From Candidatus Zixiibacteriota bacterium (GTDB lineage Bacteria; Zixibacteria; MSB-5A5; WJJR01; JAJRUJ01), in NCBI GenBank assembly GCA_024277855.1, contig JAJRUJ010000082.1, positions 3,537 through 67,536 on the forward strand: DNA of 64,000 nucleotides, in the 5' to 3' direction. The notes beneath the pieces are model-generated. The model ran no database searches. It was given only the letters and a program-made list of their open reading frames with translations, and was not told the DNA's origin. The position numbers and the translations under genes were made by a program. Below, in pieces: positions 1 to 64,000 of this stretch (its first letter is position 1; each line of letters starts with the position of its first letter).

Positions 1-554
1 AACGGACGGGGATCGCGCCAATTGAAACTGCGCGAGCCATAGGGACAGGCGGCCATACAATACCGGCAGCCGATACAGCGGTGCATATCCATCATCACGA
101 TTCCGTCCTCGCGTTTCCAGGTCGCCTTGGTCGGACAAACGCGGACGCAGGGCGGATTGTCGCAATGATTACAGAATACCGGCACCGACTGGTGTTTCAT
201 TTCCTCGTGCAGGTGTTCATTTTCCTGTTCCTGAAAGGCATGACCAAACGATTCTTTCCAGATCCATTTAACCTCGTCTTTGGGGTTGCCGAAATCCGGG
301 ACATTATGCTCCAGGTGGCAGGCCGCGATGCACTTGGTGCAACCATGCTCGGCCATACATTTGTGGATATCGATCACCATCGCCCAACGATGCGCGGTCA
401 ATGGTCCGGTCGGCTGCGTCGTCGGGGGCGGGATTGTCGCGGTAGAATCGACCGGGTCGACTCCTTCGGCAAAAACCTCGAAAGCAGGCTTACTGGCCAG
501 ACTAAGCGCGGTCAGCCCGGCGATCTTAAAAAACTTCCGGCGATCGACGCTCAT
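1..554 (-). CDS. dsrO: DsrO, periplasmic 4Fe-4S ferredoxin subunit of DsrMKJOP (partial; 3' end beyond window)
   Basis: Not in the ORF track because it has no stop in the window. Read by hand from ATG at 554 (overlapping the dsrJ TGA): MSVDRRKFFKIAGLTALSLAS... (twin-Arg Tat signal), then RWAMVIDIHKC. Lies directly after dsrJ. Confidence 0.9.
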   Translation of the reverse strand, partial: MSVDRRKFFKIAGLTALSLASKPAFEVFAEGVDPVDSTATIPPPTTQPTGPLTAHRWAMVIDIHKCMAEHGCTKCIAACHLEHNVPDFGNPKDEVKWIWKESFGHAFQEQENEHLHEEMKHQSVPVFCNHCDNPPCVRVCPTKATWKREDGIVMMDMHRCIGCRYCMAACPYGSRSFNWRDPRP

Positions 555-940
555 TGGCTGCCCCCTTTCGGTTCAACATGACAATCCCAGCAATAGGGCC
601 GGCCGACGGCCATGTAATCATGACAACGGTCGCAGAATTCCGCCTTGTTCGAATGGCAGCCCATACAGGTATTCGACAGACTTTTTTCATAGACCGTACC
701 GTCGAATGCCGTATACTCTCGCTCGCCATGACGGACGACTTCATCGCGCCAGGTATTTAACAATTCCATATGCGAGGTGCGCATATAGTCGGTCGGCGCC
801 ACACAGGCTTTTGCGTCGGTGACGATTTCCAGGTGGGGGGCATACGAGGCCTGCCCGCTGGCGGCATTATACCACACGGGAGCGGTGATCAGGAGCAGGA
901 AGATCACCAGTCCGACAATGATTTTCCCCGCATCATACAT
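551..940 (-). CDS. dsrJ: DsrJ, triheme cytochrome c
   Basis: N-terminal TM/signal segment, three CxxCH motifs (CMGCH, CDRCH, CWDCH), and position between dsrK and dsrO. Confidence 0.95.
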   Translation of the reverse strand: MYDAGKIIVGLVIFLLLITAPVWYNAASGQASYAPHLEIVTDAKACVAPTDYMRTSHMELLNTWRDEVVRHGEREYTAFDGTVYEKSLSNTCMGCHSNKAEFCDRCHDYMAVGRPYCWDCHVEPKGGSQ

Positions 941-2552
941 CCTCGGTATCCTCCATGCCCTTCAGCGGTTGACCGCGCAAATCGGTGGTGCGTTTGGTTG
1001 CACCTTCCATAATCAGCGCGTTGCCGACCATTTCGTGCACGCCGGCAACCTCGACTCCCGGCACCCAGTATTCCAGCAACGGCGGCAGGGTGGCTTTGTC
1101 GATCGCACAGATGCACAGCAGGACATTCACATCGTGTTTTTCATGGACATATTTGACCGCATTGGCCCGGGGCAGCCCCCCGCGCAACCGCATTTCCATG
1201 TTCTCATCGGTACCCAAGCCCGCGCCGCTGCCGCAACAGAACGTCTGTTCGCGGATCGTGTTTTCCGGCATCTCATAAAAATTATTACAGGCCCGTTTGA
1301 TACAGTAACGCGGTTCTTCGAGAAGTCCCAGCGCCCGGCTCGGGTTACAGGAATCATGGAATGTCGAAATCCAATGGTCATTGCGGCTCGGGTCGAGTTT
1401 GATCTTTTCGTTTTTCAATAGATCGGCGGTAAACTCGCAGATATGGGTCATCTTGGTCGAGGCCGCATTCTCGAACACCGTCCCGGTGATCGGTGATTTC
1501 GGCACTTCAAGAAAATCCGCCGGTCCGTTCATCGTATCCATATACTGATGCATCACCCGCCACATATGACCGCACTCACCGCCGAGAATCCATTTCACTC
1601 CGAGCCGTTTGGCCTCGGCATAGATTTTGGCGTTGAGCCGCTTGATCATCTCGTGGGAATGGAACAACCCAAAGTTCCCGCCCTCGGAGGCGTAGGTGCT
1701 CCAGGTATAATCGAGGCCGATCTCGTGGAACAACGCCAGATACCCCAGCAACGTGTAGTAATGCGGGGAGGCGAAATAATCGGCCGACGGGGCGACAAAG
1801 AGGATTTCCGCGCCTTTTTTGTTTATGGGAGCATCGACCCGGATACCGGTAATCTCCTCGAGTTCATCGACGGCGAATTCGATCGAGTCTTTGAAGCCGT
1901 GCGGCTGAATTCCCAGGTGGTTGCCCGTGCGGAAACAGTTGGACAACGGGGTACAAATCCATTCGATGCCCAGTCCGATGAGACTCAGCAGTTCGCGCGC
2001 GAACATGGTAATCTCGGCGGTGTCGATCCCGTAGGGACAGAAAACCGAACAACGACGGCATTCGGTGCATTGGAAAAAATAGTAAAACCACTCTTTGAGC
2101 ACACCGACGGTCAGTTTCCGGCCGCCGGCCAACTTGCCGAGAATTTTCCCGGCAGTAGTGAAATCATGGCGATAGACCGACCGCAACAACTCCGCCCGGA
2201 GAACCGGCATATTTTTCGGGTCGCCCGAGCCGATGAAAAAGTGACACTTGTCGGCGCAGGCGCCGCAACGCACGCAAATGTCCATAAAAATGCGGAACGA
2301 ACGATATTTATCAAGCCGCTCTTTCATCCCCGTCAGGATGATCTCCTGCCAGTTCTCCGGCAATGGCCAGTCATCATCGGTCGGGGCCCACTTGGGGGCG
2401 GCGGGCAAATCGAGATATTTCTGGGTATCGGGCACGGCGGTATAATTCCAGGTGCCCTTACGGAATTCAACGGTCGGGTCCATCCAGTCGGATTTAGGCG
2501 GCTTGAGATCGACCCGCGCCAGTTCTTCCGGTTTTGGGGTTTCTTCTGCCAT
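933..2552 (-). CDS. dsrK: DsrK, HdrD-like Fe-S/CCG subunit
   Basis: CVRCGACADKC and CTECRRC ferredoxin motifs, GECGH, HDSCN, CCGSGAG CCG domain, and position in the dsrMKJO run. Confidence 0.97.
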   Translation of the reverse strand: MAEETPKPEELARVDLKPPKSDWMDPTVEFRKGTWNYTAVPDTQKYLDLPAAPKWAPTDDDWPLPENWQEIILTGMKERLDKYRSFRIFMDICVRCGACADKCHFFIGSGDPKNMPVLRAELLRSVYRHDFTTAGKILGKLAGGRKLTVGVLKEWFYYFFQCTECRRCSVFCPYGIDTAEITMFARELLSLIGLGIEWICTPLSNCFRTGNHLGIQPHGFKDSIEFAVDELEEITGIRVDAPINKKGAEILFVAPSADYFASPHYYTLLGYLALFHEIGLDYTWSTYASEGGNFGLFHSHEMIKRLNAKIYAEAKRLGVKWILGGECGHMWRVMHQYMDTMNGPADFLEVPKSPITGTVFENAASTKMTHICEFTADLLKNEKIKLDPSRNDHWISTFHDSCNPSRALGLLEEPRYCIKRACNNFYEMPENTIREQTFCCGSGAGLGTDENMEMRLRGGLPRANAVKYVHEKHDVNVLLCICAIDKATLPPLLEYWVPGVEVAGVHEMVGNALIMEGATKRTTDLRGQPLKGMEDTEDV

Positions 2553-2555
2553 AAC

Positions 2556-3548
2556 CTATTCCTTTTCTACCGGCAAACCAGCCGCCTTCATTACGTCTCG
2601 GAATTCATCTTCATACTCTTCGTAGGTGTGAACCTTCACCGGGTAGTTCCAGGGATTGATATGCCGTACCCGGCGGTTGGAATTGGCCAGATTACGGGTC
2701 GGGCTTAAAAATATCCCAGCCATATGCATCAGCTTACTCGCGGGGAAATAGGCCAACAACACACTGACCAAAAACAGGTGGATGAAGAAAATCGAGCCGA
2801 TCCCGGCGGGAACGACAGGATTGAGACTGATCAGCCCCATGGCCAGTTGTTTGACTGCCGGCAGATCGACTTTAAAAAAGTAGCGCATACACACACCGGA
2901 GGTCACCACACCCAAAAGCAACACGAGCGGAAAGTGATCGGCAATCAGCGAGATGATCCGGACCTGTGGGTTGGTGAACCGACGTGCCCAGAGATAGAGC
3001 AGTGCTCCGGTGACCGCGATATTGGTAATCAACAACGGCGGAACGCCGATTTGCATCAAGCCGTCAAGGGATTCGATACCCATAATAAATCCGGGCACCG
3101 GCTCGGTGAAAAATCGGTAGTGGCGCAGTAAGATAATCAGAAACGACCAGTGGAAGGCCAGTGCGCCAAGCCATAAAAATTTGTCGCTACCATAGACCAG
3201 CCGGGGGCCGTCTTTAACCTCGGCCTTGGTGTTACGAAACAGCGAGCGGAAACACAAGACTTCCAACGCCATCCGGGCCACCACACCAACCAGAGAGTGC
3301 GGGTTGTCGAGATTGCTGTTTTTAATCCAGGGCAGGGATTTCTGCTGTCCACAGGAGGTGGGAATGCGGAACGGGACCGGCGAGCGCGCCCACTTGAGCA
3401 CTCGGTAGACAACCCCGAGCACAAACAACGTGATGGCCGCATACGGCAAAATAACCCCAAAAAGGTAAGCCCCGCCGGATGACCCTGAACCAAACCACGC
3501 CAGCAAAATTAATATCACCACTGCCACGAGCGAAAAAAGAGCCTTCAT
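2556..3548 (-). CDS. dsrM: DsrM, NarI-like membrane cytochrome b
   Basis: Multiple TM helices, FRSLFRN, FHWSFLIILLRH, and the C-terminal SKLMHMAGIFLSPTRNLAN...RHINPWN motif. Confidence 0.97.
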   Translation of the reverse strand: MKALFSLVAVVILILLAWFGSGSSGGAYLFGVILPYAAITLFVLGVVYRVLKWARSPVPFRIPTSCGQQKSLPWIKNSNLDNPHSLVGVVARMALEVLCFRSLFRNTKAEVKDGPRLVYGSDKFLWLGALAFHWSFLIILLRHYRFFTEPVPGFIMGIESLDGLMQIGVPPLLITNIAVTGALLYLWARRFTNPQVRIISLIADHFPLVLLLGVVTSGVCMRYFFKVDLPAVKQLAMGLISLNPVVPAGIGSIFFIHLFLVSVLLAYFPASKLMHMAGIFLSPTRNLANSNRRVRHINPWNYPVKVHTYEEYEDEFRDVMKAAGLPVEKE

Positions 3549-4112
3549 CTAATTGGTGCCTCCCTTCAGGCTGCTCATATCGCCGTCGCCATTATTCGAT
3601 TCTGTTGGGTTGATTACGGTATCGAATGGTGCATTCGAACGCGCAAAAAGTCTGTCTGCGCGATTTTTAATCTCTTTTATCTTAATCTGGTGAATTTGTT
3701 CACGATTTTTCATATAACAATCAAAGGCGACTAGGGCCAAACGGTCGATACGGGCGTTAAGTTCGTCCAAATCGAGCGGTGCCTCGGCCGCCGCAAACTC
3801 CGGCAACACATCTTTGAGCAGAAAAACAAAACTCACCGCCTGGGAGGGCGCGAAATCCTGGACCGCCCTGATTTTGACGATGGCCTCGAGCGCCTCGGCC
3901 ATCCCCGGGCCATGCTCACCGCCCTGAGTCAGGAGTCCTTCCAGCAGAACTTCGGTCGATTGGCAAATAGTCGAGCCAACCGGGTTGGCGAAACGGTCCT
4001 TTTCCCGCTGGAGGAAACGAGCGCCGTCCGCCGGGTATGTCTGAAAAATCATTGCCCGCCACCGTTCGAGGACGGCAGCTTTTTGTGTATGCCCGATAGT
4101 CGTTGACATCAA
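3549..4112 (-). CDS. dsrT: DsrT (RsbRD N-terminal-like domain protein)
   Basis: LERW...TYP...RFL.REKDRFANPVG and IVKIRAVQDFAPSQAVSFVFLLK motifs; lies immediately upstream of dsrM. Start codon uncertain. Confidence 0.88.
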   Translation of the reverse strand: MMSTTIGHTQKAAVLERWRAMIFQTYPADGARFLQREKDRFANPVGSTICQSTEVLLEGLLTQGGEHGPGMAEALEAIVKIRAVQDFAPSQAVSFVFLLKDVLPEFAAAEAPLDLDELNARIDRLALVAFDCYMKNREQIHQIKIKEIKNRADRLFARSNAPFDTVINPTESNNGDGDMSSLKGGTN

Positions 4113-4360
4113 TCACCCAGGGTCGATTCCGACCTTCCACTCGCCGAAATAGTGATCACCGGCACAATACCTCGGCGCAAGGACACGGTAATTTCCGGCG
4201 GCAGGCACCAAGGCCGCCGACGTCGAAAATCAGTCGCTATACACCTCACTCCCCGGAAATGACATTTTTCCATTTCCCGGGGCGGGAGCGGCAATTCACC
4301 GGTCGCACATCGTCCGCGCAGCCCAAAAACCGAGCGGAACATTCGGCGATAGAACTTCGC

Positions 4361-4678
4361 TTACACGCAACCGGTCGGCTTGGCCAAACCGGCGACTTTA
4401 CACGCGCCTTTGGCCGGCCCCGACGGGAACAACTCGTAGACTTTCTTCAGCGGAAATCCGGTCTCTTTACACAGCTTGCGGATCATCGGAGCAATACCGA
4501 ATTTCAGATAGTATTCGCGAAGGTAGTTGACGAGTTTCCAGTGTTCTTCGGTCAGATCATCGACACCTTCAGTGGTGGCCAGTGCCTTGGCGATGTCTTC
4601 GTTCCACTGCTCGGGTTCCTGCATGAAGCCGTCTTCGTCGACCTCGATTTTAATGTCACCATGTTCAAAGATCGCCAT
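4361..4678 (-). CDS. dsrC: DsrC sulfur-carrier protein
   Basis: VDEDGF...W, and C-terminal LFPSGPAKGACKVAGLAKPTGCV with both conserved Cys. Confidence 0.98.
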   Translation of the reverse strand: MAIFEHGDIKIEVDEDGFMQEPEQWNEDIAKALATTEGVDDLTEEHWKLVNYLREYYLKFGIAPMIRKLCKETGFPLKKVYELFPSGPAKGACKVAGLAKPTGCV

Positions 4679-4750
4679 TCCACTTCCCTCTCTGTTGAAA
4701 CCGCTTTATCAGGACATATTCCCTGGTCATTCTTTATTTGACTGTCTCAC

Positions 4751-6472
4751 TTAGTTCACCGGCTGTGGTGGCACATATGTTGCCGGATCGTGCATCTCGA
4801 TATAGCCGCAAGGGCAGTTTTCCGCGCACTTGTCGCAACCCTTGCAAAATTCAAGTTTAAACTTATAACGCTGGCCCGGCAACAACGGTTTGATCACCGC
4901 CGAATCCTGACAATACGTCCAGCACTGTCCGCATTCAAAACAGGAACCGCAACTCATGCAGCGTTTCGCCTCGGCCAGCAACTGCTCCTCGGTCAAACCG
5001 GCGCTGACTTCCTTATCCAGCCCGGTAAGCCGCTCCTCGACCGGCAGGTTGGTCTTTTCGTTGCGCAACAGGTTCTCGTAATAGTTGAGCAGAATCTTGT
5101 CGTGTTTGATCACATGTTCCTTGTCCGGGTGGGACGGTTTTTCGCCGGTGAAATTCTCGTGGATCGTTTCGGCGGCACGACGGCCCTGGTACAGGGCAAT
5201 CACGACCAGTCCGAGTTCGAGATCGTCCCCGCCGGCATAGGTCTTGTCCGCGACCTGACCGCGGTCGTCGGTCTTGATCCAGTCGCGGCCTTCATGCAAA
5301 TGGTCCAGCCCCGTGAAATCGGGCTCCTGTGAAATCGCCGGGATAATTGTGGTCGCATCAATGGTAAATTCCGAGCCCTCGATCGGCACCGGCCGGCGGC
5401 GGCCGGATTCATCGGGTTCACCGAGTTCCATCCGCCGGCATTTCATCCCGACAGCGCGGTTACCCTCTTTGAGGATTTCCACCGGGGCGACCAGATATTC
5501 AATATTGACACCCTCTTCTTCGGCGCCAATGATGTCCTCCTCAATCGCGGGCATCTCATTGCGCGTGCGGCGATAGATTATCCACGAGTCGGCGCCGAGG
5601 CGTTTGGCCACGCGGGCGGCATCAAAAGCGGTGTCGCCGCCGCCGATGACGATGACTTTCTCGCCCAGCTCAACTGTCTCGCCGCGATTAACGGCATTGA
5701 GAAACTCGGTGCCGGTGTAGACATTTTCGGCGTCTTCACCGGGTACACGAAGGGCATACCCTTTATGCGCGCCGATCCCCACAAAGATTGCATCGTATTC
5801 TTTTTGTACATCTTCGTACGGGATGTCTTTGCCGACCGAGGTATTCGGTTTCAGTTCAACGCCGAGCTTGAGGATACGGTCGATTTCCTTGTCCAGGATA
5901 TCCTGCGGAAGTCGATAGTCGGGAATCCCATAGCGCAGCATTCCGCCGGGTTTGGGAAACGCCTCGAACATCGTCACCGGATACCCGCGCCGCGCGAGTT
6001 GATAGGCGCATGAAAGCCCTGCCGGCCCCGAACCGATCACGGCAATTTTTTGTTGCCGCCGTTCGTCACTGATTTTGGGCAGTTCGAGACCTTTTTCAAT
6101 AGCATAGTCACCGATGAACCGTTCGACATTATTGATGGCTACCGCCCCGTCTTTCTCCTTGCGATTACAATCGGATTCACAGGGATGCGGGCAAACCCGC
6201 CCGAGAACGGAAGGCAGCGGGTTGCGTTCGACAAAGAGTTTCCACGCCTCGACAAAGGCCTCGTCGTTCGACTTACCGTGTTTTTCGGCCAATTGAATAG
6301 TGGTCAGGATTTCGCGGACAACAGTCTCATTGGGGCACGCGGCATGGCAGGGCGCTGTTTTTTCGACATGGAACGGTCTGTTCGGGGACTGGTCGGTCGC
6401 TCCGCCCATCGCCGGACGTGAACGCAGCCTGCCCAGGCCGGCTTTTTTCTTTTTTTTCTTCTTGATCACCAT
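4751..6472 (-). CDS. dsrL: DsrL, NAD(P)H:Fe-S flavoprotein (DsrL-2-like, YRR motif)
   Basis: GltD-like core (CP.PCE..CNR, IGSGPAGL, GMLRYGIP.YRLP, IGGGDTA), IIYRRTR motif, and C-terminal ferredoxin (CMSCGSCFECGQC, CKGCDKCAENC). Lies inside the dsr cluster. Confidence 0.92.
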   Translation of the reverse strand: MVIKKKKKKKAGLGRLRSRPAMGGATDQSPNRPFHVEKTAPCHAACPNETVVREILTTIQLAEKHGKSNDEAFVEAWKLFVERNPLPSVLGRVCPHPCESDCNRKEKDGAVAINNVERFIGDYAIEKGLELPKISDERRQQKIAVIGSGPAGLSCAYQLARRGYPVTMFEAFPKPGGMLRYGIPDYRLPQDILDKEIDRILKLGVELKPNTSVGKDIPYEDVQKEYDAIFVGIGAHKGYALRVPGEDAENVYTGTEFLNAVNRGETVELGEKVIVIGGGDTAFDAARVAKRLGADSWIIYRRTRNEMPAIEEDIIGAEEEGVNIEYLVAPVEILKEGNRAVGMKCRRMELGEPDESGRRRPVPIEGSEFTIDATTIIPAISQEPDFTGLDHLHEGRDWIKTDDRGQVADKTYAGGDDLELGLVVIALYQGRRAAETIHENFTGEKPSHPDKEHVIKHDKILLNYYENLLRNEKTNLPVEERLTGLDKEVSAGLTEEQLLAEAKRCMSCGSCFECGQCWTYCQDSAVIKPLLPGQRYKFKLEFCKGCDKCAENCPCGYIEMHDPATYVPPQPVN

Positions 6473-6597
6473 GATGAACGTCCTTTTACCTGCTCAGCCC
6501 AGGCCCCATCCCGGCCAGCCTTGTCTAAAGGATAACTTTTTCTATTCCGGGGCCGCCTTGTACTCGTCACGAAACTCAGAGTCTCACCCGCGACATA

Positions 6598-8040
6598 TCA
6601 ACAATACGACGCGGTTGATATCGCCGTATTCCCCGATTCGGTACTCGATCCCCGTTCGGCGCAATAAACCCCGGCCAGCCGGACAAAGTTGGGTGCCCAT
6701 TCCGGTGTCCCCAGCGCATGAAGATGGAAATATGATGCCATCGTCCGCTGAACCACCAAGCCGTCGCGTCGATTAAACGACCCTCGCCCCAACTTCGCCG
6801 CACAGACGGTTGCTGAATTTTCCGCACCGTTCGCGATCCGCGTATAATGGAACTCGTGCGCGTTGATTGTTTTGCCGACAGGGAAATAAGGGTTTTCACG
6901 GTCAACGATCATCCGGCAATAGCCATGTCCCTGCGGCCGTTTTTCCAACACGAGTTCAACCGGGAAAACCCCGGCCATCGGGTAAACTATCTCGTCGACC
7001 TGCAACGACTTTGCCAGAAACACCAGTCCCCCACATTCGGCGTAGATCGGCATCCCCCGCTCAGCCGCAACGTGGACCGCGTCACGCAGTGCGGTATTAT
7101 CGGCCAACTGCCGGGCATGTGTTTCAGGAAAACCGCCGCCGATATAGAGTCCGTCAAGGTCGGCCGGGAGCGGATCATCATCCACCGCCGCAATCGGCAC
7201 CAGTTTCGCCCCGGCGTTATTGAGCGCTTCCAGATTCTCCGGATAATAAAACGTAAACGCCGCATCCCGGAAATATCCGATTCGCGCCACGGACGGGCGG
7301 TCGCTGGAGGCGTCAAACGACGGTTGTGCCCGATGCGGAAAAGGCCGCGAACCGGCCAATTCGATGATCCGGTTCACGTCGACATATTCATCGATGATTT
7401 CCGTCGCTCGATTTAACGCCTGCTCCGGATCGGGATGCTCCTCCGGCGTGACCAGTCCAAGATGCCGCCCCGGCAGAAGGGAGGGATCATCAAACCGCGG
7501 AATTGCCCCGACGACCGGCGGCCCGCCGGCCTGTTCCAACGATTCGGTGATTACCCGCTGGTGGCGTTTGCCGGCAACACCGTTGAGCACGACCCCGGCC
7601 ACGTTGACCCGGGGATCGAACGTGCAACAGCCCATGATCGCCGCCGCCGCGGTACGGGTGGCCTTGCGAACCTGATGAATCAGAATGATCGGAGCACCCA
7701 GCAAAGCGGCCAGTACGGCTGTCGAGTGAGTCCCCTGCGCATCCTGGCCGTCGTGCAACCCACGATTGCCCTCAATGACGGCAATGTCGGAGACAGCGCT
7801 ATTATTGACGAACGAACCGATAATCGTCGGCTCGTCCATCATGAATGTATCCAGGTTTCGCCCGGCCTGTCCGGCAACGCGTCCCAACCAGGCAGCATCG
7901 ATGAAGTCCGGGCCTTTCTTGAAGGCTGCGGTTTTCATCCCCCGCCGCGTCAGGACACCCAGCAACCCCAGGGACAGAATGGTCTTACCCGCGTCGCCGG
8001 ATGTGCCGGCGATCATGATGCGCGGGCATACCTCGCTCAT
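6598..8040 (-). CDS. dsrN: DsrN, siroheme amidase (cobyrinate a,c-diamide synthase family)
   Basis: GTSGDAGKT, FKKGPDFID, IEGNRGL, GGGFPE, YAECGG and HEFHY motifs. ATG at 8040 follows a GGAGG SD. Confidence 0.93.
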   Translation of the reverse strand: MSEVCPRIMIAGTSGDAGKTILSLGLLGVLTRRGMKTAAFKKGPDFIDAAWLGRVAGQAGRNLDTFMMDEPTIIGSFVNNSAVSDIAVIEGNRGLHDGQDAQGTHSTAVLAALLGAPIILIHQVRKATRTAAAAIMGCCTFDPRVNVAGVVLNGVAGKRHQRVITESLEQAGGPPVVGAIPRFDDPSLLPGRHLGLVTPEEHPDPEQALNRATEIIDEYVDVNRIIELAGSRPFPHRAQPSFDASSDRPSVARIGYFRDAAFTFYYPENLEALNNAGAKLVPIAAVDDDPLPADLDGLYIGGGFPETHARQLADNTALRDAVHVAAERGMPIYAECGGLVFLAKSLQVDEIVYPMAGVFPVELVLEKRPQGHGYCRMIVDRENPYFPVGKTINAHEFHYTRIANGAENSATVCAAKLGRGSFNRRDGLVVQRTMASYFHLHALGTPEWAPNFVRLAGVYCAERGSSTESGNTAISTASYC

Positions 8041-8081
8041 GCTGCCTCCAACCAAAAATAGATGGTCAGACAACGATCCAA

Positions 8082-8333
8082 TCAATCGTTGGCGGCGCCT
8101 TCCCGATGCGGTATCTCGATAAAACTACCGCCAAAGTACGTATAAACGCACCGCCCGGAATTCACCAGTTCCTTAATCGCCGCTTTGCAGGTTTTCTTAT
8201 CGGTCTTGCCTTCAAAAACCACCAACATGGCCTTGGTCAGGTCCATCGGTTTAAGTTTTTTCTGGCCCTGCGATTCGGCGACCATCTTGTACATCGCCTC
8301 GGCGATTTCTTCTACTGACATCATGTCAGCCAC
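8082..8333 (-). CDS. dsrD: DsrD, allosteric activator of DsrAB
   Basis: 83-aa winged-helix-like protein (KKLK...CK.AIKELVNSG...Y.YFGGSF) directly after dsrB. Confidence 0.88.
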   Translation of the reverse strand: MADMMSVEEIAEAMYKMVAESQGQKKLKPMDLTKAMLVVFEGKTDKKTCKAAIKELVNSGRCVYTYFGGSFIEIPHREGAAND

Positions 8334-8345
8334 AGTGATACCCCT

Positions 8346-9428
8346 TTAATAGGTCAGATGCACGGACCGCTTGAAGGTCAGTCCGGCATGCTTGAAATCG
8401 TCGATGTGTTGCTTTTCAAATTCAATGCCGGCCATCTTAAAGAATTTCGGCCAGCCGATCCGCTCGATCCATTCGCCCATCCGCTCGTATTTGCGGGCGT
8501 TGGCCGCCCACAACTCGACGAGATTCTTGACCGTATCGACAACTTCGGGCCAGCGCGGCGGATTGTTTGGAATAAACGGCACCGCGAGTTTCGAGAACAT
8601 CGGCTCGTGGCGTGCATTGGACACCTTGCCGCCAACCCAGATGGAGACGCCATCATTGAGCGGGTCGTTCAAAGGCATCGAGGGACAAACCGTGTAACAG
8701 TTTGCGCAGAACATACAGTTCTCTTCGAGGACCTCGACCGACGGGTTGCCGTCAACCGTTGTCGGCCGGATCGCCGCGGTCGGACAGGACGCCACCACCG
8801 AGGGAATTTCACACTCTTTGCGCAGCCGGTCATGGCTGATTTTCGGCGGACGGCGATGGATACCCAGAATGGCGATATCCGAGCAATGCACCGCGCCGCA
8901 CATATTCAGACAGCAGGCCAAAGCAATCCGCAGTTTCCCGGGAAGCGTCATCGACGTAAAGTAGCCGCACAGTTCATCCATCACCGACTTGACAATCCCG
9001 GAGGCGTCGGTCGCCGATGAGTGACAGTGGACCCAGCCCTGGGTATGAACGATGTTGGAGATGGAATTGCCTATCCCGCCGACCGGATGACCCAGTTTCT
9101 GCAAGTCGTCGATCAACGCATCGATCTTGCTGCTGTCGGTAAGCAAAAACTCGACATTGTTCCGACTGGTAAACCGCAGGTACCCGTCGCAATACTTGTC
9201 CGCAAGGTCGCAATATAAGCGAATCTTGTCGACACTGATCAGACGCGGTGAACCGGCGCGGACGGTAAACAATTTATCCCCGCCCTCAGCCACATGCACC
9301 ATGACACCGGGTTTCAGGACCTCGTGGTATTTCCACTTGCCGTAGTTGTCCTTAATTATCGGTGGCAGAAACTGCTCATAATGTGGGGGACCATAATCGG
9401 TCCGTCTTTTACTCATATCTACGGCCAT
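8346..9428 (-). CDS. dsrB: Dissimilatory sulfite reductase beta subunit
   Basis: [42 protein letters not shown], and [13 protein letters not shown] motifs. Confidence 0.99.
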
Positions 9429-9495
9429 TTTCTACCTCATTATCAAGAAGTACTTTTTCTCGCATTGTGGAGAGAACGACTGGCGTTGGCTCCGG

Positions 9496-10716
9496 TTATT
9501 CGTTCTCTTCTTCTTCTTCCTCATCCTCGTCGCCTTCTTCATAATAATCTTCATAGAAAACATACGGGTTTTCGCGGGGATGGGCCACCATCTCGGCGAC
9601 CGGCTCCAGTTCGATAGCTTCGAGGAAATTGCCCAGGCCGACACGCTGGATAAACTCGCCGATACGCTCGCGCGCCTTGCCTTCCTCGCCCCAGATATCC
9701 CAGATCCGCTCCACGATATCCTTGATCTCCTGGTAGGGCGGTTCCATCTTGATAAACGGAATCAAAACCGATGAAAGCAACGCGCCCTCGACGATCGGTG
9801 CTTTCGCGCCGAGCAGGATGCAGGCGCCGCGGTCTTTGCCCGGAGCCAGCGCCTTCGGCATGGCGTTGATGCAGTGCATACAGTGGCGGCAGGACGAGTT
9901 GTCGATATCAAGCTTGTTGCCGTCCCATTTCATACACTTGCCCGGGCAGTTGACAATGACATCATCGACAATGTCCAGACCGCCATCGGCATACTTCTTG
10001 ACCTCGTCGTGATCGACCTGGATCTCATCGCGCCAGGTACCGATGATCGACATGTCTGAACGCGCGATCGAGGCGACACAGTCGTTCGGACAACCGGAGA
10101 ATTTAAATTTAAACTTGTAGGGAAACGCCGGTCGATGCAACTCGTCCTGGAATGTCTGCGTAAAATCGTAACAGGCGCCCATTGTGTCATAACAGGCCCA
10201 TTCGCAACGAGCCATCCCGCAACAGCAACTCGGGGTCCGCACGTCCGAACCGGAACCGCCGATATCGAAATCGACCTTGGCCAATTCCTCGAAAACCGGC
10301 TCCAGTTGGTCGGTCGTCGTACCGAGGAACACAATGTCGCCGGTGGACCCGTGCATGTTGGTCAAACCGGATCCGCGTGGTTCCCAAATATCACATAGTT
10401 TGCGCAGCGCAGCGGACGTGTAAAACCAACCCGCGGGCTGGTTGATCCGCATGGTGTGAAAATGTGAAACACCGGGGAATTCTTTGGGTAACTGTGAATA
10501 GCGCCCGATTACGCCGCCACCATACCCCATTACACCGACGATACCGCCGTGCTTCCAAAACCCGATTTTCTCTGTGTAGGACTTTTCCAATTGCCCCAGC
10601 AGATCATTCGCCATCGGGCTTTTTTTGGCGGCCATTTTGATTTCCGTCACAAAACTCGGCCATGGACCCTTCTCGAGTTCATCGAGTTTTGGCGTCTTAT
10701 ACGTTGCCTCCGCCAT
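9496..10716 (-). CDS. dsrA: Dissimilatory sulfite reductase alpha subunit (reductive type)
   Basis: [35 protein letters not shown], siroheme-cluster motifs CCGMARC and [15 protein letters not shown]. Ends in an acidic tail. Confidence 0.99.
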
Positions 10717-10898
10717 ACCTACTCCTAAAGTTTAAAATCCCTTCATCATATGCTTTGAAATCTCTTTTTGCCTTTTATGTCCGGCGCGCTTTAAGAATGT
10801 GGCCGGCGATTCTTACCGTGCCCGTCTGCGGAACCCCTCCCAGTTGGAACAGGGGTTAAATCAAACCGGATCAACCCGATCCGGCAAAACCCGGGATT

Positions 10899-10926
10899 AA
10901 GTAATATTTTTCACAAATACTGTCAA
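10899..10926 (-). promoter_or_regulatory. Putative dsrA promoter (-35 TTGACA) overlapped by a Rex-like operator
   Basis: Minus strand reads TTGACAgtatTTGTGAAAAATATTACTT. One perfect TTGTGAA half-site; the second half and the -10 element are degenerate. Confidence 0.45.
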
Positions 10927-11244
10927 GCGCATTCAGACCGAAATTCCAGCTAGTTGACAACTCCGGCACACCGCCGCCGAATCGACTCGATTCATCAACA
11001 GGTAATACTTTGTGAATCACATAATTACCTTAAGATCGCTGACGAGTCGATATTGCGGGCGAGGTCAATCTTTTTGCCGTTTTTCGCCCGCGTTCCCGAC
11101 CGCTGCCGGGCCGGGTTCAACCCCGGATAAATAACGTCATTTTCGGCCAGTCGCCGTAGTTTTATTCCTCCCTTGCCATCTGTTTGCAATTCTCGCGGCG
11201 GCTCATCGCCCCCACCGGTTATCACACCCTGATCGTTGTGGCTC

Positions 11245-13497
11245 TTACATATCTTTATAGGGGTTAGGCCCCATATCCTCGATCTCTTCCAAAAAATCAT
11301 CCAAAAGCTGCGGCAATTTGTGATAGTCGGTGATCTCCAATTCATGGATTTTCACCCGTTCGGGTTCAAGCACGAGCTGTTTTAGTTTTTCCTGCACATT
11401 TTCCATCCGGGTGTGGGCCAGTTCGCTGCCCCGAACAAAATGACATTGATAATCATCGCCGCGTTTGCAACCGAAGAGAATGATCCCGTCAAAACCCGAA
11501 GCAAGCGCATCACCGATCGCTACGGTATTGGCCGCGCCGATACAGCGCACCGGAATGACTCGCACCATCGCATTATGCTGCAGGTGATGTGCGCCGGCCA
11601 TATCGAGGGCGGGATACGAATCGTTCTCACACATAAAGACCAGGATACGCGGTTTTTCTTCGAATTCATCGGGCATGCTGATCGATTTGATCTGCTGCGA
11701 GAACGAATTGACGTTGTAGTCTTTGAAACTGATGATCCGTTCCGGACAGGCACCCAAACAGATTCCGCACCGACGGCAACGCAGGGGATTAAGCAGCGGT
11801 GTGCCCTTGTCGTCTTCGTCGAGGGTGCCAAACGGACATTCCTCCGTGCAACGCTTGCACTGAGTGCAGCGTTGCATGAAGAAGTCCGGATAACTTTCGT
11901 CACCGGCGCGCGGATGTACGGCCTTACCCTGCGCGGTACATTCAATCGACTGCACCGCTTTCAGCGTTGCGCCGAAAGCGTCGGAAGCGGCGGTGGCCAG
12001 GTCCATCGGCGCGCGCACACACCCGGCGGCGTAGATACCGGTCCGCCGCGTTTCATAAGGGAAACAGATGAAATGCGAATCGGGAAAGCCGTATTTCAAC
12101 GTTGGGAGATCGGTGCCCTGGCGATAGGTCAGGTTGAGGATATTTGCGCCTTTCTCTGCTCCCGCGGCCTCTTTCTTGCCGTCTTCGAGCATACCCTCGT
12201 CGGCTTTGTCATCGGTGCTTTCCTCTCCGGCAACGGCCTCGACTTCGTCTTCGACCAAGGTCGACGGGACCATTCCGGCGGCGAGGACCAACAAATCGGC
12301 CTCGATTTTAATCTTCTCGCCGAGCAGAGTCTCGTCGACTTCAACTCCCAGCCGGTCGCCGGCCAATACACTGACCTCGGCTATTTCGCCCTTGGTCATA
12401 AACAGCGCGTCATCTTCCTGAACATGCGCATAGAACCGTTCATACTGCGCCGGCGAACGAAGGTCTTTGTAGAGGATATAAATTTTGGCATCGGGATATT
12501 TCTCCCGGACATACATCGCCTGCTTAAGCGAAACCCGGCAGCAGACCGCCGAACAGTACGGCAGGTGGTCTTCGTCGCGTGAACCGGCGCACTGGATAAA
12601 GGCGATGCTCTCCGGCGGTTTACTGTCGGAGGGCCGGACCAGTTTATCGGCGGCAACCATCTGTTCCAGTTCGACATTGGTCACCACATTCGGCGATTTG
12701 CCATAACCAAGATAATCGAGCTTGCTCTTGTCGTATGGTTTCCAACCTGTCGCCAACACAATCGACCCGACTTGATGTTCTTCCGGACCGGCGCCGTTTT
12801 CCAGGTTGACCATAAACTGTCCGGGCTGACCGCTGGTCTTGGCGATTGTCGTCGATGTCTTGACCGTGATTTTGGGATTTTCGGATACTTTTTGCACCAG
12901 CTCCTGCCAGCCCGACGATTCCAGGTCATGGTATGGCGGATGTTTGGGGAAGACTTGTTTGAACTTGGCGGCCCACCCACCGAGTTTGTCTTCTTTTTCG
13001 ACCAGGAGGACATCATTGCCGGCGGCCGCCGCAGCCAAAGCGGAGTTCATCCCGGAAATCCCGCCGCCGACGACCATCACCGTCTTGCAGATTTCCTCGA
13101 TCAGCGGTTCGGGCGGTTCGGTGGTGTTCAGACGTGCGTTGCTCATGCGGATATAGTCTTCGGCCATCACCTGCGTGTCTTCATCCTCGTCCTGCGGTTT
13201 ATGCGACCAGGCGACATGCTCGCGAAGATTGCACCGGTCAACTAGGACGTCCTGGCCAAAGGCAAACAGGTCGGTAAACTGCCGCTGCGAACAGGCCGCG
13301 ACACTGACGCGATTGAGCGCATCGCTTTTAATATCATCACGGATCTGTTGCAGTCCTTCGGCCGAACAATACGCCGGATGAGTCCGGCAAATCGCCGGTT
13401 TGCATTCTTCGTTGGTTGCTTCGATAAGTTTTTCGATATCGAGGGCTTGGCCGATTTCACAACCCGAACAGATATAGATACCGACTTTCGTGTCCAT
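11245..13497 (-). CDS. qmoB: QmoB (HdrA-like FAD/Fe-S protein with C-terminal MvhD domain)
   Basis: VGVYICSGC, VVGGGISG, FIQCAGSRD...YCSAVCC, CTQCKRCTEECP, CRRCGICLGACP, and an MvhD-like RVIPVRC...GCKRGDDYQCH domain. Confidence 0.95.
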   Translation of the reverse strand: MDTKVGIYICSGCEIGQALDIEKLIEATNEECKPAICRTHPAYCSAEGLQQIRDDIKSDALNRVSVAACSQRQFTDLFAFGQDVLVDRCNLREHVAWSHKPQDEDEDTQVMAEDYIRMSNARLNTTEPPEPLIEEICKTVMVVGGGISGMNSALAAAAAGNDVLLVEKEDKLGGWAAKFKQVFPKHPPYHDLESSGWQELVQKVSENPKITVKTSTTIAKTSGQPGQFMVNLENGAGPEEHQVGSIVLATGWKPYDKSKLDYLGYGKSPNVVTNVELEQMVAADKLVRPSDSKPPESIAFIQCAGSRDEDHLPYCSAVCCRVSLKQAMYVREKYPDAKIYILYKDLRSPAQYERFYAHVQEDDALFMTKGEIAEVSVLAGDRLGVEVDETLLGEKIKIEADLLVLAAGMVPSTLVEDEVEAVAGEESTDDKADEGMLEDGKKEAAGAEKGANILNLTYRQGTDLPTLKYGFPDSHFICFPYETRRTGIYAAGCVRAPMDLATAASDAFGATLKAVQSIECTAQGKAVHPRAGDESYPDFFMQRCTQCKRCTEECPFGTLDEDDKGTPLLNPLRCRRCGICLGACPERIISFKDYNVNSFSQQIKSISMPDEFEEKPRILVFMCENDSYPALDMAGAHHLQHNAMVRVIPVRCIGAANTVAIGDALASGFDGIILFGCKRGDDYQCHFVRGSELAHTRMENVQEKLKQLVLEPERVKIHELEITDYHKLPQLLDDFLEEIEDMGPNPYKDM

Positions 13498-14774
13498 CAG
13501 TTAACCCCCTTCGCGACGATAATCCCCTTGAGCGCCGCGCCGGTGGCATCCTGCACAGTAGCGGCCACTTCGACCGGCCGCACTGTCGTTCCGGTGCCAA
13601 TGACGCCGGGATTGCCGTCGGCGAGCATGAAGCCATATTCATCAAGCGGCACATCGACCGGCGGCTTGGCCGCGGCGGTGGCCGGCACCATTCCGGTGGC
13701 CAAAATGGCCATATTCACCGTCACCTTCTGCAGCTTGCCGGTCAGGGTATCTTCGGCTTCAAGAGTCACATCACCATTGCCCGCGTCGGTAATTTTGCCC
13801 ACCTTGCCGCGCAGGAAATGAATCTTCTCATCGGCCTGCATCTTCTGGTAGAAATCTTCCAACCGACCCGGTGAGCGAATATCGATATAAAAAATATAGA
13901 CGTCGGCTTCGGGATATCGTTCGCGAATGTAGGTGGCCTGTTTCATGGAGACCATACAACAAACGGACGAACAGTACGGGAGATGATTGTCGTCGCGCGA
14001 ACCCGCACACTGGACAAAAGCAATACTGCTGATTTCGCCGCCGTCGGACGGCCGGACAATTTTTCCCTCAGTCGGGCCGTTCTGGGCGGCCAGCCGCTCC
14101 ATCATTACATTATTAATCACGTTGGGCAGTTTGCCGAAACCGAGCGTATCGAGCTTCCCGGCATCGTAGGGTTCCCAACCGGTCGCCCAAATAATCGAGC
14201 CGACTGTCGCAGTCAGTGTCACCGGTTTTTGCTCAAGTTCAAAGGCGCCATATTCACAGGCCTCGACGCAGGCTTTCATCCGCTCGTCCCCGGCAATGGC
14301 GGGATCGACCAGGTAGCGCATCGGGTAGGCCATTTCATGGGGCAGATAGACGGCCTTCGTCTTGTCCATCCCCCAGTTATACTCATTGTCGCGTTCAATC
14401 TCACAGACCTTGGCGCATTCGCCGCACGCCGTGCATTTTTCATTGATGAAACGGGGATTGCGACGGATCTGCACCTTGTAACTGCCGGCCGCCCCTGAAA
14501 TATTTTCGACCTCAGCCAGCGTAAGGATTCGGACTTTGGGATTATTGCGTAAACGACGATAGTTCATCTCCATCCCGCAATATGGCGGGCAGAGCTTGGG
14601 AAAATACTGGTTGATACGCGCCACCGCGCCACCGAGTGATGGGCCTTTCTCAACAAGGATAACCTCTTTACCCACCTCCGATGCCTCGATTGCAGCCGTC
14701 ATCCCGGCGATTCCTCCCCCGACAACAAGAATGGCGGCGGAGAGGGATGTTTCGGCTGCTGCCGGTTCTGCCAT
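13497..14774 (-). CDS. qmoA: QmoA (HdrA-like flavoprotein)
   Basis: ILVVGGGIAGMTAA, YFPKLCPPYCG, and FVQCAGSRDDNHLPYCSSVCC motifs; 425 aa, abutting qmoB. Confidence 0.95.
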   Translation of the reverse strand: MAEPAAAETSLSAAILVVGGGIAGMTAAIEASEVGKEVILVEKGPSLGGAVARINQYFPKLCPPYCGMEMNYRRLRNNPKVRILTLAEVENISGAAGSYKVQIRRNPRFINEKCTACGECAKVCEIERDNEYNWGMDKTKAVYLPHEMAYPMRYLVDPAIAGDERMKACVEACEYGAFELEQKPVTLTATVGSIIWATGWEPYDAGKLDTLGFGKLPNVINNVMMERLAAQNGPTEGKIVRPSDGGEISSIAFVQCAGSRDDNHLPYCSSVCCMVSMKQATYIRERYPEADVYIFYIDIRSPGRLEDFYQKMQADEKIHFLRGKVGKITDAGNGDVTLEAEDTLTGKLQKVTVNMAILATGMVPATAAAKPPVDVPLDEYGFMLADGNPGVIGTGTTVRPVEVAATVQDATGAALKGIIVAKGVN

Positions 14775-14828
14775 ACGAGACTCCTCAGGAACTATGTGAA
14801 CGACATCGCCAAATTCTCTGGGTTCGGC

Positions 14829-14846
14829 TTACTAATAAATTCACAA
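14829..14846 (-). promoter_or_regulatory. Rex-like operator upstream of qmoA
   Basis: Minus strand TTGTGAA-TTTA-TTAGTAA compared with the Rex consensus TTGTGAA-N4-TTCACAA; about 55 bp upstream of the qmoA start. Confidence 0.45.
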
Positions 14847-15448
14847 AGCTTATACAATACTACTTTACCGTATTGGGCAAGAGCAGCCGACGATATTGTT
14901 GTCAAAAACGATGTTGCTTCCGGGTAAAACACCCGGTTGACCCGGTCAATATGTCGGATCGTTTTGGTCGATGATGTCCCCACCCTGCCATTGGGCAATC
15001 TCTATTATTTTTATCTTAATTCGGTAATTTACCTTACAGAATCAAGCAATTCGAAAGACCGAACTGTGACGTTTTGACATTCCGGCGATTTGTGGCCAAA
15101 AATACCGGCACTTTCAGGTCCGGATAGGTCGTCTGATAGCGACGTTCACCCGGCATAGCCCACTCGGATTTGTGTTTTTATTTCACAAGTTTGTGGCAAT
15201 CTGTGCTTCTGATAGAGTGCTATTTGCCTCAAAAACCGGGAATATGAGCCGCCTTAACTGGATCATCACCCGGGAATTAAATCTTTATAGACTATTGACT
15301 TGCATTGGAGATCGCCGAATAACCACTCGACAACAGTAATGTAATCATCTGAATAATAACAACTTACCCCAAAACCCCCTGTCGACCCATCTTCTCCGAC
15401 GGCAAAATTATAAAAAATGGTCGCATATGGCAGGATTTGACAGATTTG

Positions 15449-15475
15449 TTAGCACTCGACTCATATGAGTGCTAA
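15449..15475 (+). promoter_or_regulatory. CIRCE element (HrcA operator)
   Basis: Exact TTAGCACTC-N9-GAGTGCTAA upstream of groES; a TTGACA lies at 15437-15442. Confidence 0.97.
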
Positions 15476-15586
15476 CAAAATTGATTTTTATCTGTATATT
15501 AGTGTTGAGAGGGTCAACGAGTCAAATGACTCATTTGCGAATTAAACGTAAAGTTACCATACACATAACGCAACAAGGAGAGTAAC

Positions 15587-15877
15587 ATGAGTATTCGTCC
15601 ACTGGCTGATCGCGTTGTTCTTAAGCCGCTGGATAGCGAGGCAGAAGTCAAGCGTGGCGGTATCATTATTCCCGACACAGCCAAAGAAAAACCGCAAGAG
15701 GGCGAGATTATTGAAGTCGGCCCGGGTCGCCGCGGTGATGACTGCAAGCTGGTCGAGATGGAAGTCAAGAAGGGCGACAAGGTGCTCTACGGCAAGTATG
15801 CCGGCACCGAGTTCCGCGTCGGTGATGATGAGATGATGATCCTGCGTGAGTCCGATATCCTCGCAATCATCAGCTAG
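15587..15877 (+). CDS. groES: Co-chaperonin GroES
   Basis: [38 protein letters not shown] motifs. Confidence 0.99.
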
Positions 15878-17557
<1,680 letters not shown>

Positions 17558-17602
17558 TCGCCCCACGTTGCCAAGATTTTCGACAACCCGCACGACACCA
17601 AC

Positions 17603-17633
17603 AACCCCCGGCCGATTGGCCGGGGGTTTTGTT
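17603..17633 (+). terminator. Intrinsic terminator of groESL
   Basis: AACCCCCGGCC-GATT-GGCCGGGGGTT followed by TTGTT. Confidence 0.85.
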
Positions 17634-17839
17634 ATGCTCGATAAGCGGATTCTCAGAGTCAATCCGTCAACCGGAGCGTCGTCCCGGCGCGCAGTCGACG
17701 GTCCGAGCGGGTAATCCATACCGACGGTATCAGCTTTGACATCGGACATTGATTCTCCGGCAATGATCTTACCGCGATAAAAAAATAAGGCCCACGCAAC
17801 AGCGCAGGCCTCGATAGTACATCATCTATCCAATCCAGT

Positions 17840-18430
17840 TTAGTAGGATACTTTGGTGAAATTTTCGGCGGCAAAATCCCAGTTGAGCAGTTTGTCGATG
17901 ACCGCCGCGAGGTAATTTGGCCGGGCATTGCGGTAGTCGATGTAATAGGCGTGTTCCCAGACATCGACAGTCAGCAGGGCCGTCTGGTTGTACTTCAACG
18001 GCAAATCGGCATTGGCGGTCTTGGTTACTTTTAATTTGCCGTTGTCTGAAACCAGCCAGGCCCAGCCCGAGCCGAATTGGGTCGCCCCGGCGGCGGCCAA
18101 CTCCTCTTTGCATTTATCAAACGAACCAAAATCGCGGTTGATCGCCTCGGCCAGTGTACCGCTCGGCGCCCCGCCTCCGCCGGGTTTCAGGCAGTTCCAG
18201 TAGAAGGTGTGATTCCAGACCTGGGCGGCGTTGTTAAACAGTCCCCCTTCGGCCGTGACAATGATCTCCTCCAGCGGTTTGCCCGCTTCCGGCTTGCCCT
18301 CAGTCAATTTGTTAAGATTGGTAACGTAGGCGTTATGATGTTTCCCGTAGTGGAATTCGAGTGTCTCTTTGGAAATCGTCGGGGCCAGCGCATCGAGCGA
18401 ATATGGTAATGACGGCAATTCAAACGGCAT
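17840..18430 (-). CDS. sodB: Superoxide dismutase (Fe-type signature)
   Basis: HYGKHH, NNAAQVWNHTFYW, TQFGSGWAWL and DVWEHAYYIDY motifs. ATG at 18430 with GGAGG SD. Confidence 0.95.
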   Translation of the reverse strand: MPFELPSLPYSLDALAPTISKETLEFHYGKHHNAYVTNLNKLTEGKPEAGKPLEEIIVTAEGGLFNNAAQVWNHTFYWNCLKPGGGGAPSGTLAEAINRDFGSFDKCKEELAAAGATQFGSGWAWLVSDNGKLKVTKTANADLPLKYNQTALLTVDVWEHAYYIDYRNARPNYLAAVIDKLLNWDFAAENFTKVSY

Positions 18431-18598
18431 TGTTCCCTCCCTGAATTGATAATTTCCATAATCAATATTCATAAAGAAGGGACCGTGCTCAGGACTGTCA
18501 ACACCAATCGGCGATGAGATTGTTCTGGCCCTTGGCCGCGCCGATTCCCGATATTAATTGTCGGCAATTTGGCGATACGGCGAGGAACCGATGGCACC

Positions 18599-19246
18599 AT
18601 GAACAGACCCAATGACTGGCGAACCAAACCGACCGACCGGTTTGTGCTCAAATGGATCAAAGTCAATTTGTCGGCGCGGATTACTCCCGGGTTAGCGCGA
18701 ATCGGCTGGCTGCGACCGTGGATGATGACAGTCTGTTCGGCCGGATTGGGCACGGCCGCCGGAGTCGTTTTCGCCCTGGGGTATGGTTGGCCGGCGGGCC
18801 TGATCGCGGCGATTGCGCAGGTGTTCGACGGTGTTGACGGCCAATTGGCGCGGCTGACCTCACAGCAAAGCCGGGCCGGGGCATTTCTCGACTCGGCACT
18901 CGATCGGTACGCCGACGGCGCAATGGTGCTGGGGATGATCATCTATTTGTTACGATTGTCGCTTGATTTGCCCCTCTGGCTAATTCTGGCCCTGGGTGCC
19001 CTGGCTTTGATCGGCAGTAATCTGGTCAGTTATACAGCGGCGCGGGCCGGTGAGTTACAAATCGCCCTGGGTAAACCGACGCTCGCCAGCAAGGGGACGC
19101 GCAGTTCGGTGATGATCCTGGGTGCGCTGGGCAGCGCGTTTTGGCCGCCCTTGCCGTTTGTTGCCTTATCTTATCTGGCGATTCATCCTAATCTGGCGGT
19201 GTTGGCGCGGATCATCCGTGTATATAAAAAGGACGGTGTCTCATAG
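18599..19246 (+). CDS. CDP-alcohol phosphatidyltransferase family membrane protein
   Basis: Family motif DGxDGxxARxxxxxSxxGxxLDxxxDR (DGVDGQLARLTSQQSRAGAFLDSALDR) plus TM helices. Confidence 0.9.
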   Translation: MNRPNDWRTKPTDRFVLKWIKVNLSARITPGLARIGWLRPWMMTVCSAGLGTAAGVVFALGYGWPAGLIAAIAQVFDGVDGQLARLTSQQSRAGAFLDSALDRYADGAMVLGMIIYLLRLSLDLPLWLILALGALALIGSNLVSYTAARAGELQIALGKPTLASKGTRSSVMILGALGSAFWPPLPFVALSYLAIHPNLAVLARIIRVYKKDGVS

Positions 19247-19845
19247 TGGCGGATCAAGAATCGAACAGACATGAACGCCGCACGGAGGTCGGAGTAATCC
19301 ACGGCCGCTTCCAGGTTTTGCATTACGATCATGTGAAATACCTGCTGGCCGGCAAAGGCCGTTGCCGCCACCTGATTGTCGGCATCACCAACCCCGACCC
19401 GTCACTGACGAAAAAGGAAGACACCGACACGGCGCGCAGCGATCCCCAGGCCAACCCGTTGACTTATTTTGAGCGTCATACCATGGTGCGGAACGTGTTG
19501 CTCGCCGAGAAAATTCCGCAGAGCGAGTTCTCGATTGTGCCGTTCCCGATCAATGTCCCCGAATTAATCGGCGCATACGTGCCGCTGGAGGCGACATTCT
19601 ATCTGACCATTCTCGACGACTGGGGTCGGCGAAAACGGGAGATTTTCCACGAACTGGGCCTGCAAATTGAAATCCTCTGGGAAAAACCACTTACCGATAA
19701 AGGCCTGTGCGGCACCGACATTCGGCGAATGATGGTCGACGGCGGGCCGTGGGAGAATGACGTGCCGCCGGCCACCGCCGCATTAATGAAACGATGGAAT
19801 ATCCCCGCCCGACTGCGGGGCATCGCGGCTGGGCCGGCTGGGTAA
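19246..19845 (+). CDS. Cytidylyltransferase-like (HxGH superfamily) nucleotidyltransferase, NMNAT-like
   Basis: GVIHGRFQVLHYDH (HxxH variant), IVGITNPD, and NPLTYFER motifs. The start overlaps the upstream stop. Confidence 0.8.
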   Translation: MADQESNRHERRTEVGVIHGRFQVLHYDHVKYLLAGKGRCRHLIVGITNPDPSLTKKEDTDTARSDPQANPLTYFERHTMVRNVLLAEKIPQSEFSIVPFPINVPELIGAYVPLEATFYLTILDDWGRRKREIFHELGLQIEILWEKPLTDKGLCGTDIRRMMVDGGPWENDVPPATAALMKRWNIPARLRGIAAGPAG

Positions 19846-19876
19846 GGCCGTTTCCGCCCACAGACCTCCGATAGCC

Positions 19877-22468
19877 TTACTTGATCACGACGATTTTACC
19901 GACTTGATTGCCCCAGTCGGATTCGATCGAGTAGAGATAGATGCCCGACGTAATTGCCTGGGTGTTGCGCGTAATCAAATCCCAGGCCGTGTGGGAGGGG
20001 GTGTCCGAAAAGCGGCTCTCCGGGTGATGTAACTCGCGGATCAGGTCGCCGTCTAAAGAGAAGATTTTAATCGTCGCTTTTGGCGGCAGGTTGACAAAGT
20101 GAATCCGTCGCACGCGTTCCTTGAAACCCTCATGATTGGGGTCTTCATATCCCCGGCCGCGATAATCGGCGTCGATTTTATACGGATTGGTATAGACCGA
20201 AACGTTCAACCGATTTTCCTGAACATATTCCGGTGAATACGACGGATAGGCCAATTGCAGGTTTGATTGTGGTGGTGATTCGAGCGGGCCGAGATCGCCC
20301 GCGGCATATCCCTGGTCAAACGCGGTCACGGCAAAATAGTACGGCTGGCTCGGCAGTAAGTTGTCGATGACGCACTCGTAATGGCCGAACAACTGCCAGC
20401 TCTGGCTGTCGTCATCCCAGAGCGAATCGGTGCGGACATATTGAATCGGATTGTCGACGACTCGTCCGTATTCGACATACTCATTGCCCCGGTTGCCGCC
20501 ATGCGGCACGAAATAAAACTGCTCGCCGGAATCGTCGGTATACACCGAATTCCGGTCGGGATACTCTTCCGGGATAAAATCGGCGCCGAGCATGCTCTGC
20601 AGCTGTTCCAGCGTGAACGGTGGCTCGTTGCAAACCCAGGGCGAGGGCCGGGCGGTGGGGATAAAACGATACCGGTCATAGTTGACCACATCCCATGAGC
20701 AGACCAGGTTCAGCGAGTTGACATCGGAACCGATCCCACTGTAGACGCTGTAACCTTCGAAATCCCGCGTTTGAGAGAAGGGATCAAAAAACGGTTCGCA
20801 GACCTTCCCGCTCCAGGTAATCCGCACGGTATATGGCTCGGTAGATATTTTGATTTCGGGTGACGGCGGCGGCGGGGGCGTCCGGAGGTCGGGGATGCCA
20901 TCGCCAACATAATAAAACGAATCGCAGACTTCATAATTATCAAAACAGACATCATAACAAAATACTGAATCGCCATCCTCGAAACATTTTTCGAAGCATA
21001 CATTATCTTCCCGCCGGCAATTGACGCCGTATTTCCTCCCCGAGCAGCCGTCGCCATCGGTATCGATCCCTGGATTGTCGTAGACCCGTGAGGCCCATTG
21101 GAGATTCCTGGTCAAGTCTGAGAAATCGACATTCTTGAACCACTCGTTCGGGTTTTTGGAGAGGTTTTTTCGATTGCCGGCATCGCGATGAAAAAGTTCA
21201 CCCCCGGCAAAGGCAACGGTAAACGGTATCGTCTCGCCGGGCTCCAGTTCAAGCGGACCGATAGAATAGAGTATACATACGTCGTGTCCATCGGCAATAT
21301 TATATACTTCGCCCTCCTTTATATCCCGTATACCGAACGGCGGAATCCAGCCGCTTTCGGTCGAATCGTCGTTCGCCAAATATTGGTCGTAATCGATTTC
21401 ACGGTTCGAAAGATAACGGTACCGTTGCGCATCTCCATAAGGACCGCCCAATTTCCCGATAATAGATCGATCACCCGGCAGTTTTTGTGGACCCCAAAAA
21501 TACGACCACCAATTGAAGGAGTAATTCGGTACGGGGGTTGCTGAAAAGCACTGATCCTGGCCCAATCCGAGGACCCGAACTCCTATGACTGAGCGGACGC
21601 TCTGCTCCCAGAAACCCTGATGATAAAGATCGCCGTCGTTGTCGGCCCACCAGGCGGCCATGATTGTATCCGCAAAGTCACCGCCGGTAGAAACGGGCGC
21701 GGTACGCATGAAGCCGACAAGATTCTCCTTACCTGCCAGCGCCTTTGTGCTCATCCGGTTCAATACTCTGGGGTATATCCATAACCCAAGCCACAAGTTG
21801 GAGATAGGGATATTTCGTAAGTTAGTCAGGGAATACTGAACAATAATGACGTCTTCCAGGTAATCATAACTCCAAACATAAGAATGCTGCCTGATGCCGA
21901 TTCCGATTGGTTTATGCGGACGGAGGGTATAATAATCCGGCAAAACGTATTCCTGGTCCATTATTGTATCGGCATATTGGCAAATCAGTTCCTCGGTGGC
22001 AATTGCTGCAGGGTCGAAATGTGGGCTATTCGGTTCGTTGCTCAGCTCCAGGAAATCCATATCTTCTGCTCCCGGGAGCCACTCCCATTGAGTGACCAGG
22101 GTATCCGCGGTGGAGCCAGATCCGAAGACTGCCCCCGCCCAAAGTTCACCCCAGTTTAGATAGTCGCAATTACTCCCGGCGGGATATTGCATGCCGGGAG
22201 CGGGGAGCCCGGTCTCGGGGTCAACTAATGAACTATAAACATTGCCAAATTCACCCCAATTGGTCATCGTCATCTGGAAGTTTCCGGCACGATGAATGCG
22301 ATATTGGGTATTGGGAGCGTCGCTGACCCCATTCGTCTGAGCCAGCTTGATAAACCGTCGATTGGATGAATCGGGGATGCTATTCTGCCCGGTGGCAGAT
22401 ACTGCAAGACAGGATATTAGAGATAATGCGATTACGACACGCAAACCGCCGAAGCCAAACCACCCCAT
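19877..22468 (-). CDS. Large secreted protein of unknown function with T9SS-like C-terminal domain
   Basis: Signal peptide after a GGGGAG SD, Pro-run linker, FnIII-like segment (YYFAVTAFD), and C-terminus VYTNPY...IHFVNLP...IKIFSLDGDLIREL...WDL...SGIYLY...GKIVVIK. Confidence 0.7.
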   Translation of the reverse strand: MGWFGFGGLRVVIALSLISCLAVSATGQNSIPDSSNRRFIKLAQTNGVSDAPNTQYRIHRAGNFQMTMTNWGEFGNVYSSLVDPETGLPAPGMQYPAGSNCDYLNWGELWAGAVFGSGSTADTLVTQWEWLPGAEDMDFLELSNEPNSPHFDPAAIATEELICQYADTIMDQEYVLPDYYTLRPHKPIGIGIRQHSYVWSYDYLEDVIIVQYSLTNLRNIPISNLWLGLWIYPRVLNRMSTKALAGKENLVGFMRTAPVSTGGDFADTIMAAWWADNDGDLYHQGFWEQSVRSVIGVRVLGLGQDQCFSATPVPNYSFNWWSYFWGPQKLPGDRSIIGKLGGPYGDAQRYRYLSNREIDYDQYLANDDSTESGWIPPFGIRDIKEGEVYNIADGHDVCILYSIGPLELEPGETIPFTVAFAGGELFHRDAGNRKNLSKNPNEWFKNVDFSDLTRNLQWASRVYDNPGIDTDGDGCSGRKYGVNCRREDNVCFEKCFEDGDSVFCYDVCFDNYEVCDSFYYVGDGIPDLRTPPPPPSPEIKISTEPYTVRITWSGKVCEPFFDPFSQTRDFEGYSVYSGIGSDVNSLNLVCSWDVVNYDRYRFIPTARPSPWVCNEPPFTLEQLQSMLGADFIPEEYPDRNSVYTDDSGEQFYFVPHGGNRGNEYVEYGRVVDNPIQYVRTDSLWDDDSQSWQLFGHYECVIDNLLPSQPYYFAVTAFDQGYAAGDLGPLESPPQSNLQLAYPSYSPEYVQENRLNVSVYTNPYKIDADYRGRGYEDPNHEGFKERVRRIHFVNLPPKATIKIFSLDGDLIRELHHPESRFSDTPSHTAWDLITRNTQAITSGIYLYSIESDWGNQVGKIVVIK

Positions 22469-22558
22469 CACACTCCCCCTAAAAGCCATTGCTATCTTTT
22501 GCTAAACATATGATCTTAAGTAATAATATCATCCGCCGCAACCTGGAGTTTTCATTCT

Positions 22559-22801
22559 TTATTCACAATTGCAATTTGCATCGCAGACTGTTTCTCTTTG
22601 CTTACAGGTCCTCCCATCCCAATCTCCCCATTTCCAGCCGTCTGGATTCCCTCCACAAAGAGTATAACAATTGATAATTTTGCAACAGTTTGTATCGCTT
22701 GCTACGGCTTTCTCCAAACCATTGGTGGTCAAAAACGAGAAGCAAAGCGCGAGAGTGAAGAGAAAGAGTAGACAATAACTGCGAAGCGACTTTCGGTTCA
22801 T
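22559..22801 (-). CDS. Small secreted Cys-rich peptide (8 Cys in mature part)
   Basis: GGGAGG SD 7-8 nt before ATG, basic N-terminus plus hydrophobic core and AVA cleavage site, mature region SDTNCCKIINCYTLC...TCKQRETVCDANCNCE. Confidence 0.75.
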   Translation of the reverse strand: MNRKSLRSYCLLFLFTLALCFSFLTTNGLEKAVASDTNCCKIINCYTLCGGNPDGWKWGDWDGRTCKQRETVCDANCNCE

Positions 22802-22822
22802 ACAGTACCTCCCTTCCGATTT

Positions 22823-23386
22823 TCATGTCCCGGTTGCGGCATTTATCTTTATGATCCGTTCGAATATTTGCGGCGATATCTTGCCGCTGATTATATCGTG
22901 GATTTTATTTTCACGATCGATAATTATTGAAAATGGATAGACGCTGAGGCCCAATTCGCGTCCATATTCTTCGTCCTGATCAATCAGGATCAGCGCAGAG
23001 ATTTTGTGTGAACGGAGAAATTCTCCTACTACTTCAGGGTCTTCAGGAGTGATAAATACGAAATATCGGTATGCGGAACTGTCTTTGCAGGCCTCACCGA
23101 ATGCATAGAAATCATCAACACACAAATCGCAGGTAGTGTAGAAAAATGAGATGAGGGTCCTTTCTGACACGATTTCAGAGAGCCAAACGTCATCGCCATG
23201 CAGATCGGTGAGCCGATGGTCGGGCAGGATTCCTCCGACGGAGATAGTATTCATCTCCGCCAGGAGAGATGCCGTCTGTTCGCGCTGTTGCTCTGCTTTC
23301 TCGCCGGCAACATAGTATTTTGCTCCCAGTTTGCCGAGAAGTAGCGCCATTACGGCGACGCCGGTAATGATGACGGTAACAATCAT
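22823..23386 (-). CDS. Membrane-anchored redoxin (TlpA/AhpC-TSA-like thiol-disulfide protein)
   Basis: N-terminal TM helix, HRLTDLHGDDV.LS, FFYTTCDLC (CxxC), and YPFSIIIDRENKI cis-Pro loop. Confidence 0.8.
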   Translation of the reverse strand: MIVTVIITGVAVMALLLGKLGAKYYVAGEKAEQQREQTASLLAEMNTISVGGILPDHRLTDLHGDDVWLSEIVSERTLISFFYTTCDLCVDDFYAFGEACKDSSAYRYFVFITPEDPEVVGEFLRSHKISALILIDQDEEYGRELGLSVYPFSIIIDRENKIHDIISGKISPQIFERIIKINAATGT

Positions 23387-23774
23387 CGCACATATCGGTC
23401 AATTTAAGCGTGCGGCCGGAAATCGTAAAAATTTGCGGGGCCAATTGTCCCTCATATATGATCACATCCACCGAATCGGCGGACCAGGCGGATAATTCGC
23501 GACCGATTGTGTACGCCTTTCGCGATTCCAACACACCATTCCGATAGATTTCCAGCACACCATTACCGCAAATTCGCAACGTCCTGGTGTACCCTTCTGA
23601 TGCGGGCGTTCGTGTTCCTCCGGTAAATCCTCCGGACGAACTTTCCCATCTCCATTCTCCAATCAACGCCGGTTGAATCGGAGCAGTCGTCGACCCGCTC
23701 GATGAACATCCCACGACTATTCCGGCGACTAAAGAGAACCAGAGAAATAGTCTACACATCGTTATTGATTTCAC
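23190..23774 (-). CDS. Hypothetical lipoprotein (lipocalin-like beta fold); 3' end overlaps the redoxin gene
   Basis: Lipobox IVVGC, LIGEWRWESSSGGFTG, and LKLTDMCDDCYRHHY. The C-terminal roughly 55 aa look like read-through. Confidence 0.65.
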   Translation of the reverse strand: MKSITMCRLFLWFSLVAGIVVGCSSSGSTTAPIQPALIGEWRWESSSGGFTGGTRTPASEGYTRTLRICGNGVLEIYRNGVLESRKAYTIGRELSAWSADSVDVIIYEGQLAPQIFTISGRTLKLTDMCDDCYRHHYRRRRNGATSRQTGSKILCCRRESRATARTDGISPGGDEYYLRRRNPARPSAHRSAWR

Positions 23775-24015
23775 AGTCGGCCTCCCTACGGAGTCATTCT
23801 CTCCGGGAATCAGGATTGCGACGGCATTGACCTTTATCCTCAGTACACGTGGGATCAGTTTTTCTTACGGGATTTCTCTTTTTCTTCACCGATTGACTTA
23901 ATCGCAGACAATACTCTAAGATATTAATCGTAAATGAGTTAAACCCCGGGATTCCCGCCCCATCATGCTTTCTGTCAAATCGTCCAGTTTTTTGACGATG
24001 ATTTCTTCACCTCTC

Positions 24016-24044
24016 TTGACACTGTTGTCGATAACACGTATACC
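24016..24044 (+). promoter_or_regulatory. Sigma70-type promoter with a palindrome in the spacer
   Basis: TTGACA-17 nt-TATACC; the spacer contains the near-palindrome TGTTGTCGATAACA (24023-24036). Confidence 0.6.
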
Positions 24045-24079
24045 TAATAGTGAAGTTAAGCTATACCGTACGGTGTAGG

Positions 24080-24550
24080 ATGATGACTTGGGAAAAAAAT
24101 CACAAAACTGGCCCCAACAACAACCCGGAATATCATGAGGCGGTCATCTCCATCGGGACCGCCGCCGAGAAAGTCGGGATATCCGTCTCGGCCCTGCGCA
24201 AATATGAAAGCGAAGGACTGCTGATCTTCCAGAGGACGAAAGGCGGGCGGCGGCTTCTCTCACAGGCCGATATTCGCCGAATTGACATCATCCGTGGCCT
24301 GATCAACCGACTGGGATTGAATTTCGAGGGGATCCGGCGGTTACTGGCCATCCTTCCCTGTTGGAAAATGAAACCGTGTACCGAGGAAGAACGCGACGCC
24401 TGTCCGGCTTATCTGGACAGTGTTCAACCCTGCTGGATGTTGAAAGATTCGACGTGCGCCAAAGTCGGGATCGATTGTCGGGAATGTAATGTATATCGTT
24501 ACGGCGCTTATTTTACTGAAGATATCAAGACCCTGTTGCATTCTGGATAG
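24080..24550 (+). CDS. MerR/HspR-type HTH regulator with Cys-rich (two CW motif) C-terminal domain
   Basis: ISIGTAAEKVGISVSALRKYESEGLL...GGRRLLS HTH, followed by PCW..KPC...CPAY...PCW...C......C..CNVY. Confidence 0.85.
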   Translation: MMTWEKNHKTGPNNNPEYHEAVISIGTAAEKVGISVSALRKYESEGLLIFQRTKGGRRLLSQADIRRIDIIRGLINRLGLNFEGIRRLLAILPCWKMKPCTEEERDACPAYLDSVQPCWMLKDSTCAKVGIDCRECNVYRYGAYFTEDIKTLLHSG

Positions 24551-24641
24551 CATTGCGGCCGGGTTGAAAAAAACGGGGAACTGAAATGGCATTCCGGAAT
24601 TATCTGGTAAACTCCGCCGGAATGTCGGCGGAGGAAAACCT

Positions 24642-25544
24642 ATGACCTACCTGCACATCCTGACCTATGCATCCGTGGCGGTCTTTGTTGTGGCCATCGT
24701 GGTCCGGGCCGTGCGCCTGGCCACCACACCGGTCCATCTGCGCTGGGAACTCTACCCGGTCGCGCATGAGAAAGACCGGGTGCGTTATGGCGGTTCATAT
24801 TTCGAGGAACTTGATTGGTGGACCAAGAAACGGGAAAAGTCGATGCTCGGCGAGTTGAAGGTGATGATTCCGGAAATCCTGCTGCAGAAAGGACTCTGGG
24901 AGAATAACCGTTCGATGTGGCTGTGGTCTCTTTTGATGCACAACGGCCTTTACCTGGTCATCGGCTTTGCCGGTCTGGCAATTATCGGCGCCCTGGCCGG
25001 CACCGCGACCGAGTTCGGCTCGTTGATCAAACAGGTCGCCTACATTGTCGGCCTGATCGGCTATATCATCGGGGTAATCGGAACCGCCGGGTTGTTTGTG
25101 CTGCGAATCGGCAGCTACCGGCTGCGCAGTTTCTCACCGCCGGTCGCCTATTTTAACCTGCTTTTCCTGCTGGCACTCTTTGCCACCGGTACATATTTAT
25201 TCGCGGTCGGCAATGAACCGGTTGACGCCATCGCCGGTTTTGCCCACGAGCTAATTACCTTCTCACCGAATGCGGTACCGGCCGGGATCGGCGGCCTGCA
25301 TCTGACCATCGCCATGTTGTTTGTCTTGTATTTGCCGTTCACCCACATGACCCATTTTTTTACCAAGTATTTCACCTACCACGCGGTGCGCTGGAATGAC
25401 GAACCGAATCTGCCCGGCTCCAAGTTGGAAAAAGCCATCCAACGACAACTCGGTTACCCGGTCAGTTGGGCCGCGCCGCACCTGAAAGCCGACGGAAAAA
25501 AGAACTGGGCCGACATCGCCCTGGACACGGGGGAGGACAAGTAA
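24642..25544 (+). CDS. Second NarI/DsrM-like membrane cytochrome b
   Basis: P.HLRWELYPVAHE, LMHNGLY, and YLPFTHMTHFFTKYFTYH motifs; multiple TM helices. Confidence 0.85.
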   Translation: MTYLHILTYASVAVFVVAIVVRAVRLATTPVHLRWELYPVAHEKDRVRYGGSYFEELDWWTKKREKSMLGELKVMIPEILLQKGLWENNRSMWLWSLLMHNGLYLVIGFAGLAIIGALAGTATEFGSLIKQVAYIVGLIGYIIGVIGTAGLFVLRIGSYRLRSFSPPVAYFNLLFLLALFATGTYLFAVGNEPVDAIAGFAHELITFSPNAVPAGIGGLHLTIAMLFVLYLPFTHMTHFFTKYFTYHAVRWNDEPNLPGSKLEKAIQRQLGYPVSWAAPHLKADGKKNWADIALDTGEDK

Positions 25545-27155
25545 ATGCCCAAGCACGTCAAAATTACCGACATCGGCAAGAACCCCGGTCAACAACTGAC
25601 CCACGTCAATCTGGCCGATTTGCTGCCCCTGCCCCCACCCTATGACAAGCTCGACGAACAGCCGAAGTGGGCCAAGATCAAACCCGAGCACAAAGAAAAA
25701 TTAGAGTGCACCCTTGACGACACCATCGCCGTCGGGTTTCCCCGGCCAAAGACCAAAGAAGAGGAGCAAGAGCTGGTCGACAAGTTCCTTTCCGGTCTGG
25801 AAAAACTCCTGACCAGGGAAAACAACTGGACCTTCCTGCAGCCGCTGCTGCTCACCTTGGAACATTGCGCCAAGTGTCAAACCTGCAACGACGCCTGCCC
25901 GATTTATACTGCTTCGGGTAAAAACGATGTCTACCGCCCGACCTATCGCTCGGAGGTCTGGCGACGGATTGTCGGCAAGTATCTCAAACCCGGCGGCAAA
26001 TTCTTCGGGAAATTCACCAGTGGCGATATCGAGTTGAACTGGACGACAGTCTCGCGGTTAATGGAATTGTCCTACCGTTGCACCCTCTGCCGCCGCTGCG
26101 CGCAGACTTGCCCGATCGGTGTCGACAATGGCCTGATCACCCATGAATTGCGTAAGGTCTTCTCGCAGGAAATGGGCATTGCGCCCAGGGAGATTCACGA
26201 GAAGGGGTCGGTCCAGCAGTTGACGGTTGGCTCCTCTACCGGGATGACTCCGCTGGTGGTCAAAGACAATATTGAGTTTATCGACGAGGACATGTACGAC
26301 AGGACGGGGATCAAATATGAGACCCCGTGGGACAAAAAGGGCGCCGACATTTTGTTGATCCACAACGCCGGCGAAATCCTCGCCTGGCCGGAAAACCCCG
26401 GCGCATTTGCGATTATCCTGGAGGCGGCCGGGATGTCCTGGACGATGTCGTCGGAAAAAGTCGGGTATGACGGAATCAATTACGGCCTCTGGTACGACGA
26501 TTTCCAACTGGCCCGGGTGGCGCTTAAGCATGCCGAGATCGCCAAAAAACTCGGCGTGAAAAAAATCGTGATGGGCGAATGCGGTCACGCCCACAAGGCC
26601 ATCCAGGTAATTGCCGACCGCGTCTACCAGGGTGAATATAATATCCCCCGTGAATCGGCGATGACCCTGTTGGAAGACATTGTTTTCTCGGGAAAGATCA
26701 AATTCGATCCCGCGAAAAACGATTTCCCGGTTACCCTGCATGACCCGTGCAACATGGTCCGCCTGATGGGCATTGTCGAGCCACAACGGCGAATCCTGCG
26801 TTACCTTTGTCCGCAATTCCGTGAAATGACTCCGCACGGCGTCGAAAACTACTGTTGCGGCGGCGGGAGCGGTTTTGCGATCATGTCCGGACACAATTTC
26901 CAGGACTGGCGGCTGTCGGTCTCCGGCCGGATGAAACTCAAACAGGTGTTGGAGGCCTTCGACGATTATCCCGGGCCGGAACAGAAAAAATACCTGTGTG
27001 CCCCCTGTTCGAACTGTAAGGGTCAGCTCCGCGATTTATTTGGTTATTATAATGTCTGGGAGAAATCGCGAATCCAGTATGGCGGGCTGGTCGAGTTGAT
27101 TGTCAACGCGATGGTTGATGTCAAAGGGGAATTCATCGAGTGGGAATTCCATTAG
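25545..27155 (+). CDS. Second DsrK/HdrD-like Fe-S CCG-domain oxidoreductase
   Basis: CAKCQTCNDACP, CTLCRRCAQTCP, GECGH, HDPCN, CCGGGSG and CAPCSNC motifs. Confidence 0.88.
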   Translation: MPKHVKITDIGKNPGQQLTHVNLADLLPLPPPYDKLDEQPKWAKIKPEHKEKLECTLDDTIAVGFPRPKTKEEEQELVDKFLSGLEKLLTRENNWTFLQPLLLTLEHCAKCQTCNDACPIYTASGKNDVYRPTYRSEVWRRIVGKYLKPGGKFFGKFTSGDIELNWTTVSRLMELSYRCTLCRRCAQTCPIGVDNGLITHELRKVFSQEMGIAPREIHEKGSVQQLTVGSSTGMTPLVVKDNIEFIDEDMYDRTGIKYETPWDKKGADILLIHNAGEILAWPENPGAFAIILEAAGMSWTMSSEKVGYDGINYGLWYDDFQLARVALKHAEIAKKLGVKKIVMGECGHAHKAIQVIADRVYQGEYNIPRESAMTLLEDIVFSGKIKFDPAKNDFPVTLHDPCNMVRLMGIVEPQRRILRYLCPQFREMTPHGVENYCCGGGSGFAIMSGHNFQDWRLSVSGRMKLKQVLEAFDDYPGPEQKKYLCAPCSNCKGQLRDLFGYYNVWEKSRIQYGGLVELIVNAMVDVKGEFIEWEFH

Positions 27156-27223
27156 GGCGGATAACCGGGATCAAATTACCAATAGTCCAAGGATAAAAAG
27201 AACTGAACATAGCGAGGCGGATT

Positions 27224-27634
27224 ATGAACGAACAAGCGGCAGGACCGGGCGGGGCGGCCGGCCGGAAAATCCTTATCGTCGACGACGAACCGGATGTGGT
27301 CACTTACCTGACCACCCTTCTGGAAGACAACGGGTACACGACGGTCACCGCGGCCGACGGTAAAGAAGGCATGGCCGCCGCCAGGGCGGAAAAACCCGAC
27401 CTGATTACGCTGGATATCTCGATGCCCGAGGAGTCGGGGGTCAAGATGTTCCGGCAACTACAGGACGACCCGGAAACCAGGGAGATCAAGGTAATTATCG
27501 TTACCGGCATCAGCGCCGATTTCGAGCGGTTCATCCGCAGCCGCAAACAGGTAAGCGAACCGGATGGATATTTCGAGAAGCCAATTGACCAGCAGAAATT
27601 CCTGGCCAAGGTCAGCGAGGTCCTCGGCAGTTAA
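27224..27634 (+). CDS. Single-domain response regulator (REC)
   Basis: ILIVDDEP, PDLITLDISMP and FEKP; canonical phosphoacceptor Asp retained. Confidence 0.92.
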   Translation: MNEQAAGPGGAAGRKILIVDDEPDVVTYLTTLLEDNGYTTVTAADGKEGMAAARAEKPDLITLDISMPEESGVKMFRQLQDDPETREIKVIIVTGISADFERFIRSRKQVSEPDGYFEKPIDQQKFLAKVSEVLGS

Positions 27635-27724
27635 ACAAGATTGGTGATTGATCTGTCGGAATATTCCGGCGGACACACAAAAGTTCAAAGGCGGGGTGCG
27701 ACAGTTATCGTACCCCGTCATTGT

Positions 27725-28147
27725 TTAGCGGCTCATTCGAATCTTCTCGGCCATCTGATCAAGTTTCTCGCGTCCCGGCATACTCCGATTCACACTGTTA
27801 AACCGAAAACCGGAGCGATCACCGGTAAGCCGGGGGATCACATGCAGATGCAGATGAAAGACCTCCTGCCCGGCCACACTGCCGTTAGCCAGCAACAGAT
27901 TGGTCCCTTCGCAGGGGATGTCACTATCCTTGATTGCCTGCTCGATTTTCATCCCCACCTGGAAAATCTCGCCACCGATATCCGGCGGTATGTCTTTCAA
28001 TTCCGGGTAATGTTCTTTCGGTATAACCAGCGTATGGCCGGGATTGATCGGTACGAGATCCATGAACGCCAGCACACGCTCGGTTTCGTACACGATGCTG
28101 GCCTCCGCCTGTCCGGCGACGATTTTGCAAAAGATACAATTGTCCAT
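27725..28147 (-). CDS. HIT family nucleotide hydrolase
   Basis: CIFCKIV, GHTLVIPKEH, and the histidine triad HLHLHVIPR. Confidence 0.95.
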   Translation of the reverse strand: MDNCIFCKIVAGQAEASIVYETERVLAFMDLVPINPGHTLVIPKEHYPELKDIPPDIGGEIFQVGMKIEQAIKDSDIPCEGTNLLLANGSVAGQEVFHLHLHVIPRLTGDRSGFRFNSVNRSMPGREKLDQMAEKIRMSR

Positions 28148-28237
28148 CAGCTCATCCTTAATCGCAAATTCCGTAAGACAAGATAACGCCCGCCAACGAC
28201 CCGGCAAGGACAAACCGCCACCCGACCGGTCGACCGC

Positions 28238-28266
28238 TTGACAAGCCCGCCGGTCACGGGTATCCT
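28238..28266 (+). promoter_or_regulatory. Sigma70-type promoter
   Basis: TTGACA-17 nt-TATCCT about 70 bp upstream of the ATG at 28338. Confidence 0.65.
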
Positions 28267-28337
28267 CAACAAGGTGTTAACGGATGAATTGTCGGGGCAC
28301 CGTGCCCCGCTGTATGCCGACGCCAACAGGAGTACTG

Positions 28338-29090
28338 ATGGAAAATAAATTACTACCCGAGAATTTTGCCGCGCTGGAGCACGATGATCTCGTTCGCGCC
28401 GTGATGGAGGGATTCCGTCGCACCCTTGCCCATTATGCGTTCTGGTTCCGCGAGGTCGAGCATCAACTGGGCATGACCGAATCGTTCAAAATCGAGGCCG
28501 AGGCCGGTGATTTGTTCGGGAAGATCATGCTCAAACGGCTGGCCGATATTCTGGGCTTTGATATCGAAAACGGCGTCCCCAAGGCGCTCAACGATAAATC
28601 GAATGAGGAACTGCTGGCGCTGTTGAAAGGTGCATCGGTCAATTGGCTGGTCAATGACGGTGTCTGGTTTCAGGCGGTCGAAAACAGTTGCGGGATGGAC
28701 TACGCCAAGCGCTGTAACGATACGGCATGGACGCGGTTGTCACCCTATGAAGCAACGCGGATTAAAATGTTTTTCGGGATGCCGGAAAAACCGGGTTTGG
28801 CCGGTTTGAAAACCGCGTTGAATTTCCGGCTGTATGCAATGATCAACGAACAGTCGTTCGAGGAGCTTGACGAGACATCATTTATTTTTCGGATGAACCA
28901 GTGCCGGGTGCAAAATGCCCGCAAACGCAAGGGGCTGGCCGACTATCCCTGCAAGTCCGGCGGTCTGGTGGAATACACGACATTCGCCCGGACAATCGAC
29001 CCGCGAATTACGACCGAATGCATCGGTTGCCCGCCCGATAAGCATCCGGCGGAATGGTTTTGCGCCTGGAAATTTACTCTGGAGGATTAA
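28338..29090 (+). CDS. DUF6125-like protein of unknown function
   Basis: WFQAVE...CNDTAW, RLYA..N, CRVQNARKRKGL..YPCKS.G, and C..CPPD.HP..W.CAW.F; family recognised from these motifs. Confidence 0.7.
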   Translation: MENKLLPENFAALEHDDLVRAVMEGFRRTLAHYAFWFREVEHQLGMTESFKIEAEAGDLFGKIMLKRLADILGFDIENGVPKALNDKSNEELLALLKGASVNWLVNDGVWFQAVENSCGMDYAKRCNDTAWTRLSPYEATRIKMFFGMPEKPGLAGLKTALNFRLYAMINEQSFEELDETSFIFRMNQCRVQNARKRKGLADYPCKSGGLVEYTTFARTIDPRITTECIGCPPDKHPAEWFCAWKFTLED

Positions 29091-29116
29091 CCGATACCGC
29101 GCCGGTCCGACCAACC

Positions 29117-29166
29117 GTAGGGGCAGGGCTTGCCCTGCCCACGGGCGCGGCAAGCCGCGCCCCTAC
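29117..29166. repeat. REP doublet (REPIN-like, GTAG class)
   Basis: GTAGGGGCAGGGCTTGCCCTGCCC-AC-GGGCGCGGCAAGCCGCGCCCCTAC: two inverted GTAG-led palindromic units between convergent genes. Confidence 0.75.
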
Positions 29167-29209
29167 GTCTAAAACGATCATTGGTGCCGTCGCAAGCGGA
29201 CGCTGAAGA

Positions 29210-29653
29210 TTAGTCAAAGGGGCCGTGCGGTTGGATGAGTTTCCGGAAATAACCCAGACTGGCCAGGAATAGTCCCAGCCCGATTGTGCCGTAGACCGGC
29301 ACAAGATAAATTCGGTCAATCGGCAGGTGCCGCAGGGTGTACCCCATCAACATCATAATCACAATCAGGTAATAACTGCGTCGGTTCTGAAAGGCAAACA
29401 GGCAGACTTTGTCTTTATGCGGCGCCTGGGCATAGATTCGCGCCAGGTTGACCGCCGTAAGTTTGGCAAAGCCGAAACGGTAGACGACAGATCCCCCGAC
29501 AATCGTCAGGCCAATCGGGACAAGGGGATTGCCGTCGGATGAAAACAACCAGTTACCGGCAACGGCCAATAGCGCAATCCCCACCACCGACCAAAGCAAA
29601 CCGGCCAGCATCACCAGGGTTTTTCTTTCGGCTGCCGGTGTTTTCATCGTCAA
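29210..29653 (-). CDS. Hypothetical membrane protein (about 4 TM)
   Basis: Hydrophobic segments with coding-like composition; no family recognised. Confidence 0.7.
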   Translation of the reverse strand: MTMKTPAAERKTLVMLAGLLWSVVGIALLAVAGNWLFSSDGNPLVPIGLTIVGGSVVYRFGFAKLTAVNLARIYAQAPHKDKVCLFAFQNRRSYYLIVIMMLMGYTLRHLPIDRIYLVPVYGTIGLGLFLASLGYFRKLIQPHGPFD

Positions 29654-29823
29654 CTCTCAGTTCAGGCAACAAAACCGCCCCATATAATTAATGACGTATT
29701 ATGTCCTGAGCCAATGATTTTTAGGTCGGGGACTGTCCATCGGCCGATCTTGGCTGTTTTCTTCTCCATTCGTCCTTTGTATCTTATCGGCGCTGAATCG
29801 AACGATTTCGCGCGGAGGTGGGT

Positions 29824-30882
29824 ATGCACGCGACAATTTATGAACGCCTGGCCGATTTGCTTGATTCTCTGCCCAATGGTTTTCCACGAACACCATCGAA
29901 CATCGAAGTTCGCCTCCTGCAAAAGATTTTCAGCCACGAGGAGGCCGAACTGGCGCTTCACTTAACCGGCAGAATGGAACCGATCGATACCCTCGCCGGG
30001 CGGATGGGCTTGCCGATCAAGGAAGCGCGCGCAAAACTGATGGCGATGGTCAAGCGCGAATTGGTCTGGTTCGACAAACTCGACGGTTCTCCGTACTTTC
30101 GGCTTGCCCCGTTTGTGGTCGGGGTCTGGGAAGGCCAACTCGAGTCGATGGATAAGGAACTGGCCGAATTGTTTGAACAGTATATGGCTGACGGCGGCGC
30201 GGCCGGAATCATGAAATATCAACCCGCCCTCCAACGCGTATTACCGGCCGAGGGAACTGTCGAAACCGAGTGGATTCTCCCCTACGAGGATGTGCGGGCG
30301 ATCCTCGAACAAGCCCAGACATTCTCGGTGCGGGACTGTGTCTGCCGGGTGCAACAGGATCAACTCGGCCGTCAATGCGATTTCCCGGTGCATAATTGCC
30401 TGATGTTCTCAATGAAAAAGCGGCCGCCCAAACCGAACGATATCAACCGTGCGGAAGCATTGGCGATCATTGATGAGGCTAAAGAAATCGGGCTGGTCCA
30501 TTCGGTCAGCAATATCAAAGAAGGTGTATCGTATATCTGCAACTGTTGCGGCTGTTGCTGCGGGATTTTGCGCGGGATCACCAGACACGGCATCGCCAAT
30601 TCGGTCGCGCAGGCCAACTATTACGCGGTAATCGACGAGAACGAATGCCAAAACTGCGGTCTCTGCATCGAGCGTTGCCAGGTCGATGCAATTAACGCCG
30701 GTGATGATTTTTCGGTAGTCGACCGACCTAAATGTATCGGCTGCGGGGTTTGTGTGACCGGCTGCCCCGACGACGCGGTGCATCTTGTCCGCAAACCTGC
30801 CGACCAGATTATCGAACCCCCGGCGGACTTTCCGACCTGGGAACACCAACGATTACAAAACCGGGGGATGGCGGATTTATGA
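29824..30882 (+). CDS. 4Fe-4S dicluster-domain protein
   Basis: C.CR.Q......C.FP...C, ICNCCGCCCGILRG, and CQNCGLCIERC / CIGCGVCVTGCP ferredoxin pair. Confidence 0.85.
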   Translation: MHATIYERLADLLDSLPNGFPRTPSNIEVRLLQKIFSHEEAELALHLTGRMEPIDTLAGRMGLPIKEARAKLMAMVKRELVWFDKLDGSPYFRLAPFVVGVWEGQLESMDKELAELFEQYMADGGAAGIMKYQPALQRVLPAEGTVETEWILPYEDVRAILEQAQTFSVRDCVCRVQQDQLGRQCDFPVHNCLMFSMKKRPPKPNDINRAEALAIIDEAKEIGLVHSVSNIKEGVSYICNCCGCCCGILRGITRHGIANSVAQANYYAVIDENECQNCGLCIERCQVDAINAGDDFSVVDRPKCIGCGVCVTGCPDDAVHLVRKPADQIIEPPADFPTWEHQRLQNRGMADL

Positions 30883-31072
30883 TGGCAGAATTCAAAACAC
30901 CGGGTATTCGCATTCTATAGCACGACCCAGTTTTTTATTAAATTCACAGGAGATACTATTACAAAGAATTTCACTCTGGTAGACCTGCGTCACTGTCAGC
31001 GCGATATTTCCGACGTCAAGCAGCGCCCAAAACACCCCACGGCCATGTTTCCAACATCATTGCTGGGGAGTT

Positions 31073-31900
31073 CTACCAGCTTACACGGCGGGAACCGCCG
31101 ATCCGGCGAATATCACCCGAACTGTTCGTCTGTTTGGTTACGCGCGGATTGCCGCTATAGTAGATCGAGCCGCTGCTGTTGGTCGAGGCATACAGCCGGT
31201 CGTTGACCTGGACAGTGGCATCGCCGCTGGAATTGATGCGAACCTCTGCCTCATCGCTTTCCAGCCGCCGTCCCTGATAATCCCCCGAACTATTGATCGA
31301 GATATCCTGCTGGACAACTTTACCCCCGTCGATCTTCACATCTCCGGAGCTGCTGATCTCGACCCACAGTTTTTCGGCCCGCAAGTCCTCGATTTCCAGA
31401 TCGCCGGAGCTGCTGATCTCGATATCGAGTTTGGTACAATCGATCGCACCGGTTTCGATATCACCCGAGCTGCTGATCTCGATTTTTACGCGACCGGCGT
31501 CAATATCCGGCGCCAGAATATCCCCACTGCTGGAGGTCGCGATATAGTCAAGCTCCTTGACCATCAGATAAAAACGAAATCCGCGCCGCGTCTGAATATT
31601 CACCCGCGACCGGGTGTCGATTTCAAGGATACCGCGACGGACATTAATCTCGAAATATTCCAGCAGGTTGTCTTCAGCTTCAATGATTAGTTCTTCCTTA
31701 TCGCCGATTTCGATCTCTAATTGCCCGTTTGTCGCCAGTTCGACACCATGCACACCGCTGATGGCATGCCTGGCAGTGGCAAGTTTGCCCGACCCGCGAA
31801 CTCGTTTGCGTGAAAATGTCGCGCCATCCAGCGCGATACAGCTTTGGGCGATAAACATCGTGGCAATCAACAGAACCATCAATATTCTGCGTGATTTCAT
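31073..31900 (-). CDS. Head GIN domain (DUF2807) beta-helix exported protein
   Basis: Signal peptide, VRGSGKL, AEDNLL, and repeated (I)SSSGD(I/L/V) solenoid units. Confidence 0.85.
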   Translation of the reverse strand: MKSRRILMVLLIATMFIAQSCIALDGATFSRKRVRGSGKLATARHAISGVHGVELATNGQLEIEIGDKEELIIEAEDNLLEYFEINVRRGILEIDTRSRVNIQTRRGFRFYLMVKELDYIATSSSGDILAPDIDAGRVKIEISSSGDIETGAIDCTKLDIEISSSGDLEIEDLRAEKLWVEISSSGDVKIDGGKVVQQDISINSSGDYQGRRLESDEAEVRINSSGDATVQVNDRLYASTNSSGSIYYSGNPRVTKQTNSSGDIRRIGGSRRVSW

Positions 31901-32052
31901 CTCAGTCCTCCGAATAGAAATGCCTCAAGACCCGGCATCAGTTCCGATCAAATCATATTTCCCATATAGTATCAGTACGGAATATATGCCGCAAGGTTGC
32001 TCGGCGGGAAGATATTCGGCAATAATTTGGTGTAAAGCGAGTTAGAAGCGTG

Positions 32053-33618
32053 TCAATCACGGTAACGCAGAAAAACTTCGGGCAGACAACCGATCAGATC
32101 GGTGGCGGTCAGCGAAACCTGGCCAAATTCCTCAGCGGCATAGTCACCGGCCACACCATGCAGATACACCCCGCAACAAGCGGCGGCAAACGGCGGCAAT
32201 CCCTGCCCCAACAAGGCAACAATTATGCCGGTGAGAACGTCGCCGGTTCCGCCCGAGGCCATCCCGGGATTGCCGGTCGGATTGAGGCAGCCAACCCCGT
32301 CCGGATCGGCAACAAATGTCGGCGCGCCTTTGAGTACACACACACAATTAAACATCGACGCGGCCTGCTGCGCCCAACTCTGCCGATCAGCGATGATTTT
32401 CTCTATTGGTGTGACAACGATGCGAGCCAGTTCACCGACATGCGGCGTAATCACCAACGGCGCGGCGTTCTCTTTGAGAATGGTATTGTCTTTGGCGAAC
32501 GCATTGATCCCGTCGGCGTCGAGCACGGTCGGTGTGTCACGGCGGGCGATAATCCGCCGCACCAATTCCTGTGTTTCGTGATGCTGCGAAAGCCCCGGTC
32601 CGACAGCAAGCGCGTCCACTCCGGGGAGGAAACCCATAATTTCACCGAGGGCCCGGCGGGCGAACACCCGCTTTTTGCCAACCTCCGGAAATGGCCGAGT
32701 CAATGCCTCGGTCAGTTTGCCCTCAAGAATATCGTTAAGCGAAGATGGGCAACCGACATAAACCAACCCGGCGCCCGACCGCACCGCCGCATTTCCAGCC
32801 AGGGCCGCCGCCCCGGTCATTCCCACCGATCCGGCCAGGAGCAATATTTTCCCGCAAGTTCCTTTGTGCGCGTCAGGTGGGCGTTCCGGAAGTGTCGTGG
32901 CAATATATTCATCGGTGATCAGATACAGATTTAACTTTTCCTGCTCGATGGCGTCCGACGGAATACCAATATCCACGACATGCAGCCGTCCGGTCAGCCC
33001 CCGACCGGGATGTAAAAATTGTCCGACTTTCGGTAAACCAAAGGTGACGGTCATCTCCGCCTGCACGACATCGTCCCCCGCCTGCCCGGTATCGGCGGAC
33101 AATCCCGACGGTATGTCGACGGCAACCGTGGGGATGTCGGCGGCATTCATCCGACGGACGACTTCCGCGGCGAGACCCTCGATTTTACGTTTGAACCCGG
33201 TGCCAAACAGCGCATCGATTAATAGATCATAATCAGCGAAGACAGGGACAGCGGCATCGTTGAGGACTTCGATAACCTCGGCCGAGACATCCAGCCGCTC
33301 AAAATTGGCCCGCGCATCACCCTTGAGTTGAGAAGTTTCACCGAGGAGATAATAGGTAATCGCCGCACCCCACTCGGCCAGATACCGGCCGCAGACAAAA
33401 CCATCGCCGCCGTTGTTCCCCCGGCCGCAGACCACCGCCACCCGGCAGTCGGGCAGCTCGCCCTCGAACAGGTCATCGCGGATCTTCTCGGCAACCCCCC
33501 GCCCGGCGGCCTCCATCAACTCCAGGCCGGGGATGCCCATGCCGTCGATTGCCCGCCGGTCGATATTCTGCATCTGCCCGGCAGTCGAAATCGGAATCAT
33601 GTCTGTTAAATTGGTCAT
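32053..33618 (-). CDS. nnr: Bifunctional NAD(P)HX epimerase/dehydratase
   Basis: LMEAAG, CGRGNNGGDG, DALFGTG, DIPSG, HKG, GAA.LA, LDADG, TPHVGEL and GGTGDVL motifs. Confidence 0.95.
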   Translation of the reverse strand: MTNLTDMIPISTAGQMQNIDRRAIDGMGIPGLELMEAAGRGVAEKIRDDLFEGELPDCRVAVVCGRGNNGGDGFVCGRYLAEWGAAITYYLLGETSQLKGDARANFERLDVSAEVIEVLNDAAVPVFADYDLLIDALFGTGFKRKIEGLAAEVVRRMNAADIPTVAVDIPSGLSADTGQAGDDVVQAEMTVTFGLPKVGQFLHPGRGLTGRLHVVDIGIPSDAIEQEKLNLYLITDEYIATTLPERPPDAHKGTCGKILLLAGSVGMTGAAALAGNAAVRSGAGLVYVGCPSSLNDILEGKLTEALTRPFPEVGKKRVFARRALGEIMGFLPGVDALAVGPGLSQHHETQELVRRIIARRDTPTVLDADGINAFAKDNTILKENAAPLVITPHVGELARIVVTPIEKIIADRQSWAQQAASMFNCVCVLKGAPTFVADPDGVGCLNPTGNPGMASGGTGDVLTGIIVALLGQGLPPFAAACCGVYLHGVAGDYAAEEFGQVSLTATDLIGCLPEVFLRYRD

Positions 33619-33676
33619 CGTTCCTCGTTATCCGGCCTCATTCCGATAATTCGGCGTCCGGCGACAAGTTGGCTAC

Positions 33677-34489
33677 TCAACCTGCCAGGGCATCATTGAT
33701 CGCCTGACGATATTCAATCGCCTTTGCTCGCACCAATTCGCCGAAATCGCCATCGCCCTCCGGGTAGCTGATCCCCCGGCTGACATTAAAGACTGCCGGC
33801 AGCGTGCCATTAGCCGTGGCGGCCCGGACCGCCATTTTCGTGTCGCCACCCTGCACTCCCAACCCGGGAACCAATAACGGCCCGTCGGGATACGCCGTGC
33901 GGATTTGTTTTAACTGTTCGACATGGGTCGCGCCGGTAACCAGGCCGATTTCACCCTGATCGCCCAGCCGCTTGCAGATTTCGATCACCCGCTCGTAAAG
34001 CATCGGCGAATCACCGGCGACAAACTGCAACTCGGCTGCGCCGGGGTTGGACGTCACACACAAAACAAAAATACATTTCCCTTCATGCGCCAAAAACGGT
34101 TCGAGGGTGTCGCCACCCAGATACGGGCTGACCGTCGCCGCATCTCCGCCGAGGTGTTCAAAAAGAAAATGGGCATACATCTGGGCGGTACTGCCGATAT
34201 CGCCGCGCTTGGCATCGAGGATCACCGGGATATCGTCCGGGATTATCTCCATGACCTGTTCGAGTTGGGCGATTCCCGCCGATCCCGAGGCCTCGAAAAA
34301 CGCGAGGTTAGGTTTGTAAACACAGGCCTGGTCGGCGGTCGCGCTAATCACCTCCCGGCAAAAATCAGATAACATCGTCGGCGAGCCATGAAATCGCGCG
34401 GGAATCCGGTCAGCCCGAGGATCGAGACCAACACAAAGCAGACTGTTATTTTTGGTCCTTGCCCGGTCCAGTTTTGCCAGAAAACTCAT
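33677..34489 (-). CDS. pyrF: Orotidine-5'-phosphate decarboxylase
   Basis: LCVGLDP, KPNLAFF, ILDAKRGDIGST and LLVPGLG.QGG motifs. Confidence 0.97.
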   Translation of the reverse strand: MSFLAKLDRARTKNNSLLCVGLDPRADRIPARFHGSPTMLSDFCREVISATADQACVYKPNLAFFEASGSAGIAQLEQVMEIIPDDIPVILDAKRGDIGSTAQMYAHFLFEHLGGDAATVSPYLGGDTLEPFLAHEGKCIFVLCVTSNPGAAELQFVAGDSPMLYERVIEICKRLGDQGEIGLVTGATHVEQLKQIRTAYPDGPLLVPGLGVQGGDTKMAVRAATANGTLPAVFNVSRGISYPEGDGDFGELVRAKAIEYRQAINDALAG

Positions 34490-35403
34490 TGTTTTTTCAT
34501 CGCTCCGATTAACTTGGTCACCGCCGGAATGTTATTTGCCTTGAGGTGATTTTTAATTTGGCGCACGATATCGACGCAGGCGGTCGGTTCGCGGAAAGTC
34601 GCCGTGCCCACCTGCACCGCCGTGGCCCCGGCCAGGAAAAACTCAATCGCGTCGGCGCCGGTCATGATCCCGCCAATCCCGATTACCGGGACAGCTACCG
34701 CTTGCGAGATTTTATGTACACAGGCCAGCGCAACCGGCTTGATTGCCGGGCCGGAGAGGCCGCCGGTGATGTTGGACAAGCGAGGCCGATGTGTCTTAAT
34801 ATCGATCGCCATCCCCACCAGCGTATTGATCGCCGAGACCGCGTCAGCGCCCCCGTCGGTTGCCGCTTTAGCCAATTCGGCGATATCATGCGTATTCGGC
34901 GTGACTTTGGCGATCAACGGCGTCGTCGTCACCTGACGAACACCGGCCACGCATGAGTGAACCCAGCGCGGGTCGGCGCCGTTGTCCAGCCCTTCTTTGA
35001 CATTGGGACAGGAAAGATTCAACTCCAGCAGGTCGATCCCGCGCGCACCGTCGAGTCGACGCGCGGCTTCAACATAGTCGCCAATCTTCCGGCCGACAAT
35101 GTTGACGATAACCTTCGTCCCGGAATCCCGTAACAAATCGAGTTTTTCTGCGAGGAAACGATCCAGCCCAACATTTTGCAGCCCGATACAATTTAGCATT
35201 CCGGCCGTGGTTTCGGCCACCCGCGGCGCCGGATGGCCCGGCCGTGGCTCGACCGAAATCGATTTGGTGACAAAACCGCCGAGGTCTTTCAACCGGATGA
35301 CGCGGGCAAGTTCCTCACCGGTGCCGCAGGTCCCCGATGCCGTGAGTACCGGGTTGGCAAAGGTGATCCCGGCGATGTTGACTTGCAAATCGGGGGCTTT
35401 CAT
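34486..35403 (-). CDS. pyrD: Dihydroorotate dehydrogenase B, catalytic subunit
   Basis: NPVLTASGT, ELNLSCPNV and GGLSGPAIKP motifs. Confidence 0.96.
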   Translation of the reverse strand: MKAPDLQVNIAGITFANPVLTASGTCGTGEELARVIRLKDLGGFVTKSISVEPRPGHPAPRVAETTAGMLNCIGLQNVGLDRFLAEKLDLLRDSGTKVIVNIVGRKIGDYVEAARRLDGARGIDLLELNLSCPNVKEGLDNGADPRWVHSCVAGVRQVTTTPLIAKVTPNTHDIAELAKAATDGGADAVSAINTLVGMAIDIKTHRPRLSNITGGLSGPAIKPVALACVHKISQAVAVPVIGIGGIMTGADAIEFFLAGATAVQVGTATFREPTACVDIVRQIKNHLKANNIPAVTKLIGAMKKQ

Positions 35404-36221
35404 AATTGCACCTCGGCGGCGGAGAAAACCGGGCCATCATGACACACCCGCAAATAGCGATCATACCCGTCCCGCGCCGGACGGGCGGGAACCGCACACC
35501 CCGAACAGACCCCGAAACCGCACGGCATCATCTCTTCCAAAGAAACCTGTCCCCAATATCCGCCGCGAATAATCCATTCCTGCAACGCCTTAAGCATCGG
35601 AGTCGGACCGCAGCCATAAACTGCCGTATCGGCAGCCGACCATCCTGATTTGTCCGCGAGTTTTTTGAGTAAATCAATGACCGTGCCGTGATGACCAATC
35701 GATCCGTCATCGGTCGCCGGATAACTGCGCACACCGGGTATGCGCGGAACCCGTAACCGGTCGGCCATCGACCGCGAGCCGATCAGCAGGATTATTTCGG
35801 CGGGTCGATTTCGTTTGCGGGCAGCCAAATGCCGCGCCCAGAAATGCAACGGCGGGAGACCGACTCCCCCCGCGACAAGCACCGCCCGTTTCCGGCCCGG
35901 CGAGCGGCAGAAAGTGTTGCCCAACGGGCCAACGATTGAAATCTCATCTCCCTTTTTCAAGCGTGACAGCAGGCGGGTGCCCGTGCCCACCGTGGCAAAC
36001 AAAACAGAGAACCAGCCCCGCTTCGGAGCGGTATGGTAAATGGACATCGGCCGCCGAAAAAACGGTTCGATCCCCGGTGTGGTCTGTATCTGGATGAACT
36101 GACCCGGCTTGCCCAAGCGAGCAATGTATGGATGATAAAATGTCTGGGTGACGGCGGCCGCGGTCAGGCGGGTTGTCCGCACAAGTCGGGCGGGAGCACT
36201 ATTTAATAAAGTTGGGGTCAT
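35400..36221 (-). CDS. pyrK: Dihydroorotate dehydrogenase electron-transfer subunit
   Basis: RRPMSI, VAGGVGLPP, YGCGP.PML, and the 2Fe-2S motif M.CGFGVCSGC...VC.DGPVF. Confidence 0.93.
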   Translation of the reverse strand: MTPTLLNSAPARLVRTTRLTAAAVTQTFYHPYIARLGKPGQFIQIQTTPGIEPFFRRPMSIYHTAPKRGWFSVLFATVGTGTRLLSRLKKGDEISIVGPLGNTFCRSPGRKRAVLVAGGVGLPPLHFWARHLAARKRNRPAEIILLIGSRSMADRLRVPRIPGVRSYPATDDGSIGHHGTVIDLLKKLADKSGWSAADTAVYGCGPTPMLKALQEWIIRGGYWGQVSLEEMMPCGFGVCSGCAVPARPARDGYDRYLRVCHDGPVFSAAEVQL

Positions 36222-39200
36222 CGAAAATATTTTCTTTATCCTGCGCAGGCGGGATGACCCGCACCTCGTACTGATACCAGATATTCAGCGATTCCGCCGG
36301 AATCGAGTCCGGGTTGAAAAATGTCCCTTCAACAGCCGCGGTCGCCGCGAGATCGATGTCGGGGACATTGCTGGACTCGACTAATTCATATTCGCCGATC
36401 TCGCCGGTAAAATCAATCCATATCTTGAAAACAACTTTCCCTTTCCACGGATTCTGCCCCAATTCCGACTCGGGATAAATAAATTCTCCCAGCGTCTTAA
36501 TCCTGTTCCTGGCCGTAGGCGCCTTGGGCAGCCGAATAATGGTCGTATCCCCCTGTTCGGCCTGAATCGCCGCCAGGGCCGAATCGATATCGTCATCTCC
36601 GCTGGATGCTTCAACCATCACTGCCCGCTTCCTCTGTTCCTGCTTGGGCACGTTGCCGCCCAGGCGGGCTTTGGCGGCGGCGGCAAATTTTGTATTCGGG
36701 AAACTGTCGATATACTCCTGGTAAAGCTCGACCAGCGACGAATCCTCCCGATCGGTCTGCATGTCCTCGGCCATCATCACCGCGGCATACGCCGCTTGAG
36801 GCGCGTAGATGCTGGTGGGAAATTCACGGGCGATCCAGGCGAATTTCTCCCGCGCGGCCTGCGGATTGTCATCCTGCAGGTAGAGTTGCTCGGCCTGTCG
36901 ATAATATGCGCCGGGATATCCCGTATCGGCGGCAGTCTGGGCCAGACCGAGACGGGCAATTGCCGCTCCGGCGAAATCTGTCCGGCCATAATCATCCAGC
37001 ACCCGCCGATAGCGCCTGGCCGCCGCCGCCGAATCGCCCATTTCCTCAAGGATGGAGCCGGTGGCAAACAAGGCCCGCGGGGTGTATCCACTCTCCGGGA
37101 ATTTGACGATCAGCGTATCATAATAGGACAATGCCGAATCGTTTGCCTCCAAGGTCAGGTGGAGGGCCTGGGCCACGTTAAAATACGCGGTGGCCAATTT
37201 CTCCCGTTCGGCAAGACGTGCGCGTTCCGCCTCTTCCGCCAATCGTTCGGCAACAGCCAGATCCCTGGCCGCCTGGTTGGAGTCGAGCGTCATCGTCGTG
37301 TCAACGGTCAGTATGGTATCCAACGCCAGTGTCGTGTCATATAGGTAAGCCAGCCCCGCGATCAATCCGGAATCGACTGACACCGTGGTGTCTACAATAA
37401 TCAACGTGTCGAAGATCATTACCGGATCGGCGGGAACCAGTCCTCTGGCCGCCGCCAACGAGTCGATTATCCGCGTGGTGTCGACAATCAGCGACGTGTC
37501 GAATCCTACGGTTGTATCATGGTTATGAACATCATTCCAAGCCGTTTTTGGTACGACGATTCGCACGGTATCAACGACCAGCGAAGTATCGAAGCCATAC
37601 GTCGTATCCAGAGCCAGAGAAGTGTCGACGGTAAAGGTCGAGTCAAGAGTAAGCATCGAATCAATAACAACCGCCGTGTCGATCGCGAGGGTCGTGTCAA
37701 TGGTGCGGGTCGTATCGAGGGCAAGCGCAGAGTCAAGAGCAATTGTCGAGTCGAGAGGGGCGATCTGGTCGCCGCTTGACAACAGCGTGTCAATGGTCGT
37801 TGTCGTGTCAATAAATATTGTCGTATCGATTATAACTGTCGTGTCGATTTTCAATAGTGTCCCGAACGATGATAGGATATTCTGGTAAATAAGCGAATCG
37901 ATAATCCACGCCGTCTCGTCCGGCGGCAATTCAACATATTGCTTGGGACTTTCAGCGACCGACAACGAATCACCCGTCACGACCGTATCCGCCGCACCGA
38001 CCGTATCCGTCGACACCGAATCACGGGCGAGGATTGAATCGATGTTCGTGTCGACGGCCGCGCGGCCGCCCAGGGTATCGCGTAGCCCAATGGCGGTGGA
38101 CCCGGTCCGCAGTACGCCTCCGGTTGATGTCGTTTCTGCTGCGCTCGGTTCAGTCGACGGCTTTGGTTTGCCGCTCGGCGGAACCACGCTCAGCAGGGTA
38201 TCGACAAGATACGTCGTATCAACGGCTACGGTCGTATCGATCGCCAGCAGGGTGTCCACCCGGGGAATTGTGTCGATCTCTGCCCCTGCCATTTCACTGA
38301 TCGACGAGTCGATGGCGCTGATTGTCTCGGTAGTATCAATTATTGCCTTGTCGGTGGAATCAACCGGCGTCTCAGCGAATATTGAATCCAAAACCACGGT
38401 AGTATCGGCGATGATTGCAGAATCGGGAGTTGCGAGTGAGTCCGGTACAATATCGGCCCCGCTGTCGTAGATCGAATCGGCAATCTTCGCCAGTTGGGCG
38501 GTGACTTGCTCAACGGTCATCTCCGACGGCGAAAGATCGGGCGGGATATCGACTATTGGTTCGGCCTCGGGAGCGGCAGTTTCGATAATCGTGGTATCAA
38601 CGACCGAATCAACTTCGGTGTCGGCCGAGGTTGGTTCGCCGGCTATTGCCTGCGATATCGTGGCCGATTCTGTCGTGTCGGCCGAAACATTCTCGGCGGT
38701 CGTATCGGCAATAGACGAGTCGGCCAAACCGAGTGAATCGGCTCGCGCTGTATCGGCCGTATCGGCGTATGCCTCGGCAATCTGCTTTTGATATTCCTCG
38801 ATAGTGGCCAACACTACCGAGAGGGCGATGGCTTTCTTGGCAAACTGGCTGCCGCTTTTTTCTTTTTTGGACAGGGCATAAAATTCGCGGGCAAGCGGAA
38901 AATCGAAATAATACTTTTGATGAATATAGCCGATGCGGTAATAGGCCTCGGCGGCCCAGACCGTTTTAGGAAAGGTCTCGGTCACGTCGGTATAAATGCC
39001 GATGGCCTCCTCATATGCACCCGCTTGTTCTTTCCCCCAGCCGATTTTTAACTGGACCACGCCAAGAGAATCGAAAAATAAATCGTTGGAGGCCAGTTCG
39101 TCGAGAATCGCCAGCCCGGAGTCGATCTCCTGCCGTTCGAAAAACGCGTCCGACATCCGAATGCGCGCCCGATAGACAAGTTCATTAGTGGGTTTCTCGG

Positions 39201-39870
39201 CCAGGGTCCGGTAGAACTGCTCGAGGGCCTCGTCCTGCCGCCCGGCTAACATCAGCGCGTCGCCCGCGTGATAGCGAATCCCTTTGGCAATGCCTTCCGA
39301 GCCATACTCATCGGCAACCGTAAGGTAGGCCTGGGCGGCCGAATCATACTCTTCGTTTTCATAGAAAAGATTGCCCAGTTCGGTCCAGGCCTCCGCCCGC
39401 CAGCGTTTACTCTCGGCGTTTAGCGCCAACCGGTACAACATTTCCCGCCCGGCCACAAGTTCCCGCAGGTTCACCCGGCAGAGGGCGATCCAGTATTTAC
39501 TCTCTTCGACGAATTTGCTCTCAGGATAATTGGTGATAATCTCGTCGAACGCGCGCTCGCTTTTAGTGAACTCACCCATGCGAAAATAACACAAACCGAT
39601 GTAATAATAGGCATCGTCGACCCATTTACTGTTGGGATGGCGATCGATGATTTTACTGAAGCGCTCGATCGCTTCCTCATACGTCCGATACCCGGCACCG
39701 AACCGGGAGGACCCTTTCTTGTTGCCGATCGCCCGACTCTGGTTCTCAGCTAATTCGAAATTTTTCTTGGCGTTAAAAAAGGCGTTATAATATACACACC
39801 CGGCGGCGAGCATCGTTACCGCGAGGACGACAATCACGCGCAGGATGAAATTTCTCAAATTGCGATCCAT
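36199..39870 (-). CDS. TPR lipoprotein with long D(S/T)x repeat region and C-terminal TonB-like domain
   Basis: Lipobox LAAGC, YYNAFFNAKKNF, multiple TPRs, a roughly 500-aa Asp/Thr-rich region, more TPRs, and C-terminus YPE...KGKVVFKIWIDFTGEI...ESS...D.AA..A. Confidence 0.8.
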   Translation of the reverse strand: MDRNLRNFILRVIVVLAVTMLAAGCVYYNAFFNAKKNFELAENQSRAIGNKKGSSRFGAGYRTYEEAIERFSKIIDRHPNSKWVDDAYYYIGLCYFRMGEFTKSERAFDEIITNYPESKFVEESKYWIALCRVNLRELVAGREMLYRLALNAESKRWRAEAWTELGNLFYENEEYDSAAQAYLTVADEYGSEGIAKGIRYHAGDALMLAGRQDEALEQFYRTLAEKPTNELVYRARIRMSDAFFERQEIDSGLAILDELASNDLFFDSLGVVQLKIGWGKEQAGAYEEAIGIYTDVTETFPKTVWAAEAYYRIGYIHQKYYFDFPLAREFYALSKKEKSGSQFAKKAIALSVVLATIEEYQKQIAEAYADTADTARADSLGLADSSIADTTAENVSADTTESATISQAIAGEPTSADTEVDSVVDTTIIETAAPEAEPIVDIPPDLSPSEMTVEQVTAQLAKIADSIYDSGADIVPDSLATPDSAIIADTTVVLDSIFAETPVDSTDKAIIDTTETISAIDSSISEMAGAEIDTIPRVDTLLAIDTTVAVDTTYLVDTLLSVVPPSGKPKPSTEPSAAETTSTGGVLRTGSTAIGLRDTLGGRAAVDTNIDSILARDSVSTDTVGAADTVVTGDSLSVAESPKQYVELPPDETAWIIDSLIYQNILSSFGTLLKIDTTVIIDTTIFIDTTTTIDTLLSSGDQIAPLDSTIALDSALALDTTRTIDTTLAIDTAVVIDSMLTLDSTFTVDTSLALDTTYGFDTSLVVDTVRIVVPKTAWNDVHNHDTTVGFDTSLIVDTTRIIDSLAAARGLVPADPVMIFDTLIIVDTTVSVDSGLIAGLAYLYDTTLALDTILTVDTTMTLDSNQAARDLAVAERLAEEAERARLAEREKLATAYFNVAQALHLTLEANDSALSYYDTLIVKFPESGYTPRALFATGSILEEMGDSAAAARRYRRVLDDYGRTDFAGAAIARLGLAQTAADTGYPGAYYRQAEQLYLQDDNPQAAREKFAWIAREFPTSIYAPQAAYAAVMMAEDMQTDREDSSLVELYQEYIDSFPNTKFAAAAKARLGGNVPKQEQRKRAVMVEASSGDDDIDSALAAIQAEQGDTTIIRLPKAPTARNRIKTLGEFIYPESELGQNPWKGKVVFKIWIDFTGEIGEYELVESSNVPDIDLAATAAVEGTFFNPDSIPAESLNIWYQYEVRVIPPAQDKENIFDDPNFIK

Positions 39871-39874
39871 CGTC

Positions 39875-40810
39875 TTAGATTCCCTGGACCCAGCCGTTGA
39901 CCAATCCCGCCGCCGCCATTGCGCGGCGCGCTTCCTCATATTCTTCTTCGGTGATTCGCCGCGTAATTTTGGCGAACTCTTTTGCCCGATGGGTCGGATA
40001 ATACTGACTCATCAAACTAATGTACACCTCCGGCGAGATATTACGGGAGAGAAAATCGAATATTTTGGCCGAGGATGATTCACCTTCCGGCAGGACAAGG
40101 TGCCTAACAATCAGGCCGGAAACGGCAATTCCTTCATCGTCACAGCACAAATTCCCCACCTGGCGATACATCTCGGCGATGGCCTTCCGGTTGACTTCGA
40201 CATAATCAGACGCAGAGGAATACCTCACCGCCGCCGCATTATCCCCATAGCGCATGTCGGCTAAGTAGATATCAATGATGCCGTCAAATGACCGAAGGGG
40301 CTCCACCAAATCATACCCCGAAGTATTGTATACATACGGTATCGTCAGGCCTTGCCTGCGCGCCTGGACACAGGCGCGGAGGATCTGGGCGGTGTAGTGT
40401 GTCGGGGTGACGAAATTGATATTGTGTGCCCCGGCTTCCTGTAAAGTCAGCATCGTCCTCACCAGATCGGCGGATTTAACCGGCTTCCCGTCGACCTGTT
40501 GCGAGATGGTATAGTTCTGGCAGTAGACACAACGCAACGAACAACCGGTGAAAAATATTGTCCCCGAACCACGACTGCCCGATAGGGGTGGTTCTTCGCC
40601 ATGATGAAGGTTCCAGGACGAGACGAGCAGCCGATCATCGGTCTGACAGTCACCGGCCTCGCCGTCGAGCCGAAACGCCCCACAACGACGGGGGCAAATC
40701 TGGCAACAGGCCAGCATTTGGTCGGCTCGCATTATCCGCTGATCCAGTTCGGGATCGGCAAAATCGACTCGACGAAAACCGGGTGATAATTTGGCTATGG
40801 GTTCACTCAT
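39875..40810 (-). CDS. Radical SAM protein, PflX-like (PFL-activating enzyme-related)
   Basis: CQICPRRC, HHGEEPPLSGSRGSGTIFF.GCSLRCVYCQN (CxxxCxxC), and IVRHLVLP motifs. Confidence 0.9.
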   Translation of the reverse strand: MSEPIAKLSPGFRRVDFADPELDQRIMRADQMLACCQICPRRCGAFRLDGEAGDCQTDDRLLVSSWNLHHGEEPPLSGSRGSGTIFFTGCSLRCVYCQNYTISQQVDGKPVKSADLVRTMLTLQEAGAHNINFVTPTHYTAQILRACVQARRQGLTIPYVYNTSGYDLVEPLRSFDGIIDIYLADMRYGDNAAAVRYSSASDYVEVNRKAIAEMYRQVGNLCCDDEGIAVSGLIVRHLVLPEGESSSAKIFDFLSRNISPEVYISLMSQYYPTHRAKEFAKITRRITEEEYEEARRAMAAAGLVNGWVQGI

Positions 40811-41546
40811 CGTTGAAATACTCGGTAATCCGGGGTAGGATATCGCCGGACAAACCACGAAAAACCTCGTCGGCAACCCCCGAGAGCGGAGTTTCTTCCG
40901 GGTTTATCTCCACCATATACGCTCCCTGTCGTTGGGCCACAAGCGGCAAAGAAGCCGCCGGCTGGACCACCGAGGACGTTCCGATGGAGAAAAACAACTC
41001 GCATGCTTCGGTTTTCGCCCACGCCTTTTCTATCACCGATTCGGGCAAAAGTTCCCCGAACCAGACGACATCGGGGCGGAGCATTCCCCCACACTCACAG
41101 CAAGGCAGATTTTCCGGATCGAACACATCCGGAACCTCGCCGGGCTTCCCGCAGTCGACACATTTGTTTTTTTGGATATTGCCATGTAATTCATAGACTT
41201 GAACCGACCCCGCCTGTCGATGCAAACCGTCTACATTTTGGGTGACCAGGGCAAAATCGACAAAATATTTCTCCCATTCGGCCAGCGCCCGATGCCCGGG
41301 ATTGGGCAAAACTTCGCCCATCAGCCGACGGCGATAATTGTACCACTCCCAGACAAGTTGCGGGTTGCGATGGAACGCGTCGAAAGTGGCCAATTCCTCG
41401 GGCTTGAATTTCGCCCATAATCCGTCGGGCGAGCGGAAAGTAGGCACCCCCGATTCGGCCGAGACTCCCGCCCCGGTCAGGACCGTCACCCGGGTCGACC
41501 GACATAATAAATTCCGCAACCGTTCTGAAATGGCAAACTCTTTCAT
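40803..41546 (-). CDS. cobB: NAD-dependent protein deacylase (sirtuin, class III)
   Basis: GAGVSAESGVPTFR, TQNVDGLH, ELHG, Zn Cys pairs, LRPDVVWFGE, GTS, and WYxxR (desuccinylase-type Tyr/Arg). Confidence 0.95.
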   Translation of the reverse strand: MKEFAISERLRNLLCRSTRVTVLTGAGVSAESGVPTFRSPDGLWAKFKPEELATFDAFHRNPQLVWEWYNYRRRLMGEVLPNPGHRALAEWEKYFVDFALVTQNVDGLHRQAGSVQVYELHGNIQKNKCVDCGKPGEVPDVFDPENLPCCECGGMLRPDVVWFGELLPESVIEKAWAKTEACELFFSIGTSSVVQPAASLPLVAQRQGAYMVEINPEETPLSGVADEVFRGLSGDILPRITEYFNDE

Positions 41547-41650
41547 CGGGGAGGAATATAACCGCATAGAGGCCGGAAGACAAACCGTCAACTCAAGGTG
41601 GACATTTGGCTGGTTTGTCGGTTCATTATCAGAGTGGAATTGAGGGAACG

Positions 41651-42247
41651 ATGAAATATCGACTAATTATTGGTCTGCTGGCAGTTGTGGTTCAGACGAT
41701 GCTGGTTGCACCCGGCCTGGCGCAGGAACCGTCCGGTGGAGACTCGACAAAAGTCGCCCAATCGCCGGTGATGCTCAACCGGGCGGATGATACCTCGGTT
41801 ACCACGCCGATGCTCCTGCAACCAGCAAAACCCGATACCGGGTTCTGGTCCCGTCCCACCGGTGCTCTGTTTAAATCGGTGCTGGTCCCGGGTTGGGGAC
41901 AGCTTGCCAACGGGAAATACCAGAAAGCCGCGATCTATGCCGGGCTGGAAACATATTTCGCCCTCCGGGCGGCGCATTTTTTCAGAAAAACACGTGAGCA
42001 TTTCGACCGGTTCCGCGAAACCGATGAGCGAAGTGATTATTTCGCCTACGACAACGCCAAAAACAACCGGAACAAATTCTATTGGTACCTCGCGGGGACG
42101 ATCTTCATCAGTATGTGGGACGCCTATACCGACGCCCACCTCAAACCGTTTGAGGAAACCGAGGGCGATGATGATTATTGGGGACTCAGCGACCGCCCCG
42201 AAATCTCACCACCCGGGGTATCACTTGCTTTAACTTTCAAATATTGA
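41651..42247 (+). CDS. DUF5683-like exported/membrane protein
   Basis: Signal peptide, P..AL.KS.L.PGWGQL.NGKY.KA, and W...DAY.DAHL..F. Confidence 0.7.
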   Translation: MKYRLIIGLLAVVVQTMLVAPGLAQEPSGGDSTKVAQSPVMLNRADDTSVTTPMLLQPAKPDTGFWSRPTGALFKSVLVPGWGQLANGKYQKAAIYAGLETYFALRAAHFFRKTREHFDRFRETDERSDYFAYDNAKNNRNKFYWYLAGTIFISMWDAYTDAHLKPFEETEGDDDYWGLSDRPEISPPGVSLALTFKY

Positions 42248-42294
42248 TCAATCTCCTGTAACCGCGTGCAAATTACGACAATAACACCAATAAA

Positions 42295-42326
42295 AAGCCC
42301 CGACAATTGCCGGGGCTTCGATCAAC
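42295..42326. terminator. Probable bidirectional terminator between convergent genes
   Basis: AAAAGCCCCG-ACAATTGC-CGGGGCTT hairpin with an A-run on the left. Confidence 0.55.
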
Positions 42327-42346
42327 TTATATTCAATCAAAAAGCG

Positions 42347-42718
42347 TCAACCCTCCACATCACCGCCGCCGGACTTAACTTTCTCAATGTGAACATCAAA
42401 AGTGGTATTGGCCGTGATATTCACCTTTTCGGAATAATGCTGATACTCGTCTTTGGTCACCGAGATTGTCTGTAATCCGGTGGGCAGACCGGTCAATTCG
42501 TAATCGCCCTCACCATCGGTGGTAGTAGAGTGTCCGGCAACACTGACAATCGCACCGGGAATCGGCAGGACGGTGCCCTCATGGAAGACCCGGCCGGACA
42601 AAACCCCGTTCATTGGACTTGTCGGTGAATCACTCCCACAACCAACCAGAGAAAATGCGAAAATAATTGCGATAACCGTCAGAACGAAAATTCTGGAAAG
42701 ACTTTTGTTGAAGCTCAT
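42347..42718 (-). CDS. Lipoprotein with carboxypeptidase regulatory-like (CarboxypepD_reg) domain
   Basis: Lipobox SLVGC, and LSGRV...PIPGAIVSV...TTDGEGDYEL..LP.G...ISVTK..Y. Confidence 0.8.
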   Translation of the reverse strand: MSFNKSLSRIFVLTVIAIIFAFSLVGCGSDSPTSPMNGVLSGRVFHEGTVLPIPGAIVSVAGHSTTTDGEGDYELTGLPTGLQTISVTKDEYQHYSEKVNITANTTFDVHIEKVKSGGGDVEG

Positions 42719-43095
42719 TACATCCCCTCCCCACACCAAGGGACCCGATTGGTTCATCAAGTTAAAATAAAAATACGGGCGACGGTGTCAAGTATTTGTC
42801 AGCCATAAATCTATTGTGCATGACAAAATACAGATCACCCGGACTCGGCAAGTTAAATCCTGATTTTTCGATATGTACGGGTTAGCTGCACCCCACTGAC
42901 TGCAATTCCCCCCATGAATGCACCAATATGTTATCGTATGACGACGCTCTGACGCCATCTGGCTACGTTAAATCCGTGCTAATAGCAGACAGAGAGGGAC
43001 TTATCGAGTTCGATAAACATGTCGGCACAAATTTATATTAATGAACAAAACAAACACGACCGACATTTGTTTTCGCTCCGCGCAAAGCAAAGAAA

Positions 43096-43128
43096 AAACA
43101 AAAAAGCCCCCCGCAATGCGGGGGGCTT
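43096..43128 (-). terminator. Intrinsic terminator of the 43153-43764 gene
   Basis: Minus strand AAGCCCCCCGC-ATT-GCGGGGGGCTT followed by a T-run. Confidence 0.8.
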
Positions 43129-43152
43129 CCAGGATTGTCTGAATTCAGCAGA

Positions 43153-43764
43153 TTACTTCCGGCGGGTGTAGACTATTTCCATGTTCATGAAATCTTCGCC
43201 ATCGGGGTTGACATAGTACATCTGCATTTTTTGCGTGTCATCATCAACGGCGGTGATGACCGTGCGCACCGGCATGTCTTTGGTACCGGACATCGGGTCG
43301 TCCATGGTGCCATGATAGGTGATCACTTTCCCGGATTTGTCGGCGGTTCCCCGGCTGATCATCATTCCGGTACTCATGTCATCAAACCAGACATCGATAT
43401 ATTCCTGGCGAAATTTATCGTAGGCGGTAATGCCCATTCCCTTGAATGGTGCATCGAATGCGGTGCCGTCGTATTCGTGGACCAGATAACGGCCGCCCAA
43501 AATGGTTTTGAAATTTGAGACACCGGTCGAGGTTTGCGGTGGCGCGGCAGGGTTCATCCAGAATTTCGCCTCGGCGTCCCAGACACCGACCATTTTTTCA
43601 AATTGTTTGTGCTGTTCAACCGGCGCGGCCATCTCGGTCCACATGGCCATCATCGCCGCTTTATCGGGTTTGCCCGAATCCGGCGGTCCGGCAATCGCAG
43701 AGCCGACGGCAATAAAGAACAAGCCGACAACCATAACACCGCACGCAAGAGTTTTGCACTTCAT
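43153..43764 (-). CDS. DUF1579 family exported protein
   Basis: Signal peptide, P.EQHKQF..MVGVW...K.WM.P, ILGGRYL, F.GMG..AYD, and W.DDMSTGM motifs. Confidence 0.85.
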   Translation of the reverse strand: MKCKTLACGVMVVGLFFIAVGSAIAGPPDSGKPDKAAMMAMWTEMAAPVEQHKQFEKMVGVWDAEAKFWMNPAAPPQTSTGVSNFKTILGGRYLVHEYDGTAFDAPFKGMGITAYDKFRQEYIDVWFDDMSTGMMISRGTADKSGKVITYHGTMDDPMSGTKDMPVRTVITAVDDDTQKMQMYYVNPDGEDFMNMEIVYTRRK

Positions 43765-44007
43765 GTACATCCTCCCCTGACTGTTTGCCCCCACATGGTT
43801 GAGTGTTCTGTATACGCTGCCGGTAAAGAAAGGTTGGCCGATTGTGGCCGGGTATCACTTCCTGCGGAAACCATCAAGTTCTTTTCTTTCATTACAATAC
43901 GGCGACGAACATCATCCCGGGACAATAAAACAGGGTTAAGGGCGGCAAAACCGGCTTGAGATGCCGATATAGATAACAAAATAATTTCACTTTCAAAGGA
44001 GTCGCGC

Positions 44008-44382
44008 ATGAAGAAGTTGGTCCTCATCCTGACGGTTTTCATCGTGGTTGCGGCTTTTGCCACCAGCCAGGCAGTCACCATTATCGTCAAGACCGCTCCA
44101 CCGGCGCCCCGGGTCGAAATTAAAACCGCCAAGCCCGGACCCAAGGCGCTCTGGATCGACGGTCACTGGAACTGGAACGGGACGACATTTGTCTGGAGTA
44201 AAGGGTATTGGGAAAAAGCTCCGCGTGGTGTCTGGACCAAGGGTTATTGGAAAAATACCAACTATGGCTGGGCCTGGGTGTCCGGCAAGTGGAGTAACAA
44301 GCCCATCACGAAACCACATAAATTGTGGGCAAAACGTAATTGGAAAAAGACTCGCCACGGCAAGATTTGGGTCAAGAAATAG
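44008..44382 (+). CDS. YXWGXW (WxxGxW) repeat exported protein
   Basis: Signal peptide, APPAPRVE, and repeats WIDGHW, WSKGYW, WTKGYW, WVSGKW. Confidence 0.9.
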   Translation: MKKLVLILTVFIVVAAFATSQAVTIIVKTAPPAPRVEIKTAKPGPKALWIDGHWNWNGTTFVWSKGYWEKAPRGVWTKGYWKNTNYGWAWVSGKWSNKPITKPHKLWAKRNWKKTRHGKIWVKK

Positions 44383-44405
44383 GAAACTGCCGCCAGGCAA
44401 GAAGT

Positions 44406-44440
44406 AACCGGCGTTGGATTAACTCCGACGCCGGTTTTTT
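44406..44440 (+). terminator. Intrinsic terminator
   Basis: AACCGGCGTTGGA-TTAAC-TCCGACGCCGGTT followed by TTTT. Confidence 0.8.
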
Positions 44441-44467
44441 GTGTTCGTATCAGGGGTCGGCTGTCGA

Positions 44468-45661
44468 TCACCGCGCCGGTGCCGCCGTGCGCGCTTTGGC
44501 CCGTTCGTTGATTTCGGTGACTCCTTCGATCGCCGTGTCGATATGCTCGATAGTATTAAACGGCCCAATGGCAAAACGTACACTGCCATGAAGTGGGAGC
44601 GTGCCGATCTGTTCGTGGACCAGCGGAGCACAGTGCAGGCCGGTGCGCGTGGCGATATTGAAATCGACATCGAGCATGATTCCGACATCCGCGGCTTCGA
44701 ATCCCTCGACATTCATCGACACCGTCGAGAGATGATTGTCCAGACTGTCGCAACAATAGGTGACGACGCCGTCGATTTGTCTGAATCCGTCGACCAGCCG
44801 CCGGGTAAGCATCATTTCCTGTTCGTGAATTTTCTCGACTCCGCCGAACTTCTCCATCCAGCCCTGACCCGCCCAGAGTGAGGCAATTCCGACCATGTTC
44901 GGCGTGCCGTATTCCATGCGGAACGGGTATTCATCGAGGTGATATGGAAAAGCGGAGCGCACCCCGGTGCCTCCGCTTCGTGTATGCCGGATCTCCAGAT
45001 GTTTCCGAATACAGAGACCGCCGATCCCGGTCGAACCCATCAATGATTTGTGGCCGGTGAAGGCAAGCGCATCAATGTTCATCGCCTTCATGTCAATCGG
45101 GACCATCCCGGCGGTCTGGGAAGCATCGACGGCAAAGGTGATCCCCAGTTCCCGGCAAATTCGCCCAATTGCCGCCACCGGCTGGATCGTGCCGAGGACG
45201 TTCGAACCATGGTTAACGATGACCAGCTTGGTATTGGGTCTTACGGCCTGGCGGATTTCCTCGGGATCGACAAAACCCCGGACATCGAACGGGACAAAAG
45301 TTGCCTCGACCCCATGGTCGCGGACCAGGTGATTGATCGGCCGGATGACCGAATTATGTTCGATTTTGGTCGTAATTACATGGTCGCCGGATTCCAGCAG
45401 GCCGTTAATCAGCAAATTAAGCGCATCGGTGGCGTTATAACCAAAGCATAATCGCTCGGGGGTGTCCTCATCGCCGCCGAAGAAAGCCGTCAGACGTTTG
45501 CGGAGGTCTTCGACGATGTTCCCCGCTTCAATCGCCTTGTCGAATCCACTCCGACCGGGATTAACTCCGCACTGGCGATAAAAATCGACCATGAAAGCAT
45601 AGACTTTGTCCGGCTTCGGCCAGGACGTTGCGGCATTGTCCAGATAGATCAAGTTCTCCAC
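44468..45661 (-). CDS. Class V PLP aminotransferase, cysteine desulfurase family
   Basis: IYLDNAATSWPKP, NPGRSG, EHNSV, DASQTAG, FTGHKSL, GTPN and RTGLHCAP motifs. GTG start after GGAG. Confidence 0.92.
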   Translation of the reverse strand: MENLIYLDNAATSWPKPDKVYAFMVDFYRQCGVNPGRSGFDKAIEAGNIVEDLRKRLTAFFGGDEDTPERLCFGYNATDALNLLINGLLESGDHVITTKIEHNSVIRPINHLVRDHGVEATFVPFDVRGFVDPEEIRQAVRPNTKLVIVNHGSNVLGTIQPVAAIGRICRELGITFAVDASQTAGMVPIDMKAMNIDALAFTGHKSLMGSTGIGGLCIRKHLEIRHTRSGGTGVRSAFPYHLDEYPFRMEYGTPNMVGIASLWAGQGWMEKFGGVEKIHEQEMMLTRRLVDGFRQIDGVVTYCCDSLDNHLSTVSMNVEGFEAADVGIMLDVDFNIATRTGLHCAPLVHEQIGTLPLHGSVRFAIGPFNTIEHIDTAIEGVTEINERAKARTAAPAR

Positions 45662-45859
45662 ATCAACTCCCCGAGTCGCTGCATCCGTTGGTTGTATGTT
45701 GTTTGTGTTCTCCAAGATAGCACGAAACCCCATATCCGGCAACCATGAAGACCCTATGAGATGACACAAAGTTGGCCGGTTCGACCTGCTTGATGGAATT
45801 TGACAACCCCAAACCGCTCTCGGGGAAATTACCTGACAGATTGCCGGGCATAAAAATAA

Positions 45860-45882
45860 GGCCGGGAGTATACTCCCGGCCC
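45860..45882 (-). terminator. Hairpin downstream of the Cys-rich gene
   Basis: GGCCGGGAG-TATA-CTCCCGGCC, followed on the minus strand by TTATTTTT. Confidence 0.7.
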
Positions 45883-45911
45883 TGGTGTATCTCAGGTAGT
45901 GTGACTACCTG

Positions 45912-46250
45912 TTATTGCGTTTTTTTCTTCCCTTTCTCTACGGTTGTCTGCTTAACAGCAGCATTGTCCGATTTGCACGACTTGGTCTCGGCCTTGCAGG
46001 CGGCATTGCCCTTGCAGTCAGCTTTGTTTTCGCAGGCTTTTTCGCATTTGGACGGACAGTTTGCGTCACATTTGCCGTCGCACTTTTTGTCACAATCGGC
46101 CGGTTTGCAATCCTGCCTATTGGCCATCTTGCACTCGGCTTTACCCGAGCTAAGCGGGCAGGCGTTACCAACGCTCGCCACGGAGGCGGTCACTGCGAGG
46201 GCAACCAGCACTACGACGGCAACGCGCCAGAGAGTATACTTCGGACTCAT
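45912..46250 (-). CDS. Small exported Cys/Lys-rich (metallothionein-like) protein
   Basis: AGGAG SD, signal peptide, and 12 Cys in the mature part including six at i+4 spacing (CDKKCDGKCDANCPSKCEKAC). Confidence 0.7.
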   Translation of the reverse strand: MSPKYTLWRVAVVVLVALAVTASVASVGNACPLSSGKAECKMANRQDCKPADCDKKCDGKCDANCPSKCEKACENKADCKGNAACKAETKSCKSDNAAVKQTTVEKGKKKTQ

Positions 46251-46329
46251 TGACGGATCTCCTGTTTGAGTTGATGAGTTGATATCCCGACCGGATGACG
46301 TCATCCGGCCTGTTCACAGGAGTTTCGTC

Positions 46330-46890
46330 TCAAAGCAGAAACGAGCATTTTTCAATACAGCGGTCGAACCCGGACATGCCCGGGGATTCCAACGGAGGTG
46401 AGTGAGTGTGAAGAAGCGAGAGTTGGCGATCGGCTTGCACCAGTGAGCGCGTGATTACTCTGTCGCCGAGGACATTAAAATCGAAATCTCTGGCGGTCAG
46501 CTCGAAGACCGGGTCGACCCGGAAGGTAACCGGGAGACAATTACAACAGGCGGACCACTTGCGGGGGCATCGTTGTTCGGTGTCGGCTGTCCGCGAAGCA
46601 CAACCGTGAGATGCCGGACGTTTGGCGCAGGTTTCGACGACTGTCGTTACCGGTTTTTTGCAGCCGCCGGACATCTCGCCGCAACCGGCCATAGCTTTCC
46701 GACAGCAGGAGTTGTCTTCGGCCTTGCTTTTAATGATGCAGAGCCGCCCGGGTGCGGCGGCATCCTTATTGCCGATCATGATGAAAGTCGCCACGGTCGG
46801 GCAGAAAATCATCGGCCCGGCGGTAATCTGGAACGCCAGCAAGACCGGGATGGCCAGGGCGGCGGCGATGGTCGCAACGATCCGACGCAT
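46330..46890 (-). CDS. Cys-rich exported/membrane protein with C-terminal HSPP motif
   Basis: N-terminal hydrophobic helix, CC pairs (SCC, ACCNC), and C-terminus HSPP...C...C.FLL; resembles DUF2946/HYC_CC_PP-type metal-associated proteins. Confidence 0.55.
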   Translation of the reverse strand: MRRIVATIAAALAIPVLLAFQITAGPMIFCPTVATFIMIGNKDAAAPGRLCIIKSKAEDNSCCRKAMAGCGEMSGGCKKPVTTVVETCAKRPASHGCASRTADTEQRCPRKWSACCNCLPVTFRVDPVFELTARDFDFNVLGDRVITRSLVQADRQLSLLHTHSPPLESPGMSGFDRCIEKCSFLL

Positions 46891-46985
46891 GTTGTAGTAT
46901 ACTCAAATTATCGCCTTTGAATGCAAATAATTTCATCAAATCATCGGGAATTCGACCGGCAAGATTGTTCTGCAGGGAGGAAAAG

Positions 46986-47072
46986 CGGAGGGGCAGGGAT
47001 TCGAACCCTGGAACGAGTTGCCCCGTTAACTGCTTAGCAGGCAGCTGCCTTCAGCCGCTCGGCCACCCCTCC
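46986..47072 (-). tRNA. tRNA-Ser(GCT)
   Basis: GGAGGGG/CCCCTCC acceptor stem with G discriminator, anticodon loop CT-GCT-AA, long variable arm AACGGG-GCAA-CTCGTT, T-loop GGTTCGAATCC. CCA not encoded. Confidence 0.97.
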
Positions 47073-47174
47073 GGTAGAGCGATTTCAGCAGAGATATCTT
47101 ATTGCATTATCGGTGATTTCGCAAGCAATTTCACCCCGGCTATATCCGGGTGGACAACGTGTTGAGGAAAAAGA

Positions 47175-47912
47175 TCAGGGCTTTTTGACCGGCAAACCGG
47201 GAAAAAATTCGCCGTCCATTTTCGCCAGGACCGGAACCGTGTCCACCCCGGCGCAGATTGCCAAATCGTCCTCAAAGCCCAGGTCGGCCAGGTAACGGCC
47301 GTGCGGTGAGTCCTGGATCAAGTCGAGTGGATCGTCCTGATTTTTCTCGAAAATATATTCGGCGGTCCCGGCATGGTCGTTGCCCAACTCGACTTTGGAA
47401 AAATAACCGTTGAGCAAGGCAATTAACCCGCCCGCGCCGTACGAATCTTCGATGGAAAATGTTCCGTCCCGGCCGCCGCAGATAATCACCAAATCGTGCC
47501 CCGCTCTGGCAATTTCCTCGGCACTAATCCGGGCATTGACCAACCCGACCATCAGCCGAACCGCCGCCGCCTCCGAGGCAGCCATCGCTACCGTGCCGTT
47601 AGTCGAGCAATGGATGAGCGTCCGGCCGGCGATGTTCTCCGGCGTGAATTCAAGCGGAGAATTGCCGAGGTCGTATCCGGGGATGATTTTCCCCTCCCGT
47701 TCGCCGCAGAGGAGCGGTTTTTTCCAGGCCAGTCGGTCGGCGGCCTGTGCAGTATGTTCGAGCGTATCGACCGGATAAATTTCTTTGGCCCCGTTTTGCA
47801 GGGCAATGGCGGTAACGGTGGAAGCGCGCAGGATATCGATCACCGCAACTGTTTTCCCCGCGGTATCACCGGGAGTAAGTTCGTATGGTGTGAAATAGAC
47901 TTCAACAATCAT
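47175..47912 (-). CDS. comB: 2-phosphosulfolactate phosphatase (ComB) family protein
   Basis: VIDILRAST, LCGEREG...GYDLGNSPLE, STNGT and EDSYGAG motifs. Confidence 0.9.
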   Translation of the reverse strand: MIVEVYFTPYELTPGDTAGKTVAVIDILRASTVTAIALQNGAKEIYPVDTLEHTAQAADRLAWKKPLLCGEREGKIIPGYDLGNSPLEFTPENIAGRTLIHCSTNGTVAMAASEAAAVRLMVGLVNARISAEEIARAGHDLVIICGGRDGTFSIEDSYGAGGLIALLNGYFSKVELGNDHAGTAEYIFEKNQDDPLDLIQDSPHGRYLADLGFEDDLAICAGVDTVPVLAKMDGEFFPGLPVKKP

Positions 47913-47927
47913 CGCCGCTCACCTGGC

Positions 47928-49031
47928 TTATCGACGTGAACCCTCTTTATAAAACGGCGGCTTGACGATCCGGCAGGCGCAGGCGCGTCCACGGATGTCA
48001 ACTGCCAGTTCGGTCCCCACTTTGGTCAACCCCCGGCGGACATAGGCGGTACCGATCCCTTTGGCCAGCGAAGGGGAATGGATACCCGAAGCGACCGAGC
48101 CGACTTTTTCACCGTCGTTGACGACATCGTACCCGTGACGGGGAATCGCCCGGTCGATCATCTCAAAACAGACCAGCCGCCGCGTCGGTTTATCGGCCTT
48201 GGTCTGCATGATCGGCCCTTTGCCGATAAAATCGCCCTTGTCGGGTTTGACCACCCAGCTTAAACCGGCTTCAATCGGGTTGGTCGTCTGATCGATGTCG
48301 TTGCCGTAAAGACAATATTTCATCTCGAGCCGCAAAGAATCCCGCGCACCCAGCCCAACCGGAACGAGGCCGAATTCCTCCCCGGCGGCCCGGACCGCAT
48401 CCCAGAAATGTTCGGCGTCGGCGGCGTCAAGATACAACTCGAAACCATCCTCACCGGTATACCCGGTGCGGGAGAAAAGAATTTTCCGGCCGCAGACCTC
48501 GGCCTCGGCCGACCGATAGAAACCAATCGCATCAAGGTCGACGTCGGTAAGTTTAGCCATGACCTTCTGGGCATCCGGTCCCTGGATCGCCAACAGGCCG
48601 GTCTGCTCAGAGATATTTTCGAGTTGGACATTGTCGGGTTTATGATCGTTGAGCCAGGCAAGGTCTTTCTCGACATTGGACCCATTGACCACGAGGTAGT
48701 AGCGATCAGGCAACTTGTAGACCAGCAGGTCGTCAACGATCCCGCCGTGTTCATAACAGAGGATACTGTATTGTACTTTGTAATCGGTCAGGGCGGCAAC
48801 ATCGTTGGTGGTCATCCGCTGAAGGAAGTCGAAAGCCCCCGTCCCGCTGACGATGAATTCACCCATGTGGGAAAGGTCGAACATCCCGACCGCACTGCGC
48901 ACTGCCTTGTGTTCGCCGACGATGCTGGTGTATTGCACCGGCATGGTATACCCGGCAAACTCCACCATTTTGGCCCCGGCGGCAAGATTACGCGCATAGA
49001 ACGGTGTTTTTTTTAATTCAGTCGTCGTCAT
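47928..49031 (-). CDS. gcvT: Glycine cleavage system aminomethyltransferase T
   Basis: MVEFAGY.MPVQY, FDLSHMGE, SRTGYTGEDGFE and GLGARDSLRLE motifs. Confidence 0.98.
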   Translation of the reverse strand: MTTTELKKTPFYARNLAAGAKMVEFAGYTMPVQYTSIVGEHKAVRSAVGMFDLSHMGEFIVSGTGAFDFLQRMTTNDVAALTDYKVQYSILCYEHGGIVDDLLVYKLPDRYYLVVNGSNVEKDLAWLNDHKPDNVQLENISEQTGLLAIQGPDAQKVMAKLTDVDLDAIGFYRSAEAEVCGRKILFSRTGYTGEDGFELYLDAADAEHFWDAVRAAGEEFGLVPVGLGARDSLRLEMKYCLYGNDIDQTTNPIEAGLSWVVKPDKGDFIGKGPIMQTKADKPTRRLVCFEMIDRAIPRHGYDVVNDGEKVGSVASGIHSPSLAKGIGTAYVRRGLTKVGTELAVDIRGRACACRIVKPPFYKEGSRR

Positions 49032-49152
49032 CGTCTCACTCGGTCTTTCTCTGCGCAATTAACATACCTCGGGGGACGACATTCGGCAACGAAAGTCGTC
49101 CCCCGTCATGTATTATCCGCTTTTATTCCTGAGCGGACATCGCGGCCGCGAA

Positions 49153-51081
49153 TCAGGCCTGCTTGCTCTTGGTATAGTTTAACAGCCCGCCGGCAAAGAG
49201 GATTTCTTTCTGCCGGGGAGTGAACGCATAGGTCACCGTAAAGGTGGTACCCTGCGTCTCATTTTTTACAGTCAAATCTTCGCCTGCCCTAATTTTCTCA
49301 CCGGCCTTTTCCAGGACCAGCCGGTCGCCGTCGTTGAGTTTGTCCAGATCGGCCGGGTCTTTGAAAGTCAGCGGAAGAATCCCGAAGTTAATCAGGTTGT
49401 CGCGATGAATCCGGGCAAAGGACTTGGAGATGACCGCCTTCACCCCGAGATACATCGGCGCGAGCGCGGCGTGTTCACGAGACGATCCCTGGCCATAGTT
49501 TTCACCGCCAACGACGATACCCCCGCCTTTTTCCTGGGCGCGGTCGGCGAAGGTTGAGTCCATCCGGTAGAAAACAAACTTGGAGATCGCCGGGATGTTC
49601 GACCGCAACGGGAGAATATGCGCACCGGCCGGCATGATATGATCGGTGGTGATATTATCTCCGACTTTGAGCAGAATATCACCAAAGACGGTATCAGTCA
49701 GCGGTTTTTGTTGGGGAAGGGGCTGGATATTCGGGCCACGGACGATCTCGACTTTGGCGCCGTCCTCTGCCGGGGGAAGAATGCCTGAGTCGTCGATAGC
49801 GATTTCGGTCGGGAGTTCGAACTTGGGCATCTTCCCCAGATCGCGCGGGTCGGTAATTTTACCGGTCAGGGCGCAGGCGGCGCAGGTTTCCGGCGAAGCC
49901 AGGTAGACCTGGGCATCCTTGGTGCCGGAGCGGCCGATAAAGTTCCGATTGAACGACCGGATTGTCGTGGCGCCCGAGGGCGGCGCCTGCCCCATGCCGA
50001 TACATGGTCCACAGGCCGACTCAATAATCCGCGCACCGGACATGATAATATCGGTGAGTGCGCCGTTGGCTGAGATCGCGGCAAAAACCTGCTTGGAGCC
50101 CGGCGTGACGGTCATACTCAAGCCGGGGTTGACTGCTTTGCCGCGCAAAATCGCGGCGGTAACCATCAAATCATGCAATGAAGAATTAGTGCAGGAACCG
50201 ACACAGACCTGGTCGACTTTTTTCCCGGCAATTTCCCTCACGGTGACCACATTGTCCGGCGAATGCGGCATCGCAATCATCGGTTCGAGTTTGGTCAGGT
50301 CGATAGTGATCTCTTCGTCGTAGGTCGCATCGGGATCGGCGGTGAGTTCGGACCAGTCTGCTTCGCGTTTTTGCAATTTGAGAAATGCTTTGGTTTTCTC
50401 ATCCGAGGGGAAAATCGAGGTCGTCGCGCCCAACTCCGCCCCCATATTAGTCACCGTCGCCCGTTCGGGCACCGAGAGGGTGGCCACACCGGGACCGCCA
50501 TACTCGACAATCCGACCGACTCCGCCCTTGACCGACAATCGACGCAGGACTTCGAGAATAATATCTTTGGCGGTGACCCAGGGCTGCAACCTGCCTTCCA
50601 GACTTACATGCAGGACCTTGGGCATGATGATATGAAACGACCCGCCGCCCATGGCAACTGCAACATCCAGACCGCCGGCGCCCATCGCCAACATCCCCAA
50701 ACCGCCATTAGTCGGTGTATGCGAGTCCGAACCAAGGAGCGTTTTGCCCGGTACGCCGAAACGTTCGAGATGCACCTGGTGGCAGATACCGTTGCCCGGA
50801 CGAGAGAAATAGATGCCGAATTTCGCAGCCACCGATTGCAGATAACGATGGTCATCGGCGTTTTCGAAACCGGCCTGCAACATATTGTGATCGACATACG
50901 ACACCGACCGCTCGGTCTTGACTTTATCAAGCCCCATCGCTTCAAATTGCAAATACGCCATCGTGCCGGTGGCGTCCTGTGTCAGCGTCTGATCGATCTT
51001 GAGGGCAACATCGCTGCCGACAGTCATCTCGCCGGAAACCTTATGCGCGGCAATGATTTTCTCTACAATATTTTGTCCCAT
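49153..51081 (-). CDS. Aconitate hydratase (642-aa 'putative aconitase' type)
   Basis: QDATGT, DHN, GNGICHQVHLE, GSDSHT, GSCTNSS, CGPCIGMG, ITTDHI and NYGQGSSREHAA motifs. Confidence 0.93.
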   Translation of the reverse strand: MGQNIVEKIIAAHKVSGEMTVGSDVALKIDQTLTQDATGTMAYLQFEAMGLDKVKTERSVSYVDHNMLQAGFENADDHRYLQSVAAKFGIYFSRPGNGICHQVHLERFGVPGKTLLGSDSHTPTNGGLGMLAMGAGGLDVAVAMGGGSFHIIMPKVLHVSLEGRLQPWVTAKDIILEVLRRLSVKGGVGRIVEYGGPGVATLSVPERATVTNMGAELGATTSIFPSDEKTKAFLKLQKREADWSELTADPDATYDEEITIDLTKLEPMIAMPHSPDNVVTVREIAGKKVDQVCVGSCTNSSLHDLMVTAAILRGKAVNPGLSMTVTPGSKQVFAAISANGALTDIIMSGARIIESACGPCIGMGQAPPSGATTIRSFNRNFIGRSGTKDAQVYLASPETCAACALTGKITDPRDLGKMPKFELPTEIAIDDSGILPPAEDGAKVEIVRGPNIQPLPQQKPLTDTVFGDILLKVGDNITTDHIMPAGAHILPLRSNIPAISKFVFYRMDSTFADRAQEKGGGIVVGGENYGQGSSREHAALAPMYLGVKAVISKSFARIHRDNLINFGILPLTFKDPADLDKLNDGDRLVLEKAGEKIRAGEDLTVKNETQGTTFTVTYAFTPRQKEILFAGGLLNYTKSKQA

Positions 51082-51386
51082 TTCAGCCTTCCCGCTTGGA
51101 GGTCAACACTTGACGATGCGGTCTTACAACCTTTATGGACAATACGTGATCCGGTCTGTAACGGTCAAACTGTTTCTCGGAAACAACCTACGGGGCTGTC
51201 AATAACTTCGCCAATGCAGGTCGGCCGGATTCCGGCGGCGATTTTCCGGAACAATATTACTTCAGCGGGGATTATCTCGTACCCTCTCCCGTATAATCTG
51301 TCGCTTGATTTTTTTTGGTCGCGGTGAATAAAACCGCCGCAGGCAGTAAACTTCTAAATCTCTTCAGAAGATAACATATTCCTTAA

Positions 51387-51409
51387 TCTGAATAAACCGA
51401 TTATTCAGA
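51387..51409. promoter_or_regulatory. Operator-like inverted repeat in an AT-rich intergenic region
   Basis: TCTGAATAA-ACCGA-TTATTCAGA: perfect 9-bp arms between the divergent aconitase and MerR genes. Confidence 0.45.
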
Positions 51410-51552
51410 CATGAAAAACAAGTGGATCATAAAACATAAGACATTGACTATCATAACTATAAGAAAATAAACTCATCGACGCCCAAAAAAATAAAACTCT
51501 GTAGTGCGGTCTTGTGCGTATACGAATTGAACCTTTTATGGAGGCCTTTACC

Positions 51553-51978
51553 GTGAGTAAACGCAAATCAGAGGGGACATTGACCATCGGGCAGGTCGCT
51601 CAGCTCGCGGGTGTCGGTGTCGAAACCGTGCGGTTCTACGAACGGCAGGGATTGGTTGAAGATCCGCCGAGGACCAAGTCCGGTTACCGGCAGTACTCGA
51701 GCGGCGTGATCGACCGGATTCGTTTTATTAAGCAGTCGCGGGCGTTGGGATTTTCGCTTAAAGAAACTAAGGAGTTGCTCAACTTGCGCCTTAAGACAAA
51801 ATCCACGCGAGGTGAAGTCAAGAAGCGGGCTGAGGCGAAGATGGCCGAAATCAACGAAAAGATCCAGAGTCTGAAACGCATGGAAGACGCGTTGCGCAAA
51901 CTTGTCGCGGCCTGCAGTGGAAACGGCCCGGCGATCGAATCGCCGATCCTGGACGCGCTTGAACCTCAGGGGAAATAA
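51553..51978 (+). CDS. MerR-family (Hg/heavy-metal clade) regulator lacking two of three metal-binding Cys
   Basis: LTIGQVA..AGVGVETVRFYERQGL...RT.SGYRQY, RIRFIK....LGFSL.E. KSTRGEV and AIESPIL replace the usual xxC and xCPI motifs. Confidence 0.88.
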   Translation: MSKRKSEGTLTIGQVAQLAGVGVETVRFYERQGLVEDPPRTKSGYRQYSSGVIDRIRFIKQSRALGFSLKETKELLNLRLKTKSTRGEVKKRAEAKMAEINEKIQSLKRMEDALRKLVAACSGNGPAIESPILDALEPQGK

Positions 51979-52171
51979 GGAGCGCCCCCCAGGCAATTGG
52001 GCGGGACTTTTTTGCGTACAATCCACCGCTATACTTCGTGATTCCCGCAGACAGGAACGCTGATCATCGGTAAACGCCGACTCTTTGGAGTCAGGTGTAC
52101 AGGGTAAGGTCTTGTTCGCCGGTCGGAATTGTCTTTTATCGTAAATTACCTTCGGTTATCTTATCTCAGCA

Positions 52172-52822
52172 ATGACGAAAATGAGCAACGCTGACAGACG
52201 GCAGGAGTTTTCGTTACAACTGGAGGGCGTGTCCCGGCGGTTCGGACCGAGGATAATCTGTGCCGATGTTTCCCTCTCATTGCAACAAGGCGACTGCCTT
52301 GCGGTTGTCGGGCCGAATGGTTCGGGCAAATCAACATTCTTAAAGATGCTGGGCGGTCTGCTACGGCCGGACTCGGGCACAATTTCCTATTTCAATCAGG
52401 GACAGACGGTTCGCCGTGAACACTGGTTTTCCTATGTCAGTCTGGTCGCCCCCGATCTGGCGCTCTATGCCGAACTGACCGCGCGGGAAAACCTGACCTT
52501 CTTCAATAAAATCGGGGGCTGGGGAAAATCGGGCGATGACTTGCTTACGCTGATCGATGATCTCGGCCTTGGCGGTCGGGCCGACGACCTCGTGGGGACA
52601 TTTTCCTCGGGAATGAAACAACGGCTCAAATATGCCGCCGCGCTGGTCAAGGACCCTCCCCTGTTACTGCTTGATGAACCGACTTCCAATTTTGACGAGG
52701 CCGGGCGGGCGATATTTATAAAAATTCTCAATCAATGCCGCTCGACAGGAATTGTCGTAATTGCAACCAATGACGCACAGGAGGCCGAGTTTGCCGGGCA
52801 GCAAGTCGTCATGGGCGGTTAA
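52172..52822 (+). CDS. ccmA: Heme export ABC ATPase CcmA
   Basis: GPNGSGKST, FSSGMKQRL, LLLDEP motifs; upstream of ccmBC. Confidence 0.88.
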   Translation: MTKMSNADRRQEFSLQLEGVSRRFGPRIICADVSLSLQQGDCLAVVGPNGSGKSTFLKMLGGLLRPDSGTISYFNQGQTVRREHWFSYVSLVAPDLALYAELTARENLTFFNKIGGWGKSGDDLLTLIDDLGLGGRADDLVGTFSSGMKQRLKYAAALVKDPPLLLLDEPTSNFDEAGRAIFIKILNQCRSTGIVVIATNDAQEAEFAGQQVVMGG

Positions 52823-53471
52823 AATTGTCGCGGTGCTGGTTAAGGACCTCCGCGCCGAATACCGCACGCGCTATGCGGTCAATGCGATCTTTTTATTCGC
52901 CCTGACCACACTGGCGGCGGTCTCGTTTTCGCTGGGTGCCGGGGGGATTCCCGGACATTATCTCGCGGTGCTTTTCTGGATTATTTTGTTTTTCTCCGCC
53001 CTTTCCGGTCTGGCCCAGAGCTTTGTCAAAGAGGCCGAAACCGGCACAGCGGTTTCCCTAAAACTCAACGCCGCCGATGATGCGGTTTTTTTCGGTAAAT
53101 GGTTATTTAACCTAATACTGTTATTGGGATTGGAGTGTTTCCTCGTCCCGTTGTTTCTGGTACTGTTGAATGCCGATGTTGCTCGCTGGCCGCTGTTTCT
53201 TGGTGTAGTCCTGCTCGGTAGTCTGGGGATGGTTTCGGCCACGACGTTGATTGCGGCGGTGATTGCCACGGCCGGGGTCCGGGGGGCCTTATTTTCGGTA
53301 TTGGCCCTGCCGATTCTACTGCCGCTGTTGGTCCCGCTGGTCCGGGTTACCGAATACTGCTTTTTGGCGGATTCAGTAGCGGGGAGCGACGAACTGACCG
53401 TCCTGGCGGCCTATGCCGTGGTGGCAACAGTGGTCGGCTGGCTGCTGTTCCCGTTTGTCTGGCGGGATTAG
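52761..53471 (+). CDS. ccmB: Heme export permease CcmB
   Basis: KDLRAEYRTR, six TM helices, E.ETGT...L, and L..VLALPILLPLL. Start uncertain. Confidence 0.9.
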   Translation: MQPMTHRRPSLPGSKSSWAVKIVAVLVKDLRAEYRTRYAVNAIFLFALTTLAAVSFSLGAGGIPGHYLAVLFWIILFFSALSGLAQSFVKEAETGTAVSLKLNAADDAVFFGKWLFNLILLLGLECFLVPLFLVLLNADVARWPLFLGVVLLGSLGMVSATTLIAAVIATAGVRGALFSVLALPILLPLLVPLVRVTEYCFLADSVAGSDELTVLAAYAVVATVVGWLLFPFVWRD

Positions 53472-53580
53472 CGCAGATGGCAAATAAATATAACGGATTT
53501 GTACTATCCTGTTTTGACACCAACTTATTGCACGTCGAGATCGTGTAATATATTTTGCCGGCGGGGATTGGATCGAGACT

Positions 53581-54273
53581 ATGTGGTGGAAATATCTAAT
53601 CGGTTTGCTGATGACTGGGATGATCATCGCCGTGTTTACGCTGCCCCCGCCGCAAACGGTTATCGGCGACGCCTCGCGTATTTTCTTCTTTCATGTACCC
53701 GCGGCTTTATTGGGGTTTCTCTCCTTTGCCGCGGCCGCGATCTTTGGGGTTATCTATCTGAAAAACCGACAACCGTCGGCTGATCGCCGGGCGGCGGTTG
53801 CCGCGGAGATTGGGCTGACCGCCACGGTGATCGCCACGATCAGCGGTGCGATTTTTGCCAAGGTAACCTGGGGCGCCTATTGGAACTGGGATCCGAGGCA
53901 GACGACCATTCTCGGGGTGTTATTGATTTATGCCGCCTATTTTGCCTTGCGCCAGGCCGTTGCCGACCGACAAGCCCGGGCGCGCTTATCGGCGGTTTAT
54001 ATTTTAGTCGGCGGCGCGATCGCCCCGTTTTTGTTTTTTGTCCTGCCGCGATTGTATTCCTCACTGCATCCGAAAGATTCGCTCGTTTCGGGACAGGGCC
54101 AGTTTGTCCTGACCCTGCCGGTAGCCCTGACCTTTGCCGCCTCGTTGATCGCTTTCACCCTGTTGGGGCTTTGGCTTTTCCAATTGGCTGACCGCGCCGA
54201 ACGTATCAAAGAAGAGTTGGAAATCAAGGGAGATTATACCCGATTACCTCGAACTATACCGTATTGGCCGTAA
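53581..54273 (+). CDS. ccmC: Cytochrome c biogenesis protein CcmC
   Basis: RIFFFHVPAA, the WWD domain WGAYWNWDPRQT, and LHP. Confidence 0.93.
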   Translation: MWWKYLIGLLMTGMIIAVFTLPPPQTVIGDASRIFFFHVPAALLGFLSFAAAAIFGVIYLKNRQPSADRRAAVAAEIGLTATVIATISGAIFAKVTWGAYWNWDPRQTTILGVLLIYAAYFALRQAVADRQARARLSAVYILVGGAIAPFLFFVLPRLYSSLHPKDSLVSGQGQFVLTLPVALTFAASLIAFTLLGLWLFQLADRAERIKEELEIKGDYTRLPRTIPYWP

Positions 54274-54350
54274 CGTTGCTGACCTGGGCAGGGTTATTTA
54301 TCTATCTGCTCAAGCTCGACCACGGGATCAAACGTCTGGAAAAGAAATGA
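54243..54350 (+). CDS. ccmD: CcmD small membrane protein (below ORF-track size; no ATG)
   Basis: Frame reads ITSNYTVLAVTLLTWAGLFIYLLKLDHGIKRLEKK*, with TGA overlapping the ccmE ATG. One TM helix plus charged tail, between ccmC and ccmE. The start may be ATT 54243 or TTG 54264. Confidence 0.75.
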   Translation: MTSNYTVLAVTLLTWAGLFIYLLKLDHGIKRLEKK

Positions 54351-54763
54351 ATAAGCGACTGATTATCGGTGGGGCGATCATCCTGATCGCGGTGCTGCTG
54401 GCTTTCTCCGCATTTAAGGGGTCGTTGACGGCCTATGTCGACTATGACGAAGCCCGGCAACTGAATCGTAACTGCCAGGTGATGGGTGAGATTGTCAAGG
54501 AGCATGTGAATTACGACCTCTCTTCGGGGACCCTGCAATTCCCGATTACCGATGAATCCGGCAATATCATGCAGGTCAGTTATGCCGGTTTGGTGCCCGG
54601 CAATTTCGAGCAAGCCAGTAGCGTGGTGGCAATCGGCCGCTACCGGGACGATCGGTTTGAGGCCAACCAACTGCTGGTCAAGTGTCCCTCCAAGTATCAG
54701 GGGCTGGAAGAGCAGGGCGAGGAAAACCCGCACGAGGCAAAAATTAAAACCGGCGGGGCATGA
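54347..54763 (+). CDS. ccmE: Heme chaperone CcmE, CxxxY variant
   Basis: N-terminal TM helix, V.Y.G..P.NF....VVA.G, and LLVKCPSKY. Confidence 0.93.
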   Translation: MNKRLIIGGAIILIAVLLAFSAFKGSLTAYVDYDEARQLNRNCQVMGEIVKEHVNYDLSSGTLQFPITDESGNIMQVSYAGLVPGNFEQASSVVAIGRYRDDRFEANQLLVKCPSKYQGLEEQGEENPHEAKIKTGGA

Positions 54764-54773
54764 ATTTCGGGGT

Positions 54774-55409
54774 ATGACGATGGAACTATTCCGGCATAAT
54801 TCCGGCCGTTATGCAGTATCATCGGTGTTGGATGAGTTACAGACCGGTATCCATCAGCGCATAGATGAGTTGTTTGCCCAAAACGACCGCCTGGCCCGGC
54901 GAATTGTCACCCTGGAACATCTCTGCCTGGCCGGCGGCGGGTTACGCGCCACGAACGATCTTCAGACTTTCCTTAACTCCGCCGTACAATTGACCCATGA
55001 AATAACCGGCGCGGCCGGCGTTGCGGTGACGGCCGCCGAGGACCTTGACGCGGCCGGTTTGACCTTGCAGGCCTGGGCGGGGATCGAACCGGATGAACCC
55101 GACGATCTGCATTTTAATGCCAACGATCCGGTCTATACTGCATTGGCCAAAATCGAACAACCGATTAAAATCTCGGACTTGGTCGGCAAGGCCGGGCCGC
55201 GCTCGAAAAAGCGGGCGATTCTCCGCCGACTGGGCTGCCACCTGGTATTGCCCCTGCGGGGACGTAAGCGTTTTCTCGGCCTGATTTTCCTTACCAAACG
55301 ACCGGCAGGAGACGCATACTCGGCCGATGATCTTCGGCTGTTTGCCGCCTGTGCCGCGTTGATCGCCCTCGCGATGGAAAACCTCCTGCTCCAACAGGCG
55401 AATGATTGA
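54774..55409 (+). CDS. Stand-alone GAF-domain protein
   Basis: N-terminal coiled coil, then LVLPLRGRKRFLGLIFL...YSADDLRLF..CA...ALA.EN. Confidence 0.7.
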   Translation: MTMELFRHNSGRYAVSSVLDELQTGIHQRIDELFAQNDRLARRIVTLEHLCLAGGGLRATNDLQTFLNSAVQLTHEITGAAGVAVTAAEDLDAAGLTLQAWAGIEPDEPDDLHFNANDPVYTALAKIEQPIKISDLVGKAGPRSKKRAILRRLGCHLVLPLRGRKRFLGLIFLTKRPAGDAYSADDLRLFAACAALIALAMENLLLQQAND

Positions 55410-55566
55410 GTACTCTGTTCTGTATCTCAGACCAATTATCGATTCCCCGGCGTAATTCTCGTTTGGACAGGCATTCCGGTCGGCAGTCCGGCTGTTCATT
55501 TCTGCTTGTCCGCCGATATAATTAGCAGGCGGCGGATTATTGCATTGGAGAAAGCAGGTCTGATCG

Positions 55567-57735
55567 ATGGAACAGAATATGACCACTCGTCCCGGGATCA
55601 ATCGGCGGTCGTCGATTACCGCGCCCGACCCCCCGGGCAATGTACGAGTGCTGGTGGTCGACTCCGAAAACGAGCATGGCCATACGATTTCCGATGTATT
55701 CCCCACCGACCGGATCGGCATCGAGTATGCCGTAACCACCGATTCGGCTTTCCGTCTGCTGACCGAGCAAAGCTTTCAGGCCGCATTGATTGAGGCAGGC
55801 AGCGAGCAGATCGACACCTTCGCGATTATGCGTCGGATTCGCCGTCGGTATCCCGACTGCCCGGTGATCGTCACCGCCGCCGCACCCGGCGTTGAGACAG
55901 TGATTACCGCGGTAAAAGAGGGCGCCGATGATTTTTTAATCAAGCCGCTCGACCGGATCGAACTCCGACTGGCAATCCAGCGGGCGATGGAACACAACCG
56001 GCTCCGGAGCGCCAAAAGCAAACTGCTCGAATCCGGGCATGAAAGAAATATCGACCTGTCACGGCGCATCGCCGAGTTAAATGCCCTGGCCGACGCCGCG
56101 GCGGTCTTGTCCTCCACCGACGAGATTTCCGTTTTATTGGAAACAATCCTTAAGCTGGCGACCAGGGTCACGCTGGCCCGCCACGGTTCAATCATGCTGC
56201 TTGAAGACGGCGGTGAATCACTCTCGATCAAGGCCGCAGTCGGCGCGCAGACCGAGAACCTGCGTGACATCACCCTGCCGGTCGGAGATTCGATCGCCGG
56301 CTGGGTGGCCCGGCGCGGTGAAGCGTTAAAGATCGATGATGTTGAAAGCAACGAAATGTTCGGCCATGTCAACCGTCAGCAGTATGTCACCAAATCACTG
56401 CTGTCGGTACCCTTGAAAACGCCGAGCAAAATAGTCGGTGTAATCAACCTCTCGGACAAATCGGACGGCGAGCCGTTTACGAAGTGGGACCTGCGCCTGT
56501 TGCGTACGTTCGCCGCACAGGCATCGGTGGCGCTCGACGATGCCGAACAGTTTCAGAAAAACCGCCGCAAACTGGCCGAAATTACCGCCCTCTATGAAAT
56601 CTCACGGAAAATCCCGACCGTAACCAGCCCCGATAAAATGGCTGAGATTATCTTCAACGGCCTCGACGCGCTCGTGGACTGCGAGGCCAAAATCTGGCTC
56701 GAGCCCAATCCCGACACCGGCGAATTTGTCGCGGTGCGGATCGACAGCGACTGGGGTGATCTATTACGGCAGGGCGATTTGACAATCGAGCCGCCGGACA
56801 ATAATTGCACCGATGAGAATGCGATTATTGCGCATGTTCGGAAGTCCTTTCTGCAGGCCATTTCACCGGGAATCGCCCCGGAATCGATTCTGGTCACACC
56901 GGTTGGTGAGGGCGGCGACGGGGTGACGGCCCTGCGCGGAGTGATTGTGTTATTGTCGCTTCGGCCCCAGGCCTTTGATGATCATAGTACGCGGTTGGTC
57001 CGGTTGGCCGCCGCCCAGGCGGCGATGCTCTATGAGCGCAAGAAGGCCATGCTCAATGCCTCGCGGCTGGTGACGATGGGCAAGATGATTTCAGAAATTT
57101 CTCACGATCTACGCAAACCGTTGACCAATGTCAAAGGCGCCCTGCAAATCGTGCGGACCAAGCACAAAACCAGCAAGAAAACCAATGAAGTGCTCGAATC
57201 TACCGAGGGTGAAATCGACCGTCTGGCGGCGCTGGTTGCCGAATTAGTCGACTTTTCCAATCCCAAAAAATACCTGACTAAAAAAAGGCCGCTCAAGCCG
57301 GTAATCGATCGGGCATTGCGAATGGTCACTAAAGACGCCCACGAGAAAAACCTGACGATCGATGTCCAGGTCAACGAAACACTGCCGCCGTTTTTTCATG
57401 ACGAGAACCAAATTCTGGAAGTTTTACTCAATTTGATTCTGAACGCTTTCGAGAGTATGGACGGCGGGGGAACGTTAACCGTTCGCGCCGATGTCCGCCG
57501 TGATCCGGCAACCGGGACCGACAGTATCTGCCTGGAAATCTGTGACACCGGTTGCGGCATCCCCCGGAAAGACCTCGCCCGGATTTTCGAGCGATATCAT
57601 ACAACGCGAGAAAACGGCACTGGTTTGGGGCTGGCGATTGTCGAGCGGATCGTCCTGGCCCATGAGGGAACAATCGAGGTCGAATCTGAACCGGGACACA
57701 CAGTTTTCCGCCTGCTTTTCCCGTTGCAAACCTAA
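55567..57735 (+). CDS. Hybrid sensor histidine kinase (degenerate REC-GAF-HisKA-HATPase)
   Basis: REC-like N-terminus, GAF (LLSVPL...VGVINLSDK), H-box ISHDLRKPL, N-box LNLILNA, DTGCGI and GTGLGL. Confidence 0.93.
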   Translation: MEQNMTTRPGINRRSSITAPDPPGNVRVLVVDSENEHGHTISDVFPTDRIGIEYAVTTDSAFRLLTEQSFQAALIEAGSEQIDTFAIMRRIRRRYPDCPVIVTAAAPGVETVITAVKEGADDFLIKPLDRIELRLAIQRAMEHNRLRSAKSKLLESGHERNIDLSRRIAELNALADAAAVLSSTDEISVLLETILKLATRVTLARHGSIMLLEDGGESLSIKAAVGAQTENLRDITLPVGDSIAGWVARRGEALKIDDVESNEMFGHVNRQQYVTKSLLSVPLKTPSKIVGVINLSDKSDGEPFTKWDLRLLRTFAAQASVALDDAEQFQKNRRKLAEITALYEISRKIPTVTSPDKMAEIIFNGLDALVDCEAKIWLEPNPDTGEFVAVRIDSDWGDLLRQGDLTIEPPDNNCTDENAIIAHVRKSFLQAISPGIAPESILVTPVGEGGDGVTALRGVIVLLSLRPQAFDDHSTRLVRLAAAQAAMLYERKKAMLNASRLVTMGKMISEISHDLRKPLTNVKGALQIVRTKHKTSKKTNEVLESTEGEIDRLAALVAELVDFSNPKKYLTKKRPLKPVIDRALRMVTKDAHEKNLTIDVQVNETLPPFFHDENQILEVLLNLILNAFESMDGGGTLTVRADVRRDPATGTDSICLEICDTGCGIPRKDLARIFERYHTTRENGTGLGLAIVERIVLAHEGTIEVESEPGHTVFRLLFPLQT

Positions 57736-57942
57736 CCGGACGCCGGTGTGCAATTTCCCTGCAAACCCGCTACATCACACCCACCTGCTCTCCGTCGATG
57801 GTAACTTGCGAGGCGGCAATCCGCCGCATTACAGGATATTGCCGATCTACCCTTCGCAAGTCGGTGCCAATCGGAGGTTAAGCCCGGTCCTTCGGCTTCC
57901 GATATCTGCAATAGATGGCCACATTTGCGCAAAGGGGTGGCA

Positions 57943-59367
57943 GTGAAAAACAGCGTAAAATTGCTGATAATCGATGATGATCCGAAGGTATCCTGGATTC
58001 TTTCCGAGGGAATGGCCGAGGAGTTTAATATTTTCACCGCACGCGACGGCGTGGAAGGTATCCAGGTGGCCTCCAAAGAGCGACCTGAATTAATTTTGCT
58101 GGATATTCAGATGCCGGGAATGAGCGGTTTGGAGGTCTTGCAGAAGATCAAAGCCGCCGACGGTTTCTCCGACGTGGTAATGCTTTCGGGCCATGGCGAG
58201 ACGAAGAACGTTGTCGAATCGATTCGGCTGGGCGCGGCTGAGTTTATCACCAAGCCGTTCGATGTTAAAGAAGTCGAGATTCATCTGCGCAACATCCTGC
58301 GCAAGCGCGAACTCGAAGAAAAAGTTGAAGAACTCCAAAGCCAGCTCAATAGTTCGTCCTCCCCGCTGGATCGGATGATCGGTGACACGCCGCCGATGGT
58401 CAAAATTAAAAACCTGATCGAGGAAATCGGGGACAGCGAACTAACGGTGTTGATCCGGGGCGAAAGCGGCACCGGCAAGGAGATCGTGGCGCGGCTGATC
58501 CATGATGTTTCCTCACGTCGAGACGAGGCGTTCACCAAGGTTAATTGCGCAGCAATCCCGCGCGATTTGCTGGAAGCCGAATTATTCGGCTATGAGAAAG
58601 GGGCATTCACCGGTGCGCACCGCACAAAACCGGGACGGTTTGAAGTCGCCAGCAAAGGCACAATTTTCCTCGACGAAATTGGTGAAATGCCGATAGACTT
58701 GCAATCGAAATTGTTGCAGGTGCTTGAGCAACAGGAATTTGTCCGGGTCGGCGGGGTGAACAATATTAAAGTCGATATCCGCATTGTCTGCGCCACAAAT
58801 CGCAATCTTGAAGAGGCAATCGCCAATCGGGAAATGCGTGATGATTTGTACTACCGACTAAATGAGATTACACTCAATATGCCGCCGTTACGCGAACGCG
58901 CCGATGATATCCCCTTGTTGTGCGAACTGTTCATCAAAAAATACAACACGCAATATCACCGGAGCTTCGGCGGACTTTCACCGGAAGTCATGAACAACCT
59001 GCTCGTTTTCCCCTGGCCGGGCAATGTACGCCAACTGGAAAACCTGATCAAACAGGTAGTAGTTCGCGATGACGAGGGAATCATCGACGATATCCTTCGT
59101 CGCCATACGCCGGTGGCCATCCCGACCGGATCGGCTGAGGCAACGACAACAATAAATCCCGCAACACCCACTGGATCAGACAATCATCGCTATTCGTTGA
59201 AAAAACGAGTCGGTGCGGCGGTGGCCAAAGAGGAAATGTCGCTGATCAGTGAAGTCCTGCGAAAAACCAACTGGAACCGGCGTAAAGCGGCCGCAGTACT
59301 GGAAATCTCATATCGCTCGTTGCTCTACAAAATTAAAGAGTACGGCCTCTCGGCCAGCGAACTCTAA
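57943..59367 (+). CDS. Sigma54-dependent response regulator (NtrC family)
   Basis: REC with LLDIQMP, GESGTGKE, ELFGYEKGAFTGA, FLDEIGE, WPGNVRQL, and Fis HTH (WNRRKAAAVLEISYRSL). Confidence 0.97.
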   Translation: MKNSVKLLIIDDDPKVSWILSEGMAEEFNIFTARDGVEGIQVASKERPELILLDIQMPGMSGLEVLQKIKAADGFSDVVMLSGHGETKNVVESIRLGAAEFITKPFDVKEVEIHLRNILRKRELEEKVEELQSQLNSSSSPLDRMIGDTPPMVKIKNLIEEIGDSELTVLIRGESGTGKEIVARLIHDVSSRRDEAFTKVNCAAIPRDLLEAELFGYEKGAFTGAHRTKPGRFEVASKGTIFLDEIGEMPIDLQSKLLQVLEQQEFVRVGGVNNIKVDIRIVCATNRNLEEAIANREMRDDLYYRLNEITLNMPPLRERADDIPLLCELFIKKYNTQYHRSFGGLSPEVMNNLLVFPWPGNVRQLENLIKQVVVRDDEGIIDDILRRHTPVAIPTGSAEATTTINPATPTGSDNHRYSLKKRVGAAVAKEEMSLISEVLRKTNWNRRKAAAVLEISYRSLLYKIKEYGLSASEL

Positions 59368-59615
59368 CTTCCTCCCCCGGCGGGTTTCCCCGCCAAAAAC
59401 CGGCGATTGCCGTCGGTGGCAGTCTCTTGCGCTCAAGGTGTAAGCCCTTGCGCAGATCGGCTTACCTCCCGCGAAATTTCCTCGAATTCTTCGCTTGTAT
59501 CACTCCGGTATGCCGGAGTTAGTCGACGGGCGACGACGACAGCAACACGGTAAGGCAATATATTTTAAGGAGATACGTTGGCTGCCAAGATTCTGATCTC
59601 TCCTGCGTGAATCGG

Positions 59616-59631
59616 CGGCATAGATGTTGCT
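59616..59631 (+). promoter_or_regulatory. Candidate sigma54 -24/-12 promoter
   Basis: CGGCATAGATGTTGCT, with correct GG-N10-GC spacing, upstream of the degenerate GGDEF gene. Confidence 0.55.
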
Positions 59632-59694
59632 GATTCTGCGGTATTACGTTCGTGGTGGCCAAAATTGTGGCGGACGACGGCGGATACCCTGGCG

Positions 59695-60237
59695 ATGATA
59701 TATTCCGACAAAGAAAAATTTGCCGGCGGACGGTATTGGTCACGCACCCTGGCGGCCGACCTCCCCGACCAGTTGGAAAACCTGACTCGCAGTCACCGAA
59801 CCTTCTCGGCCCGCGCCGCCCAGGAACTCCGTCGGGCCGAACGATACCGTCAATTCCTGTCGCTTATTATTGTCGGTGATACCCGCGATGACGGGCAAAC
59901 CCCTGCCCCGGATGACGGAAAATCATTTGCGGCATTGACCGATTTTGCCGCGACGGTGCGCGTGAATACCCGGGTATCGGATGTTGTTTCCGGTGTGGAG
60001 CGCGGCCGGTTTGCCGTGTTGCTGGTAGAAACCGGCGCCGACGGCGCCGGAACCTTTGCCCGCCGCCTGAGAGAAATGATCGAATTGTGTCGCCCCGGGC
60101 CGACTGACAAATCGGAGAGCATTCCGTTGGAGATTGCAATCACGACTTTTCCCGGCCATAATCCCGGCGCGCTCTCATTTGCCGAAAAACTAAACCGGTT
60201 TTACCAACAATCGAATACTCGTCCACATCTTGGATAA
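59695..60237 (+). CDS. Stand-alone degenerate GGDEF-like domain protein
   Basis: ELRRAERY..FLSLII, R.SDVV..VERGRFAVLLVET...GA...A.RL; the GGDEF motif is replaced by ERGRF. Confidence 0.7.
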   Translation: MIYSDKEKFAGGRYWSRTLAADLPDQLENLTRSHRTFSARAAQELRRAERYRQFLSLIIVGDTRDDGQTPAPDDGKSFAALTDFAATVRVNTRVSDVVSGVERGRFAVLLVETGADGAGTFARRLREMIELCRPGPTDKSESIPLEIAITTFPGHNPGALSFAEKLNRFYQQSNTRPHLG

Positions 60238-60537
60238 TCTCCGAATTTTTACCGACATTCCGAACCGGGAGTCATCAATCCTGCAACTCTATGACTGTCA
60301 AGGGCGGCTTATTACGCCATTTTGGGTAATTACCGGCGCGGAAAAGTGTTACCAACGGATCGGATATTTTGTTTAACGACAATCTGTTCTGTTGTGTGCA
60401 TACTCCCGGTGACTGGTTTTTGCCTTGACTGCCTGTTCGTGCGGGGCCTATTTAGAGGCCGAATGGTGAAGTCGGCTCCGGTCGATAGGGTATCCCGCCG
60501 TGGCACGGGCGGCTCGAGTTATTACGGGAGACAAACG

Positions 60538-61623
60538 GTGAAAGCAGCCAATTACACAACCAGACTGACCAACTTGCGCAAACGACTTGTGGCCGAAAAC
60601 CTCGACGCGATCTTAGTCAGCCATCTGCCCCATGTTCGTTACCTCTGCGGGTATTCCGGTTCAAATGGCCTGATGTTTGTCACGGCGAAGAAAGCGTATT
60701 TTTTCACCGATTTTCGCTATACCGAGCAAGCGAAAAAAGAAGTGCGCCGCGCAAAAGTCATCGTTGACCAGCGGGACCTGCTGAAAAACCTGCCCAAACA
60801 CACCGAGGCCGGTCAGCCACGGCTCAAGATTGGTTTTCAGGCCAATTATGTGACCCACGCGACTTTCGGCAAACTGCGCCATACACTGTCCAGGGCGCTG
60901 TTTGCCGATGCCACCGGTGTGGTCGAGGCGCTGGCGATGGTTAAGGATGCCGACGAAATTGCGGCAATCCAGAAGGCCGCCGAAATCGCCGATCAGGGGT
61001 TTTATGAAGTGCTCGAATATATCAAGCCCGGGGTGCGGGAGATGGAAGTTGCCGCCGAGCTTGAATATACGATGAAGATGGCCGGGTCGGAAAACCCGGC
61101 ATTCGAGACAATTGTCGCCTCTGGTCATCGGGCGGCCCTGCCCCACGGCATCGCGTCGACCAAAAAAATCGACAAAGGTGATTTTGTCACGCTTGATTTT
61201 GGGGCGACGTATAAAGGATATGTTTCGGATATGACCCGAACAGTGGTGGTCGGCAAGCCGACCAGCCGTCAACTGAAAGTGTATAATCTGGTGCGGCGGG
61301 CACAGAAAGCCGCGTTGAATAAAATCAGAGCCGGGATAACCGGGGTCGCCGCCGACGCCGCCGCGCGAAAAGTGATCGAGCGCGCCGGCCATAAAAAGGC
61401 CTTTGGTCACGGGCTGGGCCATGGGATCGGGATGTTTGTGCATGAAGGGCCGGGTTTAGGCCCTCAATCGACCGATACGCTGGCCCGGAATATGGTGGTC
61501 ACCGTCGAACCCGGCGTTTATTTCAAGGGTTGGGGCGGGGTGCGCATCGAAGACGATGTTGTCGTGATGCCCCGGGGAGTCAAAATACTGACCCAGGCCG
61601 AACGCGCGTTGATCCGCGTGTGA
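60538..61623 (+). CDS. pepQ: Xaa-Pro aminopeptidase (M24B)
   Basis: FFTDFRY, LDFGA...YVSDMTRT, HGLGHGIG..VHE.P, EPGVY, and GGVRIEDD motifs. Confidence 0.9.
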   Translation: MKAANYTTRLTNLRKRLVAENLDAILVSHLPHVRYLCGYSGSNGLMFVTAKKAYFFTDFRYTEQAKKEVRRAKVIVDQRDLLKNLPKHTEAGQPRLKIGFQANYVTHATFGKLRHTLSRALFADATGVVEALAMVKDADEIAAIQKAAEIADQGFYEVLEYIKPGVREMEVAAELEYTMKMAGSENPAFETIVASGHRAALPHGIASTKKIDKGDFVTLDFGATYKGYVSDMTRTVVVGKPTSRQLKVYNLVRRAQKAALNKIRAGITGVAADAAARKVIERAGHKKAFGHGLGHGIGMFVHEGPGLGPQSTDTLARNMVVTVEPGVYFKGWGGVRIEDDVVVMPRGVKILTQAERALIRV

Positions 61624-61684
61624 AGATGCCGTTCACTTTTTACAGGATGAAAAATCCGTTGCCCTACTGTGAGGGGGTTTCGAT

Positions 61685-62158
61685 ATGCGGGAATCGACAA
61701 TTCGCCGGTTGATCAAAATCGTGGAAGAAAGCGATGTCGAATCGCTGGAAATTTCGCGGTTCTTCCAGAAAATCCGAATCACCAAAAAAATCAATTCGAA
61801 CGGCCATGGTCCAACGACCAGTGTGCTGATCGATACTCCGGCACAGCCAACAACAACACCTCCCCCGGCAACGATTCCAACGCCTGAACCAACGACGGAA
61901 ACGGAAAAACCGTCAAATATGATTGAGATTGCCTCGCCGATGGTCGGCACCTTCTACAGCGCTCCTTCTCCCGATTCCGACCCGTTTGTCCAGTCCGGCA
62001 CCCGGGTATCAACCGGCGATACGGTGTGCATTATCGAGGCGATGAAACTGATGAACGAGATTGAGGCCGAGGTAACCGGCGTGATCAAACAAATACTGGT
62101 GGAAAACGGCGAACCGGTGGAATACGGCCAGCCGCTGTTTTATATCGAGCCGAATTAA
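61685..62158 (+). CDS. accB: Acetyl-CoA carboxylase biotin carboxyl carrier protein
   Basis: [12 protein letters not shown], the biotin motif EAMKLMNEI, and VEYGQPLF. Confidence 0.97.
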
Positions 62159-62192
62159 TTCCGTACGGACCACTATTATTCCAAGACTACCC

Positions 62193-62220
62193 GCCCCCGT
62201 ATTCCGGGGGCTTTTGTTTT
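62193..62220 (+). terminator. Intrinsic terminator after accB
   Basis: GCCCCCG-TATTC-CGGGGGC followed by TTTTGTTTT. Confidence 0.75.
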
Positions 62221-62432
62221 GCAGTACCGAACCTCACAAGGCATGACCACAGACTGGTTTTCCTGTCGGGTGGAAATCGAACTCTCCGGAGATCATGACT
62301 TTTCCTCTGCAATTCATACAGGTATTGTCCGGTCAATCCTTCACAGATTTCGCCGATAATAGAAAAGTAAGTCGAACCGGCCCCTGCTGGGAACCGCGGC
62401 GAAATCGTTAGTCTGCGACCGGGAGTATATCA

Positions 62433-63548
62433 ATGAATCTGAAGCAATTACTATCAGAAATGGCTGACCGCAAGGCCTCGGATTTGCATCTGCGCGCGGG
62501 TATTCCCCCGACCTTACGGGTCGACGGTGAGTTGATCGCTATCGAGACTGACAGCTTGACCCCCGAACAACTCGACGAATTCGTCAAGCAAATCCTCTCC
62601 GAGGAACAATTGAAACGCTACTATGCCCAGCATGAAATGGACTTGGCGCTTTCGGTATCCAAAATGGGTCGATTCCGGGTCAATTTGTATCGCCAGCGGG
62701 GAACCCCGGGGATGGCGATCCGTGCGGTTAATACCATTGTTCCGTAATTTGAAGAACTGAACCTGCCCGAAGTAATCAAGGATCTGTGTGAAGAACGGCG
62801 CGGCCTGATCGTGCTCACCGGCACGACCGGCTCAGGAAAATCGACGACTCTCGCTTCGATGATCGAGCGAATCAACGACACCCGCGCCTGCAACATCCTG
62901 ACGATTGAAGACCCGATCGAATATATCTATAAGAACAACAAGTCGATCATCTGCCAGCGCGAAGTCGGCGGCGATTCGGCGTCATTTGCCGCGGCGTTGC
63001 GGCATGCTTTCCGGCAGGACCCCGATGTGATTTTGATCGGTGAAATTCGCGACCTGGAGACAATGTCGATCGCCCTGAGCGCCGCCGATACCGGCCACCT
63101 GGTGTTAACGACGCTCCATACGCTTAATGCCGTCGAAACGATCACCCGTATCGTCTCGTTCTTCCCACCGCATCAGCATCAACAAGTGCGCCTGCTCTTG
63201 TCCGGCACGCTTAAAGCAATTGTTTCGCAACGGCTCTTTGCGCGTTGCGACAGCCCGGGCCGTGCCCCGGCGGTGGAAGTGCTGATTGGCACCGCGGCGA
63301 TCCGCGACGCATTACTGGATCAGGACAAAACCAGCACGATTCACGATTTGATCGAAAACGGGCAGGTCCAATACGGCATGCAGACGTTCGACCAGTCGAT
63401 CATGAAGTTGTATCGCCAGAACATGATTACCTATGAAGAGGCGATGCATCAGGCCTCGAATCCCGACGACTTCGATCTGCGGGTCCGTGGGATTACCGGC
63501 GCTTCCGATCGGGGCTGGTCGGATGTGTCGGTCCAGACAAACGGCTGA
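62433..63548 (+). pseudogene. pilT: Type IV pilus retraction ATPase (PilT/PilU family) interrupted by an in-frame TAA
   Basis: The two ORF-track pieces are in the same frame: ...AVNTIVP-TAA(62745-62747)-FEELNLPEVIK...GTTGSGKST, then EDPIE, LRHAFRQDPD, GEIRD, TTLH, SQRL, GMQTFDQ. Confidence 0.85.
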
Positions 63549-63574
63549 GACACCTCAGAGAAGAAACAAACACG

Positions 63575-63606
63575 AACCGGCCGGGATTCCTCCCGGCCGG
63601 TTTTTT
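63575..63606 (+). terminator. Intrinsic terminator after the pilT-like gene
   Basis: AACCGGCCGGGA-TTCC-TCCCGGCCGGTT followed by TTTT. Confidence 0.85.
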
Positions 63607-63630
63607 CGTGACCTATCGAGAAAGCGCCGC

Positions 63631-64000
63631 TCAAATGCTCTCGTTTTTCTCTTCAAAGGCCGGTTCATAGCGCGGGTCGCCGACCGCCCGATTAATGATG
63701 ATTTGATCAACAATATCATCGAGATACGTGAACTTGTCGGCCTTAAGTTTTAGTTCATCGGCCATCGCGTGCCGGAAGAATGACACCTGAACCCGCAGAC
63801 CCTGAGACTGGACCTGCTCGATCGCCTCGCAGAAATCCTGATCGCCGGAAACAACAATCGCCCAGTCGAATGATCGCCGCATCCCATTGGCCACCAAGTC
63901 GGTCGCCAGGGCGACATCGACGCCTTTTTCACGCACATCGCGGCGGCCGTTTTCAGACATCGATTCCCGCAATGGTTTGATTTTCGTCTTGAAACCCAGG
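63631..64000 (-). CDS. NYN (LabA/DUF88) domain protein (partial; 5' end beyond window)
   Basis: EKGVDVALATDL, AIVVSGDQDF, ...G.RV, and L...AD.F motifs; the frame stays open to the window end. Confidence 0.9.
   Translation of the reverse strand, partial: LGFKTKIKPLRESMSENGRRDVREKGVDVALATDLVANGMRRSFDWAIVVSGDQDFCEAIEQVQSQGLRVQVSFFRHAMADELKLKADKFTYLDDIVDQIIINRAVGDPRYEPAFEEKNESI

Follow-up and report, generated by a model that had tools for sequence, protein, structure and literature searches.

The dissimilatory sulfite reductase operon of this Zixibacteria-like genome encodes two oppositely charged tails, a polyacidic C-terminus on DsrA and a lysine-rich N-terminus on type 2 DsrL, and comparison of 68 operons indicates that the charges of the two have co-evolved. 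On balance we lean towards the view that the poly-Asp/Glu tail and the poly-Lys tail form a flexible, 'fuzzy' electrostatic tether joining DsrL-2 to DsrA2B2, as a sequence-only reading of the same DNA had proposed. We analysed a window of 64 kb, where the cluster runs qmoAB-dsrA-B-(D-like)-N-L-C-dsrMK, with the following features:

9496–10716, minus strand: dsrA, dissimilatory sulfite reductase alpha subunit, 406 aa (TIGR02064, PF01077, PF03460)
9499–9555, minus strand: acidic C-terminal tail of DsrA, residues 388–406, net −14, immediately following NPYVF, the conserved arm motif
8346–9428, minus strand: dsrB, beta subunit, 360 aa (TIGR02066, 521.8 bits, cutoff 341.5)
8082–8333, minus strand: small, divergent gene in the dsrD position, 83 aa; position conserved in most related loci
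6598–8085, minus strand: dsrN-like amidase of the CobB/CbiA family, 495 aa (NF002204, 415.7 bits; PF07685, PF01656)
6481–6486, minus strand: AAAGGA, a Shine-Dalgarno-like sequence 8 nt before the ATG of dsrL, read from the sequence
4751–6472, minus strand: dsrL type 2, NfnB/GltD-like iron-sulfur flavoprotein with a C-terminal ferredoxin domain, 573 aa (NF009410, 590 bits)
6413–6472, minus strand: basic N-terminus of DsrL, residues 1–20 (MVIKKKKKKKAGLGRLRSRP), net +10; motif conserved in homologs
4361–4678, minus strand: dsrC, 105 aa, ending ...PTGCV (TIGR03342, 117.9 bits; PF04358)

The names given to the two genes in the sequence-only reading proved right. DsrA matches the TIGR02064 equivalog profile with 590.5 bits (cutoff 392.85) over residues 11–398, is about 60% identical to the crystallised DsrA chains 3mm5_A and 2v4j_A in the aligned region, has dsrB directly downstream, and carries NPYVF at 383–387 in alignment with the NPF/NPY of 3mm5 and 2v4j. 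DsrL has the domains described for this protein by Loeffler et al. 2020 (PMC7596348), namely PF14691 (38–128), PF07992 (142–430) and PF14697 (510–560), and is a complete gene in the same operon as dsrAB, about 3 kb downstream of dsrA. Its neighbours are dsrN and dsrC, not genes for a pyruvate/ketoisovalerate:ferredoxin oxidoreductase, the distinction drawn in Loeffler 2020. The YRR motif (Y300-R301-R302) lies in the NAD(P)-binding domain and is invariant in our alignments A1 and A3, which marks the protein as type 2, with predicted specificity for NADP(H) and predicted electron transfer to DsrAB; measurements on the Desulfurella amilsii DsrL showed activity specific for NADP(H) (PMC7596348). 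The 83-residue protein is called DsrD-like by position only, since its position and size fit DsrD but it has no match to PF08679 even at E = 10, only weak winged-helix matches, and no BLASTP similarity to the PF08679 DsrD of another locus (L165; E = 1.5).

Both charged ends lie on the minus strand, at the positions given in the sequence-only reading. D and E make up 14 of the last 18 residues of DsrA (P = 2e-9 for at least 14 of 18 acidic under the composition of the DsrA core), and in nearly all of 120 DsrA homologs (78–91% identity) a poly-D/E end follows a conserved YEEY(F/Y)EE. DsrL begins MVIKKKKKKKAGLGRLRSR, its K4–K10 being encoded at 6443–6463 by the codons AAG AAG AAA AAA AAG AAA AAA; the number of K7 runs expected in DsrL is 2e-6. 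Nearly all of 120 DsrL homologs (61–78% identity) begin M-A-K-x-V-K-K-x-K-K-x-L-G-G-L-R, with K-runs of 1–8, and because the same start and motif recur in nearly all of these top 120 homologs and a Shine-Dalgarno sequence lies 8 nt upstream, the start codon is sound. Among the 152 ORFs of at least 120 aa in the window, the two tails hold the sole runs of at least five K or at least seven D/E. A chance origin of both charge runs is excluded, and each tail is kept in more than 100 homologs. In AlphaFold2 models DsrA residues 388–406 and DsrL residues 1–27 (6392–6472) have pLDDT below 50 and are thus predicted to be disordered, the remainder of each model, including the DsrL body, being mostly confident. 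Over 68 orthologs the ratio of Lys to Arg is 347:63 in the DsrL N-terminus against 1696:2065 elsewhere in DsrL, and 63% of the N-terminal Lys codons are AAG. Since these codons are mostly AAG, and Lys far exceeds Arg in the tail only, lysine is selected here at the amino-acid level.

The comparative sample consists of 68 dsrAB-dsrL2 operons from Zixibacteria, Ignavibacteria, Acidobacteriota, Gemmatimonadota, Actinomycetota, Planctomycetes and others. Across these, positive charge in the DsrL N-terminus follows negative charge in the DsrA tail closely (Pearson 0.85, Spearman 0.85), as was expected if acidic tails and basic N-termini occur together. Independent contrasts on six trees give r = 0.69–0.74 (p = 1e-10 to 6e-13; permutation p at most 0.0002), the relation recurs inside groups defined by the N-terminal motif (rho = 0.76, n = 28; rho = 0.80, n = 21), and the longest K/R run tracks the longest D/E run (rho = 0.82). 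No correlation was found with the charge of the DsrD-like protein, the DsrB C-terminus or homopolymer runs in flanking genes. Operons of the Ignavibacteria type are somewhat discordant, with DsrA tails of −9 to −11 and DsrL N-termini of just +5. In 19 of the 68 operons (Acidobacteria-like) the DsrA tail is neutral and the DsrL N-terminus still weakly basic (KEVKKPVIK).

A Lys-rich N-terminus was present in all DsrL-2 found beside reductive dsrAB, and absent from DsrL-1 encoded beside rDsrAB (five loci), from the one DsrL-2 linked to oxidative rDsrAB, that of Desulforhopalus, and from the non-dsr paralogs (seven loci). In other reductive clades, 116 DsrA were examined and no polyacidic tail was seen (net −4 to +3), and dsrL was not found within about 10 kb in four operons inspected from those clades, its absence from whole genomes being judged only on 10-kb contexts and the literature; this agrees with the expectation that acidic tails are missing where dsrL is missing. 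One operon, L163, does contain dsrL, and its charges are modest and matching (−3 and +4). The tether idea passes this comparative test, since the charges co-vary, the basic tail is confined to DsrL-2 beside reductive dsrAB, and polyacidic tails were seen in 0 of 116 DsrA of other reductive clades. What does not stand is a tether general to DsrL-2 organisms: with neutral DsrA tails in about a quarter of operons, the tail pair is dispensable to the DsrAB-DsrL-2 partnership and cannot be its sole or obligatory docking element. Also counted against the proposal is that the DsrL-1 members sampled, which are of the Allochromatium vinosum type, are without such tails, the A. vinosum protein being the one for which electron transfer with rDsrAB is cited as demonstrated (PMC8794893).

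Though crystallised DsrAB from sulfate reducers without DsrL (A. fulgidus, 3mm5; D. vulgaris, 2v4j; D. norvegicum, 2xsj; D. gigas, 3or1) share with the present DsrA the fold and the C-terminal NPY/NPF arm crossing to the other heterodimer, they continue past the motif with a segment of mixed charge where this DsrA has its polyacidic tail; in the aligned stretch no disordered polyacidic tail is seen in them. For instance, the Desulfovibrio-type segment reads KEEEV(P/E)GGWxRD..YRxRHxR; its net charge is about 0, and the literature describes it as a helix that packs on the partner subunits (bioRxiv 10.1101/2021.12.28.474277). In all solved DsrAB structures the NPY arm of DsrA reaches across to the opposite alpha-beta heterodimer, where it is inserted in DsrB (same source).

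The co-variation is also compatible with charge balancing within the complex without direct pairing of the tails. The Lys tail might offset the acidic surfaces of DsrL, DsrAB and DsrC with no specific tail-to-tail contact, for instance by folding back on DsrL or by contacting acidic patches at any place on the complex; the DsrA tail would then be one part of that acidity. We regard this as rather unlikely as the full account, though part of the signal may have this origin, since the charge of the DsrL N-terminus also tracks, more weakly, that of the DsrL body (rho −0.68; net −23 in the present protein), DsrB (−0.57) and DsrC (−0.52), and the D+E content of flanking genes (+0.52). With the DsrA tail removed, residual partial r is −0.42 with DsrB and −0.36 with the DsrL body, and a weakly basic N-terminus stays where the DsrA tail is neutral. 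However, N-terminal charge is predicted far better by the DsrA tail than by either of these (standardised beta 0.66, against −0.20 and −0.18), and the relation between the tails persists when the charges of the DsrA core, DsrB and DsrL body (partial r = 0.73) or the D+E and K+R content of flanking ORFs (0.81) are controlled. With the DsrL N-terminus removed, moreover, the DsrA tail is uncorrelated with the charge of DsrB or the DsrL body.

In other systems, anionic lipids and nucleic acids are bound by poly-Lys segments, and the two tails might have independent functions that answer one shared variable of environment or lineage (salinity or ionic strength, for example), with an acidic 'bristle' keeping DsrAB soluble and the Lys tail binding membrane or nucleic acid. 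Both charges do show a weak correlation with GC and with flanking-gene acidity, but the partial correlation is unchanged with GC (0.85) or flanking composition controlled, and the contrasts show joint changes in charge recurring inside clades. The confinement of the basic tail to DsrL-2 beside reductive dsrAB, to the exclusion of paralogs and DsrL-1, speaks against such an explanation too, and there is no proteome-wide habit of charge runs, because the only two long runs in the window are these tails; we therefore hold it to be improbable.

A still less probable reading gives the DsrA tail another basic partner from the operon, such as a Lys-rich DsrD-like protein, and makes the DsrL Lys tail mainly an A-rich 5′ aid to translation initiation. 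The Lys-rich DsrD binds to DsrAB in A. fulgidus (PMC8794893), and AAA is mildly enriched in the DsrL N-terminus (39% against 26%, p = 5e-4). Against this, the net charge of the DsrD-like protein is unrelated to that of the DsrA tail (rho −0.11, p = 0.4), a DsrD-like gene is not nearby in several operons, the N-terminal Lys codons are mostly AAG, and a translation ramp would not predict co-variation with the C-terminus of another protein. That the tails are functionless low-complexity expansions by replication slippage is hardly credible, for although repetitive AAR and GAR codons encode both and the runs differ greatly in length from one relative to the next, the tails persist in hundreds of sequences from different phyla beside the conserved YEEY(F/Y)EE and KKxKKxLGGLR, the charge match between two proteins persists after phylogenetic correction, and it bears no relation to homopolymer runs of flanking genes.

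We return to the electrostatic tether. The two segments, each predicted to be disordered, with net charges of +10 and −14 that are correlated in evolution, would attract each other, and their pairing would overcome the repulsion of two acidic proteins (DsrL body −23, DsrA core −12). Because the DsrA arm crosses to the other heterodimer, the acidic tail probably exits the surface beside the partner's DsrB. The Lys tail lies some 30 residues before Cys42, the first cysteine of the two-cluster N-terminal domain of DsrL and equivalent to a distal-cluster ligand of NfnB (PMC7596348), and given this geometry, pairing of the tails would raise the local concentration of the DsrL iron-sulfur domains near DsrAB. 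As operons with neutral DsrA tails keep the weakly basic KEVKKPVIK, docking seems to have a more basic mode, to which the tails are an adjustable addition. Their lengths probably shift by slippage in the AAR and GAR codon runs, with selection keeping them matched. DsrA2B2 has two acidic tails, and DsrL would have two basic ones if it is a homodimer, as reported for A. vinosum (PMC7596348), so that pairing could be multivalent, beyond a 1:1 tether. It is conceivable, if doubtful, that multivalent tails give rise to higher-order assemblies or coacervate-like clusters, tunable by salt, in which the electron path from NADPH to sulfite is concentrated, slippage tuning tail length to the ionic conditions of the cell.

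The pair of DsrL-2 and reductive DsrAB treated by Loeffler et al. 2020 (PMC7596348) consists of the same proteins as here, with the YRR motif, two-cluster N-terminal domain, FAD/NAD(P) domains, linker and C-terminal ferredoxin domain in common and encoded likewise with reductive dsrAB. That paper sorts DsrL types by YRR motif, insertions and linker length; the passages searched make no mention of a Lys-rich DsrL N-terminus, an acidic DsrA tail or a docking surface, in keeping with the sequence-only reading, which knew of no defined docking determinant. Measured against these passages, the tails and their co-variation are new information; our literature searches found no prior description of the DsrA/DsrL tail pair and no work combining DsrL with cryo-EM.

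Oppositely charged disordered tethers are familiar from the kinesin K-loop and tubulin E-hook from histone H1 and prothymosin-alpha, and from acidic tips such as the SSB C-terminus. The DsrA and DsrL tails resemble these in pairing poly-Lys with poly-Glu/Asp, in being disordered and length-tunable with salt sensitivity expected, and in favouring a higher encounter rate, not one fixed geometry. Those systems, however, are of the eukaryotic cytoskeleton and chromatin or, with SSB, hubs of DNA metabolism, whereas DsrA and DsrL are a bacterial respiratory reductase and its donor; we know of no described charged-tail tether between a bacterial respiratory reductase and a flavoprotein donor. A similar picture emerges for assimilatory NADPH-sulfite reductase, in which a terminal extension of the CysI hemoprotein anchors the CysJ flavoprotein. 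As in the proposed tether, a terminal segment, and not domain surfaces alone, joins a siroheme sulfite reductase to its NADPH-oxidising flavoprotein, but the protein families are different, the contact is structured and of hydrophobic type without charge runs, and there is no evidence of homology to the DsrA/DsrL tails.

These results bear on how DsrL docks to DsrAB, and on what NADPH-driven sulfite reduction does physiologically in the many uncultured phyla where reductive dsrAB occurs with dsrL-2. The matched tails offer a concrete and cheap experimental handle on the DsrAB-DsrL complex and, in the operons sampled here, a sequence marker for metagenomes, an acidic DsrA tail predicting a strongly basic DsrL-2. 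They also provide a clean natural case of quantitative co-evolution between two low-complexity, disordered segments in different proteins. Were the multivalent reading true, matched tails of poly-Lys and poly-Glu would be what holds together a respiratory 'metabolon' in bacteria.

The two protein ends considered here belong to DsrA and DsrL, which are encoded within a dsr cluster:

9496-10716, minus: dsrA, 406 aa (TIGR02064, 590 bits)
8346-9428, minus: dsrB (TIGR02066, 522 bits)
8082-8333, minus: gene in the dsrD position, 83 aa, named by position
6598-8085, minus: dsrN-like CobB-family amidase gene
4751-6472, minus: dsrL, 573 aa, an NfnB/GltD-like iron-sulfur flavoprotein with a C-terminal ferredoxin domain
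4361-4678, minus: dsrC

Upstream of dsrA lie qmoB-like and qmoA-like genes, and downstream of dsrC an RsbRD_N-domain gene, dsrM and dsrK. The 573-aa flavoprotein agrees with published descriptions of DsrL in its domain order, its linkage to dsrAB and the lack of an adjoining ferredoxin-oxidoreductase gene. Its YRR motif (Y300-R302) places it in type 2, which the DsrL typing study defines by this motif as NADP(H)-specific (PMC7596348). The closest DsrA and DsrL homologs with named sources come mostly from Zixibacteria/GN15 metagenome-assembled genomes.

The protein in the dsrD position (8082-8333, minus) has YTYFGGS at the place of YWSSGSTT in Desulfobacterota DsrD. The Pfam DsrD model (PF08679) does not match it at thresholds as loose as E = 10, and it has no similarity to a bona fide DsrD by BLAST; its gene is kept after dsrB throughout the DsrL-2-linked clade, and the product may be either a DsrD that has diverged strongly or another small winged-helix protein. 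An RsbRD_N protein gene (PF14361) stands between dsrC and dsrMK both in the window (3549-4112, minus) and in the distantly related dsrL-containing operon L163 (17589-18140), which suggests that it is a conserved, uncharacterised member of these clusters. An 870-aa ORF (19877-22489, minus) without a Pfam match at E <= 1e-5 lies near a GroEL-like gene (15908-17557) and an Fe/Mn superoxide dismutase gene (17840-18472).

Both charged ends described in the sequence-only reading are present: D or E make up 14 of the 18 final residues of DsrA, and the Lys-rich N-terminus of DsrL reads MVIKKKKKKKAGLGRLRSR. The DsrL start is credible because AAAGGA lies 8 nt 5' of the start codon and nearly all of the best 120 DsrL homologs share the start position and motif; Met22 was rejected as the true start, since the motif upstream of it is conserved in homologs and the Shine-Dalgarno sequence precedes Met1. 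With the composition of the DsrA core as null, the acidic tail has P = 2e-9, and the number of K7 runs expected by chance in DsrL is 2e-6. No other run of at least five K or at least seven D/E occurs in the window's 152 ORFs that reach 120 aa, and a chance origin of both tails is excluded.

In nearly all of the best 120 DsrA homologs (78-91% identity), YEEY(F/Y)EE precedes a terminal D/E run whose length varies. The best 120 DsrL homologs (61-78% identity) almost all open with M-A-K-x-V-K-K-x-K-K-x-L-G-G-L-R, and their Lys runs are 1 to 8 residues long. AlphaFold2 gives pLDDT below 50 for DsrL residues 1-27 (whole-protein mean 83) and for DsrA residues 388-406. On these alignments and low pLDDT values, both tails are conserved, of low complexity and predicted to be disordered, and in both a short motif lies beside the folded body and the free terminus carries a charge run that varies. 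The Lys:Arg ratio is 347:63 in the first 20 residues of DsrL and 1696:2065 in the rest of the protein, and AAG accounts for 63% of Lys codons at the N-terminus. The Lys signal is at the amino-acid level, and a translation ramp of A-rich codons was largely rejected as its cause. The Lys run in the window (6443-6463, minus; dsrL codons 4-10) is encoded by AAGAAGAAAAAAAAGAAAAAA, a slippage-prone A8-G-A6 tract in which out-of-frame slippage would turn dsrL off; run length varies from 1 to about 10 in relatives.

A DsrL-alignment scan of species-representative genomes returned 80 loci and a DsrB-alignment scan of metagenomes 80 further loci, and we chose 68 operons (window included) that cover the C-terminal end of DsrA as well as the beginning of a DsrL-2 encoded downstream. 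Named sources are Ignavibacteria, Zixibacteria, Acidobacteriota, Gemmatimonadota, Actinomycetota, Planctomycetes and others. Protein clusters at 50% identity, in which DsrA is represented by a few full-length clusters and by fragments, gave some example C-termini rather than a survey of tails. Net charge over DsrL residues 1-20, with N-termini set from the BLAST-projected Cys42 position and a narrow start window, was compared with the net negative charge of DsrA after NPYxF. As had been proposed, acidic DsrA tails co-occur with basic DsrL N-termini across the 68 operons (Pearson r = 0.85, p = 1e-19; Spearman 0.85). The correlation is robust to how starts are picked (0.82 with automatic start-codon/Cys-motif picks versus 0.85), and alternative definitions agree, with rho = 0.82 for the longest K/R run against the longest D/E run. 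With phylogeny taken into account by independent contrasts, r is 0.69-0.74 (p 1e-10 to 6e-13) on neighbour-joining and UPGMA trees, whether these are built from the core of DsrA, from that of DsrL or from the two together, and none of 5000 permutations attained the observed value.

The relation also holds inside groups that share a DsrL N-terminal motif: rho is 0.76 among the 28 MAK-type operons and 0.80 among the 21 of the MGLL type. The xLFK type (Acidobacteria-like, n = 19) scarcely varies (rho 0.27), its clearest exception being locus L029, which has expanded versions of the two tails (KAKKKPKLK together with FREEEEEEEEDSEA). Tail charges are somewhat discordant in Ignavibacteria-type operons, and about a quarter of operons have neutral DsrA tails with a DsrL motif that is still weakly basic. 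At L147 (11036-12281), an Acidobacteria-like locus whose DsrA tail, FETAKGGAK, is neutral, only query residues 19-257 are covered by the match to dsrL ahead of dsrC, and this dsrL may be truncated or decayed.

General charge compensation, with no specific pairing of the tails, is an improbable account of the correlation as a whole. DsrL N-terminal charge does track other acidity: it becomes more positive as the DsrL body, DsrB and DsrC become more acidic (rho -0.5 to -0.7), and flanking-gene D+E correlates with it at rho +0.5. Yet the DsrA tail is its dominant predictor (standardised beta 0.66), with smaller contributions from DsrB and the DsrL body, and holding constant the charge per residue in the DsrA core, in DsrB and in the DsrL body leaves a partial r of 0.73. 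The partial r is 0.85 with GC controlled and 0.81 when long flanking ORFs are controlled for their D+E and K+R levels. Because general acidity is a covariate, a degree of charge compensation outside the tail pair is likely. Other explanations, taken together, have a similarly low probability. Neither tail correlates with DsrB C-terminus charge, with homopolymer runs in flanking genes or with the charge of the DsrD-like protein, which was rejected as the acidic-tail partner since the charges do not co-vary. The charges of these conserved, predicted disordered ends of DsrA and DsrL, opposite in sign, co-evolve.

Every sampled DsrL-2 next to reductive-type dsrAB has a basic N-terminus (net +2 to +11). 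Such an N-terminus is absent in DsrL-1 next to oxidative rDsrAB (L021, L026, L027, L036 and the second set of L016), in the rDsrAB-linked DsrL-2 of Desulforhopalus (L024), and in DsrL-like paralogs with no dsr genes within 10-kb flanks (L030-32, L038-41). Within this sample, the tail pair is confined to the pairing of reductive DsrAB with DsrL-2. A profile search yielded 116 DsrA from other reductive clades (named sources include Desulfobacca, Thermodesulfatator and Thermodesulfobacteriota), with tails of net -4 to +3. The expectation that acidic tails be missing where dsrL is missing stands in that none of these 116 has a polyacidic tail, while the absence of dsrL itself concerns four of five inspected operons, which read dsrAB-D(-N)(-C) over contexts of about 10 kb. 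The fifth, L163, has dsrL-2 and modest charge at either end, with the DsrA tail YQDTVEETA (-3) and the DsrL N-terminus MGLLKPVTKKPPLR (+4). Classical deltaproteobacterial sulfate reducers encode no DsrL, according to the typing study (PMC7596348). In contrast to the tail studied here, crystallised DsrA of DsrL-less sulfate reducers has mixed-charge residues after NPY/NPF over the aligned stretch, the Desulfovibrio-type sequence being KEEEV(P/E)GGWxRD..YRxRHxR.

Other arrangements were seen among the loci. L016, from a Thermoleophilia MAG (JACWAD010000058.1, 1716-10517), carries two tandem sulfite reductase sets on one contig: a reductive-type dsrA-B-D-L2 (DsrA identity 64%) with a basic DsrL N-terminus, directly followed by an oxidative-like dsrA-B-L (identities 49% and 46%) whose DsrA tail is long and of mixed charge and whose DsrL lacks a basic N-terminus. 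DsrL-1 of L021, L026, L027 and L036 has its own conserved N-terminal extension, ...(V/T)xNGxSWKCPxYxQ(R/K)LPPC, with one extra cysteine ahead of the first cluster motif, and the rDsrA tails of the same loci have FEELAPxR..GE...VWNRE in common; these termini are lineage-specific. A second, more distant DsrL/NfnB-like paralog lies a few kb from the first at L014 (13361-14831), L057 (7735-9157) and L072 (3829-5947).

Electrostatic tethers of disordered tails are familiar from the kinesin K-loop with the tubulin E-hook and from histone H1 with prothymosin-alpha, and here such a tether is proposed for an enzyme pair, DsrAB and DsrL. Full-text searches that combined DsrL with cryo-EM, with lysine, or with terms for lysine-rich or acidic tails returned nothing relevant, and the typing paper covers the YRR motif, insertions and linker but, in the passages searched, not these termini (PMC7596348).

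DsrL and DsrAB exchange electrons according to the literature, and we lean, by a modest degree, towards the view that the acidic DsrA and basic DsrL tails attract one another and would thereby tether DsrL to DsrAB. This proposal came through the comparison of 68 operons and the contrasts convincingly, but it would apply to only part of the DsrL-2 systems. The structural geometry is compatible with it. All solved DsrAB structures show the C-terminal arm of DsrA reaching across the dimer interface, with its NPY-motif Asn/Tyr inserted into the DsrB subunit of the opposite heterodimer (bioRxiv 10.1101/2021.12.28.474277), so the acidic tail would begin on the surface next to this subunit. The Lys tail lies about 30 residues before the first cysteine of the N-terminal cluster domain of DsrL, the counterpart of an NfnB distal-cluster ligand (PMC7596348). 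The DsrL body and DsrA core have net charges of -23 and -12, and a locally positive DsrL tail would aid the encounter of two acidic bodies. Because a weakly basic motif persists in DsrL even in operons with neutral DsrA tails, the tail pair seems to be an adjustable supplement to some other mode of docking rather than its sole determinant.

Follow-up and report, generated by a model that had tools for sequence, protein, structure and literature searches.

A small family of predicted exported eight-cysteine peptides encoded beside a TlpA/ResA-like redoxin and a large secreted protein

Described systems closest to the locus

The toxin activity of bacteroidetocin, a peptide of Bacteroides, requires a thiol oxidoreductase encoded next to it, which the authors of that work explained by the lack of a general disulfide-forming machinery in Bacteroides (PMC6671954). 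By description, the clusters of bacteroidetocins (class IIf) resemble a locus that we analysed in a stretch of 64,000 nucleotides from Candidatus Zixiibacteriota bacterium (GCA_024277855.1 JAJRUJ010000082.1:3537-67536, hereafter the window): both place a small exported Cys peptide beside a dedicated thiol oxidoreductase. The bacteroidetocins have traits of their own, namely a 15-aa double-glycine leader that the C39 peptidase of an ABC transporter cuts off, a 5-TM protein, and a hydrophobic or cationic toxin of 42 aa with four Cys (PMC6671954). The window peptide instead has a Sec signal with an AxA motif, eight Cys, and an acidic mature part, and its cassette has no gene for a transporter or TM protein, the redoxin-peptide pair being linked to a large, putatively T9SS-type protein (LP). 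The closest relative of the window is an Ignavibacteria MAG that carries a homologous trio of genes. Both Ignavibacteria and Bacteroidetes are placed in the broad FCB lineage.

PedC and the Bdb-type proteins of sublancin and the glycocins are thioredoxin-fold proteins found in the operon of the peptide and proposed to ensure correct disulfide pairing. Their systems differ from the present one in having monoderm Firmicutes hosts and peptides that carry a GG leader or are glycosylated, with 2-4 Cys; the clusters also hold transporter and immunity genes, unlike the window cassette. PedC of pediocin PA-1 is presented as a putative thiol-disulfide oxidoreductase in the literature on PedC and the sublancin/glycocin oxidoreductases (PMC4919988, PMC8620827, PMC6405829). 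When compared with class II bacteriocins in general, the family described below has an adjacent thiol oxidoreductase in five of five loci but a double-glycine leader in none, its leaders being of the Sec type with AxA, and the net charge of its peptides (0 to -4) is atypical for class II or bacteroidetocin-type bacteriocins. Sactipeptides and ranthipeptides/SCIFF are also unlike it, as the peptide has no adjacent rSAM gene and carries a signal peptide instead of a leader.

In eukaryotes, disulfide-rich miniproteins abound and are of pharmacological value, and few have been described in bacteria. The window peptide and its relatives are like eukaryotic defensins, knottins, conotoxins, and EGF-like modules in that they span 40-50 aa, carry a signal peptide, and keep a fixed Cys framework around hypervariable loops, whereas their CC-C-C-C-C-C-C framework has no significant PDB or Pfam match and the peptides are acidic. 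Metallothioneins reside in the cytosol, Cys makes up about 30% of their residues, and aromatic residues are rare or lacking; the members of the family have a signal peptide and, in the mature part, about 17% Cys and 1-6 aromatic residues. A further comparison is offered by the protease AprA, next to which the small periplasmic inhibitor AprI/Inh is encoded. The likeness lies in a small Sec-exported protein that adjoins a large protein leaving by a dedicated secretion system, and the differences in the single disulfide of AprI, the absence of a private redoxin, and the absence of any sequence relationship to the window peptide. A literature search retrieved no description of a cassette made of a redoxin and an 8-Cys peptide. 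The cassette appears to be undescribed, as the initial annotation of this DNA had thought possible.

The redoxin-peptide pair of the window

Positions 19877-23774 of the window hold, on the minus strand, four consecutive ORFs that encode a lipoprotein-like protein, a redoxin, the 80-aa peptide, and LP. The features of this region are as follows.

23387..23774, minus strand: lipoprotein-like ORF with lipobox IVVGC, whose frame runs 197 nt into the redoxin gene, to 23190
22823..23386, minus strand: gene of a TlpA/ResA-like thiol-disulfide oxidoreductase of 187 aa (Pfam, NCBIfam, five-member profile)
23336-23386, minus strand: N-terminal hydrophobic anchor of the redoxin, aa 1-17
23120-23131, minus strand: CDLC of the redoxin, aa 86-89
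22934-22936, minus strand: conserved cis-Pro of the redoxin, P151
22807-22817, minus strand: Shine-Dalgarno (SD) sequence GGAAGGGAGGT of the peptide gene, within the 21-bp spacer past the redoxin stop and 5 nt before the ATG
22559..22801, minus strand: gene of the 8-Cys miniprotein precursor, 80 aa (ORF and translation, one homologue, five-member HMM family)
22700-22801, minus strand: signal peptide of the precursor, codons 1-34
22562-22699, minus strand: mature part of the precursor, 46 aa
22559-22561, minus strand: stop codon of the peptide gene
22490..22558, minus strand: spacer between the peptide gene and the LP gene, 69 nt, with no terminator-like site and a folding z-score of +0.27
19877..22489, minus strand: LP gene, encoding an 870-aa secreted protein with a signal peptide, 69 bp downstream of the peptide gene

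The descriptive part of the initial annotation, which had been made from the sequence alone, was confirmed throughout. It had reported an ORF of 80 aa, preceded by a strong SD, that encodes a signal peptide and a mature part of about 46 aa with eight Cys and a GWKWGDWDG loop and lies 21 bp downstream of a TlpA-like CDLC protein, in an AT-richer segment and upstream of a large secreted protein. The precursor consists of a signal peptide (MNRKSLRSYCLLFLFTLALCFSFLTTNGLEKAVA) followed by the mature part (SDTNCCKIINCYTLCGGNPDGWKWGDWDGRTCKQRETVCDANCNCE). The leader is of the Sec type: its n-region is basic, its core is hydrophobic, and an AVA motif marks the cleavage site. The mature part contains the GWKWGDWDG loop and the Cys spacing CC-x4-C-x3-C-x16-C-x6-C-x3-C-x-C, which was exact when checked. 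The distance from the redoxin stop to the peptide start is exactly 21 bp, the SD could be located within it, and the large secreted protein is the 870-aa ORF that starts 69 bp on. The GC content across 22559-23386 is 0.461 vs 0.545 in the whole window, which ranks in the lowest 1.4% of segments of the same size. At third codon positions (GC3), the values are 0.44 for the peptide gene and 0.51 for the redoxin gene, and 0.66-0.72 for GroEL, SOD, and an HdrD-like gene.

This ORF is the only one among the small ORFs of the window (n=449) to combine a signal-peptide-like N-terminus with at least eight Cys after it, and 30 shuffles of the sequence produced no ORF of this type. The Rfam search found no element across the peptide/redoxin region. 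The exact peptide product is absent from a collection of 15 billion proteins where the redoxin of the same 75.8-kb contig is present; hence, the peptide ORF was apparently skipped by gene callers. Two DNA runs have words in common with the window, and the redoxin-peptide pair is covered by neither.

The redoxin scores above the Pfam gathering cut-offs for Redoxin (PF08534, 37.6 bits vs 26.6) and AhpC-TSA (PF00578, 37.6 vs 26), at 2e-9. Its best NCBIfam match is ResA (5e-9), with 36 bits vs a cut-off of 170, while DsbE reaches 14 vs 123 and StoA 16 vs 210. These scores are far under the equivalog cut-offs and mark a distinct subfamily. A profile built from the five redoxins described below matches the PDB structures of ResA, Etrx1/2, StoA, DsbF, and TlpA (1e-12 to 1e-3); for ResA, TlpA-like, Etrx, and StoA structures, E lies between 1e-12 and 1e-8. 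C86, C89, and P151 are invariant in the alignment of these five proteins, all of which have an N-terminal hydrophobic helix followed by a charged linker. Their fold is that of the extracytoplasmic thiol-disulfide oxidoreductases, and with TlpA, ResA, CcmG, and StoA they share the N-terminal anchor, the CxxC, the cis-Pro loop and, in four cases out of five, the acidic residue after CxxC. They differ from these proteins in the CxxC dipeptide, which varies (DL, DA, PG, LS, DA), in the lack of the Trp before CxxC that is usual in the TlpA/ResA-type family, and, for the window redoxin, in the linked gene, which encodes a small Cys-rich peptide. No res, ccm, sco, or cox gene adjoins the window redoxin. 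The characterised anchored relatives of the TlpA/ResA/CcmG/StoA type are mostly reductants. However, the same fold comprises both reductants (ResA, TlpA, CcmG, StoA) and oxidants (mycobacterial DsbE/F, streptococcal SdbA), so that the redox direction of the redoxin is not readable from its sequence. The numbers of K/R on the N-side and C-side of the anchor (0/3, 2/7, 3/3, 2/5, and 2/2 in the five redoxins) are higher in the C-terminal flank of three of the five and give no clear indication that the redoxin domain lies outside the membrane.

The lipoprotein-like ORF may be the first gene of the window operon; it has no Pfam, NCBIfam, or PADLOC family and no homologue in the other loci. A nearby MerR gene is encoded in the opposite direction, together with DsrMK-like genes, and is not part of the unit.

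A five-member peptide family and its linkage to LP

The word-indexed homology search returned no match for the peptide, and for the redoxin only the redoxin itself. When 1.84 billion representative proteins were searched exhaustively with phmmer, the window peptide had a single true homologue, P0003, which has 77 aa, is 47% identical over a full-length match, and keeps all eight Cys. An "uncultured Ignavibacteria" MAG and a run from a microbial mat both contain it, and its locus (L001) has the gene order of the window, i.e., redoxin, peptide, and LP homologue. More precisely, the L001 redoxin has 191 aa with CDAC and is 32% identical to that of the window, and the L001 LP has 861 aa and is 47% identical. 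The L001 peptide gene also occurs in a strain variant, about 92% identical, with nine differing sites within the first 40 codons, of which five are synonymous and four exchange a hydrophobic residue for another in the signal peptide. The remaining phmmer matches were rejected as spurious. They are large repeat proteins aligned only at a recurring W-x-W-x-F-G-D-G, which we take to be a PKD-repeat motif and which resembles the GWKWGDWDG loop of the peptide.

No further members were gained by a profile search with the two peptides. Three additional pairs (L006, L010, and L015) were reached through a metagenome scan with an LP alignment, which gave 15 homologous loci, followed by tblastn and ORF scans. 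In each of them, the redoxin is followed 46-72 bp on by a small ORF with a GGAGG-type SD, a Sec-type leader ending in AxA or similar, and eight Cys. Their peptides read ...ILQICCYIPATPQCTHGHGHKDDPGDPCQCQGIDPICEMACPQCGG (L006), ...DICCISCAPSCEQFYDGHYLNGICTRVTSGTCYYPLLCRCP (L010), and ...SWPCCYFDCAPGCTQGRGLQFHEQCLRESGHWCYLACECP (L015). A peptide-like match in L009 lies within a radical SAM gene, on the opposite strand, and was discarded as spurious. Metagenomes of marine sediment, hydrothermal vents, and microbial mats are the source of the related sequences.

Identity among the five peptides is 21-46% and pairwise similarity is weak, with E-values of 1e-13 for the window peptide and P0003, 1e-7 for L015 and L010, 1e-4 for L015 and L006, and 0.03 for P0003 and L015. 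Nevertheless, in leave-one-out HMM searches each member was the top non-training match among 2739 ORFs (E 3e-6 to 7e-14), so that the five peptides form one family. Strong GGAGG-type SD sites, equal in strength, precede all five. The framework CC-x2-4-C-x3-C-x11-16-C-x6-7-C-x3-5-C-x-C is common to four members, whereas one Cys is relocated in the L006 peptide, and the loops between the fixed Cys are hypervariable. All five mature peptides are neutral to anionic, with net charges between 0 and -4, and the L006 peptide carries a THGHGHKDD loop whose His are not conserved across the family. The window peptide has no match in Pfam, NCBIfam, PADLOC, or PDB, and none of the five members has one in Pfam, NCBIfam, or PDB; the best PDB profile match is EGF with an E of 0.94, and an AlphaFold2 model from two sequences has a pLDDT of 56.5 and a pTM of 0.29. 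The label "defensin/knottin-like" of the initial annotation thus finds no backing in these comparisons. Judging from their sequences, the peptides represent a new, small, and very rare family with five known members.

The order of the pair is invariant: all five loci with a homologous redoxin, on unrelated metagenome contigs, have an 8-Cys peptide ORF 21-73 bp downstream of it. Redoxin homologues without a small Cys-rich ORF, which the initial annotation had named as evidence against its reading, did not occur among them. In every pair-bearing locus, the GC content of the pair is below that of LP and of the flanks. None of the five loci has an ABC/C39 exporter, a transporter, an immunity gene, a TM-protein gene, or a GG leader, there is no radical SAM maturase beside any pair, and the NCBIfam search gave no SCIFF/RiPP match.

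LP begins with a signal peptide, followed by about 470 aa of N-terminal sequence without known family, a calcium-binding-like motif (DTDGDG...GDGIPD) with a variable insert that is Cys-rich in the clade of the window, and a PPPPP linker; its highly conserved C-terminus has weak similarity to T9SS sorting domains. This last similarity stays below the cut-offs in the window protein (14.3 bits vs 27 for PF18962, 15.8 vs 23 for TIGR04183; E 0.01-0.05), and six of ten LP homologues match the domain weakly, with a best E of 0.004. Searches against Pfam, NCBIfam, and PADLOC gave weak T9SS-tail matches alone, PDB gave no relative, and the single-sequence AlphaFold model has a pLDDT of 30.

The pair and LP are co-directional in the window and in L001. 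The absence of a terminator in the 69-nt spacer of the window implies read-through into LP, and L001 likewise lacks one at this place. L006, L010, and L015 have pair and LP in divergent orientation, with a shared spacer of 110-280 bp, and the peptide stop is immediately followed by an intrinsic terminator in L010 and L015 and by a strong hairpin in L006. As the pair can end in a terminator or hairpin and sits in two ways relative to LP, it seems to be a self-contained bicistron placed at the 5' end of LP genes. [quoted passage not shown] Both clades include LPs without the pair (L004 and L005 in one, with L004 cut off upstream; L008, L009, L011, and L014 in the other), and L012, L013, and L016 also lack it. 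Within 5 kb, about 8 of 13 assessable LP loci (about two thirds) show no pair. As three of the five pairs were located through LP, any statement that the pair always occurs with LP is biased; the search from the peptide, by which one homologue was found, led to L001, where an LP again adjoins the pair. No other neighbour genes common to the pair-bearing loci were found. The linkage between pair and LP is non-random, and LP is part of a three-gene module. The place of the large protein in the module, given by linkage in two deep clades and two orientations, is a point beyond the initial annotation.

Proposed function and alternatives

We are confident that the peptide gene, its family, and its linkage are all real; SD, signal peptide, and 8-Cys scaffold are conserved across five divergent loci, which speaks for the gene. 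The explanation that we favour, and hold to be on balance probable, is that of an exported miniprotein, probably with four disulfides, which a dedicated redoxin matures and which works with LP, a presumed surface protein. Following the features conserved in the five members, the precursor would be exported by Sec and cut after AxA. The anchored redoxin would then act in the periplasm on the eight thiols, most likely to form or shuffle four intramolecular disulfides, in organisms that may lack a general Dsb machinery. This step is suggested by gene linkage and by analogy with bacteroidetocin, pediocin, and sublancin, and we regard an action of the redoxin on the cysteines of the peptide as likely. 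In a last step, the folded acidic miniprotein may act with or on LP, as a partner, an inhibitor, or a co-secreted subunit; the linkage in two orientations speaks for such an LP-linked role rather than for a free cationic antimicrobial. Taken by itself, the partnership between peptide and LP is tentative, somewhat short of an even chance. It ranks above a free antimicrobial because the mature peptides are neutral or acidic and because a Sec signal would bring them to a stop in the periplasm of a diderm.

The peptide could alternatively be a free-standing bioactive product, a bacteriocin, toxin, or signal folded by the redoxin, with LP as an unrelated or merely co-regulated neighbour. Its hypervariable loops between fixed Cys recall toxins and defensins, the low GC and patchy spread of the pair are typical of accessory competition genes, and peptides with a dedicated thiol oxidoreductase have precedents in bacteroidetocins, pediocin, and glycocins. 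However, the mature peptides are neutral to anionic, the Sec signal alone leads to the periplasm of a diderm and no further, none of the five loci holds the GG leader, ABC/C39 exporter, or immunity/TM-protein gene of such systems, and an irrelevant LP would hardly account for the linkage of the pair to it across two clades and in two orientations. We thus consider this reading unlikely, and the antimicrobial role put forward in the initial annotation is weakened. A periplasmic metal-binding peptide, akin to metallothioneins or metallochaperones (for Cu, Zn, Fe, or another metal, bound by the eight thiolates and, in some members, by His) and with thiolates kept reduced by the redoxin, seems a little less probable still. 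Its model is TlpA, which keeps ScoI and CoxB reduced. The characterised TlpA/ResA relatives are mostly reductants; CC, CxC, and CxxxC motifs and the THGHGHKDD loop of L006 would suit metal binding, and so would the origin of the related sequences in sediments, vents, and mats. Against it stand the aromatic-rich composition with a Cys content of only about 17%, unlike metallothioneins, the lack of conserved His, the lack of a metal transporter or metal regulator in the unit, and the even and strictly conserved count of eight Cys with fixed spacing, which is the signature of a disulfide scaffold.

It is very improbable that the redoxin serves another client, for example LP, and that the small protein is an unrelated secreted neighbour, a redox relay, or a decoy. 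Many redoxins act on several clients, and the LP insert has 6-8 Cys in the clade of the window. Yet the Cys content of LP is uncorrelated with the presence of the pair: L006, L010, and L015 keep the pair although their LP insert has one Cys, and the LPs of L004 and L005 have a Cys-rich insert, with no pair within 5 kb in L005 and the upstream sequence cut off in L004. LP is therefore unlikely to be the main client, and we rejected the idea that the redoxin serves its Cys-rich insert. The invariant order and spacing of redoxin and peptide in five of five loci and the terminated bicistron of L010 and L015 argue in the same direction. As for a chance open frame in an intergenic region, never translated, the absence of the exact product from the protein collection that contains the redoxin of the same contig would fit it. 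Such a frame is barely conceivable in view of five members with SD, signal peptide, and eight Cys, of which two were called as genes by JGI, of the empty shuffles, and of the synonymous or conservative changes in the strain variant. The initial annotation was thus right to treat the ORF as a genuine gene, and the gene is conserved.

An exported Cys peptide with a dedicated thiol-disulfide oxidoreductase is of a known kind, while the peptide family and its conserved third partner LP are new. The private redoxin would be a built-in answer to the folding of eight Cys in an anaerobe. In hosts that may lack DsbA and DsbB, the pair offers a two-gene system amenable to the study of dedicated oxidative folding or of thiol maintenance, the peptides provide a new Cys scaffold with hypervariable loops, and through the linkage the uncharacterised family of large, putatively T9SS-type proteins becomes accessible to functional work for the first time. 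A bolder version of the module, which we find rather doubtful, has the redoxin-folded miniprotein dock onto LP and ride the T9SS to the surface as a hitchhiking subunit, a ligand, or a latency inhibitor. The three genes would then constitute a previously unknown module of anaerobic FCB-group bacteria, a proposal to which we give the same low credence, and, if it were true, the first family of bacterial disulfide-rich miniproteins with its own folding catalyst outside bacteriocins. More generally, small ORFs beside orphan redoxins are worth systematic mining. The two members of this family that JGI had already called, those of L010 and L015, are both unnamed singletons.

Genes flanking the redoxin-peptide pair

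On the minus strand, the run formed by the TlpA/ResA-like redoxin, the secreted 8-Cys peptide and LP, an 870-aa secreted protein, has a lipoprotein-like ORF directly upstream, and is transcribed divergently relative to a unit encoding a MerR-family regulator.

23190-23774 (-), lipoprotein-like ORF with lipobox IVVGC
24050-27155 (+), MerR-family regulator, then NarI-like membrane protein, then Fer4 and CCG (HdrD/DsrK-like) protein

The plausible domain of the lipoprotein-like ORF, which has no family match and no homologue at the other loci, closes with ...LKLTDMCDDCY, including a CxxC. Past this point the frame runs on for 197 nt, Arg-rich, over the start of the redoxin gene, an overrun suggesting that the stop codon was lost, that a frameshift occurred, or that the two reading frames truly overlap at length. 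The C-terminal tail of the MerR-family regulator unusually holds 8 Cys.

Adjacent LP paralogues

LP paralogues are frequently adjacent, in tandem or divergently, in the metagenome loci with LP homologues.

L004: 1-204 and 723-3344
L013: 60-1319 and 1578-4277
L015: 3-707 and 2039-3850
L016: 483-3398 (-) and 4899-7508

Hence, an organism may have several LPs, just one of which adjoins a redoxin-peptide pair.

In-frame TGA codons

Three LP homologues with mutual identities of 88-89% share an in-frame TGA (L008:5961-5963, L009:5964-5966, L011:5823-5825) in the context ...LSYNWWYST*ELVEDFGPVG.... A hairpin (CGGCCC-GGU-GGGCCG), conserved in all three, lies ~19 nt 3' of this codon. The aligned residue varies among the other LPs, being Met in the closest ones (L014 and L015b) and never Cys. 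The codon could correspond to selenocysteine, read-through or a shared pseudogene.

Codon 19 of the L010 redoxin gene (L010:1033-1035, minus strand), directly past the membrane anchor, is likewise an in-frame TGA. The frame beyond it is open and homologous throughout, and the codon may stem from a sequencing error, mark a pseudogene or be recoded.

A second Cys-rich ORF and low-GC patches

The window has a second small Cys-rich ORF, with a class-V aminotransferase gene (cysteine-desulfurase-like) directly downstream on the same strand.

44468-45769 (-), class-V aminotransferase gene
45912-46304 (-), Cys-rich ORF of 130 aa

This ORF matches no Pfam family and encodes one hydrophobic segment followed by a Lys/Cys-rich repeat (CDKKCDGKCDANCPSKCEKACENKADC...). 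Relative to a window mean of 0.545, further low-GC patches occur at 42001-44000 (GC 0.48-0.50) and 15001-16000 (0.455), the latter upstream of a GroEL-like gene (15908-17557).

What the first reader, a model, noticed from the sequence alone, without database searches (positions are those of the whole stretch)
36199..39870. Envelope-spanning TPR lipoprotein with a D(S/T)x sequon-packed stalk and TonB-like C-terminus
Seen: lipobox, TPR block, then roughly 500 aa (about 37250-38790) with about 57 D-S/T dipeptides, about 47 matching D-(S/T)-(A/I/L/V/M/T) by hand count, many in 6-residue register (LDSTIA-LDSALA-LDTTRT-IDTTLA-IDTAVV-IDSMLT-LDSTFT-VDTSLA-LDTTYG), then more TPRs and a TonB_C-like domain. 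Established: D(S/T)(A/I/L/V/M/T) is the Bacteroidota general O-glycosylation sequon, and SprE/PorW of T9SS are TPR lipoproteins. Inference: a heavily glycosylated mucin-like or beta-solenoid periplasmic ruler linking an OM-anchored TPR scaffold to a TonB-box-type partner, an architecture I do not recognise. It is embedded in a housekeeping run (cobB-radical SAM-this gene-pyrKDF-nnr), suggesting a core function.
Basis: partly seen in the sequence, partly recalled or inferred. Interest (0 to 1): 0.75.

Follow-up and report, generated by a model that had tools for sequence, protein, structure and literature searches.

The report
PorW/SprE-like lipoprotein with giant sequon loop
This gene encodes a Zixibacteria relative of PorW/SprE, the lipoprotein scaffold of the type IX secretion pore; its normally short flexible loop has grown to about 500 residues packed with the Bacteroidota O-glycosylation motif, which hints that this sugar-tagging system works outside Bacteroidota.

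Summary
Window 36199-39870 (-) encodes a 1223-aa lipoprotein with this order: TPR block, a ~500-aa tract, a second TPR block, and a TonB_C-like domain. The tract holds 57 D-S/T dipeptides and 47 D-(S/T)-(A/I/L/V/M/T) sequons, against 17 and 9 in shuffles, and shows period 6.

The architecture is not unknown. It is that of the T9SS lipoprotein PorW/SprE.
- hhalign to PorW/SprE equivalogs gives probability 100% and E 4e-59 over 671 columns.
- SprE (PDB 8gl8_I) is the best natural structural match.
- The tract sits where SprE carries its disordered, O-glycosylated, PorD-binding "Finger Region".

In 43 of 60 Zixibacteria orthologues the two TPR blocks abut. The tract is therefore a lineage-specific loop, not a stalk or ruler. 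AlphaFold2 gives it no fold.

The glycosylation inference gains support.
- Twelve independent non-periodic inserts carry the exact three-residue sequon (p 1e-28 to 1e-67).
- Predicted exported Zixibacteria proteins are sequon-enriched (observed/expected 1.82, against 1.04 in E. coli).
- T9SS cargo tails are common in these genomes.

The TonB_C homology holds at family level. T9SS core genes and actual glycans were not seen. Verdict: a new variant of a known kind, of moderate interest.

The parts
36199..39870 (-). Whole gene: 1223-aa PorW/SprE-like outer-membrane lipoprotein (stop codon 36199-36201)
   Evidence: ORF list. Homologues at 46% identity over full length (P0002). hhalign to PorW/SprE equivalogs E 4.2e-59.
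39796..39870 (-). Signal peptide and lipobox (MDRNLRNFILRVIVVLAVTMLAAG|C, Cys25)
   Evidence: Read directly from the sequence. The Cys is conserved in family members.
39757..39798 (-). Conserved N-terminal motif C-VYYNAFFNAKKNF, shared with PorW/SprE equivalogs (aYYNtxYNA)
   Evidence: Invariant Y4, N6, F8 and A11 in alignment A1. Aligned to the same motif of the PorW/SprE group by hhalign. Used as the DNA search pattern that recovered more than 529 relatives.
38848..39756 (-). N-terminal TPR block (about 8 TPR units)
   Evidence: Pfam TPR_6/TPR_16 and others. NF052312 PorW_SprE E 1.4e-27 over aa 56-331. AF2 pLDDT above 90. Colinear with SprE residues 84-386.
38728..38847 (-). Long helix leading into the insert (candidate 'finger' helix 1, aa 342-381)
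   Evidence: AF2 helix at model residues 319-358. By analogy with the SprE finger helices; this is inference.
37909..38778 (-). Insert part A (aa 365-654): acidic, S/T/A/P-rich, irregularly spaced sequons (25)
   Evidence: Composition and counts. AF2 pLDDT about 25-40.
37261..37908 (-). Insert part B (aa 655-870): hexapeptide arrays phi-D-(T/S)-x-phi-x, 27 D-[ST] units (22 full sequons), 39% hydrophobic
   Evidence: Period-6 autocorrelation and unit list. AF2 alone gives pLDDT 30. Similar arrays occur in other exported proteins.
37153..37281 (-). Long helix leaving the insert (candidate 'finger' helix 2, aa 864-906)
   Evidence: AF2 helix at model residues 841-883, pLDDT 76-94.
36664..37152 (-). 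C-terminal TPR block, including the invariant PDSA-type motif (NDSAL here)
   Evidence: Pfam TPR_21 and CpoB-like hits. AF2 pLDDT about 90. Aligned to SprE 573-654 and 684-751. Invariant D-S-A columns.
36538..36663 (-). Low-confidence linker (aa 1070-1111)
   Evidence: AF2 pLDDT 31-45.
36202..36537 (-). TonB_C-like C-terminal domain (beta-beta-alpha-beta, YP motif)
   Evidence: PF03544 22.6 bits and TIGR01352 26.7 bits. Passes the cut-off in P0008, P0019 and P0026. The family profile finds only TonB CTDs with E below 0.01 in the PDB. AF2 pLDDT 75-92. Present in 57 of 60 orthologues.
35400..36221 (-). pyrK, overlapping the gene's 3' end by 23 nt (conserved downstream partner, followed by pyrD, pyrF and nnr)
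   Evidence: Pfam DHODB_Fe-S_bind. pyrK is the next gene in 58 of 78 loci.
19877..22489 (-). Context evidence: 870-aa exported protein with a T9SS type A C-terminal sorting tail
   Evidence: TIGR04183 22.5 bits against cut-off 23 on the tail. Homologue P0125 is named 'T9SS type A sorting domain-containing protein' by NCBI.

Best explanation
The gene encodes the Zixibacteria version of PorW/SprE, the outer-membrane-anchored TPR lipoprotein that forms the periplasmic 'dish' under the type IX secretion translocon (SprA/Sov).

Shown:
- It is homologous to PorW/SprE from the N-terminal lipobox motif through both TPR blocks.
- The D-S/T-rich tract lies at the position of SprE's Finger Region, the disordered, O-glycosylated, PorD-binding loop that interrupts the TPR array.
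- Most Zixibacteria orthologues lack the tract.
- When a tract is present it is nearly always dense in the exact Bacteroidota O-glycosylation sequon.
- Exported proteins of these genomes are enriched in that sequon.
- These genomes encode T9SS cargo tails.

Inferred:
- After Sec export and lipidation, the loop is O-glycosylated in the periplasm at up to about 47 sites, roughly one glycan per 6 residues in the arrays.
- This would give a bulky, protease-resistant, hydrated glycan brush hanging from the translocon scaffold. It could also act as a platform for a PorD-like partner.
- The TonB_C-like C-terminal domain replaces the PorN-binding or SPOR C-termini of other PorW homologues. It would tether the scaffold to a partner beta-strand or to peptidoglycan.
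For: Homology to PorW/SprE:
- hhalign of the family against PorW/SprE equivalogs gives probability 100%, E 4.2e-59, 671 columns, and includes the N-terminal YYNxF(F/Y)NA motif.
- The NF052312 score falls in a gradient: 307, 263 and 257 for equivalogs, 133-100 for Zixibacteria relatives, and 97 for this protein.
- The family profile hits SprE 8gl8_I in one colinear stretch of 547 profile positions (E 3.4e-15). The insert falls opposite SprE 387-572, which contains the Finger Region E445-T550.
- In Foldseek, SprE is the best natural match and has the highest TMq.

Published anatomy of SprE: 13 TPRs, a 160-aa finger insertion with about 100 disordered residues that binds PorD, glycosylation needed for stability, and a dispensable C-terminus (PMC10994853).

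Nature of the insert:
- AF2 gives two confident TPR blocks, two long flanking helices and an insert with pLDDT 25-30.
- The insert is absent in 43 of 60 orthologues and is 100-546 aa in 17.
- In 12 non-periodic inserts, 152 of 202 Asp are followed by S/T (p 2e-67) and 130 of 152 of those by A/I/L/V/M/T (p 3.5e-28). E-[ST] and [ST]-D are not enriched.

Lineage-level sequon signal:
- Exported-protein sequon O/E is 1.82 (CI 1.51-2.17), against 1.08 for cytoplasmic proteins and 1.04 (CI 0.75-1.40) for E. coli exported proteins.
- The third-position preference is 51.7% against 35.9% expected from composition.

T9SS in these genomes: T9SS type A tails occur on 7 of 65 non-redundant predicted exported proteins (best E 2.9e-14), and one lies in the window.
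Against: - The protein scores 96.7 bits on the PorW/SprE equivalog model, whose cut-off is 250, and only the N-terminal half matches that model directly.
- No T9SS core gene (SprA/Sov, PorV, GldKLMN, PorU/Z, PorD, SkpA) was seen in the window or in the 1.3 Mb of related loci.
- No paper in the searched library reports a T9SS in Zixibacteria.
- Generic TPR models also score. YbgF reaches 112.7 bits, above its cut-off of 90.1. BamD passes its cut-off in some relatives.
- Motif-directed O-glycosylation is experimentally known only in Bacteroidota, and its transferase is unidentified, so it cannot be searched for.
- Insert part B is 39% hydrophobic and lies on the 'folded' side of the charge-hydropathy plot. 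It may therefore not be a simple disordered glycopeptide.
- Signal-peptide calls in the enrichment test were heuristic.
Confidence: 0.6

Rival explanations
1. One reading: a new envelope-spanning architecture. A glycosylated stalk or beta-solenoid acts as a periplasmic ruler between an outer-membrane TPR scaffold and a TonB_C head that grips a TonB-box partner.
For: The domain order is as described. The TonB_C homology holds at family level. The tract is very long and sequon-dense.
Against: - The two TPR blocks are directly contiguous in 43 of 60 orthologues, and the TonB_C domain is kept regardless of the insert. The tract is therefore a loop, not a spacer between modules.
- The same layout exists in SprE.
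- There is no inner-membrane anchor.
- AF2 finds no solenoid and there is no Hexapep hit.
- 500 extended residues would far exceed the width of a periplasm.
Confidence: 0.07
2. A generic envelope TPR lipoprotein unrelated to secretion. It would be a CpoB/YbgF- or BamD-like factor that coordinates the outer membrane with peptidoglycan, with the TonB_C domain as a cell-wall or Tol/Ton-related anchor. The resemblance to PorW would be shared ancestry only.
For: TIGR02795 (YbgF) scores 112.7 bits against a cut-off of 90.1. TIGR03302 (BamD) scores 74.5 here and 142, 107 and 96 in relatives, against a cut-off of 81.4. JGI names relatives 'TolA-binding protein'. The gene sits in a housekeeping operon with pyr genes across the phylum. 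No T9SS core genes lie nearby.
Against: - Those scores are sums over many TPR_6-type repeats against short models.
- CpoB is a ~260-aa non-lipoprotein with an N-terminal coiled coil, and BamD is ~250 aa.
- Neither has the YYNxFFNAKK motif, the interrupted two-block layout, or a colinear alignment of more than 650 columns. The PorW/SprE group has all three.
- No tol-pal or bam genes are adjacent.
Confidence: 0.15
3. The hexapeptide arrays (insert part B) are a folded or partner-templated beta structure rather than a glycan carrier. They could be a small beta-solenoid, a metal-binding Asp ladder, or a strand-donating holdase surface for cargo. On this view the D-T pair is a structural turn motif. 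This rival concerns the insert only and is compatible with a PorW role.
For: - Part B is 39% ILVFMWY and rich in beta-branched residues. It lies on the folded side of the Uversky line and has almost no Gly, Pro or charged residues other than Asp.
- Much more hydrophobic period-6 D-T arrays occur in small lipoproteins and in T9SS cargo. Those are hard to picture as soluble disordered chains.
Against: - AF2 gives pLDDT about 30 both in context and alone.
- No known repeat family matches.
- The only features shared by all inserts, periodic or not, are D, then S/T, then a hydrophobic residue or Thr. That is the sequon, not a fixed repeat length.
- The sequon itself forces a hydrophobic residue next to each site, which explains part of the hydrophobicity.
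Confidence: 0.2

Closest known systems
SprE (Flavobacterium johnsoniae, PDB 8gl8 chain I) / PorW (Porphyromonas gingivalis), NCBIfam NF052312
   Same: - Outer-membrane lipoprotein with the N-terminal YYNxF(F/Y)NA motif.
- A long TPR array interrupted by a disordered insertion flanked by long helices.
- Sequons in that insertion (SprE S538 and T550).
- A variable C-terminal region.
- Colinear sequence and profile alignment.
   Different: - Scores 97 bits against the 250-bit equivalog cut-off.
- Comes from Zixibacteria, not Bacteroidota.
- The insert is about 500 aa against 160 aa, and carries about 47 sequons against about 2, partly as period-6 arrays.
- The C-terminus is a TonB_C-like domain instead of the poorly ordered (SprE) or PorN-binding (PorW D6) region.
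TonB C-terminal domain (PF03544 / TIGR01352)
   Same: The YP motif and a beta-beta-alpha-beta domain. The only PDB matches with E below 0.01 for the family's C-terminal profile are TonB CTDs.
   Different: There is no N-terminal inner-membrane anchor, no Pro-rich spacer and no ExbBD context. The domain is fused to an outer-membrane lipoprotein, so it cannot transduce proton-motive force the way TonB does.
CpoB/YbgF and BamD (TPR_6-type envelope TPR proteins)
   Same: The same TPR subtype, and high summed scores on TIGR02795 and TIGR03302.
   Different: The present protein is four to five times longer and has two blocks. It carries the PorW-type N-terminal motif, the insert and the TonB_C domain. 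It has no tol-pal or bam neighbours.
Bacteroidota general O-glycosylation substrates (motif D-(S/T)-(A/I/L/V/M/T))
   Same: It is an exported protein. The sequon matches exactly, with Asp specificity and a third-position preference, and lies in low-complexity regions.
   Different: The organism is outside Bacteroidota. The sequon density and the period-6 arrays were not described in the papers read here. No glycan has been observed.

Membership tests
T9SS PorW/SprE (NF052312) | Whole-protein score at or above the curated equivalog cut-off (250 bits) | tested here: not met
   96.7 bits, E 1.4e-27, aa 56-331 on model positions 68-351. Bona fide equivalogs P0051, P0036 and P0029 score 307, 263 and 257.
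T9SS PorW/SprE (NF052312) | Full-length colinear homology: lipobox, N-terminal motif, N-terminal TPRs and C-terminal TPRs | tested here: met
   hhalign probability 100%, E 4.2e-59, 671 columns. The profile hits SprE 8gl8_I over SprE residues 84-654. In Foldseek SprE is the best natural match.
T9SS PorW/SprE (NF052312) | TPR array interrupted by a disordered Finger Region | tested here: met
   The insert lies opposite SprE 387-572. AF2 shows long helices on either side of a 480-aa region with pLDDT below 50. The definition comes from PMC10994853.
T9SS PorW/SprE (NF052312) | Genome encodes a T9SS (core genes and CTD cargo) | tested here: inconclusive
   Cargo tails are present: the window protein (22.5 against cut-off 23 bits), the NCBI name of homologue P0125, and 7 of 65 exported C-termini matching TIGR04183, best E 2.9e-14. 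Core genes were not found in the DNA held, and whole genomes could not be scanned.
T9SS PorW/SprE (NF052312) | Binds SprA/Sov, SkpA and PorD; required for cargo release | not testable with these tools
   Needs pull-downs or genetics.
TonB family (TonB_C, PF03544 / TIGR01352) | C-terminal domain matches the TonB_C model above the cut-off | tested here: inconclusive
   This protein scores 22.6 against 24.6 and 26.7 against 27.1 bits. Relatives pass at 32-34.5 bits. The family profile hits TonB CTDs only below E 0.01, best E 5.5e-6.
TonB family (TonB_C, PF03544 / TIGR01352) | N-terminal inner-membrane anchor and Pro-rich periplasmic spacer working with ExbB/ExbD | tested here: not met
   The N-terminus is a lipoprotein signal peptide followed by TPRs. 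No exbBD genes are nearby.
CpoB/YbgF (TIGR02795) | Score above the cut-off | tested here: met
   112.7 against 90.1 bits, but summed over 6 separate TPR stretches of a 119-position model.
CpoB/YbgF (TIGR02795) | A ~260-aa periplasmic protein with an N-terminal coiled coil, encoded with tol-pal | tested here: not met
   It is a 1223-aa lipoprotein. Full-length CpoB model NF008068 scores 55.9 against 383 bits. The neighbours are cobB, radical SAM and pyrKDF.
BamD/YfiO (TIGR03302) | Score above the cut-off and a ~250-aa five-TPR lipoprotein | tested here: not met
   74.5 against 81.4 bits. The architecture is far larger.
Bacteroidota-type general O-glycoprotein | Non-cytoplasmic protein carrying D-(S/T)-(A/I/L/V/M/T) | tested here: met
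   Lipoprotein signal. 55 sequons in the whole protein, 47 of them in the insert.
Bacteroidota-type general O-glycoprotein | Lineage shows sequon enrichment in non-cytoplasmic proteins (the test used in PMC12871550, Fig. 2A) | tested here: met
   O/E is 1.82 (CI 1.51-2.17) for exported proteins, 1.08 for cytoplasmic, and 0.83-1.03 for the control motifs. E. coli exported proteins give 1.04. Signal-peptide prediction was heuristic and the sample was 1.3 Mb.
Bacteroidota-type general O-glycoprotein | Glycan actually attached; glycosylation machinery present | not testable with these tools
   The O-oligosaccharyltransferase is still unidentified. Mass spectrometry is needed.
Left-handed beta-helix hexapeptide repeat (PF00132) | [LIV]-[GAED]-x2-[STAV]-x repeats that match Hexapep and fold as a beta-helix | tested here: not met
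   No Hexapep hit at E<=1. Position 5 is mostly L/I/V/F/Y/R. AF2 predicts no helix.

The most novel reading that the evidence does not exclude
Zixibacteria, a phylum outside Bacteroidota, use the motif-directed D-(S/T)-hydrophobic O-glycosylation system. Period-6 sequon arrays (phi-D-T/S-x-phi-x) would then be a previously undescribed 'glyco-repeat' module of exported and T9SS-associated proteins. In this PorW/SprE homologue the module turns the translocon's finger loop into a mucin-like brush of about 47 glycans. If so, comparing sequon-enriched Zixibacteria and Bacteroidota with non-enriched relatives could point to the still-unknown O-oligosaccharyltransferase.
Probability: 0.4. Interest if true: 0.75.

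Novelty: new variant of a known kind. Interest (0 to 1): 0.55.

Why it matters
- It places a PorW/SprE-type translocon scaffold in Zixibacteria, present in nearly every genome sampled there. It carries a different C-terminal anchor (TonB_C in place of SPOR or a PorN-binding region). This helps separate the core of the scaffold from its interchangeable parts.
- The Finger Region can be absent or can reach 546 aa. That fits the published finding that it is dispensable in F. johnsoniae, and it marks the loop as a fast-evolving accessory.
- The sequon statistics suggest that the Bacteroidota O-glycosylation code works outside that phylum. That would give a phylogenetic handle on the unidentified transferase.
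- Hexapeptide sequon arrays recur in other exported proteins and have no family model. They are a candidate new repeat class, and could serve as a natural scaffold for dense bacterial glycosylation.

Tried and rejected
- Left-handed beta-helix or other solenoid: no Hexapep hit. AF2 on the whole mature protein with 19 sequences, and on the repeat core alone, gave pLDDT 25-30. Not excluded, but unsupported.
- Recent DNA slippage as the origin of the repeats: Tandem Repeats Finder found only three weak arrays of 2.2-2.5 copies, two of period 18 bp and one of period 9 bp. A lag-30-aa duplication (aa 761-772 and 791-802) explains one autocorrelation peak.
- jackhmmer with the window's CTD against all C-termini in the loci found only itself. 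The NCBIfam scan of 65 C-termini replaced it.
- Three literature searches for T9SS in Zixibacteria returned nothing relevant.
- phmmer of the first 114 mature residues against the PDB was dominated by designed TPRs and BamD. It did not resolve the N-terminal motif.
- A motif-based removal of the family in the control script was incomplete and inflated the exported O/E to 2.51. The HMM-filtered value of 1.82 is the one used.
- The hit to a 5016-aa fish protein (P0153) has only 2 period-6 pairs and is treated as compositional.
- No T9SS core gene was recognised among the largest ORFs of the loci.

Full report
**1. The observation**

Window 36199-39870 (-) is an intact ORF of 1223 aa starting at MDRN. 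The upstream ATG at 39939 would overlap the radical-SAM gene, which stops at 39875.

The N-terminus is a lipoprotein signal ending in LAAG|C. Pfam finds TPR families at aa ~60-330 and ~888-1070.

Between them, aa 365-870 holds 57 D-[ST] dipeptides and 47 D-[ST]-[AILVMT] triplets. Composition-preserving shuffles of the same segment give 17.0+/-3.3 and 9.4+/-2.7, and none of 5000 shuffles exceeded 30 or 21. 57 of the 66 Asp are followed by S/T. Asp-Asp spacing peaks at 6, 12, 18 and 24.

The tract has two parts:
- aa 365-654 is acidic and S/T/A/P-rich, with irregularly spaced motifs.
- aa 655-870 consists of blocks of phi-D-(T/S)-x-phi-x hexapeptides.

The C-terminus scores just below the TonB_C cut-offs: PF03544 22.6 against 24.6 bits, and TIGR01352 26.7 against 27.1.

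**2. The organism and the family**

The closest relatives are 46% identical over the full length (P0002). The only named close relatives are Zixibacteria.

A scan of one genome per species found more than 529 relatives. Most of the best 80 are labelled Candidatus Zixiibacteriota or Zixibacteria, and most of the rest are MAGs labelled Ignavibacteria or Ignavibacteriales. A second window protein also has only Zixibacteria relatives among those that are named.

Gene order is conserved across the phylum. pyrK follows in 58 of 78 loci, then pyrD in 50 and pyrF in 45. Sir2/cobB precedes in 39. In the window, the gene's end overlaps pyrK by 23 nt. This is a core, vertically inherited gene.

**3. What the architecture is**

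The NCBIfam model for the T9SS lipoprotein PorW/SprE (NF052312) matches aa 56-331 at E 1.4e-27, but at 96.7 bits, below the 250-bit equivalog cut-off.

The scores fall in a gradient:

| Group | NF052312 score (bits) |
|---|---|
| Bacteroidota/Rhodothermota-type equivalogs | 307, 263, 257 |
| Zixibacteria-type relatives | 133-88 |
| This protein | 96.7 |

A profile-profile comparison of the family with nine of those PorW/SprE-type sequences gives probability 100%, E 4.2e-59 and 671 aligned columns. The alignment starts at the shared N-terminal motif (VYYNtFFnAKK against aYYNtxYNA).

Against all PDB sequences, the family profile hits F. johnsoniae SprE (8gl8_I) in a single colinear stretch, profile 55-601 to SprE 84-654 (E 3.4e-15). 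It is the only long natural protein matched that way. By Foldseek, SprE is the best natural hit of the AlphaFold2 model and has the highest query TM-score.

The cryo-EM paper on the extended translocon (PMC10994853) describes SprE as follows:
- It is a TPR lipoprotein with 13 TPRs.
- Its ninth repeat is interrupted by a 160-aa Finger Region. This is about 100 disordered residues between two helices. It binds PorD and is dispensable.
- Its last 113 residues are poorly ordered and dispensable.
- It carries O-glycans that stabilise it, including sites S538 and T550 in the finger.

The present protein has the same plan. AF2 gives a confident N-terminal TPR block, then a 40-residue helix. About 480 residues at pLDDT 25-30 follow, then a 43-residue helix and a confident C-terminal TPR block. 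A short linker and a confident beta-beta-alpha-beta domain complete the chain. In the SprE alignment the insert falls opposite SprE 387-572, which contains the finger.

**4. The tract is a loop, not a stalk**

HMMs of the two TPR blocks were run on 60 orthologues from representative genomes.
- In 43 orthologues the blocks are separated by 0-14 residues, in proteins of ~700-735 aa.
- In 17 orthologues there is an insert of 100-546 aa.
- The window (518 aa by these boundaries) and its closest relative (546 aa) have the largest inserts.
- The TonB_C block is present in 57 of 60, whether or not an insert is present.

The insert ends must therefore be close in space. The insert cannot be a spacer between an OM-anchored module and a distal head. 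The protein also has no inner-membrane anchor. The 'ruler' and 'envelope-spanning' readings are not supported.

**5. The sequon is the conserved feature of the inserts**

I pooled twelve inserts from other lineages that lack period-6 arrays, 2080 aa in total:
- 152 of 202 Asp are followed by S/T (38 expected, p 2e-67).
- 130 of those 152 are followed by A/I/L/V/M/T (64 expected, p 3.5e-28).
- E-[ST] is not enriched (14 against 23 expected).
- The reversed order [ST]-D is at expectation (37 against 38).

This is precisely the three-residue motif of the Bacteroidota general O-glycosylation system, including its Asp specificity (PMC12871550). Two inserts, L004 and L011, are sequon-poor.

**6. Does the lineage use that motif?**

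I applied the test used in that review, motif frequency in non-cytoplasmic proteins against expectation. The sample was the 1.3 Mb of mostly Zixibacteria-labelled DNA fetched here, with the PorW-like family removed.

| Protein set | Sequon observed/expected | Third position hydrophobic or Thr after D-[ST] |
|---|---|---|
| Zixibacteria predicted exported | 1.82 (360 vs 198); after collapsing into 95 homologous clusters 1.82, bootstrap CI 1.51-2.17 | 51.7% vs 35.9% by composition, p 1e-17 |
| Zixibacteria cytoplasmic | 1.01-1.08 (CI 0.94-1.25) | 42.6% vs 37.8% |
| E. coli K-12 exported (250 kb, same script) | 1.04 (CI 0.75-1.40) | 39.1% vs 38.9% |

Control motifs with E, N, Q, G, K or A in place of D give 0.83-1.03 in the Zixibacteria exported set.

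Signal peptides were called heuristically and the sample is regional. I therefore treat this as good but not conclusive evidence that a motif-directed O-glycosylation system operates in Zixibacteria. [quoted passage not shown] The transferase is unknown, so the machinery cannot be searched for.

**7. Is there a T9SS?**

No core T9SS gene was seen in the window or in the loci. The literature searches returned nothing for Zixibacteria. Cargo signals, however, are common:
- The window's 870-aa exported protein (19877-22489, -) ends in a type A sorting tail, TIGR04183 22.5 bits against cut-off 23.
- A homologue of it is named 'T9SS type A sorting domain-containing protein' by NCBI.
- 7 of 65 non-redundant predicted exported C-termini from the loci match TIGR04183, best E 2.9e-14. 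It is the most frequent family among them.

This makes a T9SS likely, but core genes remain to be shown.

**8. The TonB_C-like domain**

Relatives P0008, P0019 and P0026 pass TIGR01352 at 32-34.5 bits. A profile of 16 family C-termini finds only TonB C-terminal domains with E below 0.01 in the PDB, seven of them with E<0.002 and the best at 5.5e-6, aligned over the YP motif and the following strands. AF2 gives beta-beta-alpha-beta at pLDDT 75-92.

The protein is not a TonB, because it has no inner-membrane anchor and no Pro-rich arm.

Other PorW homologues carry different C-termini: a SPOR domain (PF05036 in P0031, P0033, P0041, P0059 and P0062) or the PorN-binding D6 region of P. gingivalis PorW. 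I infer that the C-terminus is an exchangeable tether, either to a partner strand or to peptidoglycan.

**9. State of the hexapeptide arrays**

Part B is 39% hydrophobic and has no Glu. It lies on the 'folded' side of the charge-hydropathy line, so it is not a typical disordered sequence. Yet AF2 predicts nothing and no repeat family matches.

A phmmer search of 1.84 billion representatives with part B found only 32 proteins. About 24 of them are unrelated exported proteins with long period-6 D-[ST] arrays, up to 29 consecutive units. Most have a signal peptide, often of lipoprotein type. Several have T9SS tails, for example P0154 with PF18962 at 49.8 bits. No Pfam family covers the arrays.

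The array is thus a recurrent, uncharacterised module of exported proteins. I favour a densely glycosylated extended chain, because the sequon is what periodic and non-periodic inserts share. A beta structure is kept as a rival at about 0.2.

**10. Verdict**

The finding is real. It is best read as a Zixibacteria PorW/SprE-family scaffold with a hyper-expanded, probably O-glycosylated finger loop and a TonB_C-type C-terminal tether.

Homology is shown. The T9SS role, the glycosylation and the function of the tether are inferred.

It fails the curated equivalog threshold, so I describe it as a new variant of a known kind rather than a member of NF052312. The most interesting by-products are the sequon enrichment outside Bacteroidota and the hexapeptide sequon-array module.

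Noticed in passing
window 19877-22489 (-): An 870-aa exported protein with no Pfam domain and a near-threshold T9SS type A sorting tail. About 70 homologues were found, and every one that carries a taxon name is Zixibacteria. Its function is unknown.
   Followed up: partly
P0154-P0181 (hits of window 37261-37908): Period-6 phi-D-(T/S)-x-phi-phi arrays of up to 29 consecutive units occur in unrelated small lipoproteins and in T9SS-tailed proteins. No Pfam family covers them. One group of 220-320-aa lipoproteins shares a C-terminal '...GH.ID.C...' domain.
   Followed up: partly
window 933-14774 (-): A dissimilatory sulfite reductase cluster: dsrA (9496-10716, 590 bits), dsrB (8346-9428, 522 bits), dsrM (2556-3548, 529 bits), an Fe-S protein at 933-2552 that may be DsrK-like, and Hdr/Flp-type oxidoreductases at 11245-14774.
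   Followed up: partly
window 35400-36221 / 36199-36221: The PorW-like gene overlaps pyrK by 23 nt. The linkage PorW-like, pyrK, pyrD, pyrF is conserved in most Zixibacteria loci (58, 50 and 45 of 78). I have no explanation for why an envelope lipoprotein is tied to pyrimidine synthesis genes.
   Followed up: partly
L010 and L074 (both from MAG JACRAV01): One genome carries two paralogues of the family. One has a 155-aa sequon insert with period-6 units, and the other has no insert.
   Followed up: no
window about 37129-37143 (aa 910-914, NDSAL) and alignment A1 columns P887 D888 S889 A890, D1020 S1021: A P-D-S-A motif at the start of the C-terminal TPR block is invariant at D-S-A and nearly so at P in all 19 family sequences. 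An E-D-S-S motif is invariant at D-S. The PDSA motif is also present as LPDSAA in PorW/SprE equivalogs. It could be a conserved glycosite or a helix cap.
   Followed up: no
P0031, P0033, P0041, P0059, P0062; alignment A4 C-terminus: PorW/SprE-type homologues of Bacteroidota/Rhodothermota type end in a SPOR domain (PF05036), where the Zixibacteria proteins have TonB_C. Some of them also carry A-D-S-[LIA] sequon runs before the SPOR domain, for example P0036 aa ~770-870.
   Followed up: partly
window 38467-38514 (aa 453-468, SEMTVEQVTAQLAKIA): A short helix predicted at moderate confidence (pLDDT about 64) lies inside the otherwise unstructured insert. It might be a partner-binding element, analogous to the PorD site in SprE's finger.
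   Followed up: no
window 41606-42247 (+): A DUF5683 protein lies next to the operon on the opposite strand. The same cluster is two genes upstream of the PorW-like gene in 7 loci.
   Followed up: no
window 62811-63548 (+): The ORF as called (GTG start) matches only the C-terminal part (model positions 126-343) of the PilT/PilU type IV pilus ATPase model, at 315.7 bits against a cut-off of 319.1. A truncated gene or a miscalled start was not checked.
   Followed up: no
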